Shown here piece after piece: positions 1 through 64,000 of a stretch of 64,000 nucleotides of DNA. The position numbers and the translations under genes were made by a program. The notes beneath the pieces were generated by a model. That model did not search any database, was not told the origin of the DNA, and was given only the letters and a program-made list of their open reading frames with translations. The first letter of the stretch is position 1; each line of letters opens with the position of its first letter. Source of the DNA: a virus; IMG/VR virus record IMGVR_UViG_3300034374_008984, positions 1 to 64,000 of that record; one strand, written 5' to 3'.

Positions 1-276
1 GTAAAGGTCGGTGGGAATGTCTATGCCTTGAACTCAGTGACAACGGCCCCTAGCGGGAACAATTGGTTCGCTCAGGTGAAAGTCCTTCGAGGAGGTGCGA
101 CAGCAGCAATCGGGGAAGGTTCTCTTGTCGTGGACAACGCGCATGAGGGCATTCAGTTGAATGCGACAGGGCTTACTTGGGCCAATGCCCTTGATGTGGA
201 GGTAACCGGGCAGAACGGTACCGCAACAATCAACGACATCGTTGTGTCCTTCGTGTCCGTTCAACTCCTCCGATAA
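1..276 (+). CDS. 3' end of a probable virion/tail protein (start lies before the window)
   Basis: Frame open from position 1 to TAA at 276; beta-rich, Gly/Thr/Val-rich composition; tail-module context. Confidence 0.6.
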   Translation, partial: VKVGGNVYALNSVTTAPSGNNWFAQVKVLRGGATAAIGEGSLVVDNAHEGIQLNATGLTWANALDVEVTGQNGTATINDIVVSFVSVQLLR

Positions 277-282
277 CAGACG

Positions 283-885
283 ATGAGACTCACCTCCCTA
301 AATATCGCCAATGTCCGCCTCAATGCAGGATGCTGCCTGTCAGACATGGTGGAGCGCATGTGGGCGTACAAGGAGGAGGGCGACACCGAGAATGAGAAGT
401 GCGTCAGGGAGAAGGCCCTTATACTGAGTGGCCTGATAAAGACCCTGTGCAGGTGGAGGCCAACGATCAAGACCGCAGGAAGGTCAACCCTTGTCGGAGA
501 AATCGAGTCGGGGACATTTCCCATTCCGTACCTTTACGCGGGGACATCGACAGATGGACTTCCAACATCGAACCCTTTCATGGTGCTAAGTGGGGGCAAT
601 CCAGAGGTCGTTACAGCACTGCTTGACGCCACAAACTGCTTCATATCCCCTAACGATGACCTCGTGCAGACAGTGTCCACAAGAAGGCTTGGCCCCGAGA
701 AAATAGAGGTCGTAAGGGATTATGCTGAAGGGGTGGATTTCCTTATCTCTGAGTTCCCTGACGATGTGACATGGGAAATCACGGGAGGGGGTGAGCAGGT
801 GACAAACCTTCCAAACTGCCTAACAGACGCTCAAGTATTGTCCATCATCAAGAAAATTGAGGAACTTTGCCCCTGCGGGTGCTAA
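283..885 (+). CDS. Hypothetical protein with Cys-rich ends, probably structural
   Basis: 200 aa, ATG 6 nt after previous stop, ends ...IKKIEELCPCGC. Confidence 0.7.
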   Translation: MRLTSLNIANVRLNAGCCLSDMVERMWAYKEEGDTENEKCVREKALILSGLIKTLCRWRPTIKTAGRSTLVGEIESGTFPIPYLYAGTSTDGLPTSNPFMVLSGGNPEVVTALLDATNCFISPNDDLVQTVSTRRLGPEKIEVVRDYAEGVDFLISEFPDDVTWEITGGGEQVTNLPNCLTDAQVLSIIKKIEELCPCGC

Positions 886-902
886 CACATAAATCCAACG
901 CC

Positions 903-1409
903 ATGAACTTTTTCAGACTGATAGGAAATGCTTTGATCGCCTCTGTCGGAGGTTTTCGCCCGGTACTTCGGGGAATCGCCAACGGGGTACAGGATGATGA
1001 TGCTGCTACGGTGGGGCAGTCGGTGCCTCCCGTCCCATTTGCATTCTCAACACTAATAGAAGTCAATGACGGAGCAATATCGGGTCTTTTCGAGGTTCTT
1101 GATTACGAGATAGATGTACCTTTAAGTGCAATACAAGGTGAGGAGGCAAGCGTTGAAGGGTTCGTGTTTTACTTAGACACCCAAAGAGGCTCTTATTGGG
1201 GAGACATTCAAGTGTCTGTCACTGCATCAGAACTCTTCGCTGTTGACATCAAACTTGAGACTATTGACACTACTGAATGCAACAGCCTTGTGGTTGTTAC
1301 CATAGACGGAGAAACAACTGCCGGCACTTCTCATGCAGTGGAAATAACGGCAACAGGAGGGGACCACTCTATAACAAGGACATTCACGCTGAACATTGAG
1401 GAAGAGTAA
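903..1409 (+). CDS. Putative tail fibre or trimeric appendage protein
   Basis: GIANGVQDDDAATVGQ resembles the neck motif of trimeric adhesins and fibres; Ig/cadherin-like C-terminus (HAVEITATGG..ITRTFTLNI). Confidence 0.55.
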   Translation: MNFFRLIGNALIASVGGFRPVLRGIANGVQDDDAATVGQSVPPVPFAFSTLIEVNDGAISGLFEVLDYEIDVPLSAIQGEEASVEGFVFYLDTQRGSYWGDIQVSVTASELFAVDIKLETIDTTECNSLVVVTIDGETTAGTSHAVEITATGGDHSITRTFTLNIEEE

Positions 1410-1430
1410 TAACAAGGCATAAAAAACATC

Positions 1431-1748
1431 ATGGCAGTACTATCATCACAAGAGGTTCAGGTACTTGTCGATCAGACAAAGGCCCTATCAAGCATGTCCG
1501 GCATTAACGGCTCTATGATCTATGGAGTGAGTGTGGCCGCACACACAGGTTCATTCTGCGCGATCTCAATAAGAGAGTCAGGCACCACTTTCACTTCATT
1601 AGTAGCGAAAGGAGCAGGACCCGACCTTGCATTGACAGACTTCTACAAGGATTCCACTACACCTCTTACAGGGGATCTGTTGACCCCTCCGAGAGGTTAT
1701 GCGTTCACATCGTTCCAGCTCAGTGCCGGATCAGTACAGGCCCACTGA
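1431..1748 (+). CDS. Hypothetical small virion-module protein
   Basis: 105 aa, A-rich leader, tightly packed with neighbours. Confidence 0.7.
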   Translation: MAVLSSQEVQVLVDQTKALSSMSGINGSMIYGVSVAAHTGSFCAISIRESGTTFTSLVAKGAGPDLALTDFYKDSTTPLTGDLLTPPRGYAFTSFQLSAGSVQAH

Positions 1749-1788
1749 TGTTCGTGTTTAACGGGACATACATGTTCAGACCTCAAAA

Positions 1789-3030
1789 ATGAGTAGTTGT
1801 CCTTTCATATTCGGTGCAAGAAGTTCTGGAGCAGGCGGCTCTGTTTCCCTCGCAGTATCGGACATCTCACCTAATGCGGGTGACACAGTTACCTTAACGG
1901 CAACTCCATCAGGTTTTACACCAACAAGCTACCAATTCTTACTATTCAATGGCAGTGTAACGCTTCTTTCTCAACAATCGGGAAACACATACAACTGGAC
2001 GGTTAATGTGCCTGCTGGTAATTACTCTATCTATGTACTTGCCACGGATGGCGCTACGGATGTGTTCGATTCGCAGGATGTTACCGTAAACGCATTGTAT
2101 CTTCTTGGTTTATACCCTACCGACTGCATCACGGATTTTGCACCTTTCAGATTGCTTGGATCCTTTACAGGTAGGATTATGGAGGTGAGGAGGTTGGTTG
2201 GGTCAACTACGACAGCGGTTGAAATAGGATTTGACGGTGACTACGTGACACTGGACAGTCCTGTGTTATCTGTTACCGTTGGCAGCTCATCGGCTACCAC
2301 ATTAGGTTCATTTGTGAACGCATCGGGATACCCTAATCAAGACAGCTTATCGGGAGCTCAGTCGGCATTTGTGGTGCGTGGATATAGGCAACTAAACGGT
2401 GCGCTTGCATGGGAACAAACAGTAGCGGCTAATCAGCCAAGGCTTGTGGATAGCGGAACACTTGACGTTTTGGGTGCGTTCGGATGCCTGAGATTCCTCG
2501 GAAATCAGTGGCAGGATTACGGACTGATAAGTGGTTTAAACAAACCAGCGAACTACTCTATTCTGTCCGTTGCCTCGTTCGATAGCACGGGAGCGATGGG
2601 ACTGTATGGGTCGCGGCCTGCGGGCAGTGGTCAAACACCGTTCAGTTACGGTCATATATGGAAGCAGCCATCGGGTAGTAGTACGATAACAACGCTATAT
2701 GGTGATGGTATAAACCAGCGAATCGCGACAACATTGACAAATCCAATTGTGGTAACGTCTATGCAGCTTTTTGAAGACTACAAGTCATCGGGGGTCTTAG
2801 ATTCTGATCTATACGTTGACGGTAGCGGACCTATACCCTTTTCAGGCACGGGCAGCGCGCTGAATGTTTTTGGTACGGCAACAAGGATGCTGTTCGGAAG
2901 GTTTGGCGATTCATCGGGCAACATTTTAACGGGCCGACAGCTCATGTTCGTGGTCTATGAGGGCAACAAGTCAGCCGACCGATTAGGCATGAAGAATGCG
3001 ATAAACTCAATACTTGGCACGTCATGGTAA
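1789..3030 (+). CDS. Putative tail fibre / receptor-binding protein (Ig-like plus ConA/LamG-like domains)
   Basis: N-terminal Ig-like segment (GDTVTLTATP...GNYSIYV); QTVAANQPRLV motif and lectin-like C-terminus. Confidence 0.6.
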   Translation: MSSCPFIFGARSSGAGGSVSLAVSDISPNAGDTVTLTATPSGFTPTSYQFLLFNGSVTLLSQQSGNTYNWTVNVPAGNYSIYVLATDGATDVFDSQDVTVNALYLLGLYPTDCITDFAPFRLLGSFTGRIMEVRRLVGSTTTAVEIGFDGDYVTLDSPVLSVTVGSSSATTLGSFVNASGYPNQDSLSGAQSAFVVRGYRQLNGALAWEQTVAANQPRLVDSGTLDVLGAFGCLRFLGNQWQDYGLISGLNKPANYSILSVASFDSTGAMGLYGSRPAGSGQTPFSYGHIWKQPSGSSTITTLYGDGINQRIATTLTNPIVVTSMQLFEDYKSSGVLDSDLYVDGSGPIPFSGTGSALNVFGTATRMLFGRFGDSSGNILTGRQLMFVVYEGNKSADRLGMKNAINSILGTSW

Positions 3031-3239
3031 AGCTGGGATACCTATACGACAACGAGGCCGCTGCACTTTCGGCACGTGACCTGTGCGACAATTACTACGG
3101 ATGTCCGAACCATGCAGCCCAGCATTGGGTCAGTGTGCAGCAGTGGGGGGATAAGTGGGCTATTATCTACAACAACACGCTGCCAATTGTTCTTGGCGCA
3201 CCTATTGTTTTACCTGAATTGGAAAATGAACATGAATAA
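3024..3239 (+). CDS. Small hypothetical protein, possible fibre chaperone
   Basis: 71 aa overlapping the end of the fibre gene. Confidence 0.6.
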   Translation: MVKLGYLYDNEAAALSARDLCDNYYGCPNHAAQHWVSVQQWGDKWAIIYNNTLPIVLGAPIVLPELENEHE

Positions 3240-3286
3240 ACCATGAAAGCAGACCACACCATAATCACCATAATTTACAATCTCTA

Positions 3287-3442
3287 ATGAGTGGTTACAG
3301 GTACATATTCGGGGCAGTTCCAGGAGGAAGCGCTCCATTAGCAGGGCAGGTTGACCTGACCCAATCCCCTGTGTACTACATTGGATACTGTACTTGCAGC
3401 AATAGCCTCAATCAAGCCAGTTCCTTGATGATTGTGAATTGA
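3287..3442 (+). pseudogene. 51-codon ORF, possible remnant of a second fibre gene
   Basis: Starts MSGYRYIFGAVPGG, similar to MSSCPFIFGARSSG of the 1789 ORF. Confidence 0.35.
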
Positions 3443-3478
3443 TCGCTAAATTTGCCTCAACAATCAACAGCAGGAAAA

Positions 3479-3775
3479 ATGCCGCACTCACTGAATCTTT
3501 TGCAGATAGACCCTTCAACTCTGATAGATTCAGCATCAAAGGTCCAGCCTGGTGATTACAGTGGGTACACCTTTGCTATAGTGATATTGACCTTGATGCT
3601 AGCAGGAAGTCTTCTTGCTGTCAAGAAGCTTTACGAGGAGAACAAGTCACTTCAAACAGCCGCAGTAACAAGAGCCGAGAGTGCGACAAAGGCACTGATA
3701 GAGGCTCTCACAGAGGTAAAGAGGCATTACGAGATCCTCAATGAGACCCTCAAAAGAATAGAGCAAAAACACTGA
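3479..3775 (+). CDS. Putative holin
   Basis: One TM segment (YTFAIVILTLMLAGSLLAV) plus coiled coil, upstream of the endolysin; promoter box TAAATTTG at 3447. Confidence 0.6.
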   Translation: MPHSLNLLQIDPSTLIDSASKVQPGDYSGYTFAIVILTLMLAGSLLAVKKLYEENKSLQTAAVTRAESATKALIEALTEVKRHYEILNETLKRIEQKH

Positions 3776-3778
3776 AGC

Positions 3779-4006
3779 ATGAAAGCCTCTACAAGAAAAG
3801 CCTTGAATGATTGCTCGGGAATCGATGCCATACATGGATTCACCTGTAAGCTCAAGCAGGACATGAGCGTGCATCTTCCAAATGAAGTTGACAGATCTCA
3901 AGTGGTCGTCATGCAGGTGTCCCGTCAGATGGAACCGGTCAGGTCTTTCATGGACACATTTCAACATCTTCCTTTTATCGGGGCAATCTTGTTCAAGACT
4001 ACATGA
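3779..4006 (+). CDS. Hypothetical lysis-cassette protein
   Basis: 75 aa, ATGA overlap with the endolysin. Confidence 0.55.
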   Translation: MKASTRKALNDCSGIDAIHGFTCKLKQDMSVHLPNEVDRSQVVVMQVSRQMEPVRSFMDTFQHLPFIGAILFKTT

Positions 4007-4485
4007 GCACATACATCAGCACTGCGGAGTTCACCAAGAAGCACGGACACTTTCGCATCTCGGAGTATTGCATCGAGCAGAAACCCCCGACAAAGCGCAT
4101 CGCTGACATCATTCTCTCTAATCACATCACTCCCATGAATGCCGTGAGGGAGGCTGTTGGAGAGCCTGTTCTCGTGTCCAAGCGTTCGGGGTACCGCCCA
4201 AGGAAGTACGAGCAGAGCAAAGGCCGGACAGGAAACTCTCAGCACAACTTCGAGGAGAGCCACCCGAACGGGACAGGTGCAGCAGACTACACATCGGCCA
4301 GCGCAAAAGACCTCATCGAGCCCATGCTCGAGCACACCTGCTACACCCGCGTCTGCTACTACCCGAACAACAACTTCGTTCACGCGGATTTCAAGCCGAC
4401 CCCAAGCGGGAAGCGAGAGCTGTACACCGCGCAAAGCCCCACATCCAAGTGGAAGCTCGATAGGGTTGTGGACATCCAAAAATAA
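4003..4485 (+). CDS. Endolysin, peptidase M15 family (Zn)
   Basis: SGYRP, SQH, GAAD and FVHAD motifs. Confidence 0.85.
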   Translation: MSTYISTAEFTKKHGHFRISEYCIEQKPPTKRIADIILSNHITPMNAVREAVGEPVLVSKRSGYRPRKYEQSKGRTGNSQHNFEESHPNGTGAADYTSASAKDLIEPMLEHTCYTRVCYYPNNNFVHADFKPTPSGKRELYTAQSPTSKWKLDRVVDIQK

Positions 4486-4564
4486 TTTTATAGGAAAAAA
4501 GCATTTTACTTGCATAGAGTAAAAAGGTTGCTTAGATTTGTCATCTCAAACGAGAGGCAAAAGA

Positions 4565-4912
4565 ATGGCTGTCACACCAAACAAGAACGGTCAACATGTC
4601 AGGATACGGGTGATCTGCATCAACGATTCAGGCCGACCTTCCGACATTCCCAAGTCTAAGTGGCCCGTCAAGGGAAAACACTACACGGTAACATCCCATG
4701 TCGTGATGCACAGTATGGGAGGACGTATCGGTGCGACTCTTGAGGAGATCTCTCTTGATGGGTGTTTTCCCTACAAGTACTACCTCGCGGACAGGTTTGC
4801 GATACCTGCAGATGACATGGAGGCGATTTCCCGTGCCGCAGAGCTTCTCAGAGAGGTTCAAAAGGAGTTGGACAGGTTGAGTATCGAGGAAACCGAACTG
4901 GACCCAGCGTAG
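4565..4912 (+). CDS. Hypothetical protein
   Basis: ORF downstream of promoter box TAGATTTG (4533). Confidence 0.7.
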   Translation: MAVTPNKNGQHVRIRVICINDSGRPSDIPKSKWPVKGKHYTVTSHVVMHSMGGRIGATLEEISLDGCFPYKYYLADRFAIPADDMEAISRAAELLREVQKELDRLSIEETELDPA

Positions 4913-4944
4913 CAGCGTAGGGCTTAAAACGAGGCGACTGAGCA

Positions 4945-5214
4945 ATGTCCAAAGGATACATCCTCTTCAAGAAACCGAAAGTGAACAGGCATGAGCCTTC
5001 CACTGCCATGCCCATCGAGTACTTCCAGTCAAAGGGTCTGATAGCGATAAGCGGGGTTTACTACGAGTTCTACATAGAGAAGAAGTTTGAGGACAGTACG
5101 ACAACGGTGACAGGATTGAAGAGGCCCGAGGACGGGGTTTTTGTAGGGGCATCCACCCCTGAGCACATGAGGGTGATAAGAGCGATAAAGGAAACATTCA
5201 AAGGAGTGATATGA
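4945..5214 (+). CDS. Hypothetical protein
   Basis: 89 aa, ATGA-coupled to the next gene. Confidence 0.65.
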   Translation: MSKGYILFKKPKVNRHEPSTAMPIEYFQSKGLIAISGVYYEFYIEKKFEDSTTTVTGLKRPEDGVFVGASTPEHMRVIRAIKETFKGVI

Positions 5215-5618
5215 GAAGCGAAGACGAACACATCTTTATTCAGACCCTCAGTAGCAGGAACTACAGGAACCTTGATGGGGGTGGAACAATGATCTCCATC
5301 TCGGAGCACGGGGAGCTTGTACAGGATTGGGACTACCTATACGAGGAGCCAGTCAATCCTGAAGACTTAATGATGGGGTACAAGGAGTCTGACCACTGCG
5401 GACTCTCTGTCATGTACCCCGAGCATGTCTCAGAGATATGCCTCAAGAGGGTGTACATAACGGATGATGTCGGTGTGGACGGTGAGGAGATGTTCCTGTG
5501 GAGGGTGATCATCTACGGCCCGCTCGGAGAGACCTTGTTCAGCTTCGAGTCGAAAACAGAAGCAAAGGAAACCTTGAACTTTATCCTTGATTGGAAACGC
5601 AGATACAGCATGAAATGA
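5211..5618 (+). CDS. Hypothetical acidic protein
   Basis: 135 aa, coupled on both sides. Confidence 0.7.
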   Translation: MRSEDEHIFIQTLSSRNYRNLDGGGTMISISEHGELVQDWDYLYEEPVNPEDLMMGYKESDHCGLSVMYPEHVSEICLKRVYITDDVGVDGEEMFLWRVIIYGPLGETLFSFESKTEAKETLNFILDWKRRYSMK

Positions 5619-5914
5619 GCGACACACCACACAAATGCCCCGTATGCGGAGGCACGGGAAATGTCCCTAGCGGATTCTACCTTGGAGGAAATCCAGCGCT
5701 AAACGCCTTACCTGTTACCTGCCGCAGTTGCTTCGGAACAGGAGTCCTATGGAAACCCGTAACAAAAGTCGACACCAATGCCAAGTTCGGCCCCTCGGAA
5801 AACAACCCTCTTCGTTCGAGCTTTGAAAACATGCATATCCGGTTAGGAAATTCTGTCAGTAACCCTATACGGCATGACGACATCGACCCCGATGGACTTG
5901 ACACAAAACAATGA
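5615..5914 (+). CDS. Small protein with DnaJ-type zinc finger
   Basis: CPVCGGTG...CRSCFGTG. Confidence 0.65.
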   Translation: MSDTPHKCPVCGGTGNVPSGFYLGGNPALNALPVTCRSCFGTGVLWKPVTKVDTNAKFGPSENNPLRSSFENMHIRLGNSVSNPIRHDDIDPDGLDTKQ

Positions 5915-6585
5915 GCATGACACGCATAGGTAAATATGAACTGATCTCCTATCCGTAGCATCTCTGCGTGGTATGCACGGACAACATCGAAGAGGCCGCG
6001 AAGGAATAAAACCCTATCGGGGCCTTCCTCTTTAGCCCACAATGCAACAAGCAAGAAAAAAATTTTTCGTGCAGTCTAAATCCAATTTTTAGACGACCCT
6101 AAACCCAAAACACCCCCACCCATAAAACCCACACAAGGAAACCCATTGACAAGAACCAACTACAAGGAAGCCCTAACAGAGAATAACAAAAAGAAAAACC
6201 CCAGAGGAAAAAAGCGCAAAGGAAAACCCTGAAAGGAAAACCTCGATGGGGAATACTCTACGGGGAACTATACCCCCCATCCGCGTTCCCCGTCCTCGCC
6301 CCAAGATGCCCCCCGTCTCGGTTCCCGCTCGGGGGCCCCTACGGTTTCCCGCTCCGGGCCTCGCTGTCTGGCCCACCTTCGCGGGCATCCTTTGCAGGTG
6401 CCCTTTCCTTGCGTCCCTTGCTGTGATACCTGAACGGGATACCTGAAAGGGGTAGCGGTGTTAGTGGTGAATGAAAGTATATACGCTATATAGAGTATAT
6501 ACGCAAGCAAGGAACAATAACCTGTCTATTGTATATATTCTATATAGTGTATATACGGAACGCATGAGAGTAAAGCTGTTTGAAG

Positions 6586-6613
6586 TATATATTCTATATA
6601 GAATATATATTTG
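6586..6613 (+). promoter_or_regulatory. Perfect 24-bp palindrome overlapping a -7 promoter box (putative operator)
   Basis: TATATATTCTATATAGAATATATA at 6586-6609; TATATTTG at 6606-6613. Confidence 0.65.
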
Positions 6614-6639
6614 CAGCCCTAACTAAAACAGTAGAACAG

Positions 6640-7071
6640 ATGCCGAGGATGTTGATAGACTTGACGGAAAAAGAAGCGCAGGAACTGAAAGAGCTTGCAA
6701 CGTTGCACGGCCACAAGGTGAAACCCTTTGTGGAGTATATCGTCAGGATGCAAATAGGAACACTGCCAGCACCCACGGTTGCGCCCCTTGCCCTGAGCCC
6801 CGCACAGGATACCGAACAAGAAACCCACGAAGAGGAACCGCAACAGGAACAACGCGAAGAACCACGAGCAGGAAGAGCGCCGAGGATGATCAAGCCTTGG
6901 ATCCCAAATAAAAACCTTGCAGCATACACGGAAGAGACAGAGCCGGGCAGCGGTATATTCACGGACGGGAAGTCCTTTGCGGTTCAGGTCGGACCGGTAG
7001 GACGGCAGTCGGCACACTTTTTCCAGTTCATTCACGAAGCCGAGGAATTCAAGGGAAACGAGGCCTCTTAA
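6640..7071 (+). CDS. Putative ribbon-helix-helix (CopG/Arc-like) DNA-binding protein
   Basis: MPRMLIDLTEKEAQELKELA..G..VKPFVEYIVR fits a strand-helix-helix pattern; has its own promoter and terminator. Confidence 0.6.
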   Translation: MPRMLIDLTEKEAQELKELATLHGHKVKPFVEYIVRMQIGTLPAPTVAPLALSPAQDTEQETHEEEPQQEQREEPRAGRAPRMIKPWIPNKNLAAYTEETEPGSGIFTDGKSFAVQVGPVGRQSAHFFQFIHEAEEFKGNEAS

Positions 7072-7195
7072 ACCCTATATATATGACGTATATACAGCCC
7101 GGAAATAGAGCTGATAGAGGCCATTGAAAACATATATACAACGTATAGCTTTTATCGGTTCACTGTATATATAGAATATATAGGAACACCGCAAC

Positions 7196-7220
7196 AAGGC
7201 CCATAAAACGGGCCTTTTTT
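7196..7220 (+). terminator. Intrinsic terminator
   Basis: AAGGCCC-loop-GGGCCTT followed by a T run. Confidence 0.7.
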
Positions 7221-7689
7221 GTGCCCTGTTATAGGGCATAGGACGGGAACCCGGACAAGGGACAAAGGGGAGGGACCGAGCAGGGGAACGGACGGGAAAC
7301 CCGCACGAGGCAAGGGATACGGGGACTTCTTGGGGCGATCAATTTCCCCAACCGCGGCCCCTTTACCGGCCCTTTCCGGTGTCCTCTTCTACGGGTCTTC
7401 CTTTCTTGCTGTTCCCTTCTCTTGGCTTACCTGTTGGGGTGTTCTTGGTTGTTCCTATGTGTAGGGCATTCATTAAGGTATCTTTCGCGCGCACGGGTGA
7501 GGACGGTGATAAATTTAGGGCAATCTAAAAATTTTAGGTTATTCGTTTAGACGGGTCTAAATCGGCGTTTAGTTTGCGCGAAATCTTCTTTTTTTTGCTC
7601 ATCATGTCGCACTAAAGAACAAAGAAAGCCCGTAAAGTATTCATATTCAGTACTTTAAAAGAGTAAATTTTTTTTTCTCAAATAAAGAT

Positions 7690-7725
7690 TTTTGCTTGTT
7701 ATTCTTAAAACAGTGCCTACATTTG
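7690..7725 (+). promoter_or_regulatory. Bacteroidota primary-sigma promoter for the early region
   Basis: TTG element plus TACATTTG (7718-7725). Confidence 0.8.
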
Positions 7726-7775
7726 AGGAGTAATAACAAACAACAAAAACCACAAACCATCAAAACCGCCTAACC

Positions 7776-8051
7776 ATGGAACAGGTAAAGAATGTCCGAG
7801 AAGTAACAGTTTTTAATGTCCCTACAAAAATGAGCGCGGCACTACTCACCAGGGCGAAGGCAGGGGATCTTGGCACCTTCGCAACAGGTAAACCCGTAGC
7901 CGTTCGCAAATACGGAAGAGACGAGAGCGAAAAGTTAACATTTATTCTTTTCGAGACGGAGCGAGGACAAGAAGAGATTTTCATGTCCCGTTTTGAATGC
8001 CTTGTTGATGCGCGGGACGCGACCGTTAAAACCGTAGAAATCCGCAAGTAA
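7776..8051 (+). CDS. Early hypothetical protein
   Basis: First ORF after the promoter, C/A-rich leader. Confidence 0.75.
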   Translation: MEQVKNVREVTVFNVPTKMSAALLTRAKAGDLGTFATGKPVAVRKYGRDESEKLTFILFETERGQEEIFMSRFECLVDARDATVKTVEIRK

Positions 8052-8067
8052 TCCCAAACCACAAACC

Positions 8068-8160
8068 ATGAAAAAGCAGCTCTTAAAATTTGCCATGATC
8101 GTTTTGTTTCAGGTGTCTCTATTGGCGCTCTTGTTTTCAAACGCATTGATGAATTTTTAA
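8068..8160 (+). CDS. 30-aa hydrophobic peptide (not in ORF track)
   Basis: MKKQLLKFAMIVLFQVSLLALLFSNALMNF, preceded by the conserved leader AAACCACAAACCATG. Confidence 0.55.
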   Translation: MKKQLLKFAMIVLFQVSLLALLFSNALMNF

Positions 8161-8183
8161 CCACAAACCAAAAACCAAAAACC

Positions 8184-8597
8184 ATGAAAACCACAATCAC
8201 CACTACCGACCACAATGCTCAGGCTGAAGCCTTTCTCAGAAATTCAGGCGTAAAAATGTCCGTCAGTTATTTCGGATACGGCCCACACTTCGCAGGGGAT
8301 ACCGATAGCCGGCACCGCTACCGGGTAACCTTCAGCAGGAACGGCAAGCGCATGCGGGTAATGTTTGGGCAGTCCATTGCGGCAGGAGCAACCGAGCCGA
8401 GCGCTTACGATGTTCTATCATGCCTACAGAAGTACGATGTGGGCACATTTGATGACTTTTGCCATGAGTTCGGCTACTCCGAGGACAGCCGGAATTCCGA
8501 GCGAATTTATAAGGACATACTAAGAGAGTGCGAAGGCATCGCGCGAGTATTTCCGCAAGATGATAACAGCGTTGAAGCCTTCAGAGAAATTCAATAA
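8184..8597 (+). CDS. Early hypothetical protein of a recurrent phage family
   Basis: PSAYDVLSCL..Y..GTFDDFC.EFGY..DS pattern. Confidence 0.75.
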   Translation: MKTTITTTDHNAQAEAFLRNSGVKMSVSYFGYGPHFAGDTDSRHRYRVTFSRNGKRMRVMFGQSIAAGATEPSAYDVLSCLQKYDVGTFDDFCHEFGYSEDSRNSERIYKDILRECEGIARVFPQDDNSVEAFREIQ

Positions 8598-8653
8598 CAA
8601 CGTTTCACCCTTTCAAAGTTTAACCCGGCCACAAGGCCGCAACATTAAAAGCC

Positions 8654-8974
8654 ATGAAAAAAGAGACCACCATTAACAACGGCAGAACGGTATTCAAGGA
8701 CGACCGCACCCCTGAGCAGATGGAAACACATACCGTTTTGATAACGGCCACTGACAAATTCATGTCAGGATGGGGAGGAGCCTCAAACGGCCTTAGCAAA
8801 TGTGCATGGGCAGTTGAACGCAAGAATTGGCGTAAAATGTTGGAATGGGTCGAGAACCGTTCCGACATGAAATATATAAACGTAAATTTCACAGGTAATT
8901 GGAGGCCGCGAAACGCTGCACACGTCCATATCTACGTAGCGAGCAAAGGCGACCATCCAGCGCTAAGAGACTGA
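8654..8974 (+). CDS. Early hypothetical protein
   Basis: 106 aa, TDKFMSGWG motif. Confidence 0.75.
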   Translation: MKKETTINNGRTVFKDDRTPEQMETHTVLITATDKFMSGWGGASNGLSKCAWAVERKNWRKMLEWVENRSDMKYINVNFTGNWRPRNAAHVHIYVASKGDHPALRD

Positions 8975-9074
8975 GAAAGGACAGCCCCGACCGGAGGACC
9001 GGACAAAATCCCGAGCGATACGGGACCGGGGCGCAGTAATGAGTAACTAACCACTAACCACAAACCACAACAAC

Positions 9075-9734
9075 ATGAAAACAGAAGTAATAACCCGCGA
9101 AATCTTCACCTTCGAGGAGCTTTCTGAAGATGCCAAGCAAAGGGCCATTGACAACCTGAGAGAGATAAATGTTAATTACGAATGGTGGGACATGACATAT
9201 GACAACCTTCGTGAGCTTGCTGAGATGTGCAATATAGCCGGGTTTGACATTGAAGGGTTCGACCTTGACAGAGCTCAGTCAATAGCACTAAGTGGAAGCG
9301 TTGACTACGCTGATCTTCAGTCCTTCGCAAGACAGCCCATAAAAGAGGATGGATATAAGCTACTTGATGAGCTGCACAAATTCGCGAAATCGGCACTGAT
9401 TAAAAATCTTTGTCCGGCCATGAGGACGGTAATAGCGACCACGTACGCCCATGGATACCGATTTGAAACAGGAGCAAGTTACGAGCGGACCCGATACGGG
9501 TGCACGGATGATACCCGCGTAGAAACAGAAGCCAACTATGAAGGAACGTCCGAATTAATGGTCGAACAAACGGAGGAGTGTGCAGAGGCCTGTTCTGAAT
9601 TTTTGGAGGAGTTCAAAAACCTTGCTTTCAAAATGCTTTCTGATGAATTCGATTACCTGTATTCAGATGAAGCAGTGAGAGAAGCCATCGAGGCCAACGA
9701 CTACGAATTTTTGGAAAACGGGGAGCTTGCATAA
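9075..9734 (+). CDS. Acidic early protein, candidate anti-defence factor
   Basis: FTFEELSEDAKQRA ... YLYSDEAVREAIEANDYEFLENG, a terminal pattern seen in mobile-element and phage proteins. Confidence 0.6.
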   Translation: MKTEVITREIFTFEELSEDAKQRAIDNLREINVNYEWWDMTYDNLRELAEMCNIAGFDIEGFDLDRAQSIALSGSVDYADLQSFARQPIKEDGYKLLDELHKFAKSALIKNLCPAMRTVIATTYAHGYRFETGASYERTRYGCTDDTRVETEANYEGTSELMVEQTEECAEACSEFLEEFKNLAFKMLSDEFDYLYSDEAVREAIEANDYEFLENGELA

Positions 9735-9823
9735 AAATACAGCCCGGCACCCGATAACGGACACCCGCGAAACGGTGCCGGGCCAATACCACTACCAACA
9801 AAGAACCAACAAACAGCCACACC

Positions 9824-10689
9824 ATGAATGTCAATTCAATCAAAATAGGGGACACTCTTAAACACCCATACTTCAGCTTAAGCGGGATAGTCACCGAAAT
9901 CGGGGAACCTGAAAGCACAGGACAAGGAACAGACTTTAAACCCGTGAAACTGAAACCACTGAAAGGTTCAGGCCCGGACTATAATGAGTGCATCACCTCA
10001 TTTACCCTTACGTTTCACGAAGACGAAAACGGGGATTATACACATCAAGGACTCTTGAAAGTCAACTGATAACCACCAACAACGCTACACCATGAAAGCA
10101 ACAGTCAAGACCATTAAAGGAACACCGGGAACGGCAGTCTTCAATGCCAACCTGAGAAGCTACGCAGCCGACAACCTGAAGGGATACAGGCAGCTCAAAT
10201 TCAACGAGACACTGAAGGGCAAACAGGCCGCACACGTTGTCCATATCAAAGGACGATACTTCAGGGGCGAATGGTCGGGATACGTTTCACAGGTCGTGAC
10301 CACCTTTTACAAGTAAACAACAACCGGGCAGCCGCCCATAAAAACCACAACCAACAATGAAAAAAGTAAGAGCAATTTTCGACAACGGAGGACAAACATT
10401 CGACCGCTACACCGTCATCTTTTCGGATGGGGAAATGATAGGGGCAAGTGAACATCCGTTCAGCCCGGCCGGGTTCGGTCAACATACGGGCAACCTGATC
10501 GACAACTACCAACGGAATGCATGGGGAGGACGGGGAACAGACCGACCGACCAACAAGCGAGAAATCAACCGATGGATAACGGTAGACATTCAGAACTTCA
10601 AAAAGAGCAGGAACATAGGCAAGCTCATAAAGTTCGAGCAATTACCGGAGGACGTGCAAAAATTCGTTCAACAGGAATTAACGGAGTGA
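9824..10689 (+). CDS. Three small early genes (9824-10069, 10092-10316, 10357-10689)
   Basis: Consecutive ORFs, each with a C/A-rich leader. Confidence 0.7.
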
Positions 10690-10694
10690 ACACC

Positions 10695-10943
10695 ATGAAA
10701 ACAACAGCCGCAACCACAGCCCTACTGTTAGCCCTTGCCGTGACATCCGCACAGGCACAGACACAGGAACCGACAACGGCCCCACCGGACAGCACAACAG
10801 GCAGTTCCATCCGTTGGGAAGGTCGCAAGTTCGAGCCCATCTACCAAACACCGAGCGGAGGCCTGTTCCTTGCGAGGACCAACAGGCAGGGGATCTATTA
10901 TCGGAAATTCATCAAAGACGAACCAACAACCAACAAGCCATGA
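10695..10943 (+). CDS. Small secreted protein, paralog of 16441-16764
   Basis: Signal peptide ending AQA|Q; DSTTG...GIYYRKFIK. Confidence 0.7.
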   Translation: MKTTAATTALLLALAVTSAQAQTQEPTTAPPDSTTGSSIRWEGRKFEPIYQTPSGGLFLARTNRQGIYYRKFIKDEPTTNKP

Positions 10944-11666
10944 GTGAAATCAGAGTTCAACAAACAAACGAGAAAATCGGATACCCTGAAGGGAAGATAT
11001 TTTGGGAACCATTGAAAGGCTGGACAAGCCAATTAATGAAAAACCTTTACAAGCAAGGCTACAGGGCCTGCAAATCCGGGTCCGCTCACATCCTGAAAGA
11101 CAAGCAGGGCACAGAAGTTTGCAAAGGTTATTCATGGGAGGGCTTGTTACTTGAAGCCGCCCTGATAATGAGATGACCAACCAACAACGCCAACAAGCCA
11201 TGAAGACAATAGACGGCAGCAGACAATGGACGGTGACACCCGCCCCGGAATCCCCGGAGGACCACCGAACGGACACCCAGTTAATGGAACAGCTCAACAC
11301 GGACTATTTCAGGGAACACGGAAAGACGGTCCGGGCATTGTGCGAATCAATGGGCCTAACATTCATAGGAAGTTGGGGCGCATCTATCCAACGCCCGTCC
11401 AACAACAGGAACAGGCCCTTTGGCCGGATACCGTTCACGGGCCAACACCCGGACGGACGGCGAGAGGAGTTTTTTTTGATCGTACGCATAAAGACCAACA
11501 AGCCATGACCACCACCAGACAGACATTCCACATCTACAATCGAAGAGGATGCCTACTTGCTATGCACGTATGCGAGACAACCGAACAGGCACAGGCAGCG
11601 GCCCAGTCCAAATATCCCAATAGGCAAACATTCGTTAGACCATCGGGCAGCAGATGGGCAACGTAA
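10940..11666 (+). CDS. Three small early genes (10940-11176, 11200-11508, 11505-11666)
   Basis: Each starts within an identical CCAACAAGCCATGA leader. Confidence 0.7.
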
Positions 11667-11702
11667 GTAAATGACATTGCGCGAAAATTTTTTTTCTTTA
11701 GC

Positions 11703-11746
11703 TTAAAAGAATTTCCTTGCATATCTTAAAAGAATAACTACCTTTG
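11703..11746 (+). promoter_or_regulatory. Early promoter
   Basis: TTGC...TCTTAAAA...TACCTTTG (11739-11746). Confidence 0.8.
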
Positions 11747-11782
11747 GCAGCACATAACACAACCAACCAACAACCACAAACC

Positions 11783-14315
11783 ATGAAAGCCAACACCTAC
11801 AAAATGAGAGCCGAAGGGGCATGGGACGTTGCCCGCTTCATCGGGGCAACAGCCGGACAGCTCTCAAAATTCAAGATGGAAACCATAGGCCACGGCCCGG
11901 ACGTGACACTTGAATTTACCACCGTTCACTCGCGAGCCAACATTCAGAAAGCTCTTTCAATGTTAGACGATGCTCATGTGATGAGCCAAACATTGGCCCT
12001 CAAACGGGACTACACAGGCGAGCGCATTTAACCAATTCAACCAACAACCACAACGCCATGAACCACTACACAGGCACAGACTATCTGATTGACAACGAGA
12101 ATGGGACATTCGGAACCGAGAACGACTACGGAGTAATTGAGGACGGACTGACATTTGAACAGGCAAAGGAGCGTTCCTTAAAGTACAAACTTGGATATTC
12201 CGACCTCCTTGTTGACTGCCAGACATTTGACGACTACAAAACAATCGGTTCAGAGATTCAGCGAATGCGAAGGCTTTACAACACAATAAAAGAGCGGTCA
12301 AAGTATCTCAAGAGAGCATTAACACCTGAACAGGCCGCCATCGCAGAGGCTTACAACTTTTAATGAACCAACAACCACAAACCATGAAAAAGGAAAACTT
12401 CGAGAAACTCATTCAGGCAGTAACAGGCCGTCCTCTTGAGATTATCACAGAGGACAACGAGATCCAACTGCAAACAGAGTATTGCATAGCTCACAGGAAC
12501 ATAGAGGGCACTGACAACTATGTTCGATTTTATTGGAAAACACCAAAGAAACAAGACAACATCATGCGATCATTCATTACCGCCTTTGCGTCAAAGTACA
12601 CGCAGCCGAACCCGGCCAAATACGGACCGAACGACTGGAATCCCGACCGCAAGACATGGGACCAGATGACCGGCAGGGAGCGAACTATGGCCTATTACCA
12701 CCACAGGAGCTATATGTACACCAAGGAGCAACTACTCAAACAGGTAGAAGCCAACTTCGGTACACCTCAAATGGGAACCGCCATGATGCGCTACGGTTTC
12801 TACCTTACAGACTACGGGTTTGGAACCTTCGTCTTGTTCGGAGGGCAGCACGTTGAGAAGGCTGTTATGAGGATGCGCGAGTATCTGAAATTGGAAAACA
12901 TCCCTTACCGGAACGAGCTTTCGGACGCAAGATGGGTGCTCCGTTTTGTCCTCAACATGGGGCGACCGATACACGAGAAGATCCTGACCAAGTTTAACGC
13001 AACAATCAATTAACCCGGCCAACAGGCCACAAACCAAACGGTCATGAAGACTACAGCCAACATTCACCCCCACAACGAGGCCGCTATCAAGAGCCTTGTT
13101 CAAGACGACATCCCACATAGCAGCATTCACGGGCAACGCCTTGCAGCCCTTCATAGGTTGATACAGATAAAAGGCCAGCCGATAACATCGGAGGACTATC
13201 TGAACGGGCACAGAGCCATGAAACTACCATCGGGCGACATGATAGCCATCATTCACAACCCAGCAAGGCCCGGAAACTTTTTCCCGTGCCAAATCAAGTC
13301 AGTCATACTTTCTGAACTGACAACGCCATGAGCCAACACCTAAGACCCACATCGACCCGCATACGGACACCCTCCGGAGCTATCCGATACAGGCCAACAA
13401 TAGTGGACATCACGAACAGGCCACACCGCAAGACTTACGTGGGAACGCCACAGATAAGGGCAGGGACAGCGAAAGCCATCGCGGATGCCTATGTATCGGC
13501 CAACAAGTAGAAAGCCCGTTAGAGGGCCGGAAATCAAGTCAACCAACAATCAAGCACTTAAAAGCAACCACGACATGAATCAGCAACAATTAGCCACCGA
13601 GATTAAGGCCGCGACAGGGGCCACCTACTCAATTCAGGGATGGAATATCTACCTGAAATCATCAGAGGACATTGCCGAAAAGGTGGTTTCCATACTCAAT
13701 GACCTTAACGAGAAGCACGACATGGGATATAAGCGATTCGGGAAGGTGAAAAAAGATTCGGGTAGGGTATTGATAACGTCCGTTCCATTCGGTATTGCCC
13801 TGACCATCAATTAACCAACACAAGCCAATTCAACCAACAGTCAACACTTAAAAGCAACCACGACATGAGAGTAATTAAAAGAGCGAATTTGCCGACATCA
13901 CTCAATTTGAACGGGAAGACCTACAAACGGGGAACCAAAACAACCAACAGCGTAATTGTGGAAGTTTTGCGCGGCAAGATGAAAAAAGTTGAAGACTTGC
14001 GCGGTAAGCCATATCAACCGAGAGTTCACTACTTCAACCCATCAAGCCATGAATGAAGCAGTGATAGACCTCTTTATATCTATTCTTATCCGCAAACACA
14101 AGCCATTAAGACACAGGATAGGAATACATGAAAATTCATATTGTCTCGTCAGGTCACATCCTAAAGGCGATGATGTTCTCATGGCGAAAACCATTACCGA
14201 CCCCATTCAATTCAAAGAAGAGGTGGAGAACATCGCAAAGATTTTCAACGCAACCATCATTGAAGAAACAACCACTAAACACCAACACCATGAACAACAA
14301 CAGCAGAACACTTGA
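11783..14315 (+). CDS. Eight small early genes (11783-12031, 12058-12363, 12384-13013, 13044-13331, 13328-13510, 13575-13814, 13865-14056, 14049-14315)
   Basis: Contiguous + strand ORFs with repeated leaders; no recognisable motifs. Confidence 0.7.
13540..13868 (+). repeat. Direct repeat flanking one gene
   Basis: CAACCAACA.TCAA(G)CACTTAAAAGCAACCACGACATGA ending at 13578 and 13868. Confidence 0.85.
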
Positions 14316-14883
14316 CTACGCATGCAACAACGGACTGTTTGCCGTAGAGACAACATCCGAAGCCAACGGATACCCGGCCAACTTGCGCCAAGCCCTCACA
14401 TTCGACACCATTACAGACCTTTTAGTTTGCTCCGATGAACTGACCAAATCAGGGCATTCCGTCACGGAGCTTTTGCTCCACAAGCGGGACGGCTGGCAGC
14501 TTTGGCACAGGAGAGCCACAAGTATCGACCATAGAATGTTCCGAAAGGCAACAGACAGCGAATCTGTTTTGGAGGTCAACATATCCGATGATGACAACGA
14601 GGTGGCTTTCGACCTGATTGCACAGGGCCGGACATTCACCGACCTCGAGGAGATGAGAAGGGCAATCGATAACGTGGAAACCTTCAAAGACGAACTGGAG
14701 AACATCCTCTCAGAAGTTGAGGACAAGGGACTGACAGAGGCCACCGTGTTCTATGACCCAAACAACTACGCTATCAGGTATTGGGCCGACAACGAGACCA
14801 TAGGATACAGCCATGACACCCACACCTACCAAGTGGCCCTGATGGTGGACTGGAAAGAAGAGGACGAGGAGGACAACGATTGA
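14290..14883 (+). CDS. Acidic early protein
   Basis: 197 aa, D/E-rich, KRDGWQLW motif. Confidence 0.75.
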   Translation: MNNNSRTLDYACNNGLFAVETTSEANGYPANLRQALTFDTITDLLVCSDELTKSGHSVTELLLHKRDGWQLWHRRATSIDHRMFRKATDSESVLEVNISDDDNEVAFDLIAQGRTFTDLEEMRRAIDNVETFKDELENILSEVEDKGLTEATVFYDPNNYAIRYWADNETIGYSHDTHTYQVALMVDWKEEDEEDND

Positions 14884-14984
14884 CAGACATGGTTGACACG
14901 CTACGCGGTTGACCGGGGCGGGACAACGGTTGAGACACCCGCCCGAAACCACACCTTAACCAAACAACCCAAAAACAACCAACA

Positions 14985-15476
14985 ATGAGAGCAGAAATCA
15001 ATTTCACCCGAAAGGGCAACTACATCGGGCGCAGCGGACACGCCACCATGCACGGCCTTGATATACTGACAACGACCAACCAACGGAACGTTGTGCTGTC
15101 CCCTATAAACAGCCGAGGCCCAGCACAGTCAACATTCTACGAGATCCCCAAAGAAGACATACCCAACATCGTAGAGGCATTGACCAACGCAATGGGGCAG
15201 GACTGGCCGAGGTATTTCCACGTAGGAACAGAAGACGGTGTATCGTTAGGAGTCATCCGAGGGAAAGACAACGATGAACTCAACACCAAGCTCCAACAAG
15301 CGCTTCTCAATGGACTTGCAGCGGAGGCCGTCAAGTACGAGAAAGTTGACTTTAAGTTTTGGGAGAAGGAACATTCGACCGATGTTGAAGTGAGCTGGCT
15401 CCCGAACGGTAGCGGATTGGGCGACATCCTCAAACAGAAACGAATAGTAATCACCTACACATTCATGCAGCCATGA
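14985..15476 (+). CDS. Early hypothetical protein
   Basis: 163 aa with C/A-rich leader. Confidence 0.7.
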   Translation: MRAEINFTRKGNYIGRSGHATMHGLDILTTTNQRNVVLSPINSRGPAQSTFYEIPKEDIPNIVEALTNAMGQDWPRYFHVGTEDGVSLGVIRGKDNDELNTKLQQALLNGLAAEAVKYEKVDFKFWEKEHSTDVEVSWLPNGSGLGDILKQKRIVITYTFMQP

Positions 15477-15604
15477 ACCACGAACAGACAACCACCGCAC
15501 AGGCACACCGAACAAGGTCCGAGGCCAAGTTCTCAGAGATGTTCTTTCGGGCAGCATCCCGCGCAAAAAGTATTCACCAACAATCCAAAAAACCAACAAC
15601 CAAC

Positions 15605-16099
15605 ATGAAAAAACAACTTCTGACAATCGCAGCCGCAGTCGTAGTAACAGTTTCCACCGCATCGGGTCAGTGCGACCGGCTCACGACCGTGACCCACGAC
15701 AAATTCACGGGAAAGAGCACCGCATCAGGTGCTGACTATATCGTGGTCAGCGAAGACGGCATCAATGGAGTGGCATTCCTGTTCGTTTACGGGGAAAAGT
15801 CGCTGATACTTTCGGGCAAGATCTACGGGCCGAGTGCCTGTATAGATGACAAGGCCAAGATCTACCTCCTGTTCACGGACGGTTCCAGATTGACAATCCC
15901 TAATCAGGGAAAATTCAACTGCGATCGGAACTTCAGCCACTTCTTCTTCAATCCGGAGCGGTCGGACATCCTCTCTCAGCTACGGACAAAGACCATCGAA
16001 GCGCTTCGGGCAGAGACCGCGAAAGGCTCCGTCACCGAGGACGTTCCGAGCGATAAGGCCAACGACATCAGGGAAACGATCAACTGCCTTCTGAAATAA
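15605..16099 (+). CDS. Secreted/periplasmic protein
   Basis: Signal peptide MKKQLLTIAAAVVVTVSTASG|Q; four Cys in the mature part. Confidence 0.7.
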   Translation: MKKQLLTIAAAVVVTVSTASGQCDRLTTVTHDKFTGKSTASGADYIVVSEDGINGVAFLFVYGEKSLILSGKIYGPSACIDDKAKIYLLFTDGSRLTIPNQGKFNCDRNFSHFFFNPERSDILSQLRTKTIEALRAETAKGSVTEDVPSDKANDIRETINCLLK

Positions 16100-16123
16100 C
16101 CAACCAACCAACAAACAGAAAAC

Positions 16124-16405
16124 ATGAAAACATACGTGATAGTAAAACGAGAGTATCAGTACGGACTGGCCAAGAAACTTAACGCGATGGGCGTCAGCAC
16201 CTCACAGGTGGTTGACACCGTGAAGGGAACCCTTGAAGATGCCGGTCGGGCATTGCTCGATAGGCTGCGTGACAACGAGCTTCGTGTAGATGGAGACACC
16301 TACTACACACAGGTCAAAGGCGAGTTCATTCCCGCATTCACAGTAGGACAGGACCACTGCGAGGTAGATGAACTGTGGTCCGAGTTCACTATTGCAGAAG
16401 CATAA
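16124..16405 (+). CDS. Early hypothetical protein
   Basis: 93 aa with leader. Confidence 0.7.
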   Translation: MKTYVIVKREYQYGLAKKLNAMGVSTSQVVDTVKGTLEDAGRALLDRLRDNELRVDGDTYYTQVKGEFIPAFTVGQDHCEVDELWSEFTIAEA

Positions 16406-16440
16406 GCATAAACCAACAATCCAAAAAACCAACAAAAGCC

Positions 16441-16764
16441 ATGAAAAAGTACACCCTCAACATCCCCGCCAACACCCGTTCGACAACCCTCCGCGTGATT
16501 GCGGTAGCACTTCTGGGCATTGCCATGACAGCGGCCTCCGCCAACAATTCCACCGCACAGACCGTCACCGTCGACCAACACGGGAACCTCCACGAGAAGC
16601 CCCGACAGGTGGCCGTGACAGACAGCCTGACAGGCCGAACCTTCACAGACGCGAAGGGGAATGTCCACGATGTCTTCAAAGGAGCCAAGAACGCACTCTA
16701 CATCGGAGTGATCTCCAAGAACGGGAACTACTATCGCAGGTACCTGAAAGTGGAGAATAATTAA
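16441..16764 (+). CDS. Small secreted protein, paralog of 10695-10943
   Basis: Hydrophobic signal; DSLTG...GNYYRRYLK. Confidence 0.7.
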   Translation: MKKYTLNIPANTRSTTLRVIAVALLGIAMTAASANNSTAQTVTVDQHGNLHEKPRQVAVTDSLTGRTFTDAKGNVHDVFKGAKNALYIGVISKNGNYYRRYLKVENN

Positions 16765-16825
16765 AGGAGTTTTTTTTCGATCTCTAAAAAGTAACTACAT
16801 TCGCAACCTAATAACAACGCAAGAC

Positions 16826-17765
16826 ATGGGACAGGGCAGAGAAACAGAATTGAGCAGGCTCAAGAGGCTTGCCAACGAGTGGCAGATAAAGTGCCGAATA
16901 GCAGACTCAAAAGAAGAGACACCCGATAGCGAACACACGGCAGAGCGCAACGGACACGCGGCATGGGTGCAATTCGTGGCAAGCAAGATGCAGCCCAACT
17001 GCCCGTACCCGAAGGGGTCTGTGCAAGAGGTTGCATGGAGAAGGGGCTGGAACAAGGGATAAAGCAATCAAAACCAACCGAAAAATGATCACTTTGAAAG
17101 ACATCGACAAGGCCAACTTCGCAACGGCCATCGGCTACAACACGAAAGTGAACAAGCTGTGCAGGAGACTGTACAAGATGGTTCCAGAAGAGGGTGACGG
17201 GATAACACTCGTCTCCGCCCGCGTGGCCGTACCCAACACGACCCTCGGCCAGGTCGCTCGACTGGTGCAGGTGGAGGCATCCAAGAGAACGGCCTCTGTA
17301 GGGTATGATCGCGCAGAGGAACACTTCCTTGAGATCAAGGTCGGGGAGGCCGTTGTAGAGGTTTTTTGCATCGTAGAAAAGAATTGAGACATGTCAAAAG
17401 AACTCAACCAATTCGCAATAACGGTTTCCAAAGGGGCGGCCAACACAAGCCCCTCCGCAATCCTCTACATAAAGGAGGGCGCGGCTGAAGTCCTCCTCCA
17501 ATACCCCCGACAGGAACTCATGTACATGACCGAGGAAGGGGACGAGGAGGACAAGGACGGGGAATACCCCGACAGGTACTTCGTTGCGGTCGTCCCCGAA
17601 TCAAGCCCATTCGAGGGCCGGATAATGTCTCGCGATAAGAGGCGCAACGGGGCATACCGTTCGGCAGTACCGGCAGAGCTGTTCCCGATCGGCACCTACA
17701 TCATGAGCCAACACCCGGAACACATTGACGGAGTGGACTGGTTTGAACTTACGCCCGAAAAATAG
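16826..17765 (+). CDS. Three hypothetical genes (16826-17062, 17085-17387, 17391-17765)
   Basis: Downstream of promoter-like TACATTCG (16796). Confidence 0.65.
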
Positions 17766-17773
17766 TCGTCCTA

Positions 17774-17817
17774 TTAAAAGATTTCTTTTGCAGGACTTAA
17801 AATAAGTGTTACCTTTG
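17774..17817 (+). promoter_or_regulatory. Promoter for the recombination operon
   Basis: TTTGC...CTTAAAA...TACCTTTG (17810-17817). Confidence 0.8.
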
Positions 17818-17837
17818 GCGTCACGCACACGCACCCG

Positions 17838-18383
17838 ATGAACAGCACAGCAGAAACATATAACCAAGGACAGATAGAAGATGCTCAGAAGGATATTTCC
17901 CGACTGACATCCGAGGTAGAGTATCTGACAGCGGCCCTTGCAGACATTCAAACAAAGTCGCATGGGGAGGTGGCTGTTCTGCGAACCCGCTTGAAGGAGC
18001 TGAAAGAGGAGTCTGATTCCGAGTCCGACATCAACGAGCTTCTGAGGATGAAGGACGAGATGAATGCCATCTGCTTTACCTTGCAGGAGAACGAGGCCGC
18101 GTATAATCGAATGAGACTACAGAGCGAGCACTTCTACAAGGAGTCCGAGAGGAAGCTGATAGAGAAGTTGTCTGAGGCAATGGCTGTGAACAGGGCGGAG
18201 GTCAAGGCAAAGCTGACCACGCTGGAGGTCCGCAAGATGCACATTGACGCGGCTGCCCTGTACGAGGACTTCAAGGGACTGAGGTTCGTTGCCAAGGAAT
18301 CCGTTGAGGGAATCCAACAGAGGGTGGCCGTGTTGAGGAGAGATGAGGAGGTGTCCCGGATGAGGGAATCAAGTCACGCATAG
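17838..18383 (+). CDS. Coiled-coil protein
   Basis: Heptad-rich 181 aa. Confidence 0.7.
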   Translation: MNSTAETYNQGQIEDAQKDISRLTSEVEYLTAALADIQTKSHGEVAVLRTRLKELKEESDSESDINELLRMKDEMNAICFTLQENEAAYNRMRLQSEHFYKESERKLIEKLSEAMAVNRAEVKAKLTTLEVRKMHIDAAALYEDFKGLRFVAKESVEGIQQRVAVLRRDEEVSRMRESSHA

Positions 18384-18447
18384 AGCAATCAATCAAAACC
18401 AAACCATAAACCATAAACCCGCCTACAAGGCACAAAACCAAGAACCG

Positions 18448-19290
18448 ATGAGCGCATTGAAAGTTCCATCAAGAAACAGTGAGGGCACCGCAGTCCTTGA
18501 GCATCCGTCCCGTTACAGGGTCTCCTTCAAAGGGGATACAGGGGAATTCGAGGTGTACGACAAGAGCACCAAAGAGAAACAGCGCATTTCGCACGACAAG
18601 TTCGTGTTCATGCCACTCATTCGCACCGCAGGGGCCTCCGGCTACTATCAACCCGCAAACATGGGGTACTGGTCGAACGAGATTCAGGACAGCCGCACCG
18701 ACATCCTCGAAGTGAAGGGTAACGATGGGAGCACTTTCTGCAAGGGCCTCTGGAAGGAGATCAAAGAGCAGTGCAACGCCCGCAAGATCGAGTTTATCGG
18801 GAACCTGTACGCAGCAGTCAAGATCAGTGGCAATTATGAGATTGCCGTCATAGAACTGAAGACCACTTCTCTGGTCGCCTTCGGGGAGTTCGCCAAGAAG
18901 TTGGCATCGGAGAAGGGGAAATCCAATGCCATTTACAACGTGGCTGTAAGGGTTTCCGCACTCACCCCGAAGAAAAACGGAAGCGTGAACTATGTCGTGC
19001 CCACATTCACGGCACAAGAGGTGTCACCGCAGGGCATGGAGGCAAGTGGCAAACTCGCGGACACCTGCATAGCGTACCTCGAAGGGTACTTCTCAGAACA
19101 AGAGGAGGCTCAGGCAGCAGCACCCGCAGCGTCAGTCCCCGTCCAAGCACCCCAAGCAACGGCAGCCCCCGCGCAAGTACCCGCACAACAAGCCCCGCCA
19201 CCGCCCATGGAGGAGGACCTTACAGCAATGTACGGAGAGGATCCCCTTGCGGGAGGCATCGACTTGGGAGGAGACGAATTGCCGTTCTGA
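18448..19290 (+). CDS. Putative single-stranded DNA-binding protein
   Basis: Beta-rich core, Ala/Pro/Gln linker, acidic tail ending DELPF. Confidence 0.65.
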   Translation: MSALKVPSRNSEGTAVLEHPSRYRVSFKGDTGEFEVYDKSTKEKQRISHDKFVFMPLIRTAGASGYYQPANMGYWSNEIQDSRTDILEVKGNDGSTFCKGLWKEIKEQCNARKIEFIGNLYAAVKISGNYEIAVIELKTTSLVAFGEFAKKLASEKGKSNAIYNVAVRVSALTPKKNGSVNYVVPTFTAQEVSPQGMEASGKLADTCIAYLEGYFSEQEEAQAAAPAASVPVQAPQATAAPAQVPAQQAPPPPMEEDLTAMYGEDPLAGGIDLGGDELPF

Positions 19291-19301
19291 GGATACTACA
19301 C

Positions 19302-19393
19302 AGGGATGCGGCATTGGGTCACCGCTTGTAGCTACCATCCAAGCAAACTGCGCGGGGGAATTGAGTGGTCGGGTTCGACTCCCGGCATCCCTT
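19302..19393 (+). ncRNA. tRNA-like RNA lacking a canonical anticodon arm
   Basis: Acceptor stem AGGGATG/CATCCCT; T arm TCGGG-TTCGACT-CCCGG. Confidence 0.6.
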
Positions 19394-19423
19394 CTACAAT
19401 TAACCATCAAAAACCAATCTGAC

Positions 19424-19843
19424 ATGAGTATCACAATCGAACAAGTAGAAGAGTTCTTCTCCAACAGAGCCCTTGACGTGGCCGAGGGCATGGCCGACCC
19501 GATGGACGTCTATGCTGAACTTTCCCGCACAGAGAAACTGACCGAGGCTTTGAAGAAGGCCGTGAAGGAGGAGGCTATGGCGCAGGCACTTGAGCATGGG
19601 GCCGATAAGGAGAAGGTGGCCTACCATGGGCACACATTCGAGGTCAGAAAGGGCCGTTCCATGTACTCCTTCAAGCACATCGAGTCGTGGGCCAAGGCAG
19701 AGGAGGAGAAGAAGCGCATCGAGGAACTTGCAAAGATTGCCGCCAAGAAGAATGTGGAGGTGGCCGACACGGAGACAGGAGAGGTAATACCTCCCGCCCA
19801 CGTCACCTACGCAGCGGACTCACTCATTGTATCACGCAATTAA
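19424..19843 (+). CDS. Conserved phage hypothetical protein
   Basis: 139 aa, DTETGEVIPP motif common in phage recombination regions. Confidence 0.75.
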   Translation: MSITIEQVEEFFSNRALDVAEGMADPMDVYAELSRTEKLTEALKKAVKEEAMAQALEHGADKEKVAYHGHTFEVRKGRSMYSFKHIESWAKAEEEKKRIEELAKIAAKKNVEVADTETGEVIPPAHVTYAADSLIVSRN

Positions 19844-19846
19844 GCC

Positions 19847-19993
19847 ATGAAAGCGTTATTAGGATTCACTATCGGGATGGGGATGATTGGCGTAGTCTTC
19901 AATATGATTGATGGAAACACAATGGCTGCCGTATGGGCTTTTGCATCAACTCTGCTGCTCATAAGCCGTCTCGCAAGAGAATACAGAAATTGA
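19847..19993 (+). CDS. 48-aa membrane protein with two TM segments (not in ORF track)
   Basis: MKALLGFTIGMGMIGVVFNMIDGNTMAAVWAFASTLLLISRLAREYRN. Confidence 0.55.
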   Translation: MKALLGFTIGMGMIGVVFNMIDGNTMAAVWAFASTLLLISRLAREYRN

Positions 19994-20173
19994 ACGAGTA
20001 CAAGGCCAATCCTCTCCTGTTCATCAACACGTTCCTCCGCAGAGCGCACGAGCCGTATGTCTCAGAGGAGCAGTACATGAAGGTAGCGAAGGGGAAACCC
20101 AACGTGTATGACCTGAGATGGCAAGTGAGAGTGAGGAAGAATTTTTTCGACAACCAACAAGACAACAGTGGTC

Positions 20174-21505
20174 ATGGCAGCCAAGAAAAAAGCTGAACAA
20201 GCAGAATCGGTAACGCAGGAATCCTTCGCTCTTACCGTGGTGAAGGTAGAACTTGACAAGAACATCCCTCAAGACCTGTGTAATGAGCTGACGGGGGCGT
20301 TCTTTCCGATATACCGGCAGATGCAAGACCTTGAGGCCGAGTACGAGGCCATAACAGGGGCAGATGTGACCGTACACACGAACAAGATCTCCAAACAGGC
20401 CCGCGAGTTGCGCCTCAAATACAAGTCCCTGCGAGGGGTCAAGGGATTGAAGGGCGTACACGAGGAAAAAAAGGAGTTTTACCGTAGCGTAGGTAGCGCG
20501 ATTGACGCCCTCGAAAGGGAAGGTCGATTAGCGGCCCTCGCAAGGGAGGAGAAATTGGAAGAGATCGAGAAGTTCCACGAGAGGCAACTTCAAGAGACCC
20601 GAGCGGAGGAATTGCAGCCGTACCTCCTCGAAGGTCAGGAGATGCGTAAAGACCTCGGCACCATGAACGAGGACGATTGGGAAATCGTCTTCATGGGACA
20701 ACGGACGAAGTTCCAAGAGGCGACAGAGAAGGAGGCCAAGAGAGAGTTGAGACGGAAGCGCATCGAAGAAGCCTCGAAATACGCCCTCTACATAGAGGAC
20801 TTCGACAGCATCCAGTGGGAGGGTCTGCCGGAGAAAACCTACAACAGCCTCCTGAAAGAGGCCAAGGACGCGCACGAGGAAAGGGAAGCGGCAAGGTTAA
20901 AGGCTGAGGCCGAGGCCAAGAGACTCCAAGAGGAGGCTGATGCACGGGAGGCCGCGCACAAGGCAGAACTTGAAAAGAAGGCCGCAGAGGAGATTGAGAG
21001 ACAGCGCAAGTTCAGTTCCAGAGTAGCGTCCGTCAAAGGGGGTGAGCTGAGAGAGGACGGCATCTACTACAAGGACAAGAGGATCTACACAATGAAGTCG
21101 CTGCAAGAGAAACCTGACGAGGATTTCGCCAAGTTCTTGCAGGCACACCTCGAACGATATAACGCAGATTTTCAAGCCGAGGCTGACAAGAAGGCCGCAG
21201 AGGAGGCCGCGAGAAAGGCTCAGATAGAGGAAGCGGCAAGGGTCGCAGCGGAGAACGCCCGCTTGCAGGCCGAGAAGGATGCCATCGAGAAGGCCCGCAA
21301 GGAGGCCGAGGAGAAGATGGCCGCGCAGAGAGCCGGGGCGGATGCCAAGAAATCGGCACCCGACAGGGATAAACTGAAGGAGTTCCGAGATGAGTTGGCC
21401 GGGTTGGGATACCCTGTGTGCAGCACCGAGTCAGGGAGGATTATTGTGGAAAATTTGCAGAAGCACATTGCGAAGGCCGTAGAGTACATTGATAGGAACA
21501 TTTGA
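20174..21505 (+). CDS. Long E/K/A-rich coiled-coil protein
   Basis: 443 aa, charge-rich helices, APDRDKL near the C-terminus. Confidence 0.75.
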   Translation: MAAKKKAEQAESVTQESFALTVVKVELDKNIPQDLCNELTGAFFPIYRQMQDLEAEYEAITGADVTVHTNKISKQARELRLKYKSLRGVKGLKGVHEEKKEFYRSVGSAIDALEREGRLAALAREEKLEEIEKFHERQLQETRAEELQPYLLEGQEMRKDLGTMNEDDWEIVFMGQRTKFQEATEKEAKRELRRKRIEEASKYALYIEDFDSIQWEGLPEKTYNSLLKEAKDAHEEREAARLKAEAEAKRLQEEADAREAAHKAELEKKAAEEIERQRKFSSRVASVKGGELREDGIYYKDKRIYTMKSLQEKPDEDFAKFLQAHLERYNADFQAEADKKAAEEAARKAQIEEAARVAAENARLQAEKDAIEKARKEAEEKMAAQRAGADAKKSAPDRDKLKEFRDELAGLGYPVCSTESGRIIVENLQKHIAKAVEYIDRNI

Positions 21506-22254
21506 AAAGATTTGAGCAGATGAACACCTACTCCTTCAGCAGACTCACATCGTGGCACACCTGCAAGGGTGCATGGAAGAGGAACTACATCTTGGAAGAC
21601 AAGGGGGAGAATAATTGGTTCTCCCGTTTCGGCTCCCTCGGTCACCTCGTCTTTGAAAAGGTGGACAGGAAAGAGATAGCCCCCGAACAAGCACTTCAAG
21701 AGTGGACCTCAAGATACAAGGAAGCGGTACTTCTCGGTGCGGACACGCATGAGGTTCCTTGGATGATGAAGCGGTATAAAGGGGCTTGCGATTTCTTTTC
21801 GGGATTCACAGGGTGGCGCACCGATCCTGTATGGATTGAGGAACACATTGACATTGACAGGGGGACTTTCAGATTCCAAGGCTACGTTGACCGCCTCAGC
21901 ATCCTCCCGAGCGGGGACTACTCAATGCAGGACTACAAGAGCTCAAAGAGGTACGAGGGGAAAGAATTGAAGGAAAAGGCCCGGCAGATGTACCTCTACT
22001 CGGCAGCCGTGAATGAGCGCTTCGGGGTGTTCCCGAAGAATCTCATCTTCTTCCACTTCTTTCAGAACATCCCCGTCATAATCCCATTCAAAATGGACGA
22101 CTACTGGGAGGCATGGGATTGGGCCGCGAGGACAGTGGCTGAGATAGAGGCTTACGAAGACGACTACCCGCTGACCGATAACGGGTACTTCTGCAAGGCC
22201 ATCTGCAATTACAGGAACGATTGCCCCGTAGCGGCACAAAGCAAAAAAAACTGA
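21502..22254 (+). CDS. PD-(D/E)XK exonuclease, Cas4/RecB-like
   Basis: SFSRL...C, G..GH, GYVDRL, DYKS, QMYLY and C-terminal CxxxC..C (Fe-S pattern). Confidence 0.85.
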   Translation: MKRFEQMNTYSFSRLTSWHTCKGAWKRNYILEDKGENNWFSRFGSLGHLVFEKVDRKEIAPEQALQEWTSRYKEAVLLGADTHEVPWMMKRYKGACDFFSGFTGWRTDPVWIEEHIDIDRGTFRFQGYVDRLSILPSGDYSMQDYKSSKRYEGKELKEKARQMYLYSAAVNERFGVFPKNLIFFHFFQNIPVIIPFKMDDYWEAWDWAARTVAEIEAYEDDYPLTDNGYFCKAICNYRNDCPVAAQSKKN

Positions 22255-22255
22255 C

Positions 22256-23084
22256 ATGAGCACCTCGCCAAGAACCATCTTTAATATGCCCTTTCCCCAT
22301 GCCTTCTTTCGTGGGGGCATGATGGAGGTCATGCTTGCGGAAGTGTCCCTTGAAGGAGAGGGAGGGGACAGGCTTGTGACGGTGACATTCTCGGGATCCT
22401 CGCAAAAGGACTCCTACAAGGACAGGTTCTCAATCACATCATCCCTTGCGAACATGGCGTCCCTCTCAAAGCTGCTCCATGCGAATTGCCCGACAGCGGC
22501 CATCTACGGTACCTCCGAATGGGCCGTGGCGACAGAGACCCAAGAAGGAAACCTGCTGCTGTGTCTCAATCAGGAGGCCAAGATGGTGATGATCGAGGAG
22601 GATGAAGTGGCATTCACCCTTGACTTCTTCTCTCTCCCTGGACTCCGCTTTCACGATGCCACGCCAAGGCACGATTCAGGACGCCCCTGCATATCCCTGA
22701 ATTGGGATGACTCCGCGAAGGTTCAGAACAGGGACGCCCGACTGTGGGAATGGAGGGGAGGCCACAACAAGAGCGACCTGATAGGGGCATTGGCAGAGTG
22801 CCCATGGGTGATGTTCGAGAATGTGATACTTTGAAAGAGCAATGACAGCGGCAAGACTCAAAGGACTGAATAAGCCAAAACTGACGTGCCTGCCGGTCGG
22901 GACCAAATGGAGAACCTACGATGGACATGAGTACGAGATCACAGGAGTGTACACCGTATTCGGCAAGAACGGGTATCACGTCAAAGAGGACGGAGAAAGA
23001 AAGCCGAGATGGGCCAATGCCAACGGATCCCCGAGATATGTTCCAGAGGAGGAAGTGAAGGAGCTCAGAGCGAAGAAAATTTGA
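22256..23084 (+). CDS. Two hypothetical genes (22256-22834, 22842-23084)
   Basis: Contiguous ORFs. Confidence 0.65.
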
Positions 23085-23163
23085 AATACTGGCAAAAAAA
23101 ATCCTTCTCACTTCATTCAATTAAAAGAAAATCCTTACATTTACACGCGCAAAAGCAACCGAC

Positions 23164-23559
23164 ATGGCAACAGGTACAATCGAGAAACAGGCCGCTTTCA
23201 GGTTCATCGAGCCGAAGCTGCCCTCCATCAGAGAGCGCATAAAGAGCCTCCTTTCCAAGTGCAACGGAAATGGACTCACTGCAAAGGAAATCTCCGCAGC
23301 GTTGTCCGTGAAAGCGAATACCATCACGGGCCGGATTGATGAACTCTGGGACGAGGGATTCCTCCACGGGGTATCTTCAAAGGGCATCGAGACGAGGTAT
23401 CGCGTCACGGCACCCAAGGACGTGAACCGAGTGAAGGAGGCCCGTAGGAAGGAGAAGTTCCATGTGTGGCTCAGAAAAGGCCGCGAGAGGTACGGTGACG
23501 TGATCACTGACGAGGTGTGGAATGAGATGTTCAAGGTAGCAACGACTGAATTCAACTGA
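23164..23559 (+). CDS. Winged-helix DNA-binding protein
   Basis: GLTAKEISAALSVKANTITGRIDELWDEGFL. Confidence 0.75.
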   Translation: MATGTIEKQAAFRFIEPKLPSIRERIKSLLSKCNGNGLTAKEISAALSVKANTITGRIDELWDEGFLHGVSSKGIETRYRVTAPKDVNRVKEARRKEKFHVWLRKGRERYGDVITDEVWNEMFKVATTEFN

Positions 23560-23560
23560 G

Positions 23561-25000
23561 ATGAAAAAAAGACACGTTTACCTCGTTATTCAGGATGATA
23601 GACGTTACCCTTGCCGCGATCACAACGACACGCAGCGGCACATCTTAGGCGTTCACACCAGCGCGGCAAAGGCATATGCTCACCTCGAATCGTGCAAGCA
23701 GTCACGGCTTGACCTTGGATACATAGAGGTTCGGGATGAGGAATATAACCCCGATTTGCATGACGGAAAGAAGAGGGCGACATACCTGAGCCACTACAAG
23801 CACGGTTCGTCCGAGTTGATAATTGACAAAGTACAGGTTAGATGAAATACGCATACACCTACGTCCTCACATGCTGCGTGTGGCTACCGTGGTACACCGC
23901 GCCAAAGCCTCCACAGCCGACACCCGAACCCGAGTCCATTGGCGTGGTCTGCGAGTGTTGTCTTCCGGCTCAGGAACCCGATTGGGAGTGCGCGGATTGG
24001 CAGGCCAAGCACGGAAAAATCCCGGACTTCATCAAAAACGAGTTCAAGTAATCGCCTTAGCACCCACAAAAAAAACCGACATGACCCACAGACAAGAACA
24101 GCAGGAACATTTTGACCGGCTATGCCACCTCCGAGGGTTCGACCCCTTGAAGCGCATCGACAACAGCCACGCAAGAACCCGCCTAAAAAGGTCTGACGAG
24201 GTATGGTATGAAGGGAGGGCCTATCGGGTGATTGACGTGATGGGGAGTCCTAAACTGGAATTGATCAACAAGGTGAAGTAGAATGGAGGCAAAGCCAATC
24301 AGACCCAAGAAAAAGACCCCTCCATGGAAGCGGAGAAAGGTCTATGCGATGAGCCGATTCGAGGAGTACAAGAGACTCATGGCGTACACCCACCTCATTT
24401 ACTCCATGGGGATAATCGAGAAGGAGCAGCCGGGAGTGGCCTTCAAGGTGCTTGCAGAAATAATCCTGAACACTGACGGATTGATCACCGAGGGAATGCT
24501 TGAGGAGTACAAGAAGAGAAACAAGAAGAAACTACGATAGGAGACATGGAGACAGAACTTCACTACATCACCGTCAAGACCTCCGAGGAGGACGGCTACA
24601 CGGTGTGCATTCAGTACGAACCCGCGAGGATGACCCGTTCGAGGACTCACTTTCAGCCCGAGGAGTACGGAGAGGACAGGATCATCTCTATCACCCACGA
24701 GGACGGCACCGAACTGAAATCCAAAGAGGTCTCCGCTCTCGGTATCACCGATTACGACTTCAAGAACATCACTGAGATTGACCTTACACAAACACTTCAA
24801 ACAGATCAGCAATGAAAATCATCATCAGAGTACTCTCTTCACCCTTCTTCTTCGGACTTTACCTTGTCCTTGGCTTGCACATCGCCCTGAAAGGAACCTA
24901 CTGCTTTATACGCTACGGAGGCGAGATGCTGACCTACATGCAGGGAGACAAGGAAACCATTGCGAATATCTACAACGAACTCAAAGAGGGAAGGCCATGA
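23561..25000 (+). CDS. Six small hypothetical genes (23561-23845, 23842-24051, 24081-24281, 24283-24540, 24546-24815, 24812-25000)
   Basis: Tightly coupled ORFs. Confidence 0.6.
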
Positions 25001-25317
25001 GTCATGACTACACCTCATACCACGCCAAAGCCTCCCTCGACAATTCCATAGAAATACTCGAAACGGTATCCTCCAATCTGAGGCGCTATCTGGAGACCAA
25101 GGGAAGAACCCGCACGGATTTCCTGAAGTGGGTCAAGGCGCAGAAAATCAAAGGGGTGCCCCATTCAAGGATTGCCCGATGGCCGGGCATGGAAATGGAA
25201 CCAGGCAGGGGTAACGTGGAGACGGATACGATTCGGGCCGTGTCCCTTGTAGCAGCCTACATGGGGAAGTCGCCAAAAGAGGTCATGTTCTCGAACATTC
25301 CTTTGGACAGCCTGTGA
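24997..25317 (+). CDS. Possible XRE/Cro-like HTH protein
   Basis: NLRRYL..KG.TRTDF ... VAAYMGKSPKEVM pattern. Confidence 0.45.
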   Translation: MSHDYTSYHAKASLDNSIEILETVSSNLRRYLETKGRTRTDFLKWVKAQKIKGVPHSRIARWPGMEMEPGRGNVETDTIRAVSLVAAYMGKSPKEVMFSNIPLDSL

Positions 25318-25320
25318 AGC

Positions 25321-25689
25321 ATGATATTCAAATATCCCCACATGGATCCCGAGCAGCGGGCTCAGTTGCTGTGCGACTACACAGGATTTCAGAAAAGAGT
25401 TCCCGTTGTCGGTTGCCGCGAAGACAAGAAAAAGGAGCTCGTACCGATTACAGTAATGAAGGAAATGTGGGACGAGCTCACATCTTCATGCCAGCTTTCA
25501 GAGACGAGAAGGAACAACGCTTTTTTCTATATTGCAAGAGAAATGGGATACGGGTCGGGGCAAATCGAGAGGGTCGTTGAGGTGGGCATCAACAGAGACC
25601 TTGCCCTCGCTAACGGGAGGTCTCTGATGGAGTACAGCTATCAACTCAGCGAGGCGTGGGCCGCTATCGAAGAATCACTTAACAGGTAA
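25321..25689 (+). CDS. Hypothetical protein with weak DnaA C-terminal-like HTH
   Basis: R..AFFYIAREMGY.S..I. Confidence 0.4.
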   Translation: MIFKYPHMDPEQRAQLLCDYTGFQKRVPVVGCREDKKKELVPITVMKEMWDELTSSCQLSETRRNNAFFYIAREMGYGSGQIERVVEVGINRDLALANGRSLMEYSYQLSEAWAAIEESLNR

Positions 25690-25700
25690 ATACAGAAGAC

Positions 25701-26153
25701 ATGACCAAGAACGAAATCCGCATCGCTCTTCTGAAGCACATTCAGCCGATTCCAGCCAAGAGCCTCGAAAAGGCCGTGGACGAAATCTACCTGAGTGTCC
25801 AAAAGGCCCTCGGCAAGGAGTCCAGAAAAAAGAACACCGAGTACGCAGACCTGAACGGGACCTACCACACGCACCCCAAGATGAATTCCAAGATACAGGA
25901 GTTCATCAAGGCAAGGAAGGAGGCCAAAAAGCCGATGACGAAGAGGGCCGTTGAAATGCTCCTCGACAAGTTCAAGAAAGGTGGCTTTACCATCGGAGAA
26001 TGTATTGAGGCCATTGACGTGGCTATCTTGGGGAACTATCAGGGAGTATTCCCTAAGAAGCAGTTCAAGAGGGCCGCGCACGAAAACCCAGACCCGAAGA
26101 TCATTGACTACACAGAAGGATTACCAACTCACAAAAAACCGACAACGACATGA
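25701..26153 (+). CDS. Replication initiator-like protein
   Basis: EFIKARKEAKKPMT.RA....L ... AI..AILGNYQGVF resembles phage initiator C-terminal domains; upstream of the loader. Confidence 0.55.
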   Translation: MTKNEIRIALLKHIQPIPAKSLEKAVDEIYLSVQKALGKESRKKNTEYADLNGTYHTHPKMNSKIQEFIKARKEAKKPMTKRAVEMLLDKFKKGGFTIGECIEAIDVAILGNYQGVFPKKQFKRAAHENPDPKIIDYTEGLPTHKKPTTT

Positions 26154-26895
26154 ATAAGGCTTGCGACATCCTTGAAATTGAGCGCCACAAACTGATTGTT
26201 TCCCAATCAAAATTATTACTTAAACTCTTGCAGGGGGATGATGCCAAGGCAATTGAAGACATTTTGATGCGTTCAAAATCTGAAATAGACAATCACAATA
26301 ATTCAGCACGAACAATATGTGACATGACCAATATAGAAGACGGGAAATGGAGGTCAACGATTAAAAAGGTCATTATTGGTAAATTCACCAATTACTTTCG
26401 CGACAACAGGGCTCTTGGAAGTTATCCTTATGGGTGCGAAGCCTGCAATGATTCAGATGTACCGTGCATCGAGTGTCAAAAGGAGTTAGCCGAGTATCAA
26501 GCTAAGAGAGAAGTAGCTGAAAAAAAAAGAGATGCGTTTTCAAGGGCTTGCGAAAAGACCGTTTTCCCGGATGACCTTAAATTCAAATACATCATTCTTT
26601 GCCGAAGGTCTATGTGGCCGAATCAAACCCCACTTGAATTAGTCTTAAAAGAACTTATTCACACGGAAATCTTGTCAATTTTTCAGTCCCAAAATCAAGA
26701 ACTAATCTCGACAACATGAAAGCCAAACTAACCGACTCGAAAAGCCTTTTGAAGTTCATCTTCAATCAAATGGAGAAGCTGGATAAAAATAAGATAAACC
26801 CCGATATTGCAAGGGCACAGGCGGCACTTGCGAGACAGGCAAACAATACCTTGCGCATCAGAATGGATGCCGAAAACAACGCTAAGACAAAATGA
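26150..26895 (+). CDS. Two AT-richer hypothetical genes (26150-26719 with CxxC..CxxC; 26716-26895, 59 aa, not in track)
   Basis: ATGA-coupled between the initiator-like gene and the loader. Confidence 0.6.
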
Positions 26896-27554
26896 ACATG
26901 AACTTCGATGATTTCCTCCGCAAGGAGGCCGACAAGAGTGGATTCCAATGGAATGACGTTTCAGAGTGGACTCCCGAACAGCTCGCCGCAATGTGGCACA
27001 AGGCGGGGCAATCCATCGTGGGGCCGTCCTACAAAGATGTTGACCCGAACCTCACACAAAACCTCGTGAAGTACCTCCTCCGTGATGAGTCCTTCGATGG
27101 GAACCTTGACAGGGGCATTCTGATAATAGGCAACAACGGGACAGGCAAGACCATCTACATGAAGATCCTACTCATGCTCCTCACCTATCTGCACTCCAAG
27201 CGGACGCCCTCTTACTCAGGGAAACAGATAGAGGCCAATATGAGGCTTCCAGAGGATGAGCAGGGAAGAATAGACGTGCAAAAGGCACTCCTTGCCCCGA
27301 CATTCTACTTCGATGATCTCGGGGAGGAGCTTGACAGGGTGATGGTATATGGTACCTATGTGGAACTCGGAAAGGATGTCCTGACACAGCGCTACGAGGA
27401 GTTCACCTCCAAGGGCTCCCTTACATTCGCCACCTCGAACCTCAACATGAAACAGATAGAGGACAAGTACGGGTATCGAGTGGGAAGCCGCATGCACGAG
27501 ATGTTCAATGTGTTCATCCGCAAGGGGGAGGACATGAGAAAAGGATTTGTGTGA
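26892..27554 (+). CDS. DnaC/IstB-like AAA+ helicase loader
   Basis: Walker A GNNGTGKT, Walker B FYFDDLG, TSNL, YG.R..SR..EM. Confidence 0.85.
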   Translation: MNMNFDDFLRKEADKSGFQWNDVSEWTPEQLAAMWHKAGQSIVGPSYKDVDPNLTQNLVKYLLRDESFDGNLDRGILIIGNNGTGKTIYMKILLMLLTYLHSKRTPSYSGKQIEANMRLPEDEQGRIDVQKALLAPTFYFDDLGEELDRVMVYGTYVELGKDVLTQRYEEFTSKGSLTFATSNLNMKQIEDKYGYRVGSRMHEMFNVFIRKGEDMRKGFV

Positions 27555-28171
27555 TGAGGGTGCTAAATCTGTATGCCGGTCTTGGAGGAAATAGAAAAGA
27601 TTGGCAAGGAGTAAAGGTGACGGCTGTTGAAATGGAGCAGCAGATAGCTGACGCATACAAGCGCCTGTATCCTGATGACGAAGTAATAGTGGGAGACGCT
27701 CATAAATACCTGAAAGAAAACTTCCGACACTATGACTTCATTTGGAGCTCGCCACCGTGTCAAACTCATAGCAGAATGATGAAAGCCACCCGGCACGATG
27801 TCGCAGATTACCCCGATATGAAACTCTACCAGGAAATCATATTTCTTCAACACTTTTTCAAAGGAAAGTGGGTTGTGGAGAATGTTAAGCCCTACTATGA
27901 ACCGCTTATCCGTCCAACCGTCAAAATGGGCAGGCACTACTTTTGGGCAAACTTCACTATTTGGCCCATTAAGATAGGCTCTCCAAAAAAGTTCATTACA
28001 GCCGGGACTACCGAAGAAACACAGGCATTGAAGGATTGGCTGGGCATTCAGTATGATGGCAACATCTACTACAAGAACAATCATTGCCCGGGACAAGTGT
28101 TACGAAACTGCGTCCACCCAAAAGTTGGAAACCACATACTCAATGAATCAACCCGAAACGGACTCTTCTAA
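27554..28171 (+). CDS. Compact C5-cytosine DNA methyltransferase
   Basis: LNLYAGLGG, SPPCQ and VENV motifs. Confidence 0.85.
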   Translation: MRVLNLYAGLGGNRKDWQGVKVTAVEMEQQIADAYKRLYPDDEVIVGDAHKYLKENFRHYDFIWSSPPCQTHSRMMKATRHDVADYPDMKLYQEIIFLQHFFKGKWVVENVKPYYEPLIRPTVKMGRHYFWANFTIWPIKIGSPKKFITAGTTEETQALKDWLGIQYDGNIYYKNNHCPGQVLRNCVHPKVGNHILNESTRNGLF

Positions 28172-29650
28172 ATGACCACCCCCCGCAAGACCTCCTTCCC
28201 GGCAATCCCCTCCTTAGAACACGTTAAGGTTCCTCCCAACGCGGTCGAGTTGGAGGATGCCGTTCTTGGTGCCTGCCTATTGGATGCCGACGCGTTGTCC
28301 GAAGTCTCCTCCATTCTCCGGCCCGAGATGTTCTACAAGTTGGAGCACCAGATGGTGTTCTCTGCTATGATGTCCCTTGAATCCGAGGGGAATCCCGCAG
28401 ACATCCTGACCGTGACACAGAGATTGAAAAAGGACGGGAACCTCTCCGTTGTCGGAGGGGCGCATTTCGTGTCAACCCTAACGGACAGGGTCGGTAGCGG
28501 TGCCAACGCGGAATACCACGCAAGGATCATCGCCCAGAAGTTCATTGCAAGGGAACTCATACGGGTGTCGGGAGACATCTACGCGCAGGCGTTCGATGAC
28601 ACGATAGACCCATTGGAACTCCTCGACAGGGCCAATGACGAGGTGGCCTCCATCGGGTCTGACGTTGTGGGAGATGCAGTGGAATCCAATCAAGACCTTC
28701 TTAGGCAGGTGATAGAGGACTCCGAGAGGACGGCCTCGGGGGGGAATGTCATCGGAACCCCCATCGGACTCCGCGAATTGGACATCAAAACAGGAGGCTT
28801 GCAGGAGGGCCACTTGGACATCCTTGCAGGAAGGCCCGGCATGGGCAAGAGCTCCTTCGCCATCTACGAGGCGTACAGGGTGGCGTTCTCGGAGAAGAAG
28901 ACCGTGCTGTTCTTCTCATTGGAGATGCCCGCGAAGGAAATCATGCAGAAGATCCTTTCGATTCACACCGGCATCGACTCTTGGAAACTGAAGACAGGGA
29001 AGCTCGACCCCGAGCATTGGAACCGCATCAATGCCATGTCAGGGGAGATTATCAAGGCCCCCATCACAATAATCGACAACATCTCGGAGTGGTCCAAGGT
29101 CAGGACGAAATGTGTGAACTCCAACAAGAAGCAGCAGATAGGGCTTGTTTCCATTGATTACCTGCAACTCATACAGATTTCCAACAGGAAAGGCAACAGA
29201 GAGCAGGAAATAGGGGAAATCAGCAGGGGGTTGAAGCAACTTGCCAAGCACCTGAAATGCCCCATCCGTGCCCTCGCACAGCTATCGAGAGGAGTTGAGA
29301 CAAGAGGTGGCAACAAGAAGCCTATGCTGAGTGATTTGAGGGAATCCGGCTCAATCGAACAGGACGCGGATAGTGTCACCTTCCTGTACCGCCCCGAGTA
29401 TTACGGCATAGAGTTCTCCGAGGAGGGAAACCTCCCAACGAACGGCCTCTGCGAGGTCATCATTGCCAAGAACAGGGGAGGACTGACGGGAACGGTTCCC
29501 GTTCGGGTGAACCTCGCAACAAGCACCTTCGAGGGTTGGGAGGGAGGTTCCTTCAAGGCCCCGTCACCGCCACCCATTGAGGAGGTGCAGAGATGGAGCC
29601 CCATGCCGAGAAGCACCGAGTTCGATGACGATGACGGGAACCCTTTTTGA
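28172..29650 (+). CDS. dnaB: Replicative DNA helicase
   Basis: GRPGMGKS, FSLEM, IDYLQL, AQLSR, SDLRESGSIEQDAD, KNRGG. Confidence 0.97.
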   Translation: MTTPRKTSFPAIPSLEHVKVPPNAVELEDAVLGACLLDADALSEVSSILRPEMFYKLEHQMVFSAMMSLESEGNPADILTVTQRLKKDGNLSVVGGAHFVSTLTDRVGSGANAEYHARIIAQKFIARELIRVSGDIYAQAFDDTIDPLELLDRANDEVASIGSDVVGDAVESNQDLLRQVIEDSERTASGGNVIGTPIGLRELDIKTGGLQEGHLDILAGRPGMGKSSFAIYEAYRVAFSEKKTVLFFSLEMPAKEIMQKILSIHTGIDSWKLKTGKLDPEHWNRINAMSGEIIKAPITIIDNISEWSKVRTKCVNSNKKQQIGLVSIDYLQLIQISNRKGNREQEIGEISRGLKQLAKHLKCPIRALAQLSRGVETRGGNKKPMLSDLRESGSIEQDADSVTFLYRPEYYGIEFSEEGNLPTNGLCEVIIAKNRGGLTGTVPVRVNLATSTFEGWEGGSFKAPSPPPIEEVQRWSPMPRSTEFDDDDGNPF

Positions 29651-29738
29651 AAAAAAAATAATTTTAACAGAATAAAGTATATCCAAAAAGCGTTCCCTAC
29701 ATTTGAAGCCTCAAACAGGAATGTCAAAAAAAACCATC

Positions 29739-30194
29739 ATGGCAAAAACAGCAGTAGTGAAAATCGAAGAGAACACCGAGGACACGTCCCTTCAGGGCAT
29801 CCTCAATAGTTTGTCCCACAACGAGCGTCTTGATTGGCTCGAAACGAATGCCTTCTCCGTGAAGGATGAGGAGTATCATGCCCCGCTCTCTGCGGAGGAA
29901 CTTGACGAGGTGAAGGGTTTTATCACTCAGCAGAACATCAAGTTGCAGGAATTGGAAGACAAGAAAAATAGGTTCATGGAGGAGCTCAACGCTGAGTTGA
30001 AGCCCGCCAAAGAGAAACTTGAAGTGGCCGTTCGCGAGGCGCGCTCAAATGAGCGTCAGGGCTTTGGTAAGGTGTACTACGTGCCGAACCACGAAGAGGG
30101 TATCACTTACAAGGTCACGGAAGGGAATCTTATCGTAGGCAGCCGCCCGATGCGTTCCGAGGAGCGTCAGATGAATCTCCTTGCCAAGGTGTAA
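29739..30194 (+). CDS. Hypothetical protein
   Basis: ORF after promoter box TACATTTG (29698). Confidence 0.75.
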   Translation: MAKTAVVKIEENTEDTSLQGILNSLSHNERLDWLETNAFSVKDEEYHAPLSAEELDEVKGFITQQNIKLQELEDKKNRFMEELNAELKPAKEKLEVAVREARSNERQGFGKVYYVPNHEEGITYKVTEGNLIVGSRPMRSEERQMNLLAKV

Positions 30195-30210
30195 TGAAGT
30201 TGGTTCCTTT

Positions 30211-30399
30211 GGGGAGGTGGCGAAAGATAGACGCTATGTATCCTTTAGAGTTGACTGGTAACGTATGTACCTCATCAATGGGCGACAATCCACCGATAGG
30301 TTTGAGGGAAGACAACGTAGCAGATTACAGGAAAGGTGAGGAGCTTATGCTGAACCTCTAAACTTCAACTCGTGCAGGTATCAAATCCTGTCCTCCCCA
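30211..30399 (+). ncRNA. 189-nt tRNA-like RNA with a large inserted domain
   Basis: Acceptor GGGGAGG/CCTCCCC-A; D-like arm GCG..CGC; T-like arm GCAGG-TATCAAAT-CCTGT; internal helices. Confidence 0.65.
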
Positions 30400-30552
30400 T
30401 CGGAATCACATTCAAGAGTAATTCAACAGTAAAACCAATTATCAGCCTCAAGAGGATTGCCAGTCAGGAACAGGCTGGAAGAGGATGACAAACGGGAACA
30501 GACCGCTTGCCAACGGAGAAGAAATCCGTGACACCTCGGAAAGACGGGTAAT

Positions 30553-30626
30553 GGGGACATAGCTCAGTTGGTTAGAACGGTTGCTTTGCAAGCAATAGGT
30601 CGGGGGTTCAAGTCCCTCTGTCTCCA
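30553..30626 (+). tRNA. tRNA-Ala(TGC)
   Basis: Full cloverleaf, anticodon loop TTTGCAA, G3:U70 pair, discriminator A; CCA not encoded. Confidence 0.93.
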
Positions 30627-30759
30627 CTAAAGCGCAACACGTGCAAACCGTGCCCTACCCGTATTTAATCGCGCGAGGCTCGTGGCTCAGAAACCACAAG
30701 CCGATTTTTTTTCGGCTTTCATGTCGAGAATCCAAAAACTTTCAATTAACTTTGTCTCA

Positions 30760-31323
30760 GCTTTTGGGAGGGAGCTAATTGAGATGTTGAAATAGGATTT
30801 TTAGAGCTCTACGCTCGGACCCGCCAACATGTCAACAGCTCCTTCCCAGAGTAAGCATAAGACGGGTCTTTTTTTTGCCCTGAACTGAGATGATGCAGGT
30901 GAAAGAGTACTGCACTACCAATGTTCGGGAACAGGACAAAGAACCGCAGCAGAATGAAGGAATACGGGGTCGGGATAGTAACGGCAGCCCATTTCATTCT
31001 GTGCTACTGTGGGATGCGTGAAGCAAACGGGGAGAGCAAGGAGAGAACCCCAAGCGCACAGGCGGCAGGAAAGCCTGGAAGTTCCTCTCGAGTCGTCTGA
31101 CACTGCCTGTCAGCGATGTGGGCGATAGGGGGGATGGCTCCGTTTAGGAACATTTTTCAAAATCGACTTCCACGGCTCTCACAGGTGCGGAAACGCGCTT
31201 GGGAGGCGAAGCCGTGGGACTCCTGAAAGAATTCACCATTTAGGAATTACCCTTTACAAGGTATTTCCTAAAAAAGTATCCATTAAAGGGAATTTTATAG
31301 AAACACTTTTATAGGGATACTTT
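30760..31323 (+). ncRNA. Candidate large structured non-coding RNA (~570 nt)
   Basis: Promoter box TAACTTTG at 30747, no credible ORF, at least 8 helices visible. Confidence 0.6.
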
Positions 31324-31418
31324 CATCTATTGCCCAAGCTATGCCTCAGAAATAGATCAAAGAAAGGATTTCCCAACCGAGGTATCTTTGCAGGGAACCC
31401 ATTCAAGAACCTTGCAGC

Positions 31419-33434
31419 ATGAACAGTAACGAGTACGAGATAGAGACAAGCCAGCCCGACCCCGAATCGGGAGCCTCTGAGCACGGCAAGGAGGCAACGT
31501 CCATCCCTAAGCTGATCCTCCCTGCACCGATACCCGTCAGGCCACCCAAGTATTCTCGGAATCAGTACGAGGAGGAACACAAGGAGTGGCTCAGAAAGAA
31601 GCGAGGGGAATCGGCATGGAGAACTGAGCAAAGGAGGAGATGGAAAGAGGGGTTTGCGGGATTGACGGGAATCCACTACTTCTACATTACCCAGATGCGG
31701 ATAAAGGACGCGGAGGGAAATCCCATCCGGCCCATGTGGAGGGATGTGGACGAGGAAATCTTCCGAGAGTTCGAGCTGTGCTACAAGGACGAAATCGACT
31801 TCTACGTGTTCAAGAGACGTGAGGTGGGACTTTCATCCGTGTTCGGAGGTGCGATTCCATTGTACCTCCTCATCATGTACCCCAACAGCACCTCGCTAAT
31901 GACCTCCGCTGACCTTACCCGCGTGAAGGACCTCATGGCGAACAAGCTCATTGCCCAGCACAGCTACCTTGAGGATTGGGTAAAGCCGAAAAGGAAGACC
32001 TACGACCCGCAGAAAGGGGCCACGTTCTTGGAGATTGACGAGGACGGCAACGAGACAGGGAACATGGCCGAGATTGTTTGCAGGCAGACATCGCAGGATA
32101 AGAAGGACGTGACCAACTTGGAGGGCGCAAGGGCCAAGTATGTGTTCCTTGACGAGCTCTTCCTTCACCCGTACCCCGAGGAGGTCCGCTCGTCAGCCCA
32201 ATCGTGTCTCATGTCGGGCATGGAAAGAGTTGGGATCATGGTGGCGGGAGGTAGCGCGGGTGCCGTGTCGAGGCTCGGACTGAAACAGGCAAGGGAAATA
32301 TCTCAGAAGGCATTGACGGGAAGCCTGAGAATGCTGTTTCTGTCGGGGGCGAAGGGGATAACAGCCGCAACGATACGAGATGAGAACGGAAAGAAGATAG
32401 GCACGGAGAACTTCTGCATAAACGGATGGTCGGACGTGGCGCGGGCAGAGGCATACATTAAATGGCAGAGAGCGATACTTGACCTGAGCCCCAACAAACA
32501 GGAACTCATCTCATTCACCAAGAGGTATCCGCTCACGCTCGAAGAGGTACTCACGTCAGACGATTTCGGGGTGATTCCAAGAGACATTGCCGAGCAGATA
32601 CCCGCACAGGAACTCGAACTAAGAAGCAACCCAAGAAACCTCAAACGGGTCACGATAACATTCGAGAACGGGAAGCCAACTTTCAGGAACGACAGCAGAG
32701 GCGCGTGGCTCATCCTTGAACACCCGGTCGCTGGAGAGTACTACTGGATGGGAACGGACGCGATTCCCATGATGGCAAAGAAGGCTGAGGCCACAATAAA
32801 CCCCGATGGAACGGAGCGGTCGATGCACTGCTCGGCCATTAAACGGAAAGGCACCAACAGCTACGTTGCCATATATCTCCGCAGGACATCCGATGTGGAC
32901 CTCATATTCGATGAGATGTTCGCAGCTCAACAGGCATATAACAACTGCCAGAACATGATTGAGAGAAACTCCGCAGGACTCATCTACGATAGATACTCCC
33001 GTAGCGGAAACCTCAAATACCTCGCGTATCAACCAGAAGCGTTCGGCTCCAAGGGATTCAAGAAGGGAACCGTCAGGGGAGTACACAAGGACGGGCACAA
33101 CTCGGAAAGGATCTACAACGCAGGGTTCGACTACTTCAGGGACAACATGCGCCTCGTTGACTTCCCTATCATCCTCGAACAGCTCAGAGTGTTCGGCTCA
33201 GAGAACACGGACGTGATTGACGCGATAATGATGTGCGAGGTGTTCCATAAGTATCAGGAGATCTCAGCAGGGGAACGCGCTGTCAGGGCCATGAAGCAGA
33301 CCTACAAATACCAACCCTACATCACATACGAGAACGGGAACCGCGTAGTGAGACACAAGAAGGTGGCCGTCAATTCGGCAGGTCAAGTAATAGGCCCCCA
33401 TCAAGGAATGACACCACTGACAGGATTATTGTGA
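31419..33434 (+). CDS. terL: Terminase large subunit
   Basis: KRREVGLS (Walker A variant), VFLDE (Walker B), nuclease GTD ... IERN ... DVIDA; upstream of the portal; promoter box at 31383. Confidence 0.88.
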   Translation: MNSNEYEIETSQPDPESGASEHGKEATSIPKLILPAPIPVRPPKYSRNQYEEEHKEWLRKKRGESAWRTEQRRRWKEGFAGLTGIHYFYITQMRIKDAEGNPIRPMWRDVDEEIFREFELCYKDEIDFYVFKRREVGLSSVFGGAIPLYLLIMYPNSTSLMTSADLTRVKDLMANKLIAQHSYLEDWVKPKRKTYDPQKGATFLEIDEDGNETGNMAEIVCRQTSQDKKDVTNLEGARAKYVFLDELFLHPYPEEVRSSAQSCLMSGMERVGIMVAGGSAGAVSRLGLKQAREISQKALTGSLRMLFLSGAKGITAATIRDENGKKIGTENFCINGWSDVARAEAYIKWQRAILDLSPNKQELISFTKRYPLTLEEVLTSDDFGVIPRDIAEQIPAQELELRSNPRNLKRVTITFENGKPTFRNDSRGAWLILEHPVAGEYYWMGTDAIPMMAKKAEATINPDGTERSMHCSAIKRKGTNSYVAIYLRRTSDVDLIFDEMFAAQQAYNNCQNMIERNSAGLIYDRYSRSGNLKYLAYQPEAFGSKGFKKGTVRGVHKDGHNSERIYNAGFDYFRDNMRLVDFPIILEQLRVFGSENTDVIDAIMMCEVFHKYQEISAGERAVRAMKQTYKYQPYITYENGNRVVRHKKVAVNSAGQVIGPHQGMTPLTGLL

Positions 33435-33486
33435 CTTGTAAAAAATTTATTTGCACAGGTTAAAAATTGTGCGTAGTTTTGAAGGC

Positions 33487-33873
33487 ATGATCCAATCCAC
33501 CTCCTGCACGGTGCATCCCTCAATAAGCCCCTCCGAGAATTATCTATCGGTGTTCCTCGGTGTGCATCAGTACAAAGACCAGTTCGGGGCTTATCCAGTG
33601 GCGGTCGTGAAGGACAAGAACGGGAGACTCATGCAGTGCAAGCTGTCGGCAGTGGAGGTAGAGGTTCCTTGGGGGATACCTTGCAGGGTCATCTACAAGG
33701 ACACCGACTACACGACACTGTTCTTGGGCACGTTCGACTTCTCCGATGGAGAGAAATCCTATCCGGTGGCCGTTATCAGGAACCAGGATGGGAGGTTGCA
33801 GGCAATCCGTTTGGAGGCCGTTCACTTTCTCTCCTCCGTGTATCTCTTTGAAAGAAAAAAGAATGAACCATGA
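33487..33873 (+). CDS. Hypothetical protein with a tandemly duplicated domain
   Basis: FLG..Y....YPVAVV.D.NGRL pattern occurs twice. Confidence 0.7.
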   Translation: MIQSTSCTVHPSISPSENYLSVFLGVHQYKDQFGAYPVAVVKDKNGRLMQCKLSAVEVEVPWGIPCRVIYKDTDYTTLFLGTFDFSDGEKSYPVAVIRNQDGRLQAIRLEAVHFLSSVYLFERKKNEP

Positions 33874-34052
33874 ACCTCCCCGACACCCCATACAAGATAG
33901 GCTCCACCCGAATCCTCAACGAGGGCAAGAAGTGGTTTCTTTGCAGGGCCACCCCTCCGATACACAAAGGGTTCTGCTATGTGGTCTGGAAGAAAATCAA
34001 AGAAGTGCCCAATCAAACAGGAAAGTCGCAGCTTGAGTTTCAGTTTGGGTAA
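33870..34052 (+). CDS. Small hypothetical protein
   Basis: 60 aa; stop codon overlaps the TAAC of the first attC-like arm. Confidence 0.55.
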   Translation: MNLPDTPYKIGSTRILNEGKKWFLCRATPPIHKGFCYVVWKKIKEVPNQTGKSQLEFQFG

Positions 34053-34135
34053 CGTATTGGTATATGGTTAGTGCCGTGTAAATAGCACAGACCTTTGAAT
34101 TAAGAACAGAAGTAATAATTAAATATTTTTAGAGC

Positions 34136-34828
34136 GTGGGCAAAATAAATAACTTATATACAGCAGAAGCATTATCATTTATGAAGGAAATGAATGATAA
34201 CTCTGTTGACATAATAGTAACATCACCACCGTATAATTTAATGGGGCAATACTCTTGTAAATCACAAATGAACAGAAGTTTTACAAGTAAAAGGCTTGAA
34301 GATTGGTATGATGATAAAATGGATGAAAAAGAATACCAACAATGGCAAAAAGAATGTGTTAGGGAAATGGTTAGAATATGTAAAGGAAGTGTTTTTTACG
34401 TGCATCAAGTTAGATATGCTTGGGGTAGAAAAAACGAGTTTTACCACCCTATACATTGGTTAAATGAATTTGTTATATGGTCTGAAATAATTTGGAATAG
34501 AGGAAATGGTATAAGTGCTGCAAAAAGACCAACAATGGCTGACCAAAGGATTTATATGATTGGTAAACCTAAAGTTTGGAATAAGCCAAATTGCACAAGT
34601 GTTTGGGATATACCTTCTGTTAGAAATTCTAATCACGTTTGTCCATTTCCTGATGAATTAGTAGAAAGATGTTTAAATATGTGTAGTAATGAAGGCGATA
34701 TTGTTTTTGACCCATTTGTAGGTATAGGAACAACAGCAAGAGTTGCTAAAAAAATGAATAGAAAATATATTGGTGTTGATATAAATGAAAATTATATAAA
34801 CGAAGCTAAAACCAAATTGCTGACGTAG
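34136..34828 (+). CDS. Amino-DNA methyltransferase, beta class, probably N4-C
   Basis: TSPPY before DPFVGIGTT; HVCPFP. Confidence 0.88.
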   Translation: MGKINNLYTAEALSFMKEMNDNSVDIIVTSPPYNLMGQYSCKSQMNRSFTSKRLEDWYDDKMDEKEYQQWQKECVREMVRICKGSVFYVHQVRYAWGRKNEFYHPIHWLNEFVIWSEIIWNRGNGISAAKRPTMADQRIYMIGKPKVWNKPNCTSVWDIPSVRNSNHVCPFPDELVERCLNMCSNEGDIVFDPFVGIGTTARVAKKMNRKYIGVDINENYINEAKTKLLT

Positions 34829-35001
34829 GAAACAAAAGAGCGTGGGCAAAAAATATTTAATTATGGGTAAAAAGGCACAAACGATTGAATTAAGCACGAA
34901 CTTAGGCATTAACTATATACCGTGTTGTAAAATCGTTTTAATGTTTTACAACGTTTTCGGGCTTGGCGAAGGCGGGGATTTAACCACAAAAGTTTAATAG
35001 A

Positions 35002-35715
35002 ATGACAGAAGATAATTTACATACAAAAGTTGATTTGGAAAACGGAAGCCCCGCTTTTGCCAAACCCGTGTTATACGCTGGGGCGGGTATCAAGGCAAAC
35101 ATTTCAATTTATAACGAGGACTGTTTGCAAGCATTAAAGGCAATGGCAGACAAACAATTTGATTTAGCCATAGTTGACCCACCTTACGGAATAGGAGCAG
35201 AAAACCACGCAGGCAATAAAGATAATGGATGGACACAATGGGCTAAAAAAGATTGGGATAAGGCAATACCAACGGCTGAATATTGGGAGCAACTTTTTAG
35301 GGTAAGCAAAAATCAAATTGTTTGGGGTGCAAATTATATGACGGAATACTTACCACCTAAAATGGGTTGGATTGTTTGGGATAAAGGGCAAAGGGATTTT
35401 AGCCTTGCTGACGGAGAACTTGCTTGGACTTCATTTGATAAAGCAATGAGGATATTTACTTACGCAAGAGCAAAAGCATTAAAGGAAGGTAAAATACATC
35501 CAACGCAAAAGCCGACTGATTTATACAAATGGCTTTTAGATAAGTATGCAAAGCAAGGCGATAAAATCCTTGACACCCATTTAGGAAGTGGAAGTATTGC
35601 CATTGCCTGCTGGGATATGGGTTACGACTTAACAGCCTATGAAGTTGATAAGGAGTATTACGATAATGCTTGCAAACGATTAGAAACGCATAAGTCTCAA
35701 TTAACGCTATGGTAG
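35002..35715 (+). CDS. N6-adenine DNA methyltransferase, beta class
   Basis: DPPY, HPTQKP, DTHLGSGS. Confidence 0.9.
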   Translation: MTEDNLHTKVDLENGSPAFAKPVLYAGAGIKANISIYNEDCLQALKAMADKQFDLAIVDPPYGIGAENHAGNKDNGWTQWAKKDWDKAIPTAEYWEQLFRVSKNQIVWGANYMTEYLPPKMGWIVWDKGQRDFSLADGELAWTSFDKAMRIFTYARAKALKEGKIHPTQKPTDLYKWLLDKYAKQGDKILDTHLGSGSIAIACWDMGYDLTAYEVDKEYYDNACKRLETHKSQLTLW

Positions 35716-35757
35716 CCCTTGCGTATAACTCTCCGATACACGAAAGTTTACTATGCA

Positions 35758-35988
35758 ATGAAACACACAGTGTCAACAACATACGATTTAGTGTGGCAGA
35801 TTAGTGGCGCGGAGCATTACAAGTTTACTTCTGATGGCATCTGCATAAATACCCGAACAGGAAAACGAATAAAGAAGACCCTTTGTGGCCGTTCTGTCGG
35901 GTATTGCATTTCGGGGAAATTCGTGTCGACCACTACGCTAAGGACACGACTTCAGCGAATCCCGAAAGAGATTTCCTGCCCGTTCTGA
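35758..35988 (+). CDS. Small basic protein, weakly NUMOD4-like
   Basis: YKFTSDG..INTRTGKRIK. Confidence 0.45.
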   Translation: MKHTVSTTYDLVWQISGAEHYKFTSDGICINTRTGKRIKKTLCGRSVGYCISGKFVSTTTLRTRLQRIPKEISCPF

Positions 35989-36047
35989 CATCATTCCCTC
36001 CATTGCGTTCCCTTCCGTAGCTTTGTCCCCTACGGAGATAACTCAGC

Positions 36048-38261
36048 ATGGACAACTACAAGCTACTTGACACGGAAGGCCCATCGCATCAGATGGAGAC
36101 CCACCGCCCTAATGTCGTAGGCACGAAACGGGCCCTGAAAAAAGAACACAAGGGGATGCACGGCATGATTGCCAAGTACCTCCGCTTCATGGTCACGCAG
36201 TGGAACCTCGACTACAATACCCCTCTCTACTCCACGAGGAATCCCGGCCACATCCTTCACAGGTCTCCCGTAGAGGAGATGCTCCTCAATTACAAGTACT
36301 ATCAGTCCCAGCAGGATGTTAACAGCTATGCCTACCTGACAGAAACCGCAGAGGGGGAGGAGCGTCCAGCCAAATTTACCCATGGTTCAGAGATCTATCA
36401 GGTGGTGCAGCACATGGTAGGCCCCGTTGTGAAGCACTTCGCAGGGACAACCATCACAATCGAATCCCTTGATCCCTCCGTGCAGTCCAAGCGGCAGGCC
36501 AAGGTCGCAATGCTTCAAGCCAAGAAACTCCTGCCAGACATCTTCAAGAGGTTCTCCGAAATGGGCGCCACGTTCATGCCTGAAGGAGCAACCGAGGCAA
36601 AGGACATGGACGGGGCTATTCAGGAGGCGCTGAGAAAACCAGCCCACAAGGTCGAGCGGTACGGCATGGACATCCTTACTCATGTCAACAACACCAACAG
36701 CGTAAAGGACTACATGCCCAAGCGTTTCAAGGATGTCGTCATTGGAAGGCATTGCGCAACGCACAGAACAGTATCCAATGGAAGAATCGTCCTCGAAAAG
36801 ATTGACCCTTGGAACCTCATCTTCGACAGAGACAACTCAGATGACGACTACAACAGGTACGCCCTGTTCAAGGGATTCATCAGTTGGAAATCCCACGAGG
36901 AGATCATGCAGGCGTACACCCTCGGAAGCGATGCCGAGGAAGAACTCAAGAAGCTCTTCGACAGCAACAGGAGTGCAACACTGCCGGGACTCAACGGAGT
37001 GATGGGTAATGTCCCCCAATCTGGATTCTCTTGGCTGGAATCGGACGGACCCCGTAGAATAGCCTGTGTGACAGGATACTTCATCGCCACGATAAAGGAA
37101 GATGACGGGACATCCTATCAGACCATCTACGAGGGGACTTTGATAGGAAACACGGTGCTTGTCAACTTCGGGGAATCCAACAACATCAGCTACGACATAG
37201 CCCGACCTGAGTGGCCGGTCATGCCCATCCATATCTACAGCCCCGACACGATACTCGGAACGAACGTCTGTCCCGTGGACCGGTTCAGAGAAATGCAGGA
37301 GGACTTGGATGCGTTCAAGTACAAGATTCGGGAACACATCGACAGAGACCTCGGAAAGGGGTATGTGTTCTATGCGGATACAGCCGTTCCGAAAGACATC
37401 ATTGAAGACCTCAAGAACTTCGGTGTAACAGTCATCAACAGGGCCGACCCCGAGGAACCCATCATCAACAACAACAGGATGGTGGACACAGTGGACATGA
37501 CCCTTGACCCTAACGTGGCACAGTACATAGCCCTGCGAAAGGAGTTCAAAGCGGACATGGACAATGTGGTATCCCAATCGAACATCACGAGAGGGATGCA
37601 GCAGACGTACATCGGTGGAGGTACACAGCAGGCCACCGTTGCACAGGCCAGCAACGGCACCGTTTCTCTCATGTCGGGATTCTTCCAACACTTTGCCTTC
37701 ATAGAGCAGGACATATTAAATACCGCCAAGACAATGCTCTTGGAGCCCAAGAACAGGGAAGAGGCGGAACTCATTCTCTCTGACGCAAGCGCAGATTTCT
37801 GGGAGGCCATGCAAGACCTCAATGTCATCGACATGCAGGTGCGTATCGAGATGGAGGACTTCATTGACGAGGAGCGCAGGGCAAGGTATCAGCAATATGC
37901 CCTCGCAATGGCACAGAACGCGAGAGAGACAGGGTTCACAATGCTCGATGCCATCAACATCGAGAACGCCCGCACAAGTCAGGAGTTGATGACCAAACTG
38001 AAAGAGTCCCTCGAACTGAAAGAACTGAAAGCCGAGCGCATGAGACAAGAAGACATGGCTATGCAGCAGCAGATGCAACAGATGCAGATGCAGCAGCAAG
38101 GTCAGATGTTCCAACTCGAAGAACAGAACAAGGCTCTTCGAGACCAGATCCGCAACGCGCCCAAGCACGAGGCCAATCAGATCAAACGCGAGGAGATGAA
38201 CATGTCAAGGGACATGGTATTCGCCTCCGAAGCAGGAATGCCAGGAACAGAAGTGGAATAA
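36048..38261 (+). CDS. Portal protein (crAss-like)
   Basis: 737 aa between TerL and scaffold/capsid; helical; Q/M-rich coiled C-terminus; DMTLD..V.QYI motif. Confidence 0.8.
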   Translation: MDNYKLLDTEGPSHQMETHRPNVVGTKRALKKEHKGMHGMIAKYLRFMVTQWNLDYNTPLYSTRNPGHILHRSPVEEMLLNYKYYQSQQDVNSYAYLTETAEGEERPAKFTHGSEIYQVVQHMVGPVVKHFAGTTITIESLDPSVQSKRQAKVAMLQAKKLLPDIFKRFSEMGATFMPEGATEAKDMDGAIQEALRKPAHKVERYGMDILTHVNNTNSVKDYMPKRFKDVVIGRHCATHRTVSNGRIVLEKIDPWNLIFDRDNSDDDYNRYALFKGFISWKSHEEIMQAYTLGSDAEEELKKLFDSNRSATLPGLNGVMGNVPQSGFSWLESDGPRRIACVTGYFIATIKEDDGTSYQTIYEGTLIGNTVLVNFGESNNISYDIARPEWPVMPIHIYSPDTILGTNVCPVDRFREMQEDLDAFKYKIREHIDRDLGKGYVFYADTAVPKDIIEDLKNFGVTVINRADPEEPIINNNRMVDTVDMTLDPNVAQYIALRKEFKADMDNVVSQSNITRGMQQTYIGGGTQQATVAQASNGTVSLMSGFFQHFAFIEQDILNTAKTMLLEPKNREEAELILSDASADFWEAMQDLNVIDMQVRIEMEDFIDEERRARYQQYALAMAQNARETGFTMLDAINIENARTSQELMTKLKESLELKELKAERMRQEDMAMQQQMQQMQMQQQGQMFQLEEQNKALRDQIRNAPKHEANQIKREEMNMSRDMVFASEAGMPGTEVE

Positions 38262-38271
38262 AACCTCTTCT

Positions 38272-38363
38272 TTTACCCTTGTAAAGTATCCTCTTTTACC
38301 ACTGTAAAGCATTGTATTTCAATGCGATAATTTTCTTGCGTATTTCGATTCTCTGTATATTTG
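38272..38363 (+). promoter_or_regulatory. Capsid operon promoter with tandem palindromic boxes
   Basis: TTTAC-N4-GTAAA at 38272 and 38295; TATATTTG at 38356. Confidence 0.6.
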
Positions 38364-38420
38364 AGGCGGCACTTTTGCCACTTAAAGACAACTACAAGAG
38401 AACCACCAAAAAGCAAGAAA

Positions 38421-39638
38421 ATGGCAACCGAAGCAGCAGAAGTAATCGAGAAAAAGGAAGGCGCAGCAGCATCTCCCGAAGGCGGTACCCCAACTGGTGC
38501 CCAAGCTGGCGTTCAGCTTCCTGAATTCGACCTCGAACCCGAAGTGGAATCCGAGGTGGAGGCCGCTGTACTGGCAGCTCACACAGGCAAGGCCAAGGAC
38601 CAGCTCGAAGCCGAGATAAATGCCGCAAAGGAGGCGAAAAAGAATGAGCTCATCGAGACCTACAAGCCGCTTCTCGACAAGGCCACCGAACTGAAGGCCC
38701 TTCCAGAAAACGAGGGAAAGACCGATGAGGAGCTTCTCGAAATAGCTCAAGCAGAGATTGAGAAAGGCAATTCTGACGGTGACGACACTCCAAAACTCGG
38801 GGAGGACTTCTTCGGTGTAGGTGTTAAGGCAGAGAGTAAGGATGCACAAGCAGGTGCCAAGCCTGCGGCTGAGTTCGTTGTCCCCGATGAGTACAAGCCT
38901 CAATGGGAACGCGCCAAGAAAATTACGGAAGACCCCCTTGCCGAAATCTATTTCAAAGCAAAGGAAGCGGGTCAGGTGAAGGACTTCATGGACCTTCTCG
39001 GGAAGATGACACCCGACCCCGACACCCTTTCACCCGAGCAGCTCAAGGAGATGCAGGTGAGGTCCTACGACCCGAACATCACTCCCGATGACCTTGACGA
39101 GGTCATGGAGGAGTTCAAAGAGAAAAAGACCTACCAAAAGAAAGAGGAGGTATCTCTCTTCGCAGCCCAAATGAGGCAGGCAAGGGAGAACGACCTCAAA
39201 CTGCTGGAAGGCAATGTTACCTCCAAGGCAACAGCCTCGAAGGAGTCCACCGCAAAAGCTATCCAAGAAGCCGAGAAAGAGCTGAACGGAAGCTACAAGG
39301 GACAAACCTTCTATGGGGTTGAGGTCACGGAGGAAGTAGCCCAAAAGGTGCTCAACAAGATGCGTCAGAACGGGGTCAGCTTCACCCGCCCTGACGGAGC
39401 ACCTGACGTTCAGAAGTCCATTCAAGCGACACTCCGAGAGGAGTACTTTCAAGACATGCTCCAAGCAGCGTTCGAGAGAGGACTCAAGACGGCCACCCGA
39501 AAAGAGGCCATCAAGCGGAGCAAGCCTCTGACGGGACTCAAGACGCGGGGAGGCATTCCGAGAACCCAGCAGAAGAACATCAGGGAAGAAATCTCTGAGA
39601 TCATCAAGCAGAAAGTAAACGGAGGCCAAAAGAAGTAA
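38421..39638 (+). CDS. Putative capsid scaffolding protein
   Basis: Acidic helical protein with basic tail, directly before the capsid gene. Confidence 0.65.
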   Translation: MATEAAEVIEKKEGAAASPEGGTPTGAQAGVQLPEFDLEPEVESEVEAAVLAAHTGKAKDQLEAEINAAKEAKKNELIETYKPLLDKATELKALPENEGKTDEELLEIAQAEIEKGNSDGDDTPKLGEDFFGVGVKAESKDAQAGAKPAAEFVVPDEYKPQWERAKKITEDPLAEIYFKAKEAGQVKDFMDLLGKMTPDPDTLSPEQLKEMQVRSYDPNITPDDLDEVMEEFKEKKTYQKKEEVSLFAAQMRQARENDLKLLEGNVTSKATASKESTAKAIQEAEKELNGSYKGQTFYGVEVTEEVAQKVLNKMRQNGVSFTRPDGAPDVQKSIQATLREEYFQDMLQAAFERGLKTATRKEAIKRSKPLTGLKTRGGIPRTQQKNIREEISEIIKQKVNGGQKK

Positions 39639-39664
39639 TGCAAACAGCCTAAAACCAAAAAACA

Positions 39665-41023
39665 ATGGCACTTTCAATTCCAAGTCTGGCCAGTAACCTT
39701 CAAGTCCAAGCACTTGTTGACTGGAACGACATCAGCAAAGTCAAGTACCTCACGAGGTCTTCTTGCAAATTCCTTGAGGACATCGTAGCCCTCAATGTGA
39801 ACATTCCCAACGCATCTCAGTCGATTGACGTACTTGAGTACCGCGAGAGCTTCCTTGATGACGACCGCATCGTGGCCGACATCACTCAGGTTACCGCAGG
39901 TGCCACAAGCGTCACCGTTGACCTTGCACCGTACAACGGCAACCCCGTTCAGTACATCCGCGTGAACACCCTTATGTTTGGCAACAACAAAGCCTTCCAA
40001 GGTCGCGTTGTTCAGGCCACCCCGGGCCAAATCGTTCTTGAGCCTCATGCAGGTGCTACTGTGGCACAGCTTGCGGGTTCCCTTGTCGTGGGTCAGCAGG
40101 TAAACGGTCGCGGTATTTTCGTACCGTATGCCAACTCATCCGGTGTGACAGGCATCAAGCGCGTTCCAGATTGGCAGGTGAACTACCTGACAACCATGCG
40201 TGAGGGCAACGACCACAACCGCGTTGATTTCCGCAAGGAGCGCGTCAAGTACGTGGGCAAGTATTGGGAGGACGCCCAAGTTCATTTCACCCTCGAGCGT
40301 TTCCTGAAGGACATCGAGTACGACATGATCTACGGTCTCCCGTCCTTTGACCCCACAAACGAGACCTCTACGAACGGAGGTGTCGATTGGGCAATCCGCA
40401 ACAGAGGTGGTGTAGTGTTCGGTTTCTCAACACTTCCTGACCGCACAATGTTCCAAGATTGGCTCGACACGGTGGCGAACCAAAGGTCATACACTCAGAA
40501 GCCTCGGAAATTGTACATCGGTCGTGCGCTTTACGCTCACATTGTCAACAACTTCGGAGTAGGGTTCACTGAGCAACTGACCCTTATGCAGCCTACTAAC
40601 GGTGTCATCGACCTGAATCCTGACATGATCAAGATAGGTGGTCACACTGTTGAATTGGTGTACGCCCCAGGTCTGTTCCAAGATCCTACCTACGACACCG
40701 CGCCCACTCAGATACCCGGTGCAACAGGTATGAAGAAGGAGTGGCAGGCGTACTTCATCGACCAAGACCCTGTTATGACTGTCGGAAGCGGTGAGGTTCC
40801 ATCCATTCAGCGACTCCACTACGGAGAGAGCCCATTCTATGCCGTAGTCGGTAAGGGTATCGGTGATTTCCCTGTTGGAATGCCTGTCACGTCCGACATT
40901 GTTGCGGACAACTTCGGCCAGCCCATGGACATGCAGGACCGCACCACGATACAGTTCATGTATCACGGTGGCGTCAACATGACCACAGGCAAGTACTCAG
41001 GATGGTTCGGTGCCACCATCTAA
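39665..41023 (+). CDS. Major capsid protein
   Basis: 452 aa; position after portal and scaffold; strongly biased codons; E..MIYG...TNGGV motif of HK97-fold capsids. Confidence 0.8.
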   Translation: MALSIPSLASNLQVQALVDWNDISKVKYLTRSSCKFLEDIVALNVNIPNASQSIDVLEYRESFLDDDRIVADITQVTAGATSVTVDLAPYNGNPVQYIRVNTLMFGNNKAFQGRVVQATPGQIVLEPHAGATVAQLAGSLVVGQQVNGRGIFVPYANSSGVTGIKRVPDWQVNYLTTMREGNDHNRVDFRKERVKYVGKYWEDAQVHFTLERFLKDIEYDMIYGLPSFDPTNETSTNGGVDWAIRNRGGVVFGFSTLPDRTMFQDWLDTVANQRSYTQKPRKLYIGRALYAHIVNNFGVGFTEQLTLMQPTNGVIDLNPDMIKIGGHTVELVYAPGLFQDPTYDTAPTQIPGATGMKKEWQAYFIDQDPVMTVGSGEVPSIQRLHYGESPFYAVVGKGIGDFPVGMPVTSDIVADNFGQPMDMQDRTTIQFMYHGGVNMTTGKYSGWFGATI

Positions 41024-41050
41024 TCTCTCACATCCAAAAACTCAGAAAAA

Positions 41051-42094
41051 ATGGATCAGATTTTTGTAATCAACACAGTACAGGCCGCAGCAGCGGACCT
41101 GTCAACACCGGGCCAAGGCAAGGTTCTCGTAACAGGGGACACCAAAGGCTTCATCCGCGAGGACGTGGACAGTATCTCGGTACTGCCACACAAAGCGGAG
41201 ACGAGTCAGATTGTCGATGTGACAGCCACTGCTTCGCCTGCGGCAAACACCGAATACAGTTTTCGGATTGTGCAGAACGTGGACGAAGTGCAGGTGATTC
41301 GTGCTGTTCACTACAAGACAGGCGCAAGCGCTCCGAACGCATCCGCTTTTGGAACCGCCCTTGCAGCAGCAGCTCAGGCCGTTGCTGACGAAGGTGGTCT
41401 TCAAATCTCTGTAGCTGCCATCACAAGCGGCAATGGAGGGGTGAAAATCGAGGGTGCGTCAGGCTACCCGCTTGTAAGTGTTGTTCAGCAAAGCATCAAC
41501 CTGACCGTAGCGGCAGGTCTTGTAACGACAGGAGGTGTAACACGGCCGATTATCAGCACAGGCAACCTCGCTGTTGTCAGCGGACTCACCTTAAAGTTTG
41601 GACAGAGCACAACGGCAGCCTTCGAGGTTGGCCAGACGCTTTATCTGAGCGGATGGAACTCGGCCTATGTCATTAACGGCAAGTCTGATGTCGAGGGAAC
41701 ATACGTGCGTGTTTCCGCTATCAGCGCGAACACCCACGTTGAGTTCATTGCTGAGTCTGTGTCAGGTACCATTGGAACGGCCACTACCGACCTGTCCATC
41801 ATCCCGCAAGAGGCCGCAGGAACAGCCGCAGTATTGGCTGAGAGAGCAATCACAGGCGGTGGAAACCCCAACGTGAACATCGACAACACCGAGGTTTACC
41901 ACGAGGTTGTAGTGTCAGGTGGGCAAAAAGCCGGTCAGTCCAAGCAACAGAAAGACCTCGCACCAATCGTGAAGAGGTACTTCATTGCCGACTCCGCTTC
42001 CATTGCTAACGCGAACGACCTCTTGGTGCGCTTTAAGCAGGTCAACAACTGGCTTGCGGCAGGTGGCTCATTCGACCCGCTCCTTCTCAGTTAA
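41051..42094 (+). CDS. Putative auxiliary capsid (decoration) protein
   Basis: Ala/Val/Thr/Gly-rich, follows the MCP, followed by a terminator. Confidence 0.6.
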   Translation: MDQIFVINTVQAAAADLSTPGQGKVLVTGDTKGFIREDVDSISVLPHKAETSQIVDVTATASPAANTEYSFRIVQNVDEVQVIRAVHYKTGASAPNASAFGTALAAAAQAVADEGGLQISVAAITSGNGGVKIEGASGYPLVSVVQQSINLTVAAGLVTTGGVTRPIISTGNLAVVSGLTLKFGQSTTAAFEVGQTLYLSGWNSAYVINGKSDVEGTYVRVSAISANTHVEFIAESVSGTIGTATTDLSIIPQEAAGTAAVLAERAITGGGNPNVNIDNTEVYHEVVVSGGQKAGQSKQQKDLAPIVKRYFIADSASIANANDLLVRFKQVNNWLAAGGSFDPLLLS

Positions 42095-42116
42095 GGATAG
42101 GGATTGTCTTTCAAAG

Positions 42117-42152
42117 AAAGAGGAGAGCATTAAGTTGTTCTCCTCTTTTTTT
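42117..42152 (+). terminator. Intrinsic terminator
   Basis: AAAGAGGAGA/TCTCCTCTTT stem with T run; promoter box TACCTTTG follows at 42156. Confidence 0.8.
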
Positions 42153-42202
42153 ATATACCTTTGCCAAAGTAATCAGTCAATCATCTTAATTACCAAAACA
42201 AA

Positions 42203-43330
42203 ATGGCATCACAACAATCAATCATCAATGACCGGGACGTAATCCTTCGTATCGGCTACAATGGGGTCATCACAGGTACAACCGACAACCCCATCTGCCA
42301 AAACCTTGCAGCATCCAATCCTGACGGAACAGTAGATGTGCTTGTTGACGGGTGGAGAGTGACAACGGTGAAATACGACACTGACGAGGATAGGAAAAAT
42401 GCGGCCACATTAAAATCTTTCGTCCTTAAGGTCACCCGCAGGTCTCCCAATGTTGTCATCAAGCGTCAGGACGGCCTGTCCGACACTCAAATCAAGCAAG
42501 TGGTCGGCCTGCTTGAGCGCTGCGGTGCGTTCCTCAATATGAATGACACCAATCAATGGGACCCCGTATTGGACCAAGCGGTAGGCCCCAACGCGAACCG
42601 TCCATGGTTCTATCAGGACATGACCAAGGCAAGGAAAGCGAAGATGAACTCCTCTATGGAAACCATCGCCATCAACGAAGCCCTTGTCGGAATGTACGAT
42701 GACATCGCCAAGATGCGTGACGCTCTGTTCCTCATCGGTCAACGCCCCCTCACAAGCGACTCAGAGGAGGACCTGAAATTCGCCCTGTATCAGGAACTCA
42801 TCGAAGGAAACAACTTCAACAGTCGCAAGAAGTTCCTTGAGATGTTCGTCCACAAAGGACTGTCCCCCGCGCAGCTTGATGCGAAAAAGTGGTTCGAGAA
42901 GGGCAGGTCATACGGACTCATCACAAACAACAGCGGAGTGTTCGTCTCTGGAACAGACAGGCTCGGTATGACCGAGGATGATGCCATCGAGTGCATCATG
43001 AACAGGGACGACATCCGAGGGTTCCTCATCAGTTCCATCAGTGCGAAGTCACACATGGAGGAGGATAAGAAGGCAGCAGCAGAGGTTATCCGCAAGGCCA
43101 ACGGGGAGAATGTCTCTGAAGGCGTTGTTGATGAGCAGGTGGGAATCGCCTACATCAAGAACCTTGCGAAGGACAAAGCTATTGCGGTGAATCCCGGCCC
43201 GATGTTCGGCAAGTGCAAGACCCTTGCGGATGCTGTGAAGGTGTACAACGCGAAGCTGAAAGAGGCCAACCTTCCCAACCCTGTATTCCTCTCAGAGGAA
43301 CTCGTGTTGGAGGAGATCAAAGCGAAATGA
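42203..43330 (+). CDS. Hypothetical protein of the head module
   Basis: 375 aa with its own promoter. Confidence 0.75.
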   Translation: MASQQSIINDRDVILRIGYNGVITGTTDNPICQNLAASNPDGTVDVLVDGWRVTTVKYDTDEDRKNAATLKSFVLKVTRRSPNVVIKRQDGLSDTQIKQVVGLLERCGAFLNMNDTNQWDPVLDQAVGPNANRPWFYQDMTKARKAKMNSSMETIAINEALVGMYDDIAKMRDALFLIGQRPLTSDSEEDLKFALYQELIEGNNFNSRKKFLEMFVHKGLSPAQLDAKKWFEKGRSYGLITNNSGVFVSGTDRLGMTEDDAIECIMNRDDIRGFLISSISAKSHMEEDKKAAAEVIRKANGENVSEGVVDEQVGIAYIKNLAKDKAIAVNPGPMFGKCKTLADAVKVYNAKLKEANLPNPVFLSEELVLEEIKAK

Positions 43331-43331
43331 C

Positions 43332-43733
43332 ATGGAGCAGCAAGCCATAAACAACCGCGCCAGCGAGATTCAATCTCTGTTTGAGTCCGAGAATCTGTTT
43401 GTGACCACACTCAATACTCAAGGTTACCATGACCTGATCCCAAGGATAGGAGGGCAGTTTGCCCCGCTTTACGAAGCATTGGGGTTGGGCCACATAGAGG
43501 GGTCGAGAAAAAAGACCATCATGGGATATGATGGGTTCGGATTCTACGCATTTACCAACGCGACAGAAGAAGAGGCACCTTTATTCCATGAAAGGAACAT
43601 GGTGTCTTCAAGGAAATTTGGAAAAGTGATCCCCGCAAAGGACTTCGACTATACCCACGCTCAGATTCTCTGCGAGAAGCACCGATACCAAGGATTCGCC
43701 CTGACACTTGCCAAAGCAGAGCTTCAGGATTAG
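43332..43733 (+). CDS. Hypothetical protein
   Basis: 133 aa, coupled to the previous gene. Confidence 0.65.
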   Translation: MEQQAINNRASEIQSLFESENLFVTTLNTQGYHDLIPRIGGQFAPLYEALGLGHIEGSRKKTIMGYDGFGFYAFTNATEEEAPLFHERNMVSSRKFGKVIPAKDFDYTHAQILCEKHRYQGFALTLAKAELQD

Positions 43734-43759
43734 ACAGTCACCCTTTTCGTTTACATGCC

Positions 43760-43801
43760 GAAGGGCCACGGGGAACGCATCCTTCCGTGGCCCTTCTCTT
43801 T
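43760..43801. terminator. Terminator between convergent units
   Basis: 12-bp stem GAAGGGCCACGG/CCGTGGCCCTTC. Confidence 0.7.
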
Positions 43802-44097
43802 GCGCTCTATCTGGAAGAACGCCAACCCCCGATTCCCGCCCATCAGCCCTACATGAACGCTATTACCAAAAAGCGCGAAGAGGAGGCCATCATAGCTGAA
43901 ATTGCCTGGGCGGGCATCTACCAATCTCACTCCTTAGGAAGGGAGTGCGCCTTGTCCCTCTTCGGGGATAAAGTTACGGTAGCCGCGACAAGATCTCACA
44001 GGCGCAGTATATCCCTACGAACACCCCTACAAGCATGCTCGGTATGGCAATCTCCTCGGGGAGATAGATGTTGTATTCCTTGCGTGGTTTTTTCATG

Positions 44098-44712
44098 TCA
44101 GAACAGTGTGAGTTGGGATTTGAACTCGCGGTATCTTTTTTCTTGTGCCGCCCAATAGTCAGGGTCAAGTTCTGCACCGATGAAATCCAACCCAGCGCGA
44201 TGGGCTGCAATGCGGGATGAACCGCTGCCGACAAAAGGGTCTAAGATGGTGTCGCCTTCCTTGGCGTAGTGGTGTAGAATCCAATCATATAAAGCAGTCG
44301 GCTTTTGTGTAGGATGGATTTTTCCGTTTGTGTAAGCCTCAACGCGGCTCATTCTAAATGCCTTACTTGAACTACCAAAAGATGTCCAAGCTAATTCAAA
44401 GTCAGCACCGCTAAACTCTTGCACCTTATCCCAAATTAAGTTGCATCTTGTAGGTGGCAGCGCAAAATAGTTGCCACCCCAAATTATTTGGTTTTTTGAA
44501 ACCCTAAACATTTCCAAAATAACCTCGTCAGATGGCAACACGTCCCAATCAACATGCCTAATATCTCTGACAAACTTTGATCCTCGTTTTTGTCCGCTCA
44601 ATAAACTGTGACCTATGCCATACGGAGGGTCGGCTATACAAAGACTGAAATACTTATCAGGATACCCCCGCATCAATTCCATGCAGTCCATTAAATGCAC
44701 CTCGTTTTTCAT
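44098..44712 (-). CDS. N6-adenine DNA methyltransferase, beta class
   Basis: DPPY, HPTQKP, DPFVGSGS; paralog of 35002-35715. Confidence 0.9.
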   Translation of the reverse strand: MKNEVHLMDCMELMRGYPDKYFSLCIADPPYGIGHSLLSGQKRGSKFVRDIRHVDWDVLPSDEVILEMFRVSKNQIIWGGNYFALPPTRCNLIWDKVQEFSGADFELAWTSFGSSSKAFRMSRVEAYTNGKIHPTQKPTALYDWILHHYAKEGDTILDPFVGSGSSRIAAHRAGLDFIGAELDPDYWAAQEKRYREFKSQLTLF

Positions 44713-45209
44713 GTCTCCGTGTATTTCTCAATCTGTCCAAGTATCCATTCCCTATCGAACTTCACACCGCTCTGCTGCATAAAATCCATGTGAGTGGCAT
44801 AGAGCATGGCCATGTACTGAGTCTTGTCCCCGTACTCGGTATGCTCCTCCCTTGTGAGCCCCATCAGGTTTTCAATCCGGTCGCACAGTTTTGAGGACCC
44901 CATACCCCTTGCCTCTATGTGATGCACGTCCTGACACCTCTGCCCGGACATCTCGGAGGGAATGAAGTCAGTGTCCCCGTATCCGAATGCCGCCATGTAG
45001 ATGGCCGTGTGCAGGGGTTTCCCATTAACCCTCGGCTTGGGTTTCGTTTTCAGGGCCGCTGCGCGGGGTATAAGGCTCGGCCCCCCCTTCAAGGAGGCCT
45101 CCTTCTCGCGTCCGCAGCAGTCCTTGCAGCGGGGCGGGTTGGCCTTCCAGATGTAGGTCATCTGATTGCACCCTGAGCAGAGTTTCCGTTTGGGTTGGAG
45201 GCCGTTCAT
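44709..45209 (-). CDS. Zn-finger plus HNH-like nuclease-domain protein
   Basis: CxxC...CxxC; DVHHI..RGMG...NLMGL.REEH. Confidence 0.65.
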   Translation of the reverse strand: MNGLQPKRKLCSGCNQMTYIWKANPPRCKDCCGREKEASLKGGPSLIPRAAALKTKPKPRVNGKPLHTAIYMAAFGYGDTDFIPSEMSGQRCQDVHHIEARGMGSSKLCDRIENLMGLTREEHTEYGDKTQYMAMLYATHMDFMQQSGVKFDREWILGQIEKYTET

Positions 45210-45640
45210 TGCTTGTTGTCTGCTATCCATTTCACTGCAATGTCCACCTCTTTCATGTTGCTCGGAAGGAACAATTCAGGATGTTGGTCGGTGACCTTCA
45301 AGTGCCTCTTGAACAGTTTCCACCTCATAGGGAACAATTCATTGGCCCGCCCCTTTACCTCTATCACCCAAGTCATATCAGGGCAAGTGAAGTCAGGCTT
45401 GTATGTGATAGGGCGTATCCTGTCCTGTCTCGGAATGAACTTCTTACGAAGAGACTCCCACGAGGACACCGTTGCAGTGAATCCTTCAATAATAGTGAAC
45501 GACCTTTGCTCATACTCGAAGGGAACACCCGACTCTTTGAGCCTCTTGTATGTGTACGCCTCAAGACCAGACTGGAATTTTATGCCATCAACAAACGTCT
45601 TCTTGCTCGTTACAGGGCCTTTGCTTTTTCTCCTTATCAT
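45206..45640 (-). CDS. PD-(D/E)XK endonuclease (DUF1064 / T7 endonuclease I-like)
   Basis: DGIKFQSGLE, YKPDF, IEVKG. Confidence 0.8.
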   Translation of the reverse strand: MIRRKSKGPVTSKKTFVDGIKFQSGLEAYTYKRLKESGVPFEYEQRSFTIIEGFTATVSSWESLRKKFIPRQDRIRPITYKPDFTCPDMTWVIEVKGRANELFPMRWKLFKRHLKVTDQHPELFLPSNMKEVDIAVKWIADNKQ

Positions 45641-45646
45641 GGCTTT

Positions 45647-45850
45647 TCACATGTATTTCTCACACTCATTACACGCATAGATGACCCTGTGCATGGTCTC
45701 CTCTTCGCAGCACCCGCATTGCCTCACAAAGTCCAACCCCTTATACTCCTGAACAGCCTCCTCTATCTGTTCATCGGTCAGGTTGTTCAATAGGTCCCTA
45801 AGTGGGTATGTCGCTCCGCAGGACTCTTGTAGGAATTTCTCGAATGTCAT
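45647..45850 (-). CDS. Small Zn-ribbon protein
   Basis: CGCC...H....CNEC. Confidence 0.55.
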   Translation of the reverse strand: MTFEKFLQESCGATYPLRDLLNNLTDEQIEEAVQEYKGLDFVRQCGCCEEETMHRVIYACNECEKYM

Positions 45851-45856
45851 GGCTTT

Positions 45857-47131
45857 CTATCTCAATGTTTCTCCGTGGTAAAATTCCTGTTCTTTTAGAG
45901 GTACACCCGTAAGAATCCTGCCCCCAGAACCCGTTATCATTGGAAGCCCGTTCTTTGGGTCGAACTCAACTCTCAAATCCTCTATGCGTCCGAAAACGCC
46001 AAGATTGCCGCAGGCGTCAACAATCCATGCGTCTTGATTCTTGTATGGGCGTATAGCACGACCTGTCTGCTGATAATACTTTGCAAGGGATCGCATCGGC
46101 CTCGCTATTAAGACAACCTTTAACGCAGGATAGTCGAAGCCTACATCCCAAACGGAACAATTCACAACACTCCGAAGTTTCCCGCTCTTGAAATCCTTTT
46201 CAGCCTTGCTCCTCTCGGCCTTGCTCGTTTTTCCCGTCACCGTGGCACTGTTACCAAGTTCCCTCGACACGAACTCCGCGTCAGCGACAGACGACATGAA
46301 GCACAGCACCTGTTTCCCCGTAGCATTGATCCTGCGGATGAGCTTCACGATGTCAGTCTTGAAGTCAATCGTGTCGTAGTACCTCTGCAAGGCCGCTTCA
46401 TCGTAGTCCGCCCCCGTGGAGTTCACCTTCAAGGCATTCCTGTCGAACCCGTGACTGAGTTGGCTGCGGACATCGAAGTACCGGCAGTTAGCAAGGTACC
46501 CCCTTTCTTTCAAATCAGAAATCTGGACATGGTATCCGACCTTGCCGAATATCCTCGGAGACGTCCTTGTGAGGAACTTCAACATGGAGTCCCTGTTGCC
46601 GTCCCTGCTTGTGTGCGGGTATAGCCTGAATGGAGTAGCCGTCAACCCGAGAACCCTCGGATGGTTCAAAGCGTCAAGAAAATCCTTCAGTTGGCATCCT
46701 TTCGGGTCCGACATTAGATGAGACTCGTCTATGATGATGTTCCTATAATGAAGAAAGTGCTGCATCGATCGCTGCATCCCATTCCTGTCCTTCGCCATGA
46801 TACTTTGGATGGACGCGAACGTGACCACGCCAAGGTCCTTCCTGCCGACAGACGCAGAGTACACCCCCGCATGACCACCATAGGAGGTGAACTTCTCGTA
46901 GTTCTGTTGAAGAATCTCCTTGGAGGGTTGCAGGATGAGAGTCGGCTCTTTTAACCTCTCTGCAATACCCGCTATTATCAAGCTCTTGCCCGACCCTGTG
47001 GGATGCACCTGAATCTCATTCGGCCCCGAACTTCTGCTGAAAAAATCCAACCCAGAAACGATGCCCGCCTCCTGATAATCTCTCGGAACATACTTCACAG
47101 GTGGCTTTTCAAAATCGACAGCAGACTGCAT
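45857..47131 (-). CDS. Superfamily 2 (DExH, SSL2/UvsW-like) helicase
   Basis: PRDYQ, PTGSGKS, IDESH, TATP, GFD.P, Q..GR..R. Confidence 0.92.
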   Translation of the reverse strand: MQSAVDFEKPPVKYVPRDYQEAGIVSGLDFFSRSSGPNEIQVHPTGSGKSLIIAGIAERLKEPTLILQPSKEILQQNYEKFTSYGGHAGVYSASVGRKDLGVVTFASIQSIMAKDRNGMQRSMQHFLHYRNIIIDESHLMSDPKGCQLKDFLDALNHPRVLGLTATPFRLYPHTSRDGNRDSMLKFLTRTSPRIFGKVGYHVQISDLKERGYLANCRYFDVRSQLSHGFDRNALKVNSTGADYDEAALQRYYDTIDFKTDIVKLIRRINATGKQVLCFMSSVADAEFVSRELGNSATVTGKTSKAERSKAEKDFKSGKLRSVVNCSVWDVGFDYPALKVVLIARPMRSLAKYYQQTGRAIRPYKNQDAWIVDACGNLGVFGRIEDLRVEFDPKNGLPMITGSGGRILTGVPLKEQEFYHGETLR

Positions 47132-47220
47132 TCCTTACAAGGCATTAAAAAAGTTGTTTTAATTGAACAGGCGACAAGTATCCCTCGAACTGGCCGCCTT
47201 GTCAGATTCATCGAATCGGG

Positions 47221-47493
47221 TTACGGGCAGGTGTGCGTTCGGAAGTACCTGTCATAAACGCGGGTCCCTTTCTTTAAGGTTCTTTCCCTGACAAGGATGA
47301 CCCCGTGCTGAATCTTCTGTTCGAGGATGCCTATATGAGGCTTCCTTCGGTAGTACACCGCTTGCGGGGTCATCTCAATGCCTTTCTTCGCGAGGGCATC
47401 AATGTACTCCCGAGTGGTCATCCACCCGGTCTCCTTTCCGTCATTCAGAAGGGGGAAACCCTTGCCCTCGTGCTTTGTCGTGTATTTTGCCAT
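47221..47493 (-). CDS. Small probable DNA-binding protein
   Basis: 90 aa, basic, MTTREY...MTPQAVYYR; first gene after a minus-strand promoter. Confidence 0.55.
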   Translation of the reverse strand: MAKYTTKHEGKGFPLLNDGKETGWMTTREYIDALAKKGIEMTPQAVYYRRKPHIGILEQKIQHGVILVRERTLKKGTRVYDRYFRTHTCP

Positions 47494-47519
47494 GCTGTGA
47501 TTGAAAACTATTGACCCCG

Positions 47520-47593
47520 CAAATGTACATAGAAAAAATTTACCTCAAACACATGAAACCTGTTTTTTTATACGGATGAAGGAGTTACTTTTG
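47520..47593. promoter_or_regulatory. Divergent promoters
   Basis: TACATTTG on the minus strand (47520-47527); TACTTTTG on the plus strand (47586-47593). Confidence 0.7.
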
Positions 47594-47615
47594 TGGCATT
47601 CAAATAAATCAGCGC

Positions 47616-47903
47616 ATGAGCAACGAAAGGGTTTACAGCAGGAAAGTGTGGACAGGAAGAGGCTTCAAACAAAGGTCTGTCAAGGAGTCCGAGTTGACAG
47701 CTGAGGACGTGACCTATTACTTGGCAGAGCTTGGGAAGGCTTACAATGCGGCCCCGTTGGTGGTCAAGGAACTGTTCCTCGATGAGGCTGTCCCGAAGAT
47801 GAATGAGTTCAGAAGAAAACTCAGGGAGGAGGGCATCACGGAGGCCCTTGAATCGGATACTGTAGCAAAGGCCCTTGGAGGGGATAACGAAACGGTGAAC
47901 TGA
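47616..47903 (+). CDS. Hypothetical protein
   Basis: 95 aa. Confidence 0.7.
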   Translation: MSNERVYSRKVWTGRGFKQRSVKESELTAEDVTYYLAELGKAYNAAPLVVKELFLDEAVPKMNEFRRKLREEGITEALESDTVAKALGGDNETVN

Positions 47904-47949
47904 TGTTCAGCAAATAGTATCTTTGCCTTCCTAACGGCATCCCGAAGCA

Positions 47950-49044
47950 ATGACCACAGGAGCAGACCTCTACAACTTCCTACAGGACGGCATCGACCAA
48001 GCCTACTCGGGATACATGAACGAACCCCGCGCCAACGACCTGTTGCGCGAGGCCGAGATAAAGGTCGCTGAAAAGCACTACTCCACGAACAAGACGCAGA
48101 AGACCTCGGATGAGCTATCCCCTCTGACGGTACTTGATAGGTCTATCCCTGTTAGGGCCAACAGGTTCAGGACGCTTCCGTTCAGGGTCACCGCGCTTAC
48201 TGTTGTCGGTACCATTGCCAACATCACAGTGGACGCCCCTCACTCACTCCTTGTCGGTGACGCTGTCACCGTGGCCTCCGTGCAGGGATTTGCCCCGGGC
48301 ATTGATGGGCAGTACGTTGTGGCATCCATTGTCACTCCTACTCAGTTCACGATAGCAGTCCCCGCACAGACAGGTGCGTGGGCCACGGGAACGGGCAGCG
48401 TGACGACATCGTACATGATACCCGACATGGTACACCCGTTGGCGATTCGCCCGACATTCATCGCAAAGGAGCGAATGAGCATTGAGGACGTGGTTATCGG
48501 TGCAACTCCTTACCTGAAATTCAATCGTCCGAACTTCATCCGTGAGGATTCCCTCATTCGGGTAACAGGCGGCCTCGGTGTCGTGGGCCTCAACGGGGAC
48601 TTCTACTGTAAGTTCCGCAACAGGGTGTCCTACTACCTCTACACGGATGAGGCCCTGTCCGTCCCCGCAGTCCTGTCGGGAACCTATCAGGGGTCTGGGC
48701 AAGCAGTTCTCGTTGTAAAGGAACAGGCCACCGTGCTGAGGCCCGATGCGAGGATCTCATACAGCACACAGAACAGTGACGAGTGGACACCCAAGTTCGG
48801 GATCTCCGAGAACGGCATAAACCTGTATCCCAAAAGCAGGGTCTGCGAGAATGTCGAGGTGGACTACATGAAGCAGCCTCCCGTGACCATGGATGTGCTG
48901 AACACCGACATAGACCTTGAACTGTACTACACCTTCAAGTACCTCATGCGGATAAAGGATGAGGCCGTCAACATCTTCCTGTTGCAGATGAGGGAACTTC
49001 AAGTGGCACAGGCAGAGGTGGCAATGACGCAAATCAATCCTTAA
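47950..49044 (+). CDS. Putative tail ring / head-tail connector with inserted beta domains
   Basis: Helical N-terminus, VDYMKQP near the C-terminus, HSLLVGDAVTV..V.G...DG.Y.V insert; promoter box at 47918. Confidence 0.55.
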   Translation: MTTGADLYNFLQDGIDQAYSGYMNEPRANDLLREAEIKVAEKHYSTNKTQKTSDELSPLTVLDRSIPVRANRFRTLPFRVTALTVVGTIANITVDAPHSLLVGDAVTVASVQGFAPGIDGQYVVASIVTPTQFTIAVPAQTGAWATGTGSVTTSYMIPDMVHPLAIRPTFIAKERMSIEDVVIGATPYLKFNRPNFIREDSLIRVTGGLGVVGLNGDFYCKFRNRVSYYLYTDEALSVPAVLSGTYQGSGQAVLVVKEQATVLRPDARISYSTQNSDEWTPKFGISENGINLYPKSRVCENVEVDYMKQPPVTMDVLNTDIDLELYYTFKYLMRIKDEAVNIFLLQMRELQVAQAEVAMTQINP

Positions 49045-49061
49045 CCTAAATCAATCCCAAC

Positions 49062-49817
49062 ATGTACTTGTTCAAAGACAAAGACTCAAAACTTGCTTAC
49101 AGATTCTATCTGAAATCGTTCCACGAGGAGTCGGTGAAAAAAAAGGCATCAGATGTGCTCGAGGTGATACTGCGAGATTCGGGCCCGAGGGGATTTGAGT
49201 ATAAATACAGATGGGTGACCGAGGCGGATATTGCAGAGGCAATCCTGACAATGTGCCGAGAGGGAGTCTTTAACAAGGAGGAGTTGTCCAAAATAATCGA
49301 AGTAGATTTAGATGGCTTTGTAGCTACGAATCTTCTTTACGACATGGTGGTAAGGTTTCTCTATGAGCATGTAGCTAAAGACGTTGACGTGTTTGAAGAT
49401 TCTTTTTTCAGAAGGGTCTTCGACACAACAAGGTTTCTTGGAGGTGGTAAGTTAGCTGTTTCACCAGTAGGGCATCAAGAATGGATTGATGATATTGGCA
49501 TAGACGCAACCCCAAAAGACGTTGTAAAGTACATGGGCTTCAACAAGAATCAGGCAAAAAGAGTGATTGTTCTGCCTATTCACGATTCAACTTACAGGAT
49601 GTATGTCGTCACTGACCTTGACGAACTTAAAAACAAGTTCTCCAAAAGAAGGGTCTATTGTAAGTTTTCAGGAATGTCTTATTGCAAAAATTTTAACGGA
49701 CAAAAAGACGGGTGCATCTATCAAATAATGCACGACAAGAGGTCTCAGTTCAACATTGCATGGACTTATTCGCTGCTTCCCAATTCAACAACACCTGAAA
49801 TACCTTTGAAAAGATGA
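49062..49817 (+). CDS. AT-richer hypothetical gene inserted in the tail operon
   Basis: 251 aa, codon usage differs from neighbours. Confidence 0.65.
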   Translation: MYLFKDKDSKLAYRFYLKSFHEESVKKKASDVLEVILRDSGPRGFEYKYRWVTEADIAEAILTMCREGVFNKEELSKIIEVDLDGFVATNLLYDMVVRFLYEHVAKDVDVFEDSFFRRVFDTTRFLGGGKLAVSPVGHQEWIDDIGIDATPKDVVKYMGFNKNQAKRVIVLPIHDSTYRMYVVTDLDELKNKFSKRRVYCKFSGMSYCKNFNGQKDGCIYQIMHDKRSQFNIAWTYSLLPNSTTPEIPLKR

Positions 49818-50476
49818 AACTCAAAGAGTGTATAGAGATACTTCAGGCGTCCCTCAGTGGAGGCGTGTTCACGGCAGAGGGCCTTACCGATGTCAAGTTC
49901 ATGGAGTCCGTCCTCGCAACGGCCCGGGCAGTGTGCATCAAAGAGATGTACCTCACGCAGAACAACATCCACGAGATCTACTACCAGCACGTCTATCTGG
50001 ACTACGAGGAGGACATCCAGGAGGACGACTGCTACACCGTGTTCAGGTACCCCACGATACTCAACATCAACACACAGGTTGACGGGCATTCCTACATAGG
50101 GCAGAGCAAAGGGGATGCGAGTTGGAAGCGCATCAAGAGTCACGCGCAGTGGGCCAACTTTCAGAAGGCCCGGCCAAGACGCATAAAGGACGAGAGCATC
50201 TACTACCTGTTGGAGCCTCAGTACGGGCTTGTCAAGGTGTTCAAGGAAAAAGGCACCGTCAAGAGAGCTGTCGGGTATTCAATCTTCGCAGACCCCCTCG
50301 ATAGTCTGATACCCTTCAACAGGCAGCTTGACGAGTACCCTATCACGCCCGAGTGCATGGCCCTTGTCGAGCAGTACCTGAGACAGGGCAAGTTCGAGAA
50401 GTACTTGCAGAGGCCGTCTAACATGATCGCAAACGGGGCGGATGATGCACAGTTGATGATGACAGGTCAGCAATGA
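49814..50476 (+). CDS. Putative tail ring protein
   Basis: IFADP...DEYPI motif; synteny with crAss-like tail genes. Confidence 0.55.
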   Translation: MKLKECIEILQASLSGGVFTAEGLTDVKFMESVLATARAVCIKEMYLTQNNIHEIYYQHVYLDYEEDIQEDDCYTVFRYPTILNINTQVDGHSYIGQSKGDASWKRIKSHAQWANFQKARPRRIKDESIYYLLEPQYGLVKVFKEKGTVKRAVGYSIFADPLDSLIPFNRQLDEYPITPECMALVEQYLRQGKFEKYLQRPSNMIANGADDAQLMMTGQQ

Positions 50477-50805
50477 CACCGCTATACAGGGACATCGAAC
50501 TGGAAAAGGAGTTCAAGAGGTTCCGCAGAAGCCCCGAGGGAAGGCGTCCATACTTCGATGCGCTATGGACAACATGGGAAATTATGAGGGCAAGCGACCT
50601 GAAAAGACTGCCGAACAACACCTTTGCCCTTGTCCGCGCAAACTTGTACCTTGCAGGGCTGCACTTCAACATTCTGCCTGAGCAGAAGAAGTTCTACGAC
50701 TACACGGTATGGTTCATGGAGAACAGACTGAAAAATACAGGGGCAAAAGGTTATTGTAGATGCGAAATGTCCGAACTTTACAGCCCTGCAAAGGATAAGA
50801 GATGA
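50473..50805 (+). CDS. Hypothetical protein
   Basis: 110 aa, ATGA-coupled. Confidence 0.6.
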   Translation: MTPLYRDIELEKEFKRFRRSPEGRRPYFDALWTTWEIMRASDLKRLPNNTFALVRANLYLAGLHFNILPEQKKFYDYTVWFMENRLKNTGAKGYCRCEMSELYSPAKDKR

Positions 50806-51515
50806 GATTCAGTGAGACAACATACGACCAGATAATCGCTATGGCGAAGTTCGGCCTGAACCTCGAGAACACCACCGACCACGACCCTTGGTTCATGCTC
50901 CTCCTCGATGAGTGCATGAGAGGAGTGAAGGACAGAAGCATAGAGGAACTCAGGACAGAGATCATCCCCCTCGATGAAGGCACCGCCCCACTCCCTTGCG
51001 GGTTTCTCCGCGCTATGGCTGTATGGTTCCAAAGCAGTACAGGCCCATGCACCCTTGCCCCGTATGTGGACAGGAACATAGTCAACTACTGCGACTGCGG
51101 GGTGGACAACGTGAACCTGACCGCCCTCGGGACATCCTATCAGGTTAACGGCAATCACATCGTGTTTCACAACCCTATGGCGATCTCCGCAGAGGAGGTC
51201 TCCCTCGCGTACCTCGGACTGAGGCTCAACGAGAACAATCAGCCGGTCGTCCTCGAGAGTCATTCCCGCCTCGGTGCCGCCTTCATCACATGGAAGTTCA
51301 AGACGAAAATGGCCTCCGCAGAGAGGAACGCAGGGATGAGAAACCTTATGCGGAACGAGACAATGGACGCCAAGAGGGAGTACATGGCGCAGAAACGATA
51401 CGTGGAAGGCGAGAGCAACAAGCGGCAGTGGGATGAGGACAAGAAATCAATCGGGAGAACCTTCAACGCTTGGATAACAAGGCACAACAAGAGGGGTCTT
51501 TACAGTATGCCGTAA
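50802..51515 (+). CDS. Putative tail tubular/ring protein
   Basis: A.LPCGF; Y..NG..I.F; V.LAY.G...E.N.P motifs; directly upstream of the stabilisation protein. Confidence 0.55.
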   Translation: MRFSETTYDQIIAMAKFGLNLENTTDHDPWFMLLLDECMRGVKDRSIEELRTEIIPLDEGTAPLPCGFLRAMAVWFQSSTGPCTLAPYVDRNIVNYCDCGVDNVNLTALGTSYQVNGNHIVFHNPMAISAEEVSLAYLGLRLNENNQPVVLESHSRLGAAFITWKFKTKMASAERNAGMRNLMRNETMDAKREYMAQKRYVEGESNKRQWDEDKKSIGRTFNAWITRHNKRGLYSMP

Positions 51516-51529
51516 GAACGCACTGAGAC

Positions 51530-54500
51530 ATGGCAGACAAGATCACGCGCATAACCCCTGCGGGGAACATGGACAAGGATTCCGACCCAAGGTATGTCGG
51601 AAAGGGAGAACGCGCAGGAGATTACCTCGATGCAAGGAACATTCAAGCAGTATCCGAGGACGGCAACCTGCAAGGCTCCGCTATACCTACAAAGGGATGC
51701 GTATTAGGCTTTGACCTCGGCAGCGTCACTCAGCAGAACAAGCGGTACAGGATATTCCTTGACGGGGATGCCACGAAGCAGCACGCGGTAAGGTTCCTCT
51801 CTACGCAGCGGGACGCGAACATACTTATCGGCACGGGGCCGTTACCTGGTCAGGCGGTTGAGTTCAACGGAACGGTCGCAAGTTGCGTGGCAGCATTGCA
51901 AGCAGCGGGTAACGCTGGGGTGATGACCTTCTCAGCGACAGCCACAACGGTTGACGTTACGATGACCGCTTATCCGATGTACCAATGGTACGCGGAGAGC
52001 GTTGGTCAGGACGTTGTTCAGGTGACATGCGTGGCGGAGGCCATACCTGTTGACCTCGCGGGGCCGCTAAAGGACATCGGCAGCTACGACTTACTTGGAG
52101 ACCTGTTCATATTCAGTACGACTCAGGACAACGAGCCGACAGAGATAGCTCCCGACATAATCCTTGTAGGCCCGACATCGGGAGGAACATACATAGGCCC
52201 GCTCACGAGTTTGCTCTTCAACGGCAACCATGGACTTGTTCAAGGACAGTGGATACGCATCACGGGCTCGAACGAGTCGTTCCTGAACGGCCTGTTCGTG
52301 GTGAACTCAGTAGTGGATGCCACTCAGATAGAAATCGTGACGGTCACCGCGTGGGGAGTCAGTCCTCCCGTGACCACCCTCGGAACCCCGCAGGTGTTCA
52401 TCCACCCGACAGGCATCGGAGAGATAGGTGTCGCTCAGAAGGACGACAACACTGATTCGTGGACTTACACGAGATTGCTCCGGAGCGTGGAGTTGAATTT
52501 TGTGAGTCGTTGGCAGGTGGATTCCGATGGGGAAAAGGAGGTTAATGAGGTGTCCATCTACTTTGATGACGATTACAATAATTACAGGAGAATATATTAC
52601 AAAGGCGATTACGTCACCGATGGGCTTCTCGGCTTTATTGGGGCAGGGAATGATTATTCATACGGGAATATCAATTCTCAGATATACGGATTCAGTCCTA
52701 AGCCTTATGTGATAATTGATTATGACGGCCAATCGAACCCGGGTGGAAGTCTGGTGTCCGGAAATTACAGGTACTTTTTTGTCTTCAAGGATTTTTCTGG
52801 CAATGAATCCAATCCATCAGACCTGTCAGGTGTTGTCGTGGTCTATTCTGATGAGGAAAATTCCCTTGCCATAGGTGACGATGCGGGAGTGACAACCAAC
52901 AAGTTGACAAGGTTGACTGTCAGTGGGATTGATACATCGGTATTCTCTCAGGTCGCGCTCGGATACGTGAACAACACGCTTGGGGTTCTTTCCGCTAACA
53001 TAGGCCCTTTTCGAGAGGTGTCGGGGGTTGAAATGAGTTTTGTCCATACTGGGTTCGAGGAGTTCATTCCTTACGATGTGGCCGTATTTGCGTCTCAATG
53101 GAACTCTTTGAACTATGACTTTGCAAAGAACATCCGAATAATAGACCAACGGATTGTGAGGTCGAATCTTAGGAAGCCAAGATATGCTGACCTTGAGGAT
53201 TTTTTCGCTTCATTCAAGCACTCTGTATGCGTTGAAAGGATAGATGGCACACAGGCCCCGTCCGCATCAAACCCTGCTGGGGAGTTCAAGGACACTTCAA
53301 ACGTGTTCTACAAAAAGGGGTATATGTTCAATGAGACCTATCGGTTCTCGGGTAGGGTCGTTTTTAACAACGGTTCAATATCGGACTGGTTTTGGATTGA
53401 TGACATCAGAATCGACCCACTCACATCAAACGCGGCAAATCCCAATGATGACAGGAGAGACCAATCCTCCCCCAACATCGCCACGTCATACGACCTTACA
53501 GAGAACATACCCGGGATAGCTATATCCCAAACAGGCAGAAAGACCCCGGACGGCAGCGTTTTCGATTCCAATGGCAACCTTGTCAGCAACCCGCAGAATG
53601 GTGTCGGGGATTATTTCTCCGATTCAAGGTATTTTCACAAGACCGTGCTCGTTCCCTATGTGGAGTTTTTTGGAGCAAACATAAATGCACCGATAAACGG
53701 CACTCCCTTATCCTCATTGATTTCACATATAGAAATTGGCAGGTGCGAGGTCGTCAAAGAGGTGATTGCAACAGGTATGGCAGTGTCCTCTGTTCGGATA
53801 ACAACATCAGATGACCTCAACGTGCCCGGGGAGGATTTTCAATCTGTTCAAGGCATTTTGAGAGGGCCTTCACTTGTGGGGACATTTTCTATAATAAACC
53901 AAGGCTCTAATCGTCTCCCGGACACAAGGCTTGGTCTTGGAGTGAGGACCGGTGACAGGGATGGGGTTTTTGAGACTTTTCACGAGTATCCATACGTGTA
54001 CTCTTCATTTCCTATGACAAGGATGGTAACAGGCTCAACCCCTGCTTCGTCTGCGCTGCCATTCATAACGACTCACCTTTTGGAACACTTCGTTGTGACC
54101 TTTCAGCCTGAGGGTTCGTGGGTGAACACGTTCCAAGGCTTCAATGACGGGTCAACCCCACCGGGTGTTTCTGTTTACTACCCATCCGCAAACGGTGTTG
54201 ACTTCTGCATGAACGACATACCGACCACTGAGGAGGATTCCATTGGCACATCAACGACTCTGAACAACTTCGGAAACAGGTTAAAGTCTGAGAGGAGATA
54301 CCACACCATATATTCCCCTGATCTGATATTCGGGCAACAACAGGAATTTGAGCCATCAACAATATCTTCTGTAATAGATTTCGGGGAGGCTTTTCTTGAC
54401 ATGACTCAGTTTTCAAATACATTTTACTGGAAAGCTGTTTCAACAGGGAGTGAGGATGTTCAGATTCCATCATGTGTCAGTAGATACATCCCTGAGAACA

Positions 54501-56569
54501 TGGGTACATCATTCAACGAGTACACCATAGACAGAATCTCAATAATCGGGGCGGGGGAGAGGGTTAATATGGACGGCTTCAATGGATTCAGGAAGGCACA
54601 TGACGCCTTTTCATTCTTTGCCGGGCAGTTTATCGGTGGGCCACCCCCAACCACCCGAAAGATTGGTTATGAAGGGTTATGGAAGATGATTGAAAGCCCG
54701 GTTGTTTTCACTGAGAATAATGGCCTCGGCATAGTTTCTCAGGGTAAAAATCCCGACCACGGCATCAGGTACATTCAACTGTTCACGAAAAAGGATGACA
54801 AGTACGGGGATAAATCCGAATCCACATACCTCACTACAAACACTGTTCTCGACATCAGGGAAAGAGAACCTTTCGGAGATATACAGCCGGGAGAGATAAA
54901 AGTTTTCGGAGGAGACACTTACACACAGCAATCCTATCTCAAGACCAAATTTTCAGATGTCTCCGTGAGTCCGGGTGCAAATGATGGAGAATGGAGCACT
55001 GACGACACCCTGATGTCCGCAACCAAGGGACCTGGGTTCGGGGGAGGTCTTTTCGTCTATACCCAAAACAGGGTCAACTCGCAACTCAGATTCGACACGG
55101 AAGATCAGTTCATTCCATTGAAGGATACCAATACGCTCGGTGAGTGGGCATGGGATTTCCGATTACTTGATAGGCACACGTATTCAGGAATATATGACGG
55201 TGACGTGTCGGATGGCCTTACTCAGGCATCAGGAAACGAGGGTCTTGACCCAACGAGATTTGATTTCCCTTCAAGGATCGTATGGTCTCAGAAGAAAATC
55301 TACGGGGAACTTTCCGACTCGTACGCGATGTTCCTTCCTTTTGACCTGAAAGACCTTGATCTCAGGTTCGGGGAAATAATGCACCACGAGAATGTGAACG
55401 GTGAACTATTCACTCTTCAGTTGCGGAAGTGGATGGCGCAGCTCTTCAACACCCGTGGAGAACTCCAAGTGTCGGGCAATGCGATAGGCGCAGTCATCGG
55501 TGATGGCTCGGTACTTTCCCGTGACGGGCAGACCCTTTCCCGCTACGGCACGGAGAACAAGTGGTCATGCGTCCTTGGAACGAGCCAAGGCGGCAAGGAT
55601 GTCCTCTATTGGTTCAATGCCGAGAACGGCCTCTTTCTAAGATTCGGTGCAGACGGCACGGTAATAATCTCCGACACAAGGCGTTTCAGGTCGTTCTCCA
55701 ACAAGGCCGCCAAGTGGGTTCGCGGGAAGGATGCCCCCGCATTCGAGCAAGGCATCAGGGCCGTGTGGGACGACCGCAGCAAGGAGGCCATCTGGACATT
55801 CACCGGCTGGAGAGATGTTGCGGAGTGGGCCCGTCCTGGCGTCATCATCCCGTCCACAACAGAAGGCACCGTTGTCAGCAACCCCAACGCACCATCCCTC
55901 ACCTACGAAAACCTCCCAAGGTTCTTCAAGGCAAAGAGCACCCACGCTAACCTCCTTTCGAGAGAGCCGGGGGTCGGGGCTGATTGGCAGGAGTTCTTCG
56001 AGGAGATACCCGTGACGGACACCGACTACTACTCCGTGTTCACGGTGGCCCACAACGAGATGACCAACGGCTTCAAAACGTTCTACGGGCACATCCCGAA
56101 GACCTACTTGAAGTGGCGGGACACATTCCTTTCAAGCCACCCCATATTCAGGAACCTCATCTTTGAGCACAGGAAAGGGGATTACTGCACATGGTACGGT
56201 AATGAGGCAAAAGGAATAGCCCCAAAGATCGAGGACGCCCATGTGGAGATGGTCGTCAACGAACTCCCCGAGCAAAGCATGAGAGGGGTCGCTGTCAGCT
56301 TCCTTTCGGACAACGCCCCCGACAGAGTTGATTTTAGCACCCCGAGACAGAGAACATTCTCAGAGTCTCAGGACTTTGTCCGCAGGGATGATCAGTACTT
56401 CGCGCCTATAAGAGGAGATGTGTCTCAGGGCCTTGCACCGAACCAAAGCAGAGTTGCATTGTCGGGTGATTACTTGCGTGTCAAGTTCACTATCTTTGGC
56501 GGGACTTACAACCTACTTCACAGCATCATTGTCAAGATAAGGGACAGGATGCGAAGGATAAATAACTGA
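51530..56569 (+). CDS. Tail stabilisation / muzzle protein (P22 gp10-like, crAss-like)
   Basis: 1679 aa; MDKDSDP..Y.DARNI start, FGGDTY, FPSRIVWS, GDYLRV end. Confidence 0.7.
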   Translation: MADKITRITPAGNMDKDSDPRYVGKGERAGDYLDARNIQAVSEDGNLQGSAIPTKGCVLGFDLGSVTQQNKRYRIFLDGDATKQHAVRFLSTQRDANILIGTGPLPGQAVEFNGTVASCVAALQAAGNAGVMTFSATATTVDVTMTAYPMYQWYAESVGQDVVQVTCVAEAIPVDLAGPLKDIGSYDLLGDLFIFSTTQDNEPTEIAPDIILVGPTSGGTYIGPLTSLLFNGNHGLVQGQWIRITGSNESFLNGLFVVNSVVDATQIEIVTVTAWGVSPPVTTLGTPQVFIHPTGIGEIGVAQKDDNTDSWTYTRLLRSVELNFVSRWQVDSDGEKEVNEVSIYFDDDYNNYRRIYYKGDYVTDGLLGFIGAGNDYSYGNINSQIYGFSPKPYVIIDYDGQSNPGGSLVSGNYRYFFVFKDFSGNESNPSDLSGVVVVYSDEENSLAIGDDAGVTTNKLTRLTVSGIDTSVFSQVALGYVNNTLGVLSANIGPFREVSGVEMSFVHTGFEEFIPYDVAVFASQWNSLNYDFAKNIRIIDQRIVRSNLRKPRYADLEDFFASFKHSVCVERIDGTQAPSASNPAGEFKDTSNVFYKKGYMFNETYRFSGRVVFNNGSISDWFWIDDIRIDPLTSNAANPNDDRRDQSSPNIATSYDLTENIPGIAISQTGRKTPDGSVFDSNGNLVSNPQNGVGDYFSDSRYFHKTVLVPYVEFFGANINAPINGTPLSSLISHIEIGRCEVVKEVIATGMAVSSVRITTSDDLNVPGEDFQSVQGILRGPSLVGTFSIINQGSNRLPDTRLGLGVRTGDRDGVFETFHEYPYVYSSFPMTRMVTGSTPASSALPFITTHLLEHFVVTFQPEGSWVNTFQGFNDGSTPPGVSVYYPSANGVDFCMNDIPTTEEDSIGTSTTLNNFGNRLKSERRYHTIYSPDLIFGQQQEFEPSTISSVIDFGEAFLDMTQFSNTFYWKAVSTGSEDVQIPSCVSRYIPENMGTSFNEYTIDRISIIGAGERVNMDGFNGFRKAHDAFSFFAGQFIGGPPPTTRKIGYEGLWKMIESPVVFTENNGLGIVSQGKNPDHGIRYIQLFTKKDDKYGDKSESTYLTTNTVLDIREREPFGDIQPGEIKVFGGDTYTQQSYLKTKFSDVSVSPGANDGEWSTDDTLMSATKGPGFGGGLFVYTQNRVNSQLRFDTEDQFIPLKDTNTLGEWAWDFRLLDRHTYSGIYDGDVSDGLTQASGNEGLDPTRFDFPSRIVWSQKKIYGELSDSYAMFLPFDLKDLDLRFGEIMHHENVNGELFTLQLRKWMAQLFNTRGELQVSGNAIGAVIGDGSVLSRDGQTLSRYGTENKWSCVLGTSQGGKDVLYWFNAENGLFLRFGADGTVIISDTRRFRSFSNKAAKWVRGKDAPAFEQGIRAVWDDRSKEAIWTFTGWRDVAEWARPGVIIPSTTEGTVVSNPNAPSLTYENLPRFFKAKSTHANLLSREPGVGADWQEFFEEIPVTDTDYYSVFTVAHNEMTNGFKTFYGHIPKTYLKWRDTFLSSHPIFRNLIFEHRKGDYCTWYGNEAKGIAPKIEDAHVEMVVNELPEQSMRGVAVSFLSDNAPDRVDFSTPRQRTFSESQDFVRRDDQYFAPIRGDVSQGLAPNQSRVALSGDYLRVKFTIFGGTYNLLHSIIVKIRDRMRRINN

Positions 56570-56575
56570 GAACGC

Positions 56576-57358
56576 ATGGCAGTTCCTGTAATGGCAATAG
56601 CAGGGTTGGCGATGGGTGGCATTCAAGCGGCCATATCCGCATCGAAGGCCAGCAAGCTACCTGAGAACAGACCTTATACCGTGTCCCCTGAACTCAAGGC
56701 CGCCTACACAATGGCCCGAAGAAGGGCTGATGAGGGCTATACCCCAGAGGAGCGGGCCAATTTCGAGCAGATGTTGGCAAGGCAGGGGACAGCGGCCAAG
56801 CAGATGTTCCGCAATATGGGACTTGCGGGAGCAGGTTCCGCAGCGGCAAATATCATGGGCATTGATGCCCTGAATCAGTTTGCGGCAACAGGCGCGGGTA
56901 TTCGGAGGCAGAATGCAGGAGATTTCTACGGACTTGCGGGACAGATGCAGAACGTGCAAGACCAAGAGACCAACAGGTTTAATCAGCAGGTCAACATGGA
57001 AGCGCAGGCTCTCGGTCAGGCCATCCAAGAAGGAGGAATCAAAAACATTATGGGCGCGGTCGGGAATTTCCAACAGTTTCAAGGCCAGCAACAAGCCATC
57101 GACATGTACAAGAACATGGGTGTTGGAGGCAATTCAGGAGCGGGGCTTTTATCAGGGCTTTCAGGGATACTCGGTCAAATGAACCAAGCTGGAGGAAATT
57201 CATCTCTTGCAGCTGCGCCTCAGACACAAGCAACGGCACAGGCACCTGCATGGAATTTCGGGCAAGGCTTGATGAATCAGCCTCCGCAGCAGGACATGTA
57301 CGGATTCAATCCCGGCTTCGCCCCAAGCACTTTTTCAAACCTGTTCGGAACTCTGTAA
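56576..57358 (+). CDS. Putative ejection (internal virion) protein
   Basis: Hydrophobic Gly/Ala N-terminus, Q/A/G-rich; follows the tail protein. Confidence 0.6.
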   Translation: MAVPVMAIAGLAMGGIQAAISASKASKLPENRPYTVSPELKAAYTMARRRADEGYTPEERANFEQMLARQGTAAKQMFRNMGLAGAGSAAANIMGIDALNQFAATGAGIRRQNAGDFYGLAGQMQNVQDQETNRFNQQVNMEAQALGQAIQEGGIKNIMGAVGNFQQFQGQQQAIDMYKNMGVGGNSGAGLLSGLSGILGQMNQAGGNSSLAAAPQTQATAQAPAWNFGQGLMNQPPQQDMYGFNPGFAPSTFSNLFGTL

Positions 57359-57361
57359 GCA

Positions 57362-58963
57362 ATGGCAAACAACCTCAGCACAGGTATCGGGCTGTCAGGA
57401 CAGTTCGACTATTCCCAAACAGGGCTTGAACCCGTATTACAGGCGGAGCGGGACCTTGCGGGGAGACGTGCGCAGGAGCAGCAGCAGAAGAACAAGGAGA
57501 GGAAGGCTTTGCTGGACGAGATCAAGAAGGTGACCCTTATGGATCACGGCTTGAAAATCCCCCTGTATCAGCGTCAATGGGAGTCCACGATGGCAGATGC
57601 CATGACAGAGATTGTTGACAAGGCCGCAAAAGGAGAGGATGACGCTTACGCGGCAGCGTGGAACCTTCAAAGGAGAATGAAGAACTACACGCAGGACCTC
57701 AAAGCGGCTGACGAGGAGCTGTACAATGTCTATGAGGCTGTGAGGAAAAACCCTGAGAAGTATGCGTGGAACGACCCGCAGGAAATCATGGAGAAGACCT
57801 ACAACAACTTCTTTGAAGTACTGAAAGACCCGTTGATGGCAGATGTCAACAACATGAGGGAGGCCATGAAGTACTACGGAGGCACGGAGTATCTTCTTCA
57901 AGAGAACGACCCCGAGTCTATTTCGAGAGGAGCTCCCCCATTCACCGTTCACTACAATCCTCAAGAGATGGTGAACCCACTTGACTACGCCATGGAATTG
58001 GCAAAGGAGAAAGCTCAATACGACCAACTTGAAATGGGTAAGCCGTTCATGGTCGGAGGCAAGATGAGAGCAGAGGAGGTTTACAGGATGAGTCCTGAGA
58101 CAATCGGACTGCTCACTGATGAGGCGTTTCAGAACATGGGCGTTCTCAGAAATTACGAGGAACGTCTGTTCAAGAACCGTCCCGACAAGAGCATGACAAG
58201 AGCGGAGTTCCAAAAAACTGATTGGATTGAGGATGCAAGATTGCTTCACGAGCAAAAAATCAAGCCTCAGTTGCAGAGAATGGCTACAGGGCAAGGCACG
58301 ATTGACGTACCCCTACCAACCCCCAAAGAGGCCAAGCCGTCAGCCTTTGAAAGGTCATGGAGTGTTTCAGCACCAGCGCAATCTGAGTACGGCATCGCTG
58401 AAGGAGCGAGAATGGATGTAAACGAAGTGAACTTCTATCCAACGGCAGGTAGATCAAGGCAGCCCGTTAACATGCAATTCCCTGAAGGAACTCTTCAGCT
58501 TAACCAAGAAGGAGAACTCAAAAAAGTGGAGTTGTCTTCAAGCGAAGTTGTTCCCGCTGGAGTGACCTATGTAAGGAAACACACTCAGTTGTCACTCCCC
58601 GAGGGCAGGAAGCTAAAGACATTCTTCAAGTACAACGGTGACGGGATGACCTATTTCGTTCCGTTGCGACAAGGGTCTTTTGAAGAATTTGTCGGCAGGA
58701 CGGAAGCGAAACCAGATGAGGTTTACAACAAAATCAAAACACTGCACGGGGGAGACAAACAAGTTATCGAACAGTTCGATGAGTTTTTTAAGGGGCTTGG
58801 GATGACGCAGCAGGGAGGAAATCAGAAGCCATCCAGCAACACGGCAACTTCAACCTCTTACACGAACAGGCAGAAGGTTAGAGACGCCAATGGCAACTTG
58901 TTTGAAATTGGAGTAAAGAATGGAAAGTGGTATAACATAGCCACAGGAAAAGAAGTCAACTGA
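57362..58963 (+). CDS. Putative ejection (internal virion) protein
   Basis: 533 aa, helical, lacks Cys. Confidence 0.55.
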   Translation: MANNLSTGIGLSGQFDYSQTGLEPVLQAERDLAGRRAQEQQQKNKERKALLDEIKKVTLMDHGLKIPLYQRQWESTMADAMTEIVDKAAKGEDDAYAAAWNLQRRMKNYTQDLKAADEELYNVYEAVRKNPEKYAWNDPQEIMEKTYNNFFEVLKDPLMADVNNMREAMKYYGGTEYLLQENDPESISRGAPPFTVHYNPQEMVNPLDYAMELAKEKAQYDQLEMGKPFMVGGKMRAEEVYRMSPETIGLLTDEAFQNMGVLRNYEERLFKNRPDKSMTRAEFQKTDWIEDARLLHEQKIKPQLQRMATGQGTIDVPLPTPKEAKPSAFERSWSVSAPAQSEYGIAEGARMDVNEVNFYPTAGRSRQPVNMQFPEGTLQLNQEGELKKVELSSSEVVPAGVTYVRKHTQLSLPEGRKLKTFFKYNGDGMTYFVPLRQGSFEEFVGRTEAKPDEVYNKIKTLHGGDKQVIEQFDEFFKGLGMTQQGGNQKPSSNTATSTSYTNRQKVRDANGNLFEIGVKNGKWYNIATGKEVN

Positions 58964-61900
58964 TGCGGAACCAAGACCCAACCCTACCCCCACTTCCCAA
59001 AGGATTCACCGTAGTAGAATCGTCTGACGCGCCTCCATTGCCGTCAGGATTTACTCCCGTAGAAGAACCCATTGTCCCTGAAAAAAAAAGCCCTATCGGG
59101 TCATCTTCCCAAGATGGTTCGCAAGGCTTACAGGGTGCTCCATCGTCACCTTCGAGAGGTATTCAGCTTCCTGACCAGCCCTTCTCGGGATTGGGCGGGG
59201 TAATCGAACAGGACGACCCGATACTCCCAAAGGTATCCCTTGAGAGGCCACCAGTCAATCCCCTTGCGGAATACGAGCGGATAGCGTCCAAGAGACACGA
59301 ACTCCAAGCGAGTAAGGTATCCGCATTCGAGGGGCCGTTCATGGCTCTTGGAGTTGGATTGGCAGGAGGCCCCGCTGCGGACAAGTACAGGAGGGAGAAG
59401 ATTGAAGAGGGAAAGAAGGCTGTTGCGGGGACTGACAGGGACTTCAATGCGGCAAGGTCATCCGCTATGTCCGCCATAGAGAATATCGTACAGGACAGGA
59501 TAAGGGACAACGTAAAGGAGTTCACCACATCAGACCTGACAGGGGTCTCCGTGCCCGACCCCCGAAAAGTGAAGGAGTGGGCGCAGGCGGTCGCAAGAGA
59601 GAACGGACTGCCCGAGGACGGCTGGGCGTGGAAGGCACTCAATGACAAGGCCACAGACCATATCGCCTTCAAGATAGTCCAGCCGAGGGTTGATAAGGCT
59701 TTTGAGAGGATGTGGAAGGAAGAGAAGGGGAAGGAAGTGCCGAAGGACGTGCGCGAATACCTCGGAGTGAATCAGAAGGAAACCGAAATCGAGCGCGAAC
59801 TCATATCGGGCCTTTCGCAGGAGAAGGCACAGGTGGAGGCACAGGTGGAGGAGCAGTTCGCTAAGGTCACAGGCGGAATGCCCGTGCAGGAGTACGTACA
59901 GATGAGGGACGCGGCCCATGAACAGAGAATCAGAGAACTTCAATCACGGTACGCTCAGTTCATCACCCCGCAAGGAGAGTTCGCGGGAAGCCCCGAACAG
60001 TATGCTCAGTACCAATCCGAGTTCGAGACAACTCAGAAGCAGTACGAATCAGAGGTTTCAAGGACGGTGGGCGAACTTACCCAGATACAGGCCAACGCCA
60101 ACAGGAGATTCAATCGCGTCCGCATCGAACGTATCGAACAGGCCGAGCGGACCATGCAGGAGTTCATGTCCGAGAAAGAGAGGCTCGTTCCTGGGCTTCA
60201 AAAGGAAATCGAGGACACCTATCGGAAGGCATACGGAAAAGTACTCGGAGAGAACGACTCTTGGAGGGAAATCCTTTACAGGGACAACAAGGTGATGGCC
60301 CTCGGGACATCGTGGGCATCCGCAGTAGGCGGTTCTGTAAGCCGCATGGGAAGCCTGTTCGCATCCCCCGAGATGCAGTCCACGGGGAAGGCCATGGAGA
60401 ACTTCTTCTATACGGGAAACCCGAACATGGAGAAGCTGAGTGACTGGCTCGACCTTTTCAAATCGGCCCGGTCCACAGGCAACCTCATGGGCAGTATGAC
60501 CACATCGATGGTACCCGCTGTCGCAGCAGGTGTCGCAACGGGGGGTCTGGGGGGCGTGGCCCTCGGAACGATGATGTCGTGGGCAGGAGAATCAGCGGAT
60601 ATAGCGGGGGGCATCGCAGAGCGGATATACAATGAGACGGGGGATCCCGCGAAGGTTCAGCAAGGGGTGTCACAGGCATTCTCTGCGCAAGGGCTGTTGC
60701 TCCCGACCTACTTCCTTGAGATGTCCAACATCTTCGGGAAGATATTCACTGGCGGGGGGCTTGGAAGAAGGATTGCTCTCGGGGCGGGTACGGAATACGT
60801 TATAGAGACGTTATTTCAGGAATTTCCACAACAACTCTTCGAGGAATCCATTGTCGCGGGAAAAGGACTTGAAGGCGTTCTTGACAACTTCACACCAAGC
60901 AATTTTGAAAAGACAGCAGGGAAACTCAAGGATGTGGCATTGAACACTCCTTCCGTCATGCTCATGGGCGGTCTCGGTCAGGCAAGGGCGTATGTGGACG
61001 AGAAAGGATCACAGGAAAAGAGGGAGGAGCAGATAGCAAATAGGCTAAGTTCCATCAACTCAAGAATGCGGGCGGGGGACTTCACTGGCACGGACTTCCA
61101 ACAGTCGGCACTCAAACTTGCCGTTGACTTCGGTGTGTACGAGGCTTCAAAGGTGGCCGTAGCCACGTACTTCAATGGGGGCATCACATACGAGACCTTC
61201 ACAAGGATACAGCAGTCGTTGAATGACGCGAAGGAGATCACTGAAAAGGTGAATGCCATGGAAGGCATCACCGATGAGAACCGTCTGTTGTTCTCTATGA
61301 TAAACATGGAGCACCGTGCCCTTGAAAGGAAGGCCGAAAACGAGAAAGACCCCATCTTCAAGGCAAGAGCACAGAAGGAGGCCAATGAGAGGAAGGCCAT
61401 GCTCGATGAGATATTCGAGGGAGGGACACCCAACTATGCCACAGCGGAGTTCGAGGACGGCAACTTCACCGTTATGACCCCCACGGGAATCAAGAAGGCG
61501 ATGTCCAATCCAGCGTTCATGCAGGAGGTCGTTGACGGGAAGATCAAGTTCAACGCCTTTGGGAAAGATTCTCAGCAGGTCGTTGAGGAGTTCGCCAAAA
61601 CAATCAATGATTTCAAGCAGAACCAGCGGGGGAAAGTTGATGCGGACATAGCGAACAGGAAAAAGGAACAAGCACAACAAGAAGGGTACGAAGCGGAAAG
61701 GGAGGGGTACTTGATTAAGAGAGAAGAGGAGCTGGGCATCATCCCCGACATAATGGAGCCTGCACCGAAGTTTGTGACTGCTGCAATTACGCGAGTAGAA
61801 GACGACAAGCCAACAAGCCTTAGTCAAATTGAAGCGGCATCTGATTGGCTGTATTCGGAATACAAGAGAATATCCTCATTAAGAGATAATCCGAAAGAGA

Positions 61901-64000
61901 ACCCTCTGAGCCAAAAAAGAACGAACGAACTCCTCGATGCCATAGGAATGGACATCGAAATGCTTGAGTCTGCCAAAGGTAAAATGGAAGCAGAGGACAT
62001 CGCAGCATCTGATGCGCCAATCAATCAAGAACCGAAAACCGAAGAATCAATACAAGCCCAAGCAAGCAAGCCTTCCCCCGCACCGACCGTCAACACGACC
62101 CCGACAGAGGCCAGATACGCATCCGTCGATAGGAATGACGGCAAAGACCCCGTTGACCTGACCAAAGAGGAATACCTCGCAGAGATGGAGCGGAGAGGCA
62201 CGCCTGTTGAGGAGACCGCTACGGAGGCGCCTCAAGCGGAGAAGAAAACCGAATCGCTTCAACAGGAAAAAACCTCCATCGAACAGAAGATGGAGGATGA
62301 GATTGCGAAAGCAAGGGATCCATTTTATTACGCCCCTCTACCGTTCCCCGATGGATTGGCTCGGACGCCCAACAATGAAAAGCGTTGGAGGGAAGAGCAA
62401 GAGGCTCGCATAAAAGAGCAGATGAACGAGGCGGAAGCCGCTATCAGAGAGAATTACGCCACACAGCTTCAGGGTATAGACGAGAAGATTTCCCAAGCAA
62501 ATAAGCCAACCCCCACAGAGCCCACAACACAGCCCGTAGAAGCACCTGTTTCCGAATCTGAGTCAAATAAGGAGGGTGTGTTCAGTGAAGGACTGACATA
62601 CACTCCAAAGAGCAACGTAACAATAGATGCGTTTTCTGAATTTGACGATGAGGGAGTCCCGCAAGTCAGGATTGACAACATGGAAGTCCCTAAGAGGGAC
62701 AGAATGAAAGGAAAGGGCAGGGCCGAGTTCTCTGAAGTGGAGGCGTGGGCACGGGAAATCGGTGCGGAGCGGATTATCATAGAGTCAGAGAGAGACGCAA
62801 TTCCTTTTTGGAAGGCCATCGGATTCGACATTGACAACCAAGGCGGAGAAGTCTCCACAGGAATTTACGAAATACAACCAAACCCAACCCAAGATGCCCT
62901 TCAAGAGCCAAGCGCAGAGACGCGCCCTGTACGCCAAGAACCCGAAACTCGCCAAAGAGTTCGAGAAGAAGACACCCAAGAACAAGAAGCTGCCAGAGAA
63001 GGTAAAGCCCAAGAAGAAGTAGGCGCGCCCGACATAGCGTCCATGTCGAGAGAATCCCTCCTTGACTACCTGTTCAGCCTGCGTGAGGATTACTCCCTTG
63101 TGGACGTAGAGAACGAGGCCGAGGTCAGTCGCATAGAGACCGAGATGGATGCTGTTGAGGCCGCGATAGAAAAACTTCCGGAGCCTACTGAACCAAAGCC
63201 CGTAGAAGAAACAGAACAAGAGTTTACCGAAGAAGAGATGGAAGCCGCATACGCGGAACGGGAGAAAGAATTGGAGGAGTTCAAAGAAACTACCTTTTTT
63301 CAAGACATACAGGAAACCTTCCAGCCTATATCCATCGAGGAGTACGAGCGATACATGGGTAAGAAGACCTACAGGGACAACAGAAGATACCTCAAAGGGC
63401 TTGTCACAGAGCAAGGCGGAACCCAGCCGATAGATACCCGCTCAAAGCCTAATGCAGCAGAAGACGTAGAGTTCTTTGATCCTGAAGACATCATCGACTT
63501 CATAAATACCATTGCCGCTGAGAGGAACATCACAGGAGAGTCAAGATACAAGATTCCACCACAGAGAAACCGAAAGGAACGAATCGGTAAACCTTCTCCA
63601 AAGAAGAAGGTCAAGACGGGGGACTTCCTTCGGAACCTTGCAAAAGAGGTTGCCAAGGGCAAAATTGATAATCGCGGGATAGCTATGTCAGGAATCCCCG
63701 GATTTGTTCAGGCGTGGAACGCTGCAATAACCGCAGCAGAGAAGACTCTTGAGGCCACGGCCTACATGTCAGATATTGTGGATTTCCTTGTAGAGCACAT
63801 AAGGAACAGTCCTCAGTTCATGAGAATGAGGCCAGCGCAGAGAAAGGCTTACGACCTGAGAGGAACTGTCCTACGAGAAATGGGGATTACTGAGCAGCAG
63901 TACAATGATTCCCGAGTAGAGGCTGAAAAGGCAAAGGGAAAGGAGTCTGTAAAAAAAGCCCGTGCGGAGGAGAGGAAGAAAGCATCTGAGAAGATGAAAG
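58963..64000 (+). CDS. Giant internal virion / polyvalent-type protein, 5' part (>1679 aa; not in ORF track)
   Basis: ATG overlaps the previous TGA; no stop seen to the window end; hydrophobic Gly/Ala stretch at ~60480-60620; GNAT-like segment at ~62600-62870. Confidence 0.8.
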   Translation, partial: MRNQDPTLPPLPKGFTVVESSDAPPLPSGFTPVEEPIVPEKKSPIGSSSQDGSQGLQGAPSSPSRGIQLPDQPFSGLGGVIEQDDPILPKVSLERPPVNPLAEYERIASKRHELQASKVSAFEGPFMALGVGLAGGPAADKYRREKIEEGKKAVAGTDRDFNAARSSAMSAIENIVQDRIRDNVKEFTTSDLTGVSVPDPRKVKEWAQAVARENGLPEDGWAWKALNDKATDHIAFKIVQPRVDKAFERMWKEEKGKEVPKDVREYLGVNQKETEIERELISGLSQEKAQVEAQVEEQFAKVTGGMPVQEYVQMRDAAHEQRIRELQSRYAQFITPQGEFAGSPEQYAQYQSEFETTQKQYESEVSRTVGELTQIQANANRRFNRVRIERIEQAERTMQEFMSEKERLVPGLQKEIEDTYRKAYGKVLGENDSWREILYRDNKVMALGTSWASAVGGSVSRMGSLFASPEMQSTGKAMENFFYTGNPNMEKLSDWLDLFKSARSTGNLMGSMTTSMVPAVAAGVATGGLGGVALGTMMSWAGESADIAGGIAERIYNETGDPAKVQQGVSQAFSAQGLLLPTYFLEMSNIFGKIFTGGGLGRRIALGAGTEYVIETLFQEFPQQLFEESIVAGKGLEGVLDNFTPSNFEKTAGKLKDVALNTPSVMLMGGLGQARAYVDEKGSQEKREEQIANRLSSINSRMRAGDFTGTDFQQSALKLAVDFGVYEASKVAVATYFNGGITYETFTRIQQSLNDAKEITEKVNAMEGITDENRLLFSMINMEHRALERKAENEKDPIFKARAQKEANERKAMLDEIFEGGTPNYATAEFEDGNFTVMTPTGIKKAMSNPAFMQEVVDGKIKFNAFGKDSQQVVEEFAKTINDFKQNQRGKVDADIANRKKEQAQQEGYEAEREGYLIKREEELGIIPDIMEPAPKFVTAAITRVEDDKPTSLSQIEAASDWLYSEYKRISSLRDNPKENPLSQKRTNELLDAIGMDIEMLESAKGKMEAEDIAASDAPINQEPKTEESIQAQASKPSPAPTVNTTPTEARYASVDRNDGKDPVDLTKEEYLAEMERRGTPVEETATEAPQAEKKTESLQQEKTSIEQKMEDEIAKARDPFYYAPLPFPDGLARTPNNEKRWREEQEARIKEQMNEAEAAIRENYATQLQGIDEKISQANKPTPTEPTTQPVEAPVSESESNKEGVFSEGLTYTPKSNVTIDAFSEFDDEGVPQVRIDNMEVPKRDRMKGKGRAEFSEVEAWAREIGAERIIIESERDAIPFWKAIGFDIDNQGGEVSTGIYEIQPNPTQDALQEPSAETRPVRQEPETRQRVREEDTQEQEAAREGKAQEEVGAPDIASMSRESLLDYLFSLREDYSLVDVENEAEVSRIETEMDAVEAAIEKLPEPTEPKPVEETEQEFTEEEMEAAYAEREKELEEFKETTFFQDIQETFQPISIEEYERYMGKKTYRDNRRYLKGLVTEQGGTQPIDTRSKPNAAEDVEFFDPEDIIDFINTIAAERNITGESRYKIPPQRNRKERIGKPSPKKKVKTGDFLRNLAKEVAKGKIDNRGIAMSGIPGFVQAWNAAITAAEKTLEATAYMSDIVDFLVEHIRNSPQFMRMRPAQRKAYDLRGTVLREMGITEQQYNDSRVEAEKAKGKESVKKARAEERKKASEKMK
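62894..63022 (+). CDS. Overprinted 42-aa basic protein in the +1 frame
   Basis: MPFKSQAQRRALYAKNPKLAKEFEKKTPKNKKLPEKVKPKKK with a C/A-rich leader. Confidence 0.6.
   Translation: MPFKSQAQRRALYAKNPKLAKEFEKKTPKNKKLPEKVKPKKK

Follow-up and report, generated by a model that had tools for sequence, protein, structure and literature searches.

A structured RNA with a core resembling Rfam RF02932 upstream of the terminase gene of a freshwater virus

The locus and its gene content

The DNA analyzed here (the window) comprises the initial 64 kb of a freshwater virus record of 73,651 bp, which has direct terminal repeats and is estimated to be complete. A DnaC-like loader, a DNA methyltransferase, the DnaB helicase (28172-29650) and an ORF designated ORF163 (29703-30194) are followed by a tRNA-Ala, and from there an interval of 791 nt without any convincing ORF leads to the large subunit of the terminase (TerL). 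Downstream of TerL there are two further methyltransferases, the portal and then uninterrupted + strand ORFs up to the end of the window. The features that frame the interval are the following:

30553-30627, + strand: tRNA-Ala, anticodon UGC (ARAGORN; Rfam tRNA, 64.9 bits), a component of the RNA-bearing accessory insertion described below
30754-30876, + strand: long imperfect hairpin with a run of eight T (30869-30876); fold of 30740-30885, z -4.53
31419-33434, + strand: TerL (phrog_6681, E 4e-15), the first of a long series of + strand ORFs

The hairpin with its T8 run, located between the tRNA and the RNA that is the subject of this work, is probably a terminator (an unusually large one), and a search of the + strand from 30878 to 31418 gave no intrinsic terminator. 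The initial annotation had described the stretch upstream of TerL as free of ORFs, and this was borne out: the longest ORF in 30628-31418 has at most 62 aa, and none of seven small ORFs tested in the stretch matches a PHROG family.

Other elements of the neighborhood deserve a mention. Two hairpins lie directly 3' of the tRNA-Ala (30676-30725), one of them with a T8 loop readable as a terminator of the - strand, and they have a weak Rfam match to P26 (21.6 bits, E 0.081). The three DNA methyltransferase genes of the window are found at 27551-28171, 34136-34828 and 35002-35715, the last two soon after TerL. Two very long ORFs (51530-56569 and 58963-63999) are listed with 1679 aa each, the second exceeding the end of the window.

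A structured RNA on the plus strand

The segment 30890-31345 of the + strand is a structured RNA gene, present in a single copy in this phage genome. The fold of 30890-31323 reached -148.9 kcal/mol against -123.1 +/- 5.2 for shuffled sequences (z -4.95), with none of 100 shuffles as good, while the - strand gave a z of -3.97. The orientation is fixed by the helix P1 of the family alignment described below, the cells of which contain 72 G-U pairs vs. four A-C mismatches. The large multi-helix non-coding RNA beside a tRNA that had been proposed is therefore real, on the + strand, and the nine helices named in that proposal are all present in the sequence:

30890-31345, + strand: whole RNA candidate (folding and homology); the minimum supported by homology is 30950-31250, and similarity to the related locus L008 reaches 31345
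30894-30898 and 30910-30914, + strand: TGCAG / CTGCA, read in the sequence
30920-30926 and 31148-31154, + strand: AATGTTC / GAACATT, read in the sequence
30950-30958 and 30993-31001, + strand: CAGAATGAA / TTCATTCTG, the family helix P1
Within 31015-31058, + strand: TGCG..GGGG / CCCC..CGCA, read in the sequence
31058-31065 and 31103-31110, + strand: ACAGGCGG / CTGCCTGT, read in the sequence
31128-31133, + strand: tract of six G, read in the sequence
31170-31177 and 31210-31217, + strand: CCACGGCT / AGCCGTGG with a GAAA loop, inside the covarying terminal hairpin
31239-31246 and 31265-31272, + strand: TTTAGGAA / TTCCTAAA, read in the sequence
31273-31281 and 31315-31323, + strand: AAAGTATCC / GGATACTTT, read in the sequence

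Cultured phages gave no similar DNA, either for this RNA or for two other members of its family. A search for RNA sequencing runs containing the stretch found none. The contig X20, a low-depth DNA fragment that provides too thin a comparison to build on, has two differences over 31281-31418, whereas the initial 230 nt of TerL have about 20.

Relatives of the RNA and the Rfam family RF02932

At the curated cut-offs Rfam detected the tRNA alone, and RF02932 had no match in gathering mode. With a permissive cmscan (E up to 10, over 30400-31600), the region 30959-31093 aligned with RF02932 (Betaproteobacteria-1) at 24.4 bits, below the cut-off of 49.4, with an E of 0.031 in 1.2 kb. The Rfam core model comprises 120 nt and is filed as an sRNA gene of unknown function. 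The window and RF02932 have the words GGUCGGG, ACGGCAGC and CUGUGGGA in common. As a three-word pattern, these occur in 10 viral contigs and in 39 genome contigs, the latter belonging, among others, to Bacteroidota, to Acidobacteria (Bryobacteraceae) and to both Alpha- and Betaproteobacteria. A P1 helix of at least 5 bp encloses the words in 38 of the 51 extracts and is interrupted in the window and in L029; the remainder resemble chance matches. In all, about 40 relatives were gathered from phage contigs, Alpha- and Betaproteobacteria, Acidobacteria and Bacteroidota.

The cut-off of RF02932 was passed by five of the 10 viral loci and seven of the 39 genome loci, and five alphaproteobacterial members score 33-38 bits. 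In 151 sampled alphaproteobacterial genomes there were three RF02932 matches at E<=0.01, two of them without the motif words (by eye), and only one of the 151 genomes truly carries the RNA. An exact pattern taken from the 3' hairpin of the window and L008 was found in no viral contig. A leave-one-out covariance model (R1, built from 29 members with the window left out) matched the window at 30957-31016 with 38.2 bits (E 3e-8 in 159 kb), and matched none of 11 TerL-lineage loci (a set in which one contig is present in several copies) nor phage P4. The RNA of P4 is of the C4 type and does not belong to this family.

The region 30950-31110 is a divergent and expanded copy of the RF02932 core. The idea of a possibly new large RNA class has to be narrowed accordingly: it is not wholly new, as its core has the invariant words and the helices of RF02932. 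Specifically, both have a P1 loop with GGUCGGG..ACGGCAGC, a P2 loop opening with CUGUGGGA and interleaved helices after P2. In the window, by contrast, P1 is interrupted, there are insertions of 29 nt and larger, and the GGUGGCGAAG word is replaced: cmscan places GGGGAGAGCAAGGAG where the 3' part of RF02932 (the GGUGGCGAAG word and helix P3) aligns, with a 29-nt insertion and non-standard pairs. The RNA of the window also extends ca. 200 nt past the Rfam model, with a hairpin located between duplicated flanks. Rfam places RF02932 in Betaproteobacteria, whereas the window is a freshwater phage whose nearest look-alikes are alphaproteobacterial (L042). The Rfam model leaves out the extra pseudoknot, the inserted helices, the terminal hairpin together with the duplicated sequences on either side of it, and hosts well outside Betaproteobacteria. 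The name Betaproteobacteria-1 is absent from the main text of Weinberg et al. (2017; PMC5737381), the supplements of which may describe it, and a literature search on Betaproteobacteria-1 and RF02932 found no relevant paper.

Architecture of the core

The initial annotation had pointed to covariation as one way to check the RNA, and compensatory changes do support four elements, namely P1, P2, a pseudoknot (PK-C) and the 3' hairpin. The core contains:

30950-31001, + strand: P1, 30950-30958 with 30993-31001, plus GG 30966-30967 with CC 30989-30990
31002-31025, + strand: P2, TGCT 31002-31005 with AGCA 31022-31025; the loop opens with the invariant CTGTGGGA (31007-31014)
31015-31058, + strand: pseudoknot PK-C, TGCGT 31015-31019 (in the P2 loop) with GCGCA 31054-31058
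31029-31089, + strand: GGGG 31029-31032 / CCCC 31048-31051 and GAGAG 31041-31045 / CTCTC 31085-31089, interleaved (cmscan alignment to RF02932)
31058-31110, + strand: inserted helix ACAGGCGG/CTGCCTGT around the small hairpin CAGG-AAAG-CCTG (31066-31077), read in the sequence

The loop words of P1, GGTCGGG (30968-30974) and ACGGCAGC (30981-30988), do not vary in any of the 33 aligned sequences, and the covariation of the stem is strong, with individual pairs double-changed in 10-22 of the 33. For P2, a member's own pairs reach -9.27 vs. -6.16 kcal/mol for cross pairs, a value attained in 0 of 2000 permutations (here and in the other tests the permutation controls ignore the relatedness of the sequences, and significance is somewhat overstated); the P2 of the window itself is weak, at -5.4 and just 4 bp. 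In each of the 29 sequences examined, the nine bases 3' of CUGUGGGA pair with a segment located ca. 40 nt further downstream (own -9.14 vs. permuted -6.75 +/- 0.33; 0/2000). The TGCG/CGCA pairing that had been named is thus genuine, only that it forms a pseudoknot and not a nested helix. The GGGG/CCCC and GAGAG/CTCTC helices interleave as in the Rfam consensus, with counterparts discernible by eye in other members, and this region (31029-31089) includes a 29-nt insertion relative to the Rfam model. For the inserted helix ACAGGCGG/CTGCCTGT a single compensatory counterpart was seen by eye (GCTGCAG/CTGCAGC in L042).

The other named helices fared unevenly in the comparison. CAGAATGAA/TTCATTCTG and CCACGGCT/AGCCGTGG are supported, AATGTTC/GAACATT is not (437 of 1000 permutations reach the observed value), and TTTAGGAA/TTCCTAAA, seen again only in L008, L033, L036 and L057, is not shared by the whole family (222/1000). 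The 5' arm of AAAGTATCC/GGATACTTT lies in a 10-nt gap in L008.

A chance structure, or a small protein gene that escaped recognition, would be an alternative to a functional RNA, given that ORFs of 36-62 aa exist in the region. Covariation in four helices, the failure of all seven ORFs to match PHROG families and the 1-nt indels relative to L008, which disrupt the reading frames of these small ORFs, make this explanation extremely improbable.

The terminal hairpin and its duplicated flanks

The 3' half of the RNA is a long hairpin between two copies of a lineage-specific sequence of ca. 20 nt. In the window it is organized as follows:

31128-31152, + strand: G6 tract and repeat copy M1, with GAT, GGCTCC (31136-31141), G and TTTAGGAA (31143-31150)
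31153-31230, + strand: terminal hairpin domain, closing stem TTTTTCA 31153-31159 / TGAAAGA 31224-31230 (MFE fold)
31229-31248, + strand: repeat copy M2, with GAAT, TCACCA (31233-31238) and TTTAGGAA (31239-31246)
31249-31345, + strand: 3' tail, with TTCCTAAA (31265-31272) pairing with the M2 word, the hairpin 31273-31323 and a block in common with L008 (TCTATTGCCC..CTATGCC); not family-wide

The inner stem of the hairpin carries the GAAA loop at 31190-31193, and the hairpin block is ca. 95% identical to that of L008. Across the family the two hairpin halves belong together, with -23.8 for own halves vs. -15.3 +/- 1.0 for deranged ones (0/1000).

We examined the repeat in 18 anchored members, in which GGCUCC is followed 51-102 nt later by CACCA with the long hairpin between; about 20 other family members have no GGCUCC/CACCA anchors and are left out of this count. 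The two copies read GAU-GGCUCC-G-UUUAGGAA and GAAU-UCACC-A-UUUAGGAA in the window, and the repeated word is different in other members, e.g. ACGAGCAU in L042, UCGAGCAC in L063 and AAGGAGAAAG in L026. Every anchored member has its word twice. The 10 nt located 3' of the repeat core have an identity of 6.9/10 within members vs. 3.3/10 between members, and the 4 nt located 5' of it agree at 3.06 vs. 1.49 positions, in both cases with 0 of 10000 permutations reaching the observed value. Repeats built around different cores can be made out (partly by eye) in L022, L025, L052, L059 and the Acidobacteria group.

Several anchored members (e.g. L026, L060, L021 and L024) have ACCA or CACCA directly 3' of the helix. 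The MFE folds of some members, the window included, pair part of this CACCA tail, and it is absent from L022, L025, L059, L061, L045 and the Acidobacteria group.

A complement of the repeat word was sought in cis in six kinds of segment (upstream, before each core, hairpin, core, middle and downstream), none of which was significant; for the hairpin, 298 and 246 of 500 permutations reach the observed complementarity. In trans, the one host genome searched (that of L030) has just in-frame coding matches. Lacking a covarying complement in cis, and a site in trans in one host genome, the repeat stays unexplained. A third copy further upstream can be recognized clearly in L026, and plausibly in L028, L034 and the window, but overall it is not significant (own 7.6 vs. 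cross 6.9). In L026 (ca. 260-330) the 5' end of the RNA lies just past a TATAAT box and has a third sequence resembling the repeat (GTCTGGTCACTAAGGTGAA vs. GTCTGGCTCCAAGGAGAA). Another copy of the word of the window, in a similar context (CACCCATTTAGGAAG), is found at 35567-35594, within one of the methyltransferase genes (ORF 35002-35715); as roughly one such 8-mer would arise by chance per 64 kb, this copy may be meaningless.

An accessory insertion and its genomic contexts

The comparison with other phages of the same TerL lineage gives a glimpse of how the RNA came to its present position. In the nine distinct loci with an upstream flank, TerL is 13-119 nt from the preceding ORF and the motif words are absent in all of them. 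In L006, DnaB and ORF152 are 51 and 54% identical to DnaB and ORF163 of the window. Taken together, the match with L006 and the junctions devoid of RNA show 30195-31418 to be an insertion; the RNA and the tRNA-Ala form an accessory insertion of ca. 1.2 kb that divides the ancestral ORF163-TerL junction. Among the TerL-lineage relatives only L008 has the RNA (77.5% over 249 nt, with TerL 61% identical); the similarity spans 31112-31345 of the window, including a block of about 130 nt near 95%, and the L008 contig ends short at the 5' side. Between the RNA and TerL, L008 has an extra ORF of 122 aa (230-598) without a PHROG match. Two further TerL proteins, P0001 and P0002, are 95 and 84% identical.

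The arrival of the RNA as an insertion, together with the TerL relatives that lack it, makes both roles that its position first brings to mind unlikely. The initial annotation had offered a ColE1-like primer and a packaging-associated RNA as alternatives, and the location is indeed reminiscent of plasmid primer RNAs or the pRNA of phi29-type phages, because the RNA lies beside packaging and replication genes. A primer RNA at a replication origin would suit its place just downstream of the DnaC-like and DnaB genes, the G6 tract and the one member located before a primase-helicase. The nine distinct TerL-lineage loci without RNA, the members found in bacterial defense islands and beside RHS-like genes, and the lack of conserved iterons or of an AT-rich unwinding region weigh heavily against it, and we consider it highly unlikely. 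An RNA of the packaging motor, or an element associated with pac or cos, is the least probable of all the explanations considered here: the RNA is directly upstream of TerL and TerS was not recognized, but it is no constant companion of this TerL lineage (absent from 9/9 loci), most family members are not beside TerL, and the Rfam models of such RNAs, pRNA included, had no match.

Elsewhere the RNA occurs after P4-type integrases (L030 and L050) and before TerL (L063, L029 and L022), and in L026 and L027 it is 140 nt before a primase-helicase gene, with a sigma-70-like promoter (TTGCAT-17-TATAAT, by eye). Its neighbors in bacterial genomes include a retron RT, a Mokosh-like helicase, a PLD-like protein, HsdM (L064) and a WYL protein, and in Acidobacteria it adjoins RHS-like genes. 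No protein family is a constant neighbor across the loci. In the sequences gathered, the family is always carried by phages, integrase-bearing islands or defense islands, in several phyla. The next ORF is close and on the same strand in about half of the loci and on the opposite strand in several, and between the second repeat and the following start codon there are 15 to 302 nt. A tRNA is found at less than 1 kb in two of 40 loci, plus one dubious call.

Some individual loci have peculiarities of their own. In Burkholderiales, a retron-type RT-Toprim (L061, 3057-4772), a Mokosh MkoC-like helicase (L045, 1322-5065) and a ZacB/PLD-like protein (L057, 1724-4276) mark defense-island territory. 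In L020, ARAGORN calls an 88-nt tRNA-Trp (4639-4726, - strand) that lies shortly upstream of the RNA and in the opposite orientation, and that Rfam does not list at its cut-off. One Bryobacterales genome (L065) has two copies of the RNA 1 kb apart (4838 and 5857), and the RNA of L048 (2787) is without the segment from +110 to +383, i.e., without both repeat copies and the hairpin. The idea of a template for a reverse transcriptase was also considered and rejected, as the 73.6 kb genome has neither an RT nor an integrase.

What the RNA may do

Our preferred reading, held tentatively and as a whole at somewhat less than even confidence, is that of a stable RNA, co-transcribed with TerL and then processed, that acts in trans through its knotted core. 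Transcription would start after the T8 hairpin and continue into TerL, and we infer this co-transcription because the hairpin and T8 run lie upstream and no terminator follows downstream. The RNA portion would then be cleaved free as a stable molecule. The terminal hairpin is delimited by the two repeat copies, which would therefore be sites of processing or re-pairing, and the hairpin of the window would finish in a single-stranded ACCA tail, in the manner of a tRNA minihelix. The activity itself would reside in the invariant knotted core, which would bind a partner shared by many hosts. The RNA would then serve the mobile element in trans, e.g. in host takeover or counter-defense, and have no part in packaging or priming. 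In this scheme the promoter, the ends of the RNA and its processing are inferred, and the role given to the repeat is a guess.

Several observations sit uneasily with a processed RNA. A terminal helix followed by a single-stranded ACCA, in the window and in others, does recall tRNA-like minihelices and tmRNA, but the MFE fold of the window pairs part of the tail, the tail is missing in several clades and thus not universal, and ARAGORN called only the tRNA-Ala at 30553-30627 and no tRNA or tmRNA at the RNA itself. The tRNA neighbor in just two of 40 loci (and a dubious third) further weakens the tRNA-like reading. The repeat has no complement in cis and no target in trans in the one host genome, and the close, same-strand ORF that follows in about half of the loci would equally suit a cis-acting leader.

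Such a leader is the chief rival of the processed stable RNA, and we regard it as possible, with appreciably lower confidence. The core would act on the polymerase or sense a signal, and the duplicated flanks would provide a platform of alternative pairings that gates read-through into the structural operon of more than 32 kb. The RNA heads an unbroken series of + strand ORFs, which starts at 31419 and takes up the rest of the window, with the T8 hairpin upstream and the terminator missing downstream, the promoter of L026 and L027 drives the RNA 140 nt before the primase-helicase gene, and on the same strand the RNA precedes TerL (L063, L029 and L022), HsdM (L064) or defense-like genes (L057). 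The search for a covarying alternative partner of the repeat found none, however, the distance from the second repeat to the start codon is variable, the next ORF is on the opposite strand at several loci, and Rfam classes the core as an sRNA gene. The arrangement also resembles the C4 antisense RNA of P4 CI with its a1b1 and a2b2 targets (RF01695 and RF03163), likewise a phage RNA between lineage-specific direct repeats in the leader of an operon. In phage P4 the presence of C4 and c4-a1b1 was confirmed, and the C4 model had no match in the window; the loops of C4 are complementary to its repeats, whereas the repeats of the window have no complement in the sequence that separates or surrounds them.

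Two phage RNAs that are often located near tRNAs, ROOL and GOLLD, assemble into multimers (PMC12286853). The RNA of the window shares with them a large, pseudoknotted, phage-borne structure near a tRNA and a function that is unknown. By analogy, it might act as an RNA-only assembly or decoy, i.e., a homo-oligomeric particle or a sponge that shows its word twice to a lineage-specific partner, consistent with the duplicated word of the anchored members, the phage or prophage location and the lack of a constant protein neighbor. On the other hand, the RNA is smaller (ca. 450 nt) and near a tRNA in very few family loci, the ROOL and GOLLD covariance models had no match at E up to 10 in 30400-31600, the search for a palindromic or complementary element able to bridge chains found none, and no partner was identified. 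We consider this a rather unlikely solution.

A broader conjecture, to which we give equally little credence, is that RF02932 would be the visible tip of an unrecognized class of mobile-element RNAs of 250-450 nt, with an invariant, multiply pseudoknotted core and a terminal hairpin bracketed by a lineage-specific "address" written twice. The address would be a programmable specificity element (a target mimic or guide, or else punctuation for self-processing or processing of the RNase P type) and the core a ribozyme or a machine-binding module.

Implications

The RNA is two to four times the size of the Rfam model, and its family is spread over several phyla, well beyond the listing of RF02932 as a betaproteobacterial sRNA. 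It has a feature without a ready explanation, a variable word doubled on either side of a conserved hairpin. Guide and target-mimic RNAs consist of variable words in a fixed scaffold, and for this reason the family is a good candidate for bench work. An improved covariance model would allow the annotation of the family in phage genomes.

Follow-up and report, generated by a model that had tools for sequence, protein, structure and literature searches.

The phage locus holds two cassette units

The window analysed here is the whole 64,000-nucleotide stretch of DNA, which belongs to a complete phage genome of 73,651 bp, and at positions 34051-35729 it holds a two-unit cassette array that carries two DNA-methyltransferase genes and sits between the terminase and portal genes. 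All features of the locus described below are on the + strand. The array is low in GC, with the content dropping from ~0.5 to 0.29-0.41 over 34000-35800. It is preceded by a small backbone ORF (33870-34052; 60 aa, no family), whose TAA stop codon at 34050-34052 overlaps the TAAC core with which the array starts, and it is followed by a second one (35758-35988; 76 aa, no family) ahead of the portal gene (36048-38261). An earlier reading of the window from its letters (hereafter the sequence-only reading) had proposed the insertion between terminase and portal, the overlap of the upstream stop codon with TAAC, and two imperfect palindromes with extra unpaired bases in their left arms, all of which were present.

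Site 1, the first of these palindromes, is in two parts, which were located by repeat search and, for the 5' part, by the edges of homology. The 5' part (34051-34075) comprises the AAC core (34051-34053), a G, 4 nt of unpaired spacer and the left arm of the stem, and the 3' part (34905-34926) comprises the right stem arm and the GTT core (34924-34926). Bracketed by these cores, the arms found by the repeat search (34059-34075 and 34905-34921) are 17 nt long and 88% complementary. The palindrome is real, with the amendment that its expanded terminal loop (34076-34904) encloses the whole of M1 (34181-34828), a gene of ~30% GC for an N6/N4 DNA methyltransferase of 215 aa from the ATG at 34181 (PF01555, E 3.9e-37; phrog_67). 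We know of no precedent for a gene within such a terminal loop. M1 is flanked there by 20-nt direct repeats (34131-34150 and 34837-34856) that are 90% identical, and the loop also contains a leader-type ATG at 34863 and a loop motif that occurs twice, at 34080-34126 and at 34870-34916.

Between the two sites is a minimal, "empty" cassette body (34924-34952), which consists of GTT and 6 nt, an 11-nt loop (TCGTTTTAATG), and 6 complementary nt and AAC, such that GTTGTAAAA..TTTTACAAC form a perfect 9-bp hairpin. Site 2 (34950-35072) is a compact attC-like element, the sole one in the phage genome, with arms at 34950-34977 and 35049-35072. It is laid out as AAC, G with a TTTT spacer, a stem of 4 bp and 15 bp with an intervening C/A mismatch, an A-rich loop of 71 nt, a return arm and TGTT. 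In the left arms of both sites the extra unpaired bases are the 4-5 nt spacer and one C. The loop of site 2 contains the start codon (35002) of M2 (35002-35715), a second N6/N4 DNA methyltransferase gene (237 aa; PF01555, E 2e-14; phrog_67, E 1.7e-41), whose first ~23 codons span the loop and right arm. Unit 1 (34054-34952) therefore has M1 inside the site loop and a body that is only the 11-nt hairpin loop, and in unit 2 (34953-35729) the body carries M2, which has its start codon in the site loop. Cassette 2 begins with GTTATACGC (35070) and ends with GCGTATAAC (35721-35729), the arms 35070-35084 and 35715-35729 (15 nt) being 87% complementary; its end box (35718-35729) is complementary to 35070-35081, and the array ends there with no further site. 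The complementary ends that had been read for both segments are accordingly in place.

The phage has other methyltransferase genes, at 27551-28171 and 44098-44712, which are of backbone GC and have no sites.

The sites belong to a conserved and covarying family

A covariance model of the element, R1, was built and searched in cultured Flavobacterium phages, IMG/VR contigs and 151 sampled Flavobacteriales genomes. This check, suggested together with the sequence-only reading, identified homologous elements in Flavobacterium phages, in IMG/VR contigs and in 58 of the 151 genomes at E<=1e-6; 17 of 83 sources had model matches in the search for arrays. R1 matches site 2 with 113.7 bits (E 3e-20) and does not detect site 1 because of its 829-nt loop.

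In its general form the site starts with AAC and G, followed by 4-5 nt of unpaired spacer and by a variable, covarying stem (~22 bp) in which a C/A mismatch is conserved. A loop of ~70 nt, rich in A, the return arm and TGTT complete it, and its median length from AAC to GTT is 123-124 nt. The AAC triplet was found in 71/73 and 46/46 elements, and the figures for GTT are 70/73 and 46/46. The comparison with the classical integron cores failed, as RYYYAAC fits only 1/73 and 5/46 elements and GTTRRRY only 2/73 and 4/46, the family consensus being TAACG / TGTTA. Evidence for the stem comes from an alignment of 32 elements with 22 consensus pairs in three helices, 16 of which have compensatory changes. 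Across 54 model matches 93% of cells were paired versus 62.6% in shuffles, and the covariation score was 0.651 versus 0.149 for shuffled alignments (it was reached by 0/500) and 0.10-0.12 when the partners were slid. An Rfam scan returned four matches only, all at chance level (E >= 3.3); Rfam itself is without an attC family.

The two arms are not alike. There are six unpaired consensus columns on the AAC arm versus one on the GTT arm, and a conserved unpaired C, which is the C of the C/A mismatch in site 2 of the window, is found on the AAC arm of the strand bearing the main breakpoint (see below). The + strand has the more stable arms in 57/62 and 44/45 elements, mostly owing to one invariant G.T, and beyond this position GT and AC mismatches were about equal in a position-defined census. 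A count of G.T versus A.C on pairs from RNAalifold was discarded, as it is biased by the way in which the pairs are derived.

Cassette ends are complementary and cassettes of phages are co-oriented

In each unit the 9 nt that follow GTT pair with the last 9 nt ahead of the terminal AAC, so that an excised circle would carry one continuous hairpin. This complementarity is cassette-specific: at least 7 of 9 variable positions were complementary in 36 of 49 cassettes versus 38 of 2352 mismatched control pairs (mean 6.45 versus 3.42), and the two boxes that flank one and the same site scored 3.78, which is the control level. Complementarity was poor in the other 13 of the 49 cassettes. The complementary end boxes extend to 12 nt. 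Given a site family that is conserved and covarying and ends that match within each cassette, the proposal that attC-like sites bound cassettes is borne out.

Larger arrays were found in other phages, such as L014 with 11 sites and the cultured Flavobacterium phage hemulen (MN812208) with four sites ahead of small ORFs and three methyltransferase genes. In the phage set the longest ORF was co-oriented with the sites in 53/53 cassettes, started inside the site in 23/53, and in 11/53 had as its stop codon the TAA of TAAC. Methyltransferases are the cargo of 13/53 of these cassettes, a share that is inflated because the loci were retrieved with a methyltransferase.

Homology breaks at the cores

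The segment 34051-34946 of the window recurs at 95.6% identity in L085, in two copies, and in L086, where its flanks are unrelated, and this homology begins exactly at 34050/34051; the M1 protein is 98% identical in both. These relatives also share the loop of the empty cassette on a compensatory stem (AGCAAA/TTTGCT replacing GTAAAA/TTTTAC), which upholds the empty cassette read at 34924-34952, and this loop also caps short sites found in L008, in L013 and in Polaribacter phage P12002L. Site 2 is 97.7% identical to a site of L020 that has a different downstream gene. M2 has 94.7% nucleotide identity to L004, stopping exactly at 35729, and together with its upstream site has 71% nucleotide identity to gp005 of hemulen. 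In other pairs, L011 and L012 share 3146 bp at 100% identity, as far as AACGT, beyond which one complete unit distinguishes them, and the homology of hemulen and L078 starts at TAAC and ends at AAC.

Of 384 internal BLAST ends in array spans, 49 fell within 8 nt of AAC (null 1.5%) and 24 within 8 nt of GTT (null 1.3%). The main natural breakpoint is the AAC core, with which each hairpin begins on the phage coding strand, and GTT is used about half as often. The sequence-only reading, which had expected variable gene content at G|TT junctions, was right that changes map to AAC/GTT cores, but AAC and not GTT is the main one. As breakpoints occur at both cores and 262/384 ends are located elsewhere, no single fixed crossover point is established.

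Contigs from other metagenomes break at 34050/51, 34925 and 34946, with contig starts at 34051 in X16, at 34050 in X17 and at 34925 in X7 (record 31) and loose ends at 34923 and 34954 in X17. One contig joint, 34130>34830, skips M1; it is weak, one side having only 26 letters. Gaps in metagenome cover and differences in depth (in X7, ~8.5 for backbone contigs and 54 for the M1-unit contig) are only suggestive. Joints inside M2 (35189-35570) were set aside, as they look like other methyltransferase genes in the samples. An uninterrupted backbone was not seen in searches with the terminase, which found one relative (59% identity, on a 5.6-kb contig), and with the portal, which found none; an empty insertion site was not seen because no close backbone relative exists.

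Phage arrays have no recombinase and host arrays adjoin one

The sequence-only reading had noted no tyrosine recombinase in the window, and PF00589 is indeed absent over the full 73,651 bp as well as from all 5/5 phage or viral records searched. The Y1 (PF01797) and serine (PF00239) families are absent in 3/3 genomes, namely the phage of the window (G000), G003 and hemulen. In an all-against-all BLASTP of ORFs >=60 aa from six site-bearing records, only methyltransferases were shared with the phage of the window. A 29-bit recombinase fragment near sites in G006:C236 was dropped, there being no ORF >=60 aa behind the match.

Chromosomal arrays are larger (at least 24 sites in G011, 12 in G056 and 11 in G039), and their cassette ends are mostly complementary at 7-8 of 9 positions. 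The ORF is on the strand opposite the site in 39/44 chromosomal cassettes, the reverse of the arrangement in phages. Their cargo is of toxin-antitoxin/defence type and includes AAA_15/AAA_21, OLD-TOPRIM, nucleotidyltransferase and Gp49.

These arrays are linked to a Xer/IntI-like tyrosine recombinase that is without the integron-integrase insertion. With recombinase-positive genomes defined by a match at E<=1e-70, sites were present in 22/23 positive versus 36/128 negative genomes (Fisher p = 6e-10), leaving 36 genomes with sites and no recombinase at that threshold and one with recombinase and no sites. In 13 of the 23 positive genomes an ortholog lies 0.47-4.9 kb from a listed site. The recombinase is at the upstream end of the array and, where ORF orientation was checked (G011, G056, G039 and L113), co-directional with the cassette ORFs; four further genomes have the opposite recombinase-to-site strand arrangement. 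Relative to VchIntIA (2a3v), the enzyme has 21 residues where IntI4 has 63 (~42 fewer), and it has an additional N-terminal region of ~70 aa. It scores 203-213 bits against TIGR02249 (cut-off 265), a model without a match above cut-off in 10/10 genomes or records searched; in five genomes the best TIGR02249 match was this array-adjacent recombinase, aligned in two stretches with model positions ~181-237 left out. Among named families it fits XerA/"integron integrase" NF040815 best (216-228 bits, cut-off 220). From its proximity to the arrays and its co-occurrence with sites only, this host recombinase is the candidate catalyst.

Relationship to known systems and alternative explanations

The closest published counterparts are the integrase-less attC clusters (CALINs) of phages: passages of Qi et al. 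2023 (PMC9892861) describe such clusters with two methyltransferases in Polaribacter phage P12002L, recombination of its short-loop site by IntI1 in E. coli, and phage-borne attC clusters in only 17 phage genomes. That attC clusters with methyltransferases occur in a Polaribacter phage is therefore already published. Both the CALIN sites and ours are imperfect AAC/GTT hairpins with an unpaired spacer and a variable terminal loop, and both kinds of array have a single co-oriented ORF per cassette, complementary ends, no phage integrase and methyltransferase cargo. R1 had no match on P12002L at E<=1, and on reading its hairpins, among them those at 30036 and 30936 on the minus strand, we found that they match short variants inside the present arrays. 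By contrast with those of phage CALINs, the sites described here are typically 123-124 nt long with a ~70-nt loop in which the next ORF often has its start codon, miss RYYYAAC/GTTRRRY, have a mismatched base on the AAC arm and boxes to 12 nt, and belong to units with their main breakpoint in the core upstream of the phage gene. With its two sites, at 34051-34926 and at 34950-35072, and a 73.6-kb genome that encodes no recombinase, the locus qualifies as an integrase-less attC cluster, an assignment that holds only if the sites are attC.

Against the classical attC site, as outlined in passages of PMC5027507, the present sites share paired inner and outer boxes, AAC/GTT triplets, a central spacer and complementary cassette ends. 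However, the outer boxes given there are RYYYAAC / GTTRRRY, and the extrahelical bases of the bottom strand are placed near L'', which is across the stem from the R' box with its AAC. The extra or mismatched bases of our sites are on the AAC arm of the strand with the main breakpoint, a contrast that depends on which strand recombines. Relative to a complete integron, the phage is without a tyrosine recombinase and the host enzyme without the IntI-specific additional domain. Host arrays resemble sedentary chromosomal integrons, which according to part of PMC4889954 include an "inverted integrase" group, in having 11 to at least 24 sites, single-ORF cassettes, toxin-antitoxin/defence cargo and a tyrosine recombinase at the upstream end; they differ in that the recombinase has no IntI insertion and a sub-cut-off TIGR02249 score, and in that the order is Flavobacteriales, in a phylum with almost no integrons in surveys (from passages of PMC9024848).

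Could the array simply be an ordinary CALIN, made and moved by a canonical host IntI as published for other phages? The attC-like architecture and complementary cassette ends would suit that explanation, as would the IntI1 recombination of a site of P12002L (in the part of PMC9892861 cited above), a phage whose hairpins resemble short variants in our arrays. We nevertheless consider it unlikely given the 10/10 genomes or records without a canonical integrase above cut-off, the 21 residues in place of 63 in the recombinase that is there, the rarely fitting outer boxes and the breakpoints that favour the AAC core upstream of phage genes. Surveys, in the passages of PMC9024848 on Bacteroidetes, also found only In0 elements and one complete integron.

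It is less probable still, and in our opinion improbable overall, that the hairpins are RNA-level expression elements, for mRNA processing or stability or ribosome landing, between which cassettes shuffle by homologous or microhomology recombination. Sites in phages are always co-oriented with genes, ORFs often start in the loop or stop at TAAC, and the coding-strand fold is slightly more stable, all as this explanation would have it. Yet the fold is not tied to the transcript, because 39/44 chromosomal ORFs oppose the site strand; moreover, translation of an mRNA would offer little reason for its cassette ends to match across 150-1800 nt, a tyrosine recombinase is in tight linkage with the arrays, and the shared cores are just 4-5 nt. 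The hairpin may all the same have a dual role, as DNA site and as leader. Promoter/stem-loop cassettes of T4-type phages, which have been proposed to shuffle via homologous recombination, are similar in that repeated intergenic stem-loops with expression signals flank accessory genes in plastic regions, but they are not known to have cassette-specific end complementarity or host arrays linked to a recombinase.

Units that start right after TAAC and end in TAAC, with a subterminal imperfect hairpin and no target duplication seen, are also reminiscent of single-strand transposons of the IS200/IS605 kind, or of another hairpin-guided element, inserting 3' of TAAC. Such an origin is very improbable in view of the absence of the Y1 transposase in 3/3 phage genomes, the consistent identity of the array-linked host gene as a tyrosine recombinase, and the presence of one hairpin per unit rather than one per end. 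Finally, there is a negligible probability that two methyltransferase genes acquired horizontally are merely surrounded by ordinary terminators or by palindromes that arose by chance. The single-sequence fold (ssDNA) only modestly beats shuffles (z = -1.88; 10/200 fold equally well), but there are hundreds of covarying homologous copies with exact homology boundaries, and it is this comparison across homologous elements that shows the structure to be more than chance.

A probable integron-like system common to Flavobacteriales and their phages

Our interpretation is that 34051-35729 is, in all likelihood, an integrase-less two-unit cassette array of an integron-like system that is common to Flavobacteriales and their phages. 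The sequence-only reading had envisaged a capture system of Bacteroidota phages that is mobilised in trans. Elements do occur in Flavobacterium phages, but the system is not phage-specific: the platform is bacterial and the phage copy is an integrase-less cluster. Mobilisation in trans is supported by phages without a recombinase and host arrays that adjoin a Xer/IntI-like one. We propose that a host recombinase supplied in trans during infection would excise and insert the units, with strand exchange inside the AAC core, and that it probably acts on folded single strands, by analogy with integron integrases. The phage would have acquired inverted-ORF cassettes that may express themselves from the hairpin loop, and the methyltransferase cargo is predicted to shield phage DNA from host restriction.

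Phages of the CTX type integrate their folded single-stranded DNA in a Xer-dependent manner. They provide a parallel for a host-supplied Xer-family recombinase (here a putative role of the enzyme), a hairpin that mimics a two-arm core site and mobile DNA without its own recombinase, but CTX integrates the whole phage at chromosomal dif, whereas the present system is one of gene-sized cassettes and arrays.

More broadly, with a probability that we judge to be about even, Flavobacteriales have a widespread, unrecognised integron-like platform of a Xer-type tyrosine recombinase that has no integron-integrase insertion and arrays of ~125-nt attC-like hairpins, with phages drawing on the same pool. 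The inverted-ORF cassettes of phages, translated from a start codon within the loop of the hairpin, would then carry counter-defence genes, DNA methyltransferases among them, and host arrays toxin-antitoxin/defence genes, so that both sides of the arms race exchange them. Full-text literature searches found neither the long-loop family nor the host platform nor the inverted ORFs.

Integrons are the classic bacterial gene-capture system. They have been reported as nearly absent from Bacteroidota, and here 58/151 Flavobacteriales genomes share a site family with cultured Flavobacterium phages and many uncultured viral contigs, with a host-side link to a recombinase other than the canonical integron integrase. 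If that link is functional, a second enzymatic lineage, or else a deep sister branch, exists for integron-like capture, and recombinase-free lytic phages can trade anti-restriction genes as ready-made, self-expressing cassettes by means of a host enzyme. The rules of attC recognition (the arm with unpaired bases, the core that is cut and the limit on loop size) would then be testable on a natural variant. The units are also a potential compact, portable expression cassette for the genetics of Bacteroidota.

Organization of the array

The window belongs to a complete virus record of 73,651 bp with direct terminal repeats. Between the terminase large subunit gene (31419-33434; phrog_6681, E 4e-15) and the portal gene (36048-38261; phrog_6547, E 1e-26) are small ORFs and a low-GC stretch from 34053 to ~35730 (GC 0.29-0.41 versus ~0.5 in the flanks), which is an array of two units, lacking an integrase, that belongs to an integron-like system. 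It carries two N6/N4 DNA methyltransferases of PF01555, M1 (34181-34828; E 4e-37) and M2 (35002-35715; E 2e-14). The attC-like site 2, a compact imperfect hairpin (34950-35072), has a 71-nt loop that holds the start codon of M2, and site 1 has arms at 34054-34075 and 34905-34923 with the entire M1 gene inside its loop; a small perfect hairpin (34924-34952; 9 bp, 11-nt loop) lies between them. The array starts with a TAAC, overlapped by the preceding ORF's stop codon, and ends with ..GCGTATAAC at 35729, after which there is no site. All of the sequence features that the sequence-only reading had listed were found where it had placed them.

A 19-nt direct repeat (33955-33973 and 35731-35749; 84% identical, CTCCGATACAC..) surrounds the array, the first copy being inside the ORF upstream and the second beginning two bases past the last AAC; it could be a trace of an insertion site or of paralogous small ORFs. 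Within the loop of site 1, M1 is bracketed by a 20-nt direct repeat (34131-34150 and 34837-34856; 90% identical) and also by a perfect 16-nt inverted repeat (34115-34130 and 34849-34864), and a single metagenome contig, with only 26 letters on the side of the joint, joins 34130 to 34830 and skips M1, which suggests that the entry of M1 into this loop was a different event from cassette exchange. The phage has two further DNA methyltransferase genes (27551-28171, plus strand, and 44098-44712, minus strand), one a C5-type ORF (44% identical to gp006 of Flavobacterium phage hemulen6-1, hereafter hemulen) and the other an M2 paralogue (49% identical to hemulen gp005); no attC-like site was found around either gene and both have backbone GC.

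A family of attC-like sites

M2, taken together with the site upstream, shares 71% identity with gp005 of the cultured phage hemulen. Three consecutive methyltransferases of that phage, and one small ORF as well, each have a hairpin of this kind in front of them, the stem sequences differing. A crude script identified ~50 such hairpins in 83 loci, and an alignment of 32 of them had 22 consensus pairs, 16 with compensatory changes. The covariance-model search advised by the sequence-only reading was run with R1, a model of this ~125-nt site, and produced matches both in phages and viral contigs (54, in 17 of the 83 sources) and in 58 of 151 sampled Flavobacteriales genomes (E<=1e-6). For the 54 matches, whose alignment was fitted to R1 and so favours structure, paired cells were 93.0% versus 62.6% in shuffles, and the covariation score was 0.651 versus 0.149 shuffled (reached in 0 of 500 shuffles) and 0.10-0.12 for slid partners. 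The hairpins are a family whose structure is under selection.

The AAC and GTT cores are nearly invariant, with a median AAC to GTT length of 123-124 nt, and the site family departs from the classical 7-mer cores RYYYAAC and GTTRRRY. Site 2 alone folded only modestly better than shuffles (z -1.88). It was the only R1 match in the phage's own genome; with a loop of 829 nt, site 1 is missed. The terminal loops share a short motif right after the left arm, (A/T)GCAC(A/T)AA or AACCAC(A/T)AAA (for example at 34080-34126 and 34870-34916 in the window, 1255-1320 in locus L113 and 5420-5500 in L107), which is present alike in phage and chromosomal copies and may serve as a promoter element or be bound by a protein.

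Mobile units and their core boundaries

Locus L085 holds two copies, and L086 one copy, of a segment 95.6% identical to the window's 34051-34946, all with unrelated flanks, and the homology of the M1 unit with these copies begins at AAC. The small hairpin of L085 and L086 has a compensatory stem (AGCAAA/TTTGCT versus GTAAAA/TTTTAC in the window) and an unchanged loop. The two copies in L085, a viral contig (243-1142 and 2174-3074), are ~1.93 kb apart with an identical next site after each, an arrangement suggestive of a tandem duplication that took in two cassettes. Loci L011 and L012 are 100% identical over 3146 bp to AACGT and then differ by one whole unit, and a unit common to hemulen and L078 runs from TAAC to AAC, followed by backbone in one and by a further site in the other. 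The identity of M2 between the window and L004 (94.7%) ends exactly at 35729, and site 2 is 97.7% identical to its counterpart in L020, with a different gene behind the GTT.

When relatives were checked for gene-content changes at core junctions, as had been proposed, the changes mapped to AAC and, less often, to GTT. Among 384 internal BLAST ends in array spans, drawn from non-independent pairs, AAC cores had 49 and GTT cores 24 within 8 nt (null 1.5% and 1.3%, respectively); a further 262 were elsewhere. Contigs of other freshwater metagenome runs contained parts of the array with other flanks, with breaks at 34050/51, 34925 and 34946 and, in X17, loose ends at 34923 and 34954. Both arrays with visible ends (window and hemulen) have TAAC and a site at the start and a body and AAC at the end; the usual unit is thus a site plus the following body, with exchange probably inside AAC.

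Cassette ends and cargo of the phage set

In 49 distinct cassettes, the 9 variable bases that follow GTT were set against the 9 that precede the next AAC. At least seven end positions were complementary in 36 of the 49 (mean 6.45), versus a mean of 3.42 in mismatched control pairs (38 of 2352 reaching 7). The two boxes flanking one site scored 3.78, which is the control level, and complementarity is therefore a property of the cassette. Such cassette-specific complementarity is what circularisation of a unit would lead one to expect.

Each of the 53 phage-set cassettes had one ORF, and the longest ORF was always on the strand of the sites; it started inside the site in 23 cases and used the TAA of the TAAC core as its stop codon in 11. 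The cargo included 13 N6/N4 methyltransferases and one C5 methyltransferase, a share inflated because the loci were fished with M2, and single cases of a dATP/dGTP diphosphohydrolase N-terminal domain, a PAPS-reductase fold, YopX, DUF551, HNH and AP2; the remaining ORFs matched no Pfam family.

Chromosomal arrays and an adjacent recombinase

No tyrosine recombinase, serine recombinase or Y1 transposase was found in the window's phage, in hemulen or in the complete virus G003, and no tyrosine recombinase in two further viral fragments (G001 and G002). Methyltransferases are all that the window's phage shares with the other site-bearing records. The three chromosomal arrays that were read have 24 sites in 20 kb (G011), 12 sites (G056) and 11 sites (G039). 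A 347-aa tyrosine recombinase was first found 1.9 kb from two sites on a Flavobacterium MAG contig, beside nadC, and its orthologs lie at array ends in G100, G011, G112, G039 and G139 (0.47-0.86 kb), 1.3-1.9 kb from the array in G118, G004 and G056, and at 4.7 kb in G094; more divergent orthologs (41-49% identity) lie 1.5-4.9 kb away in G135, G091, G076 and G145. Among the matches listed (150 of 276), a recombinase was within 5 kb of a site in at least 13 of the 23 recombinase-positive genomes. Sites were present in 22 of these 23 versus 36 of 128 negative genomes (Fisher p = 6e-10).

The recombinase scored 216-228 bits against NF040815 (XerA/"integron integrase"; cut-off 220) and 203-213 bits against TIGR02249 (integron integrase; cut-off 265), the latter match being split in two, with model positions ~181-237 left out. 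In the alignment to VchIntIA (2a3v), a stretch of 63 IntI4 residues corresponds to 21 in this recombinase, which aligns to XerA without that gap; it thus lacks the segment that we take to be the IntI-specific additional domain. Ten genomes or records were searched for a canonical IntI, and none yielded one. Most likely, a host Xer/IntI-like recombinase services the phage array in trans. The observation is confirmed, and the interpretation put forward from the sequence alone, an attC-like cassette array mobilised in trans, was supported.

In the G011, G056 and G039 arrays and in L113 the recombinase is at the upstream end, co-directional with the cassette ORFs. G135, G091, G076 and G145 have the opposite recombinase-to-site strand arrangement; should their cassette ORFs be oriented like those of the other arrays, this would be the classical divergent layout. 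The G139 recombinase (C6:23906-24514), beside an array of at least 6 sites, is a pseudogene with three in-frame stops and its N-terminal part missing, and that array may therefore be frozen.

Twenty R1 matches over small contigs (C86, C122, C146, C92, C27, C79, C7 and C77) of G008, a MAG labelled Erysipelotrichaceae, would place the sites in a host outside Bacteroidota if the label were taken at face value; they are probably mis-binned phage or Flavobacteriales DNA. R1 also matched the isolate genome of Cruoricaptor ignavus, where a prophage-like region holds solitary sites (L107, on G005 C19, 5402-5542, minus strand) whose strand is opposite to that of the genes beside them. One of the sites lies between ORFs of 550 and 741 aa that, by size and order, look like terminase and portal, as at the window's position.

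Orientation of phage and chromosomal cassettes

In the chromosomal arrays the ORF was on the strand opposite to the R1 plus strand in 39 of 44 cassettes, and the cargo (AAA_15/AAA_21, OLD-type TOPRIM, nucleotidyltransferases, Gp49/HigB-like proteins and many DUFs) is typical of chromosomal integrons. Phage ORFs, conversely, were on the plus strand in 53 of 53, so that the site precedes the gene, whose leader and, often, start codon come from the A-rich loop of the site. Phage cassettes are thus an inverted class relative to the chromosomal ones. When the array is followed in the direction of the chromosomal genes, the AAC of the plus strand, which is the main breakpoint, falls where a classical integron has its G|TT position, downstream of each gene, so that site, gene order and crossover all look integron-like. 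The conserved unpaired base is on the AAC arm, whereas classical attC bottom strands have their extrahelical bases near L'', on the opposite arm (PMC5027507). With DNA parameters, the plus-strand arms were more stable in 57 of 62 and 44 of 45 elements, mostly owing to one invariant G.T.

Relation to published work

Qi et al. 2023 (PMC9892861) screened 10,705 phage genomes and reported 17 integrase-less attC clusters, including one in Polaribacter phage P12002L with two methyltransferases, of which one site was recombined by IntI1 in E. coli. As a phage attC cluster with methyltransferases, the window's array joins this published kind. For Bacteroidetes, the IntegronFinder 2.0 paper (PMC9024848) reports a single complete integron (Salinibacter) and otherwise only In0 elements, and a 2024 preprint counts Bacteroidota among clades earlier found without integrons. 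In full-text literature, with few subscription journals covered, no description was found of Flavobacteriales cassette arrays, the long-loop site family or inverted phage cassettes. New here are the long-loop site family and how widely it occurs, a Flavobacteriales platform whose recombinase is not IntI, and phage cassettes that are inverted and initiated in the loop; these make the window's array worth experiments. In the P12002L genome, short hairpins (AACGG, stem, loop TCGTTTTAATG, stem, TGTTA) follow the methyltransferase genes and are candidates for the site assayed with IntI1. Hairpins of this type also occur inside the arrays of L008, L013 and L086, and their loop is the one that closes the window's small hairpin.

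Follow-up and report, generated by a model that had tools for sequence, protein, structure and literature searches.

The direct and inverted repeats that enclose a DNA methyltransferase gene in this phage genome are best read as the left and right junctions of a conserved slot for one exchangeable DNA-modification gene. A long-range helix of two tiers, of which the inverted repeat is the inner one, closes the cargo ORF into a loop. The source genome is a 73,651-bp IMG/VR virus record that has direct terminal repeats and is rated 100% complete; 64,000 nucleotides of it were analysed, and this whole stretch is referred to as the window. The parts of the unit described below lie on the + strand of the window.

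A repeat search of the window identifies two copies of a loop motif, AGAGCGTGGGCAAAA, at 34131-34145 and 34837-34851, with a start-to-start spacing of 706; the second copy is followed by an A-run. The copies are bracketed by a 16-nt inverted repeat that is 100% complementary, consisting of a 5′ arm, ATAATTAAATATTTTT (34115-34130), which ends in a T-run, and a 3′ arm, AAAAATATTTAATTAT (34849-34864). These repeats are real and not due to chance. In 300 shuffles of positions 34000-35000, a direct repeat of at least 15 nt arose once, an inverted repeat of at least 16 nt never arose, and neither did the two together; the longest repeats in the shuffles averaged 10.3 (direct) and 9.8 nt (inverted). 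The motif core, GAGCGTGGGCA, is present in exactly two copies in the window, and also in two in the whole 73.6-kb genome. The cargo (34136-34828) is an N6/N4 DNA methyltransferase of 230 aa (PF01555, E 3.9e-37; phrog_67 DNA methyltransferase, E 7.5e-49). Its GTG at 34136, within motif copy 1, is the only possible start because there is an in-frame TAG at 34130-34132. The first-pass annotation had described a 15-bp direct repeat 706 bp apart, a perfect 16-bp inverted repeat around it, a GTG start inside the repeat and a gene lodged in the loop of a palindromic element, and all of this proved accurate.

Three further elements flank the cargo. A 47-nt degenerate direct repeat has one copy upstream (X, 34080-34126) and another downstream (X′, 34870-34916); the two are 70% identical, X is conserved in 29 loci (see below), and X′ holds a short, non-conserved ORF. 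An AACC box with a 3′ hairpin, denoted Hc (34810-34835), overlaps the cargo stop codon and has one mutated stem base in the window. Finally, a terminal hairpin, denoted T (34924-34952), has a variable 9-bp stem and a conserved top, TCGTTTTAATG. Neither the X/X′ repeat nor the 17-bp outer stem described below is listed in the first-pass annotation.

The arrangement is widespread and occurs in many aquatic phages. Scans with the motif gave 31 loci in viral contigs and 71 in metagenome contigs, and a scan with the core of X gave 35. After removal of duplicates, both junctions are present in 29 distinct loci, with 405-1057 bp of unrelated cargo between them. We refer to this arrangement as slot A. 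Its left junction consists of the leader X, the arm GTAATAATTAAA(A)TATTTTT and then (TAG/ATG)AGCG-NK-GG(C/A)-A-run. Across loci the left motif reads A(T/A)GAGCG-NK-GG(C/A)-A-run and supplies the start codon of the cargo, which lies in or beside the motif and gives proteins beginning with MGK, MAK, MEK or MS[VDE]GKK. At least 15 unrelated cargos have their specific sequence starting directly behind the A-run. The right junction opens with the AACC box and Hc, whose stem is variable and compensated, and continues through A-AGAGCGTKGGC, an A-run and TATTT(T)AATTAT to X′, the outer arm and hairpin T. Right junctions keep AGAGCGTKGGC, to a degree that is inflated because most of them were found by searching with the motif itself. 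Right-motif variants seen without this bait are AGAGCATGGGC and AGTGCGGTGGC, and loose ends at 34848 in contigs from freshwater runs are a bait-independent sign of other right-junction variants in the same waters. In a scan with the arms alone, 116 of 118 among the matches listed were due to chance.

The cargos of slot A are diverse in family and nearly uniform in function. Among 18 tested against Pfam, eight match PF01555 (N6/N4 methyltransferase), three PF25680 (Mom), two PF01507 (PAPS_reduct), one PF05063 (MT-A70) and one PF02086 (Dam), and three of the 18 have no Pfam family match. A right-junction nhmmer profile finds a single copy in 63 of 70 loci, and these are therefore slots rather than arrays; genomes have one to three of them, and the cargos are almost all DNA-modification enzymes. 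The first-pass annotation had let its interpretation depend on whether any other cargo is bounded by the motif. Many are (29 loci, with at least five Pfam families), and the topology of inverted repeat, direct repeat, cargo, direct repeat and inverted repeat recurs from locus to locus.

The same loop motif is also used with other arms. Among 40 sites with a T-run followed by the motif, 34 have a complementary arm 531-1061 nt downstream; for the other six, two contigs end too soon, two sites look like chance coding matches and two are partnerless. The sites sort mainly into three arm families, A, B and C. Slots B and C have the loop motif of slot A and different arms, namely GTTAGTTACTGTTATTTTTT / AAAAAATAATTGTTACTAAC for slot B (11 rows) and CGCTTTTTCTTTTATTTTTT / AAAAAATAAAAGAAAAAGAT for slot C (7 rows). 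Variants of the arms are concordant on both sides, for example ATGTAC/ATGTAC and AACTAC/AACTAC, and an A to C change in slot C; the arms of slot B keep a conserved imperfection of a T.T plus a G.T. In both slots, the right-hand copy of the motif is cut down to ..KGG(C/G) ahead of the A-run. In slot A the small hairpin follows the cargo on its 3′ side, and in slot B it precedes the cargo on the 5′ side. Slots can be combined: an 8.5-kb contig (L116) bears slots B, C and A, and another (L093) bears adjoining slots B and A. In a third contig (L004), the slot-A module flanks a slot-B gene on both sides with junctions at the arm sequence, which may be an assembly effect.

The arms of slot A belong to a helix with two tiers. 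Outside the inverted repeat, a 5′ arm (GGTATATGGTTAGTGCC, 34059-34075) pairs with a 3′ arm (GGCATTAACTATATACC, 34905-34921) to give an outer stem of 17 bp that includes two G.T pairs. The minimum free energy fold of the 926-nt RNA retains both the inner and the outer stem (z -2.84), and its centroid fold retains the outer stem only. Over the 29 loci, the outer stem falls into five sequence families with many compensatory differences (for example GGTATATGGTTAGTGCC/GGCATTAACTATATACC, GGTATATGAGCCGTGC/GCATGGCTTATATACC and GTGTTAGCAACTGGCGG/CCGCTTGTTGCTAAC), a covariation that amounts to a few lineage-level events rather than many independent ones. In the minority families, the stem's own 3′ arm is the best partner among 25 alternatives. 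The inner arm has a one-base indel (AAAT or AAAAT) on which both arms agree in 26 of the 29 loci. In 28 loci, duplex energies between 85-nt left and right junction segments range from -34 to -52 kcal/mol. The sense strand pairs more stably than its antisense counterpart in 26 of these, with a mean difference of 8.1 kcal/mol, a surplus due to the G.T pairs.

Since compensatory changes preserve the helix and the sense strand gives its more stable version, it probably forms in the mRNA. This pattern speaks for selection acting, in the filled slot, on a folded single strand with sense polarity, most simply the mRNA. The helix may take another form, a hairpin of + strand DNA, because single-stranded DNA also tolerates G.T pairs. 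The local hairpins have covarying stems as well: in an alignment of 33 right junctions, the stem pairs of Hc have 4-14 double compensatory changes, and six stem pairs of hairpin T have 7-20 (33 sequences). No consistent U-run follows either hairpin in the aligned right junctions. An Rfam search over 33000-37000 gave no matches at E up to 1 and no ribozyme core.

The outer hairpin is also found closed. In two loci (L036 and L025) its arms enclose loops of only 4-6 nt (GATA and TTTTTT), in a homologous context upstream of slot B and in genomes that lack slot A. The nesting that the first-pass annotation had proposed is borne out to this extent, in that the outer hairpin occurs both closed and split by the whole module.

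In the window, the slot lies in an island (34000-35900) whose GC content is 29-43%, compared with about 52% in the flanks. On one side are the large terminase gene and two small ORFs, and on the other the portal gene (phrog_6681, phrog_6547). The part of the island that comprises slot A, its cargo and the flanking hairpins (34051-34953; GC 29-36% against about 52%) matches positions 243-1149 of a low-GC viral contig (L004), with 864 of 907 aligned columns identical (95%). This contig has the same methyltransferase and the same flanks, with a repeat that differs by one base and an arm that is one base longer; the cargo methyltransferase is 97% identical in amino acids to its homologues in this contig and in another (L005). 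The filled slot was therefore imported ready-made and was not built in the window's genome, and the insertion event that the first-pass annotation had placed here is not upheld, the unit having arrived pre-assembled. The single relative found in IMG/VR (L003; TerL 59% amino acid identity) has the order TerL, one small ORF, a 63-nt gap and portal, with no island and no methyltransferases. Because these neighbouring genes lack the island in the relative, the island behaves like a moron; it has a deviant composition and is inserted between genes that are adjacent in the one relative compared. These comparisons show, at the level of sequence, that the window's phage received its filled slot within a 2-kb low-GC, moron-like island with two methyltransferases.

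How the slot functions and how its cargo is exchanged can be explained in several ways. The explanation we favour, with moderate confidence, is that the slot is an RNA-clamped expression site whose cargo is exchanged through recombination within the conserved arms and motif, as is the case for the PeSLs discussed below. The helix would help to process or insulate the cargo transcript, perhaps by serving as the substrate of a double-strand-specific RNase; alternatively, it could occlude the start codon, which is 5-6 nt away from the stem. Cargo would be swapped by recombination within the short, universally conserved arms and motif, about 30-35 nt per side. These are the only sequences common to all variants, and no dedicated integrase would be needed. 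The filled unit would also move between unrelated phages.

Breakpoints of exchange can be located in a few comparisons. Two loci with the same Mom cargo (L093 and L104) are 80-100% identical per 20-column bin from arm to arm, compared with about 30-70% per bin outside the arms. The window and another locus (L062) have their flanks in common and diverge from the motif onwards. In a further locus (L110), a 5′ coding stretch of a methyltransferase of the type found in L077 is kept ahead of a Dam-like gene, and the breakpoint of that replacement therefore lies inside the old cargo rather than at the motif.

Three observations are left unaccounted for by an RNA-clamped slot with cargo turnover by recombination: the retention in slot A of a second motif copy on the right, the start of at least 15 unrelated cargos right after the A-run, and the recurrence in three slot types, and loosely in X/X′, of a direct repeat within an inverted repeat. 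A dedicated loop-insertion mechanism therefore keeps some plausibility, though we think it unlikely. It would take a short hairpin, consisting of arm and T-run, AGAGCGTKGGC, and A-run and complementary arm, as the dedicated target for gene cassettes. Insertion could proceed through recombination between the loop motif and the motif of a circular cassette, or through staggered cutting and fill-in, and either route would duplicate the loop; a putative phage or host enzyme would recognise both the structure and the loop sequence. Several findings fit. One topology with one loop motif recurs in three slot types with unrelated arms; the left boundary of at least 15 unrelated cargos falls just past the A-run; the unit exchanged between L093 and L104 has the arms as its limits; and the outer hairpin is closed (GATA, TTTTTT) or split by the module in homologous contexts. 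The duplicated slot-A module of L004, with its junctions at the arm sequence, agrees with such a mechanism as well, and the position of the small hairpin, 3′ of the cargo in A and 5′ in B, is what would be expected of differently permuted circles.

The direct tests of loop insertion were, however, negative. The first-pass annotation had called for a comparison of empty and filled sites, and this comparison yielded many filled sites and no empty ones in viral, genomic and metagenomic sequence. Specifically, there is no empty inner hairpin in 2.9 million viral contigs or in the genome collection; none of the 31 viral and 71 metagenome motif hits is one, although the patterns would have matched it; and a pattern with the two arms around any loop of 6-24 nt matched nothing but unrelated AT-rich palindromes, at 20 viral and 111 genomic loci. 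The proposed 706-bp circle or empty junction fared no better: no joint across 34131-34837 and no circle was found in the contigs of four freshwater runs (X5, X10, X13 and X18), which are fragmentary and drop rare variants, with X18 lacking cover over 34131-34913. An exact string of at least 15 nt is common to both motif copies in only 4 of the 29 loci (median 7), and slots B and C have a shortened right-hand copy. Recombinase searches gave little. A 98%-complete slot-bearing record (G002) has no match to PF00589, PF00239 or PF01797 (tyrosine, serine and Y1 recombinases), and the window's complete genome has none to PF00589 or PF01797; among five slot-bearing records, PF00589 matches in one, not beside the slot, and PF00239 and PF01797 match in none. 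Also against insertion into a hairpin loop are the breakpoint of L110, which is away from the motif, and the fact that arm complementarity is kept while the slot is filled; the compensatory changes and the sense bias suggest that, in filled slots, the stems are under selection as an RNA structure. In sum, what stands of the hairpin-loop-targeted insertion put forward in the first-pass annotation is the recurrent topology, the many cargos and the loop motif shared across slot types; the empty hairpin, the circle, a recombinase and a consistently long repeat do not.

A broader form of the same idea is similarly doubtful, namely that aquatic Bacteroidota-type phages carry an integrase-free cassette platform for anti-restriction genes, in which genes are captured into structured intergenic hairpins with an AGAGCGTKGGC loop, the motif is duplicated, and the split hairpin re-forms as an mRNA clamp. 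The captured cargos would be the methyltransferase, Mom and PAPS-reductase-like genes, and the clamp would control them. Such a platform would be self-similar: the outer hairpin would hold the module in its loop, and the inner hairpin the gene. Either a novel enzyme or a novel replication or template-switch route would be needed.

It is more doubtful still that the repeats are regulatory and have no special mobility. The motif would then be a translation-start or regulatory signal, placed once at the start of the cargo and once at the start of a short downstream frame, the arms would form a regulatory stem, and cargos would be replaced by ordinary means at a hotspot. The left motif does bear the start codon (giving MGK, MAK, MEK or MS[VDE]GKK), and the right copy too reads GTG/TTG-GGC-AAA and opens short frames; however, the A-run ranges in length from 6 to 8, and the right-hand mini-ORF therefore has no conserved frame. 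The start of X′ (ATGGGTAAA) is motif-like, and elsewhere the motif is found 10-60 nt ahead of genes. On the other hand, sites with a T-run plus motif are nearly confined to those with a complementary arm downstream (34 of 40), which makes them unlike a general gene-start signal, and the arm-to-arm exchange unit of L093 and L104 is left unexplained.

A non-autonomous DNA transposon, that is, a MITE with a passenger gene and 16-bp terminal inverted repeats mobilised in trans by a transposase encoded elsewhere, would account for the perfect terminal repeat, for an exchange unit limited by the arms and for an element that encodes no recombinase, but is very improbable, given that the direct repeat is enclosed by the inverted repeats and the sequences beyond the arms (..GAAGTA / ..GGGTAA) show no duplication, that the unit is always between X and X′, in one copy in 63 of 70 loci and with the motif only twice in the window's genome, that a transposase search, of the Y1 family, gave no match, and that a sense-strand bias in pairing is not expected of terminal repeats bound as duplex DNA. 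Two further groups of candidates were considered and set aside. A sigma-54 or Bacteroidota -33/-7 promoter is a misfit for the motif and X when compared by eye with the consensus spacing, and tRNA-like, attP, cos/pac and HUH-origin readings of the motif or hairpin T have no supporting feature.

Among known systems, the closest parallel to the RNA-clamped slot that we favour is the promoter-early stem-loops (PeSLs) of T4-like phages, in which short non-coding stem-loop modules flank swappable non-essential genes, and for which insertion, deletion and replacement of genes through recombination between flanking copies have been demonstrated and mini-circles are described (Arbiol et al. 2010, PMC2839356; Comeau et al. 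2014, PMC4122927). In both systems unrelated genes are swapped at conserved non-coding modules, and in the slot as well a conserved module stands on both sides of a variable ORF (the motif in 29 loci, and X and X′, which are 70% identical). The PeSL is a whole local terminator and promoter unit repeated on both sides, whereas the slot repeats only the 11-15-nt loop motif and, loosely, X/X′. The slot further differs from the PeSLs in that the gene separates the two halves of a single hairpin, which pair at a distance of 0.5-1 kb, in that there are one to three dedicated slots per genome and not dozens, in that the cargos are almost all DNA-modification enzymes, and in that neither an empty inner site nor a mini-circle was seen in the viral, genomic and metagenomic scans or the run contigs.

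There are also similarities to other systems. Morons are defined by an upstream promoter and a downstream terminator, and are reportedly treated, for lambdoid phages, by Juhala et al. in 2000. Like a moron, the slot provides an extra gene of deviant composition, between genes that are adjacent in a relative and with flanking non-coding signals of its own, but morons are not described as occupying a conserved, structured slot that can be reused and has a long-range stem and repeated motif. Integron cassettes resemble the slot in being single-gene and mostly promoterless, in having a 3′ hairpin that is conserved in fold and variable in sequence (Hc in the slot), in their short repeated flanking core sequences and in strand-specific folding. 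The first-pass annotation had held that the classical integron model does not apply, and we concur: there is no integrase in the window's genome or beside a slot in the records searched, there are no arrays, and the slot has a split inverted repeat around the cassette, which integrons lack. The core sites of attC are RYYYAAC...GTTRRRY, and the flanks of Hc (AACCTAA ... AAGAGCG), compared by eye with this consensus, do not look complementary and show no clear pair of this kind.

Long-range processing stems are found around rRNA genes, and RNase III sites in the early mRNA of phage T7. As in rRNA operons, inverted repeats in the slot transcript would pair across a whole gene to give a double-stranded stem that can be processed. 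The Correia elements of Neisseria are described as transcribed inverted repeats that are bound or cleaved by RNase III (PMC2649163). Unlike these various stems, the slot has a variable protein-coding cargo and a repeated loop motif. It also recalls the introns of groups I and II in that a protein gene is tolerated in the loop of a conserved RNA helix while the fold is kept. In these introns, ORFs are lodged in peripheral loops. The slot, by contrast, has no Rfam ribozyme match and no host gene to splice, and its cargos are not the homing endonucleases or reverse transcriptases of intron ORFs. The architecture as a whole is not described in the literature searched, which comprised main texts outside subscription journals.

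The slot has several implications. Each host has restriction systems to which a phage must fit its DNA modification, and a standard socket for any modification gene, with start and stop signals kept and an enclosing RNA stem, would explain quick spread between unrelated phages, as here from low-GC marine-type phages to a freshwater phage of 52% GC. The conserved junctions could be used as bait for unknown anti-defence genes, considering that 3 of 18 cargos are without a Pfam family. Long-range covarying stems around a protein gene would be an unusual and testable architecture for a phage mRNA. If it is true that the loop motif is a recombination target, the slots would represent a new kind of cassette system.

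Finally, we note the second methyltransferase of the island (35002-35715; PF01555, E 2e-14), which has about 40% GC and 71% nucleotide identity to methyltransferases of Flavobacterium phages. An inverted repeat lies around it (35070-35084 / 35715-35729, 87% complementary), and the gene is likely to be the cargo of an older, partly decayed slot B, the likeness of the repeat to slot-B arms being judged by eye. In a blastn search of the annotated phage collection, slot A is absent from every isolate, and the matches to isolates are limited to this second methyltransferase and to short pieces of hairpin T and X′. The isolates matched are Flavobacterium, Polaribacter and Cellulophaga phages, and from this likeness we infer a host of Flavobacteriia type. 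The sequencing runs listed (n=24) are all freshwater DNA in the form of contigs, to which RNA runs with a small share are added. The loop of hairpin T is also found in the Cellulophaga phages phi39:1 and phi19:1.

Slot A, the conserved site that in the window holds one exchangeable DNA-modification gene (34136-34828) between paired arms, has variants in the same waters. At window position 34848, loose ends in the contigs of two freshwater sequencing runs (X5 and X10) lead to other contigs, in which a different upstream sequence (..GGGCAATAGCCCAAAAGCGGGAGGGCA) is joined to the A-run and the 3′ arm. The loose-end contigs come from the same freshwater samples. Because the upstream join differs, further slot variants, carrying another version of the motif, must coexist with the window's phage.

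Two other contigs have junctions that may have arisen by recombination. At a right junction in L070 (7100-7200), the loop of the 5′-type hairpin (TGAGGTACGA) runs straight into GCGTTGGC and then the 3′ arm, as though the left junction of a slot B had recombined with the right junction of a slot A. The second contig, recorded under three handles (L004, L026 and L102), has within positions 1-3400 two copies of the slot-A module, each with a small downstream gene, flanking one slot-B methyltransferase. The slot-B 3′ arm (ATTGTACATAA) is present at all three of its junctions. There are two possible scenarios for the duplication: either it arose by recombination between arm copies, or it is an assembly artefact produced from two population variants.

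Among the 29 loci with both slot-A junctions, the A-run that follows GG(C/A) at the left junction differs in length, from 4 to 9 bases. It sits inside the first codons of the cargo gene, and slippage in the A-run could therefore set or break the cargo reading frame.

X′, the degenerate second copy of leader X, opens with ATGGGTAAA in the window (34864-34925) and at the equivalent place in other loci. In many loci X′ reads as the peptide MGK(Q/K)AQTIELST(D/N)LGINYIPC.., and a diverged family (MGKLAQTLLRRTDLSMAYIPCC) has a similar one, but other loci (L116) have an interrupted frame. X′ may thus be no functioning gene but what is left of the start of one, possibly one for a helix-turn-helix protein.

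The terminal hairpin T (34924-34952) belongs to a type in which the stem is free to vary and the top, (T/A)CGTTTTAATG, is conserved; the type is seen again (L143 890-960; L145 3000-3040) between genes of Cellulophaga phages phi39:1 and phi19:1, and in phi39:1 two copies stand in tandem immediately upstream of the small terminase gene. No consistent U-run is present 3′ of these hairpins. A degenerate motif, TTTTCGGGCTTGGCGAA, lies 3′ of hairpin T at about 34954-34970.

The second methyltransferase (35002-35715) is bracketed by an inverted repeat, GTTATACGCTGGGGC at 35070-35084 and GCCCTTGCGTATAAC at 35715-35729, whose arms are 87% complementary. The region appears to be a slot of older date, with a base composition that has drifted toward that of the 52%-GC genome. 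By eye, its repeat resembles the slot-B arms, with G/C pairs in place of the T-run and A-run.

At 31419-38261 in the window, neither the terminase nor the portal gene matched any Pfam family, and both were recognised by PHROGs only (E = 4e-15 and 1e-26). The lineage is poorly sampled, since the sole relative found in IMG/VR has 59% amino acid identity. The window's phage has a genome of 73.6 kb with terminal repeats.

Follow-up and report, generated by a model that had tools for sequence, protein, structure and literature searches.

The window, the 64,000 nucleotides of phage DNA analysed here (positions 1 to 64,000 of IMG/VR record IMGVR_UViG_3300034374_008984), very likely contains one gene nested in another, the inner one so far missing from annotations. 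An ORF of 42 codons and a TAG stop (62894..63022, plus strand, ATG at 62894 and TAG at 63020-63022) is read in the +1 frame within a giant ORF, just as the first-pass annotation had described it, down to the leader in front of it. I hold with good confidence that this is a real gene, translated independently of the giant virion-protein gene in which it is embedded; its translation I infer from the sequence. With 14 K, 2 R and 3 E, the peptide, MPFKSQAQRRALYAKNPKLAKEFEKKTPKNKKLPEKVKPKKK, carries a net charge of +13 and has a pI of 10.6. Gene callers forbid nested genes on the same strand, and so the gene goes unannotated, also in 68 records for the cultured elemo phages of Flavobacterium. Contigs from three other sequencing runs reproduce the overlap with 0 differences and 0 gaps (62656-63600; 62300-62960 with 62953-63562; 62834-62984). 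All the runs that carry this stretch are freshwater metagenome DNA contigs, and no RNA run is among them.

The host ORF begins at 58963 on the plus strand, fills the window to 64,000 and ends at 67830 of the whole 73.6-kb contig, encoding 2955 aa. Its reading of the overlap (62893..63021, plus strand, giant residues 1311-1353) begins DALQEPSAETRPVRQEP and is the acidic, low-complexity linker that had been claimed for it, with a net charge of -6 and a pI of 4.5. The linker is placed between a weak GNAT-like domain and a helical region. The acetyltransferase-like segment (62653..62826, plus strand), which ends just upstream of the nested gene, may be taken as a lead only: its match to PF00583 (E 0.0052) lies below the Pfam cut-off, and that to phrog_3810 has E 0.0061. 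Searches of Pfam and PHROGs assigned the giant protein to no family.

I assign the giant gene to the virion module because a homologue of the crAss-virus muzzle protein lies upstream (51530..56569, plus strand, 1679 aa; PF25731, E 1.8e-25, 89.8 bits where the cut-off is 27; phrog_28748), and its product is presumed to be a virion protein, either cargo or ejected. The muzzle homologue is the sole crAss marker considered, and I do not claim that the phage belongs to the Crassvirales. The portal protein (36048..38261, plus strand) matches phrog_6547, as does the portal directly before the host gene in one group of relatives described below. The C-terminal ~950 aa of the giant protein are homologous to another giant ORF, that of locus L026 (28% over 953 aa, E 2e-60), and a pattern scan of viral contigs with this domain gave 201 relatives among 371 matched stretches. 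Around the overlap, no close relative of the giant gene turned up in the viral or metagenome contigs searched, nor did blastn bring up any GenBank phage matching the giant gene.

The small peptide has many relatives. It belongs to an unnamed family of small basic phage proteins, MPFKSxAQ...KKLPE, for which neither Pfam nor PHROGs has a model, and the resemblance to stand-alone MPFKS..AQR phage proteins, noted in the first-pass annotation, is borne out by family searches. With phmmer against a database of 5.8e9 sequences, 145 small called proteins matched at E<=10, 80 of them with E<1e-3, the best at 3.4e-14. A wider search gave 4345 cluster representatives at E<=1e-3, of which 865 remain at E<=1e-10; in 131 of the best 150 listed the match starts at residue 1, and annotated stand-alone genes of the family start precisely where the match starts. 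In an alignment of 40 family sequences (A1), the motif M-P-F-K-S-x-A-Q-R stands at residue 1, with P2, S5, A7 and Q8 invariant and M1, F3, K4, R9 and R10 conserved in at least 90%, and the window peptide carries all of these residues. A second block, T-P-K-x-K-K-L-P-E, is followed by a basic tail; here T27, K32, L33 and P34 are invariant. Run against its own genome, the A1 profile finds the nested ORF at E 8.5e-25 and everything else at E >= 0.8. The AF2 model of the peptide (pLDDT 88) has helices at 6-15 and 17-26, then an extended Lys-rich tail.

What the family does is harder to say. Foldseek of the model in BFVD returned uncharacterised family members only (best E 5.4e-4), and a PDB profile search gave only matches at chance level, with no solved structure among the real ones. 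The best Pfam match of the peptide, DUF7801, was below cut-off (E 0.018), and the best in PHROGs was phrog_1375 (E 0.5). The nearest named cluster in a feature search of the ESM Atlas was a viral 'putative DUF3008' (score 0.84, a lead only), and the small viral proteins of Pfam DUF3008 (PF11450) presumably have N-terminal motifs similar to that of the nested peptide. I rejected this family: hmmscan gave no match for the peptide at E<=1 and matched 0 of the 40 A1 members at E<=0.01. The MPFKS module is also the N-terminal part of many larger phage proteins, and a Pfam census of 54 such longer members, with DUF5661 in 5 and six further families with one member each, gives no clear functional lead. 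Modelled in complex with residues 1150-1549 of the giant protein (window 62410-63609), the peptide scored 0.00, which is neutral as evidence. CC-licensed PMC and bioRxiv texts yielded nothing on the family or its nesting.

Nesting is not peculiar to this phage. The +1 frame, to whose openness in homologs the first-pass annotation had tied its claim, is kept open there, ATG included: the small ORF lies wholly within a long ORF (289-3601 codons) in 40 of the best 80 of 402 confirmed family members on viral contigs, and likewise in 18 of 80 MAG contigs. The relative frame is constant in the nested loci of both sets; in the viral one a host codon always begins 1 nt ahead of the small codon, and no host longer than 250 codons in the viral set uses the alternative frame. 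Yet in stand-alone copies it is the alternative frame that is more often stop-free by chance (10/37, vs 2/37 for the nesting frame). The hosts in relatives are either giant ORFs or, in what I call the 'mid' group, acidic proteins of ~400 aa encoded after the portal. Neither the ~400-aa hosts nor the L026 giant matched anything in Pfam or PHROGs, and the L051 giant matched only DUF6861 (E 5.7e-8). In the cultured Flavobacterium elemo phages a family member, absent from the annotation, is nested in a long ORF; in vB_FspP_elemoC_14-1A the 42-aa member lies in the +1 frame of gp20, a 'structural protein' of 3694 aa. In the elemo record NC_062743.1 the nested ORF spans about 53581-53709, within gp20; the cultured host of elemo is Flavobacterium sp. 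BAL314.

The gene can also change position. The giant of locus L045, an orthologue 38-42% identical to nested hosts over about 1400 aa, has no such segment, and its small gene lies 13 nt past its stop. In locus L202 the host is intact but the small ORF within it is cut down to 22 aa. Among 80 giant-domain loci, chosen by the C-terminal domain, the small gene is found in only 1, so the giant family does not need it. The nearest peptide relatives of the window copy are stand-alone genes, and nesting in this phage may therefore be young. A tree of the peptide implies 8 changes among embedded, adjacent and free states, only 1 of them forced by well-supported branches, but with 40 columns its resolution is too poor to count origins of nesting. 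A profile of the ~400-aa hosts matched no protein of the window genome and matched giant hosts over the overlap alone, so that a shared flanking host module is not demonstrated. An impression of a conserved 'DG.Y.V.L' strand upstream of the nested gene was given no weight.

In computation both frames bear the marks of selection. Across 40 nested loci, the probability that the host frame would be open given the peptide has a median of 0.001. In the window nested ORF, 0 of 42 codons end in T, where the codon usage of the genome would predict about 5.0; third-position T amounts to 2.7% in giant-host copies and 4.0% in mid-host copies, as against 22.4% in stand-alone copies. Nested-copy diversity at small-frame codon positions 1, 2 and 3 is.27,.19 and.365, from which it follows that the most conserved position is the host's wobble position. 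Third positions are less diverse in nested than in stand-alone copies (.365 vs.614), and amino-acid identity in nested loci is greater in the small frame (.64) than in the host frame (.46). The small frame is thus the dominant constraint, and the codon-position pattern follows it. The host frame too is probably kept open by selection, and taken together, diversity, identity, T content and openness point to purifying selection on both frames.

The start of the nested gene looks like a start. The first-pass annotation had likened its leader to those of the genome's own genes, and the likeness holds up: by position weight matrix, the context of ATG 62894 scores 8.39, which ranks first among the giant gene's 176 ATGs, exceeds 93% of 71 presumed gene starts and is equalled by only 0.16% of 1261 other ATGs. 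The initiation region (62864..62893, plus strand) is A/C-rich, G-poor and unstructured, with no SD motif, and has A at -2, -3, -7, -8 and -12 to -14. The MFE of -30..+20 is -0.1 kcal/mol, and 0.3% of 2940 windows along the giant gene reach that value. Elsewhere the signals differ: of the 10 nested loci whose host GC is >=0.5, 8 have SD-like motifs, where 1.1 would be expected, and the remaining loci have A-rich leaders. The start signals thus suit each lineage, being SD-type in some and Bacteroidota-type in others. Translation-initiation determinants in Bacteroidetes are a subject of Baez et al. 2019 (PMC6847099).

There are other ways to read the overlap. Perhaps the giant is not one gene here, and the small ORF is an ordinary stand-alone gene between two others, the host frame being open by chance or through an assembly indel. 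The closest relatives of the peptide do stand alone, there is a host-frame ATG at 63043 from which a second gene might start, and chance openness is a real consideration: on synonymous resampling of the window peptide's codons the host frame stayed open in 5.6% of trials (P = 0.056), a figure taken from the window alone that is neither small nor negligible. But the host frame has no stop across the overlap, so ribosomes coming from upstream must read through it, and the contigs of three other runs reproduce the stretch without a difference or a gap. The ATG at 63043 is a poor candidate, with a context score of -4.18, below 97% of gene starts, and a position in structured RNA (-9.0 kcal/mol). 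The domain downstream is elsewhere the C-terminal part of very long ORFs: in 79 of the 80 giant-domain loci the host has 1543-3901 codons and in one 572, lengths that are in some cases clipped by locus ends. Nesting also recurs in half of the best viral loci, and in MAG loci besides. I consider this reading very unlikely. Still less likely is that the peptide is not made separately and that a +1 ribosomal frameshift joins it, as a basic tail, to the first 1310 residues of the giant protein in a truncated fusion. Programmed frameshifts are well known in phage structural genes, and upstream of ATG 62894 the small frame is free of stops for 37 codons, back to a TAG at 62780-62782, so that in the window stops do not exclude a fusion. 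In most nested relatives they stand in its way, for a small-frame stop lies 0-10 codons before the ATG, directly adjacent to it in L069 and L075. Also against a fusion are the ATG and M-P-F-K-S start that are kept in 80 of the 80 best viral loci, the start signals suited to each lineage, and the start Met shared with stand-alone and downstream-adjacent copies. By eye, no slippery site was seen.

A third reading, quite improbable though less so than these two, is that the conserved unit is DNA or RNA, whether a recombination joint (a 'linker' by which modules of giant genes are shuffled) or a requirement of the host frame, and that the embedded ORF is in this phage a silent passenger. It draws on the following pattern: in several pairs of loci an island of nucleotide identity begins right at the ATG, going from 0.4-0.6 upstream to 0.97-1.0, a feature that I count in favour of an embedded gene as well. 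Sequences 97-100% identical even at synonymous sites have flanks about 50% identical. Similarity stops at the ORF borders, as in the pair L060/L064, the flanks split into 13 blastp clusters, and other phages of the same samples share 62890-62922 only. Where synonymous sites, too, are nearly identical in a pair, recent recombination instead of selection could be the cause. Against this third reading, diversity tracks the codon positions of the small frame, and the protein family keeps its sequence at differing GC contents while its codons change; third positions in stand-alone copies vary freely (.61), which puts the conservation of the MPFKS family at the level of protein. An Rfam scan of 62500-63400 gave zero matches, and the region is unstructured. 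The DNA and protein readings of the identity island are not mutually exclusive.

I therefore return to a gene within a gene, for which there are precedents. In phages of Gram-negative hosts, spanins occur as Rz/Rz1 pairs, and in lambda Rz1 is embedded in the +1 frame of Rz; related phages have embedded and also separated or adjacent architectures. The present case is similar in that the nested gene lies wholly inside a larger phage gene of the same strand, in the +1 frame with its own start, and in that several architectures occur (adjacent in L045, as against L058, L068 and L076). It differs in its host, which instead of a lysis protein is a giant virion protein or an acidic protein of ~400 aa after the portal, and in that the MPFKS gene is partnerless in many phages or serves as the N-terminal module of larger proteins. 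Rz1 is defined by a lipoprotein signal with a lipobox Cys and a Pro-rich mature part. An Rz1-type outer-membrane spanin was considered and rejected, the 42-aa peptide having no Cys and no hydrophobic lipoprotein signal.

Small phages have classical overprinted genes (phiX174 E in D and B in A; MS2 L), which are restricted to their lineages and regarded as having arisen de novo in very small genomes. They share with the present gene the use of one DNA in two frames, a short product of biased composition and an overlap where the host protein is disordered or tolerant. Here, however, a dsDNA tailed phage has a genome of 73.6 kb, and no pressure of size is obvious. With thousands of family members, most of them non-overlapping, capture by or escape from a host frame is as likely as de novo birth. 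Of the term 'overprinted' in the first-pass annotation, then, the nested gene stands, while birth inside the giant is not established, the nearest relatives being stand-alone. Among the closest known counterparts of the host are the giant virion proteins, cargo or ejected, of crAss-like and Flavobacterium podophages, for example gp20 of vB_FspP_elemoC_14-1A, to which the giant gene is likened by gene type, position downstream of a muzzle or virion module, and nested family member.

I propose that a single late mRNA gives rise to both the giant protein and the nested peptide. Ribosomes translating the giant ORF would read the overlap as an acidic, disordered linker, while separate ribosomes would initiate at the internal ATG and make the 42-aa protein of net charge +13. 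Internal initiation would be in the Bacteroidota style, independent of SD, at the A/C-rich, G-poor, unstructured stretch. As to function, I can offer only a tentative and somewhat doubtful suggestion: the nested protein may belong to the late virion module, bind nucleic acid or acidic cargo, and be produced together with the giant packaged protein. I base this guess on the charge of the peptide and the gene neighbourhood only, and the earlier idea of a DNA-condensing peptide would fit both the charge and the linkage to the virion module. A more ambitious idea, which I think rather unlikely, is that the MPFKS gene is a portable cassette with a dual role, as a basic escort of giant or acidic packaged virion proteins or of DNA and as a recombination joint. 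The ultra-conserved 5' part, lying in a frame-tolerant acidic linker, would then provide the homology through which phages exchange what lies upstream and downstream in their giant virion-protein genes, module by module, and the gene would pass again and again between the embedded, adjacent and free-standing states.

Whatever the peptide does, its gene is among the best-conserved sequences in giant virion-protein genes that otherwise diverge fast, and it offers a clean and widely replicated natural case of dual coding in large dsDNA phages. The embedded gene visibly shapes the host frame, in T-free wobble positions and an acidic linker, and its start signals switch between SD-type and Bacteroidota-type with the lineage of the host. 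Embedded, adjacent and free forms of the same gene allow direct comparison, and the Flavobacterium elemo phages provide a cultured system in which the nested gene can be tested. In the uncharacterised family, 4345 representatives strong, the module sits at the extreme N-terminus of many phage proteins, which is the pattern expected of a targeting or packaging tag.

The first-pass annotation had seen a lysine-rich 42-aa ORF in the +1 frame of the giant gene, and this is confirmed: on the plus strand the small gene runs from an ATG at 62894 to a TAG at 63020-63022 and encodes MPFKSQAQRRALYAKNPKLAKEFEKKTPKNKKLPEKVKPKKK, with 14 K, 2 R and 3 E (net charge +13 and pI 10.6, computed from the sequence). 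The giant ORF, on the same strand, occupies 58963-67830 of the whole 73,651-bp contig and encodes 2955 aa. Its reading of the overlap, residues 1311-1353, is indeed a linker, acidic and with a net charge of -6 (DALQEPSAETRPVRQEP...). A second alternative-frame ORF lies within the giant at 59918-60295 (125 aa, ATG start), its ATG outside the giant's five best start-context scores. There is also a weak GNAT acetyltransferase-like segment at 62653-62826 (PF00583, E 0.005, under the cut-off), which ends just 5' of the small gene and may be an enzymatic domain of the giant virion protein.

The giant frame is intact here in contigs of other runs. Those from X7 (62656-63600), X9 (62300-62960 and 62953-63562) and X14 (62834-62984) show neither a difference nor a gap against the window; the three runs may come from one sampling campaign. 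At 63043, the next host-frame ATG is in a poor context (score -4.18) and its RNA is structured (-9.0 kcal/mol). The C-terminal ~950 aa of the giant are homologous to those of the giant of a related locus, L026 (E 2e-60). A scan with this domain gave 371 matched stretches and 201 confirmed relatives, of which the best 80 loci were kept; 79 of these have the domain at the end of an ORF of 1543-3901 codons, a locus boundary truncating some of the ORFs. By profile and motif search, just one of those 80 carries the small gene (L085, from the same contig as L026). Close relatives of this giant gene were not found in viral or metagenome contigs.

The peptide family is real. A profile of A1, an alignment of 40 members, finds the small ORF as its sole match in this genome (E 8.5e-25; the runner-up has E 0.88), and eight columns of A1 are invariant: P2, S5, A7, Q8, T27, K32, L33 and P34. 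The likeness to stand-alone MPFKS..AQR phage proteins, which the first-pass annotation had pointed to, is borne out by searches. In GenBank phages, tblastn matches are weak and cover the first 20 residues only, and they start exactly where annotated small genes that stand alone begin (one of 39 aa in MW574966; gp48 of Streptomyces phage Vorvolakos and six more Streptomyces phage records). Among 5.8e9 proteins, 145 small called proteins match at E<=10, 80 of them with E<1e-3, the closest at E 3.4e-14 and 86% identity. An exhaustive profile search of 1.84e9 representatives returned 4345 matches at E<=1e-3, of which 865 have E<=1e-10; the match starts at residue 1 in 131 of the 150 best matches listed, many of them 100-600 aa in length. 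The family has no model in Pfam or PHROGs. Membership in DUF3008 was considered on an Atlas lead of 0.84 only and failed the HMM test.

How often is the gene nested? A pattern scan of IMG/VR with A1 gave 600 matched stretches and 402 confirmed relatives. Of the best 80 loci, 28 have the small ORF entirely within a giant ORF (hosts of 1261-3601 codons, some truncated at the locus boundary) and 12 entirely within a mid-sized one (289-437 codons); in 40 it is stand-alone, with no host ORF. In all 40 nested viral loci the host codon begins 1 nt ahead of the small codon, the same as in the window, and the mid-sized hosts have their own ATG 23-66 codons 5' of the small ATG. A second sample, from a different source, consists of the best 80 MAG contigs of 89 confirmed relatives among 329 pattern matches. 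Here 18 of 80 are nested in the window's frame (10 with hosts of 1071-3388 codons), 59 are stand-alone, one is a long in-frame fusion, and two are nested in the other frame, possibly by chance, both from very GC-rich soil MAGs. The +1 frame is thus kept open in homologues. Among cultured phages, 68 records of Flavobacterium phage vB_FspP_elemo match, each under one annotated 'structural protein'. In NC_062743.1 (vB_FspP_elemoC_14-1A) this is gp20 (49920-61004, 3694 aa), whose +1 frame holds an unannotated 42-aa family member with two Cys (L245:9001-9129). In a Crocinitomicaceae MAG contig (L202:5808-5876) only 22 aa of the small ORF are left, with the host frame still open over 400 codons; either the embedded copy has decayed or the sequence is in error.

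A constant frame might be a default of composition. In 37 unique stand-alone copies, however, the frame of the nested type is stop-free in only 2 and the other frame in 10, so it is no compositional default. With each locus's own host codon usage, the chance of an open host frame has a median of 0.001 over the 40 nested viral loci. In this genome, synonymous resampling of the small gene leaves the host frame open in 5.6% of trials, and the small gene has no T-ending codons (0/42, 5.0 expected); the converse resampling, which keeps the host protein and asks whether the +1 frame stays open, returns 50%, an uninformative value. Third-position T falls from 22.4% in stand-alone copies to 4.0% with mid-sized hosts and 2.7% with giant hosts, and third-position G is 55% against 34% in stand-alone copies. 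Pairwise diversity over the first 26 codons, at small-frame positions 1/2/3, is.306/.216/.614 in stand-alone copies and.27/.192/.365 in those nested in giants, so the small frame's synonymous sites come under constraint in the nested state. Even then, diversity is lowest at the second base of small-frame codons, which is the host wobble base, and over 36 unique sequences the small frame has the higher amino-acid identity (.64, host frame.46). Judged by these comparisons, selection acts on both frames, the small frame being dominant.

The small gene also has start signals of its own. For a position matrix, the 30 nt 5' of 71 presumed starts in this genome were used; these leaders are G-poor, A-rich and without an SD motif. 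With 8.39, the small ATG outscores 93% of the 71, so that its leader is of the genuine-gene kind that had been claimed for it; among 1261 other ATGs just 0.16% reach that score, and none of the giant gene's 176 ATGs ranks above it. The RNA from -30 to +20 has an MFE of -0.1 kcal/mol, equalled by only 0.3% of 2940 giant-gene windows (medians are -3.9 for gene starts and -8.4 for gene bodies). According to a study of Flavobacterium johnsoniae by Baez et al. (2019), that organism makes no use of SD, and low structure and A at -3, -6, -12 and -13 favour initiation (PMC6847099); the small-gene leader, with A at -3, -12, -13 and -14, matches this pattern save at -6. Relatives whose host ORF has a GC content of at least 0.5 have an SD-like tetramer at -17..-5 in 8 of 10 cases (1.1 expected); below 0.5 it is found in 2 of 45 (5.2 expected), and leaders are A-rich. 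An alternative view is that the small frame is expressed as a frameshift fusion to the upstream part of the giant. In the window, 37 codons 5' of the small ATG are also open in the small frame. Against fusion, most nested relatives have an in-frame stop 0-10 codons 5' of the ATG. In many low-GC nested loci TAAAA or ATAAAA recurs ~11-15 nt 5' of the small ATG, giving both an in-frame stop 4 codons before it and an A-run at -12..-14 that favours Bacteroidetes initiation.

The giant family can do without the small gene, and the small gene without the giant. In L045, a viral locus, the giant (L045:2063-9988, 2642 aa) is 38-42% identical over ~1400 aa to the nested hosts of L058, L068 and L076. The alignment runs through the nested site, the embedded segment is absent, and a small gene lies adjacent, 13 nt 3' of the giant's stop codon (L045:10001-10153). 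Unrelated phages have stand-alone copies in their virion modules: in L005, from a sheath-bearing phage, the copy follows a tail-fibre gene, and in L013 it comes immediately after the portal gene. The mid-sized host, ~400 aa long and very acidic, is flanked by a terminase-portal pair on one side and a virion structural protein on the other, and that pair belongs to the same PHROGs as the window's terminase (31419-33434, phrog_6681) and portal (36048-38261, phrog_6547). A peptide tree of 40 columns needs 8 changes of nested state, of which well-supported branches force 1 only, and the window peptide clusters with nine stand-alone peptides (SH-aLRT 89); the tree therefore does not fix the direction or number of transitions. 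The window also encodes a DnaB helicase (28172-29650) and a homologue of the crAss-type muzzle protein (51530-56569, 1679 aa, PF25731 E 1.8e-25), hence a crAss-like tail module; the giant gene is two genes after the latter. The contig, from freshwater metagenomes, has one tRNA-Ala, and its SD-less leaders suggest a Bacteroidota host.

When nested loci are compared two by two in 30-nt windows, their nucleotide identity leaps at the ATG and falls off as the small ORF nears its end. In L031/L036, L025/L058 and L073/L080 it is 0.4-0.6 just 5' of the ATG and then 0.97-1.0; L060/L064 likewise has 0.97-1.0 from the ATG on, and there similarity is gone directly 3' of the small ORF. Such identity between flanks at about 0.5 suggests that giant genes are shuffled by module, with the embedded gene as a joint. 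The flanks of nested sites fall into 13 blastp clusters, the window being a singleton. Of the window, only 62890-62922 is matched by further contigs from the same freshwater runs (33 bases, with 1-2 differences); past it they carry another version of the small gene, so several phages with the gene coexist in these samples.

In an AlphaFold2 model from A1 (pLDDT 88), residues 6-15 and 17-26 are helical and the basic tail is extended. The module is carried in frame by 32 longer proteins of 76-543 aa, mostly N-terminally, with varied remainders (HELGH-motif proteins, DnaJ, ParB-like nuclease, zinc ribbon). In P0125, P0133, P0141, P0138, P0139, P0152 and P0155 it begins at residue 1 of larger varied proteins. 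A Pfam census of 54 longer members found DUF5661 in five and six other families in one member apiece. Because of its charge, fixed N-terminal position, varied partners and linkage to virion modules, the small protein might, tentatively, be a binding or targeting module for nucleic acid, the capsid interior or acidic cargo.

Phage genes embedded in the +1 frame include Rz1 in Rz and E in D of phiX174, and spanin genes have both embedded and separated architectures. The small gene works like these +1 genes, and like the spanin genes it has embedded and separated forms. It is not itself an Rz1, the peptide having neither Cys nor a signal sequence. Neither the family nor the nested arrangement was found described in the CC-licensed PMC and bioRxiv literature. 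Recurrent nesting in a constant frame, selection on two frames and its own start signals make a true nested gene, as first proposed, very likely. What is unusual is the breadth of the arrangement, the constancy of its frame across dissimilar hosts, and a conserved island inside giant genes that appear to be shuffled.
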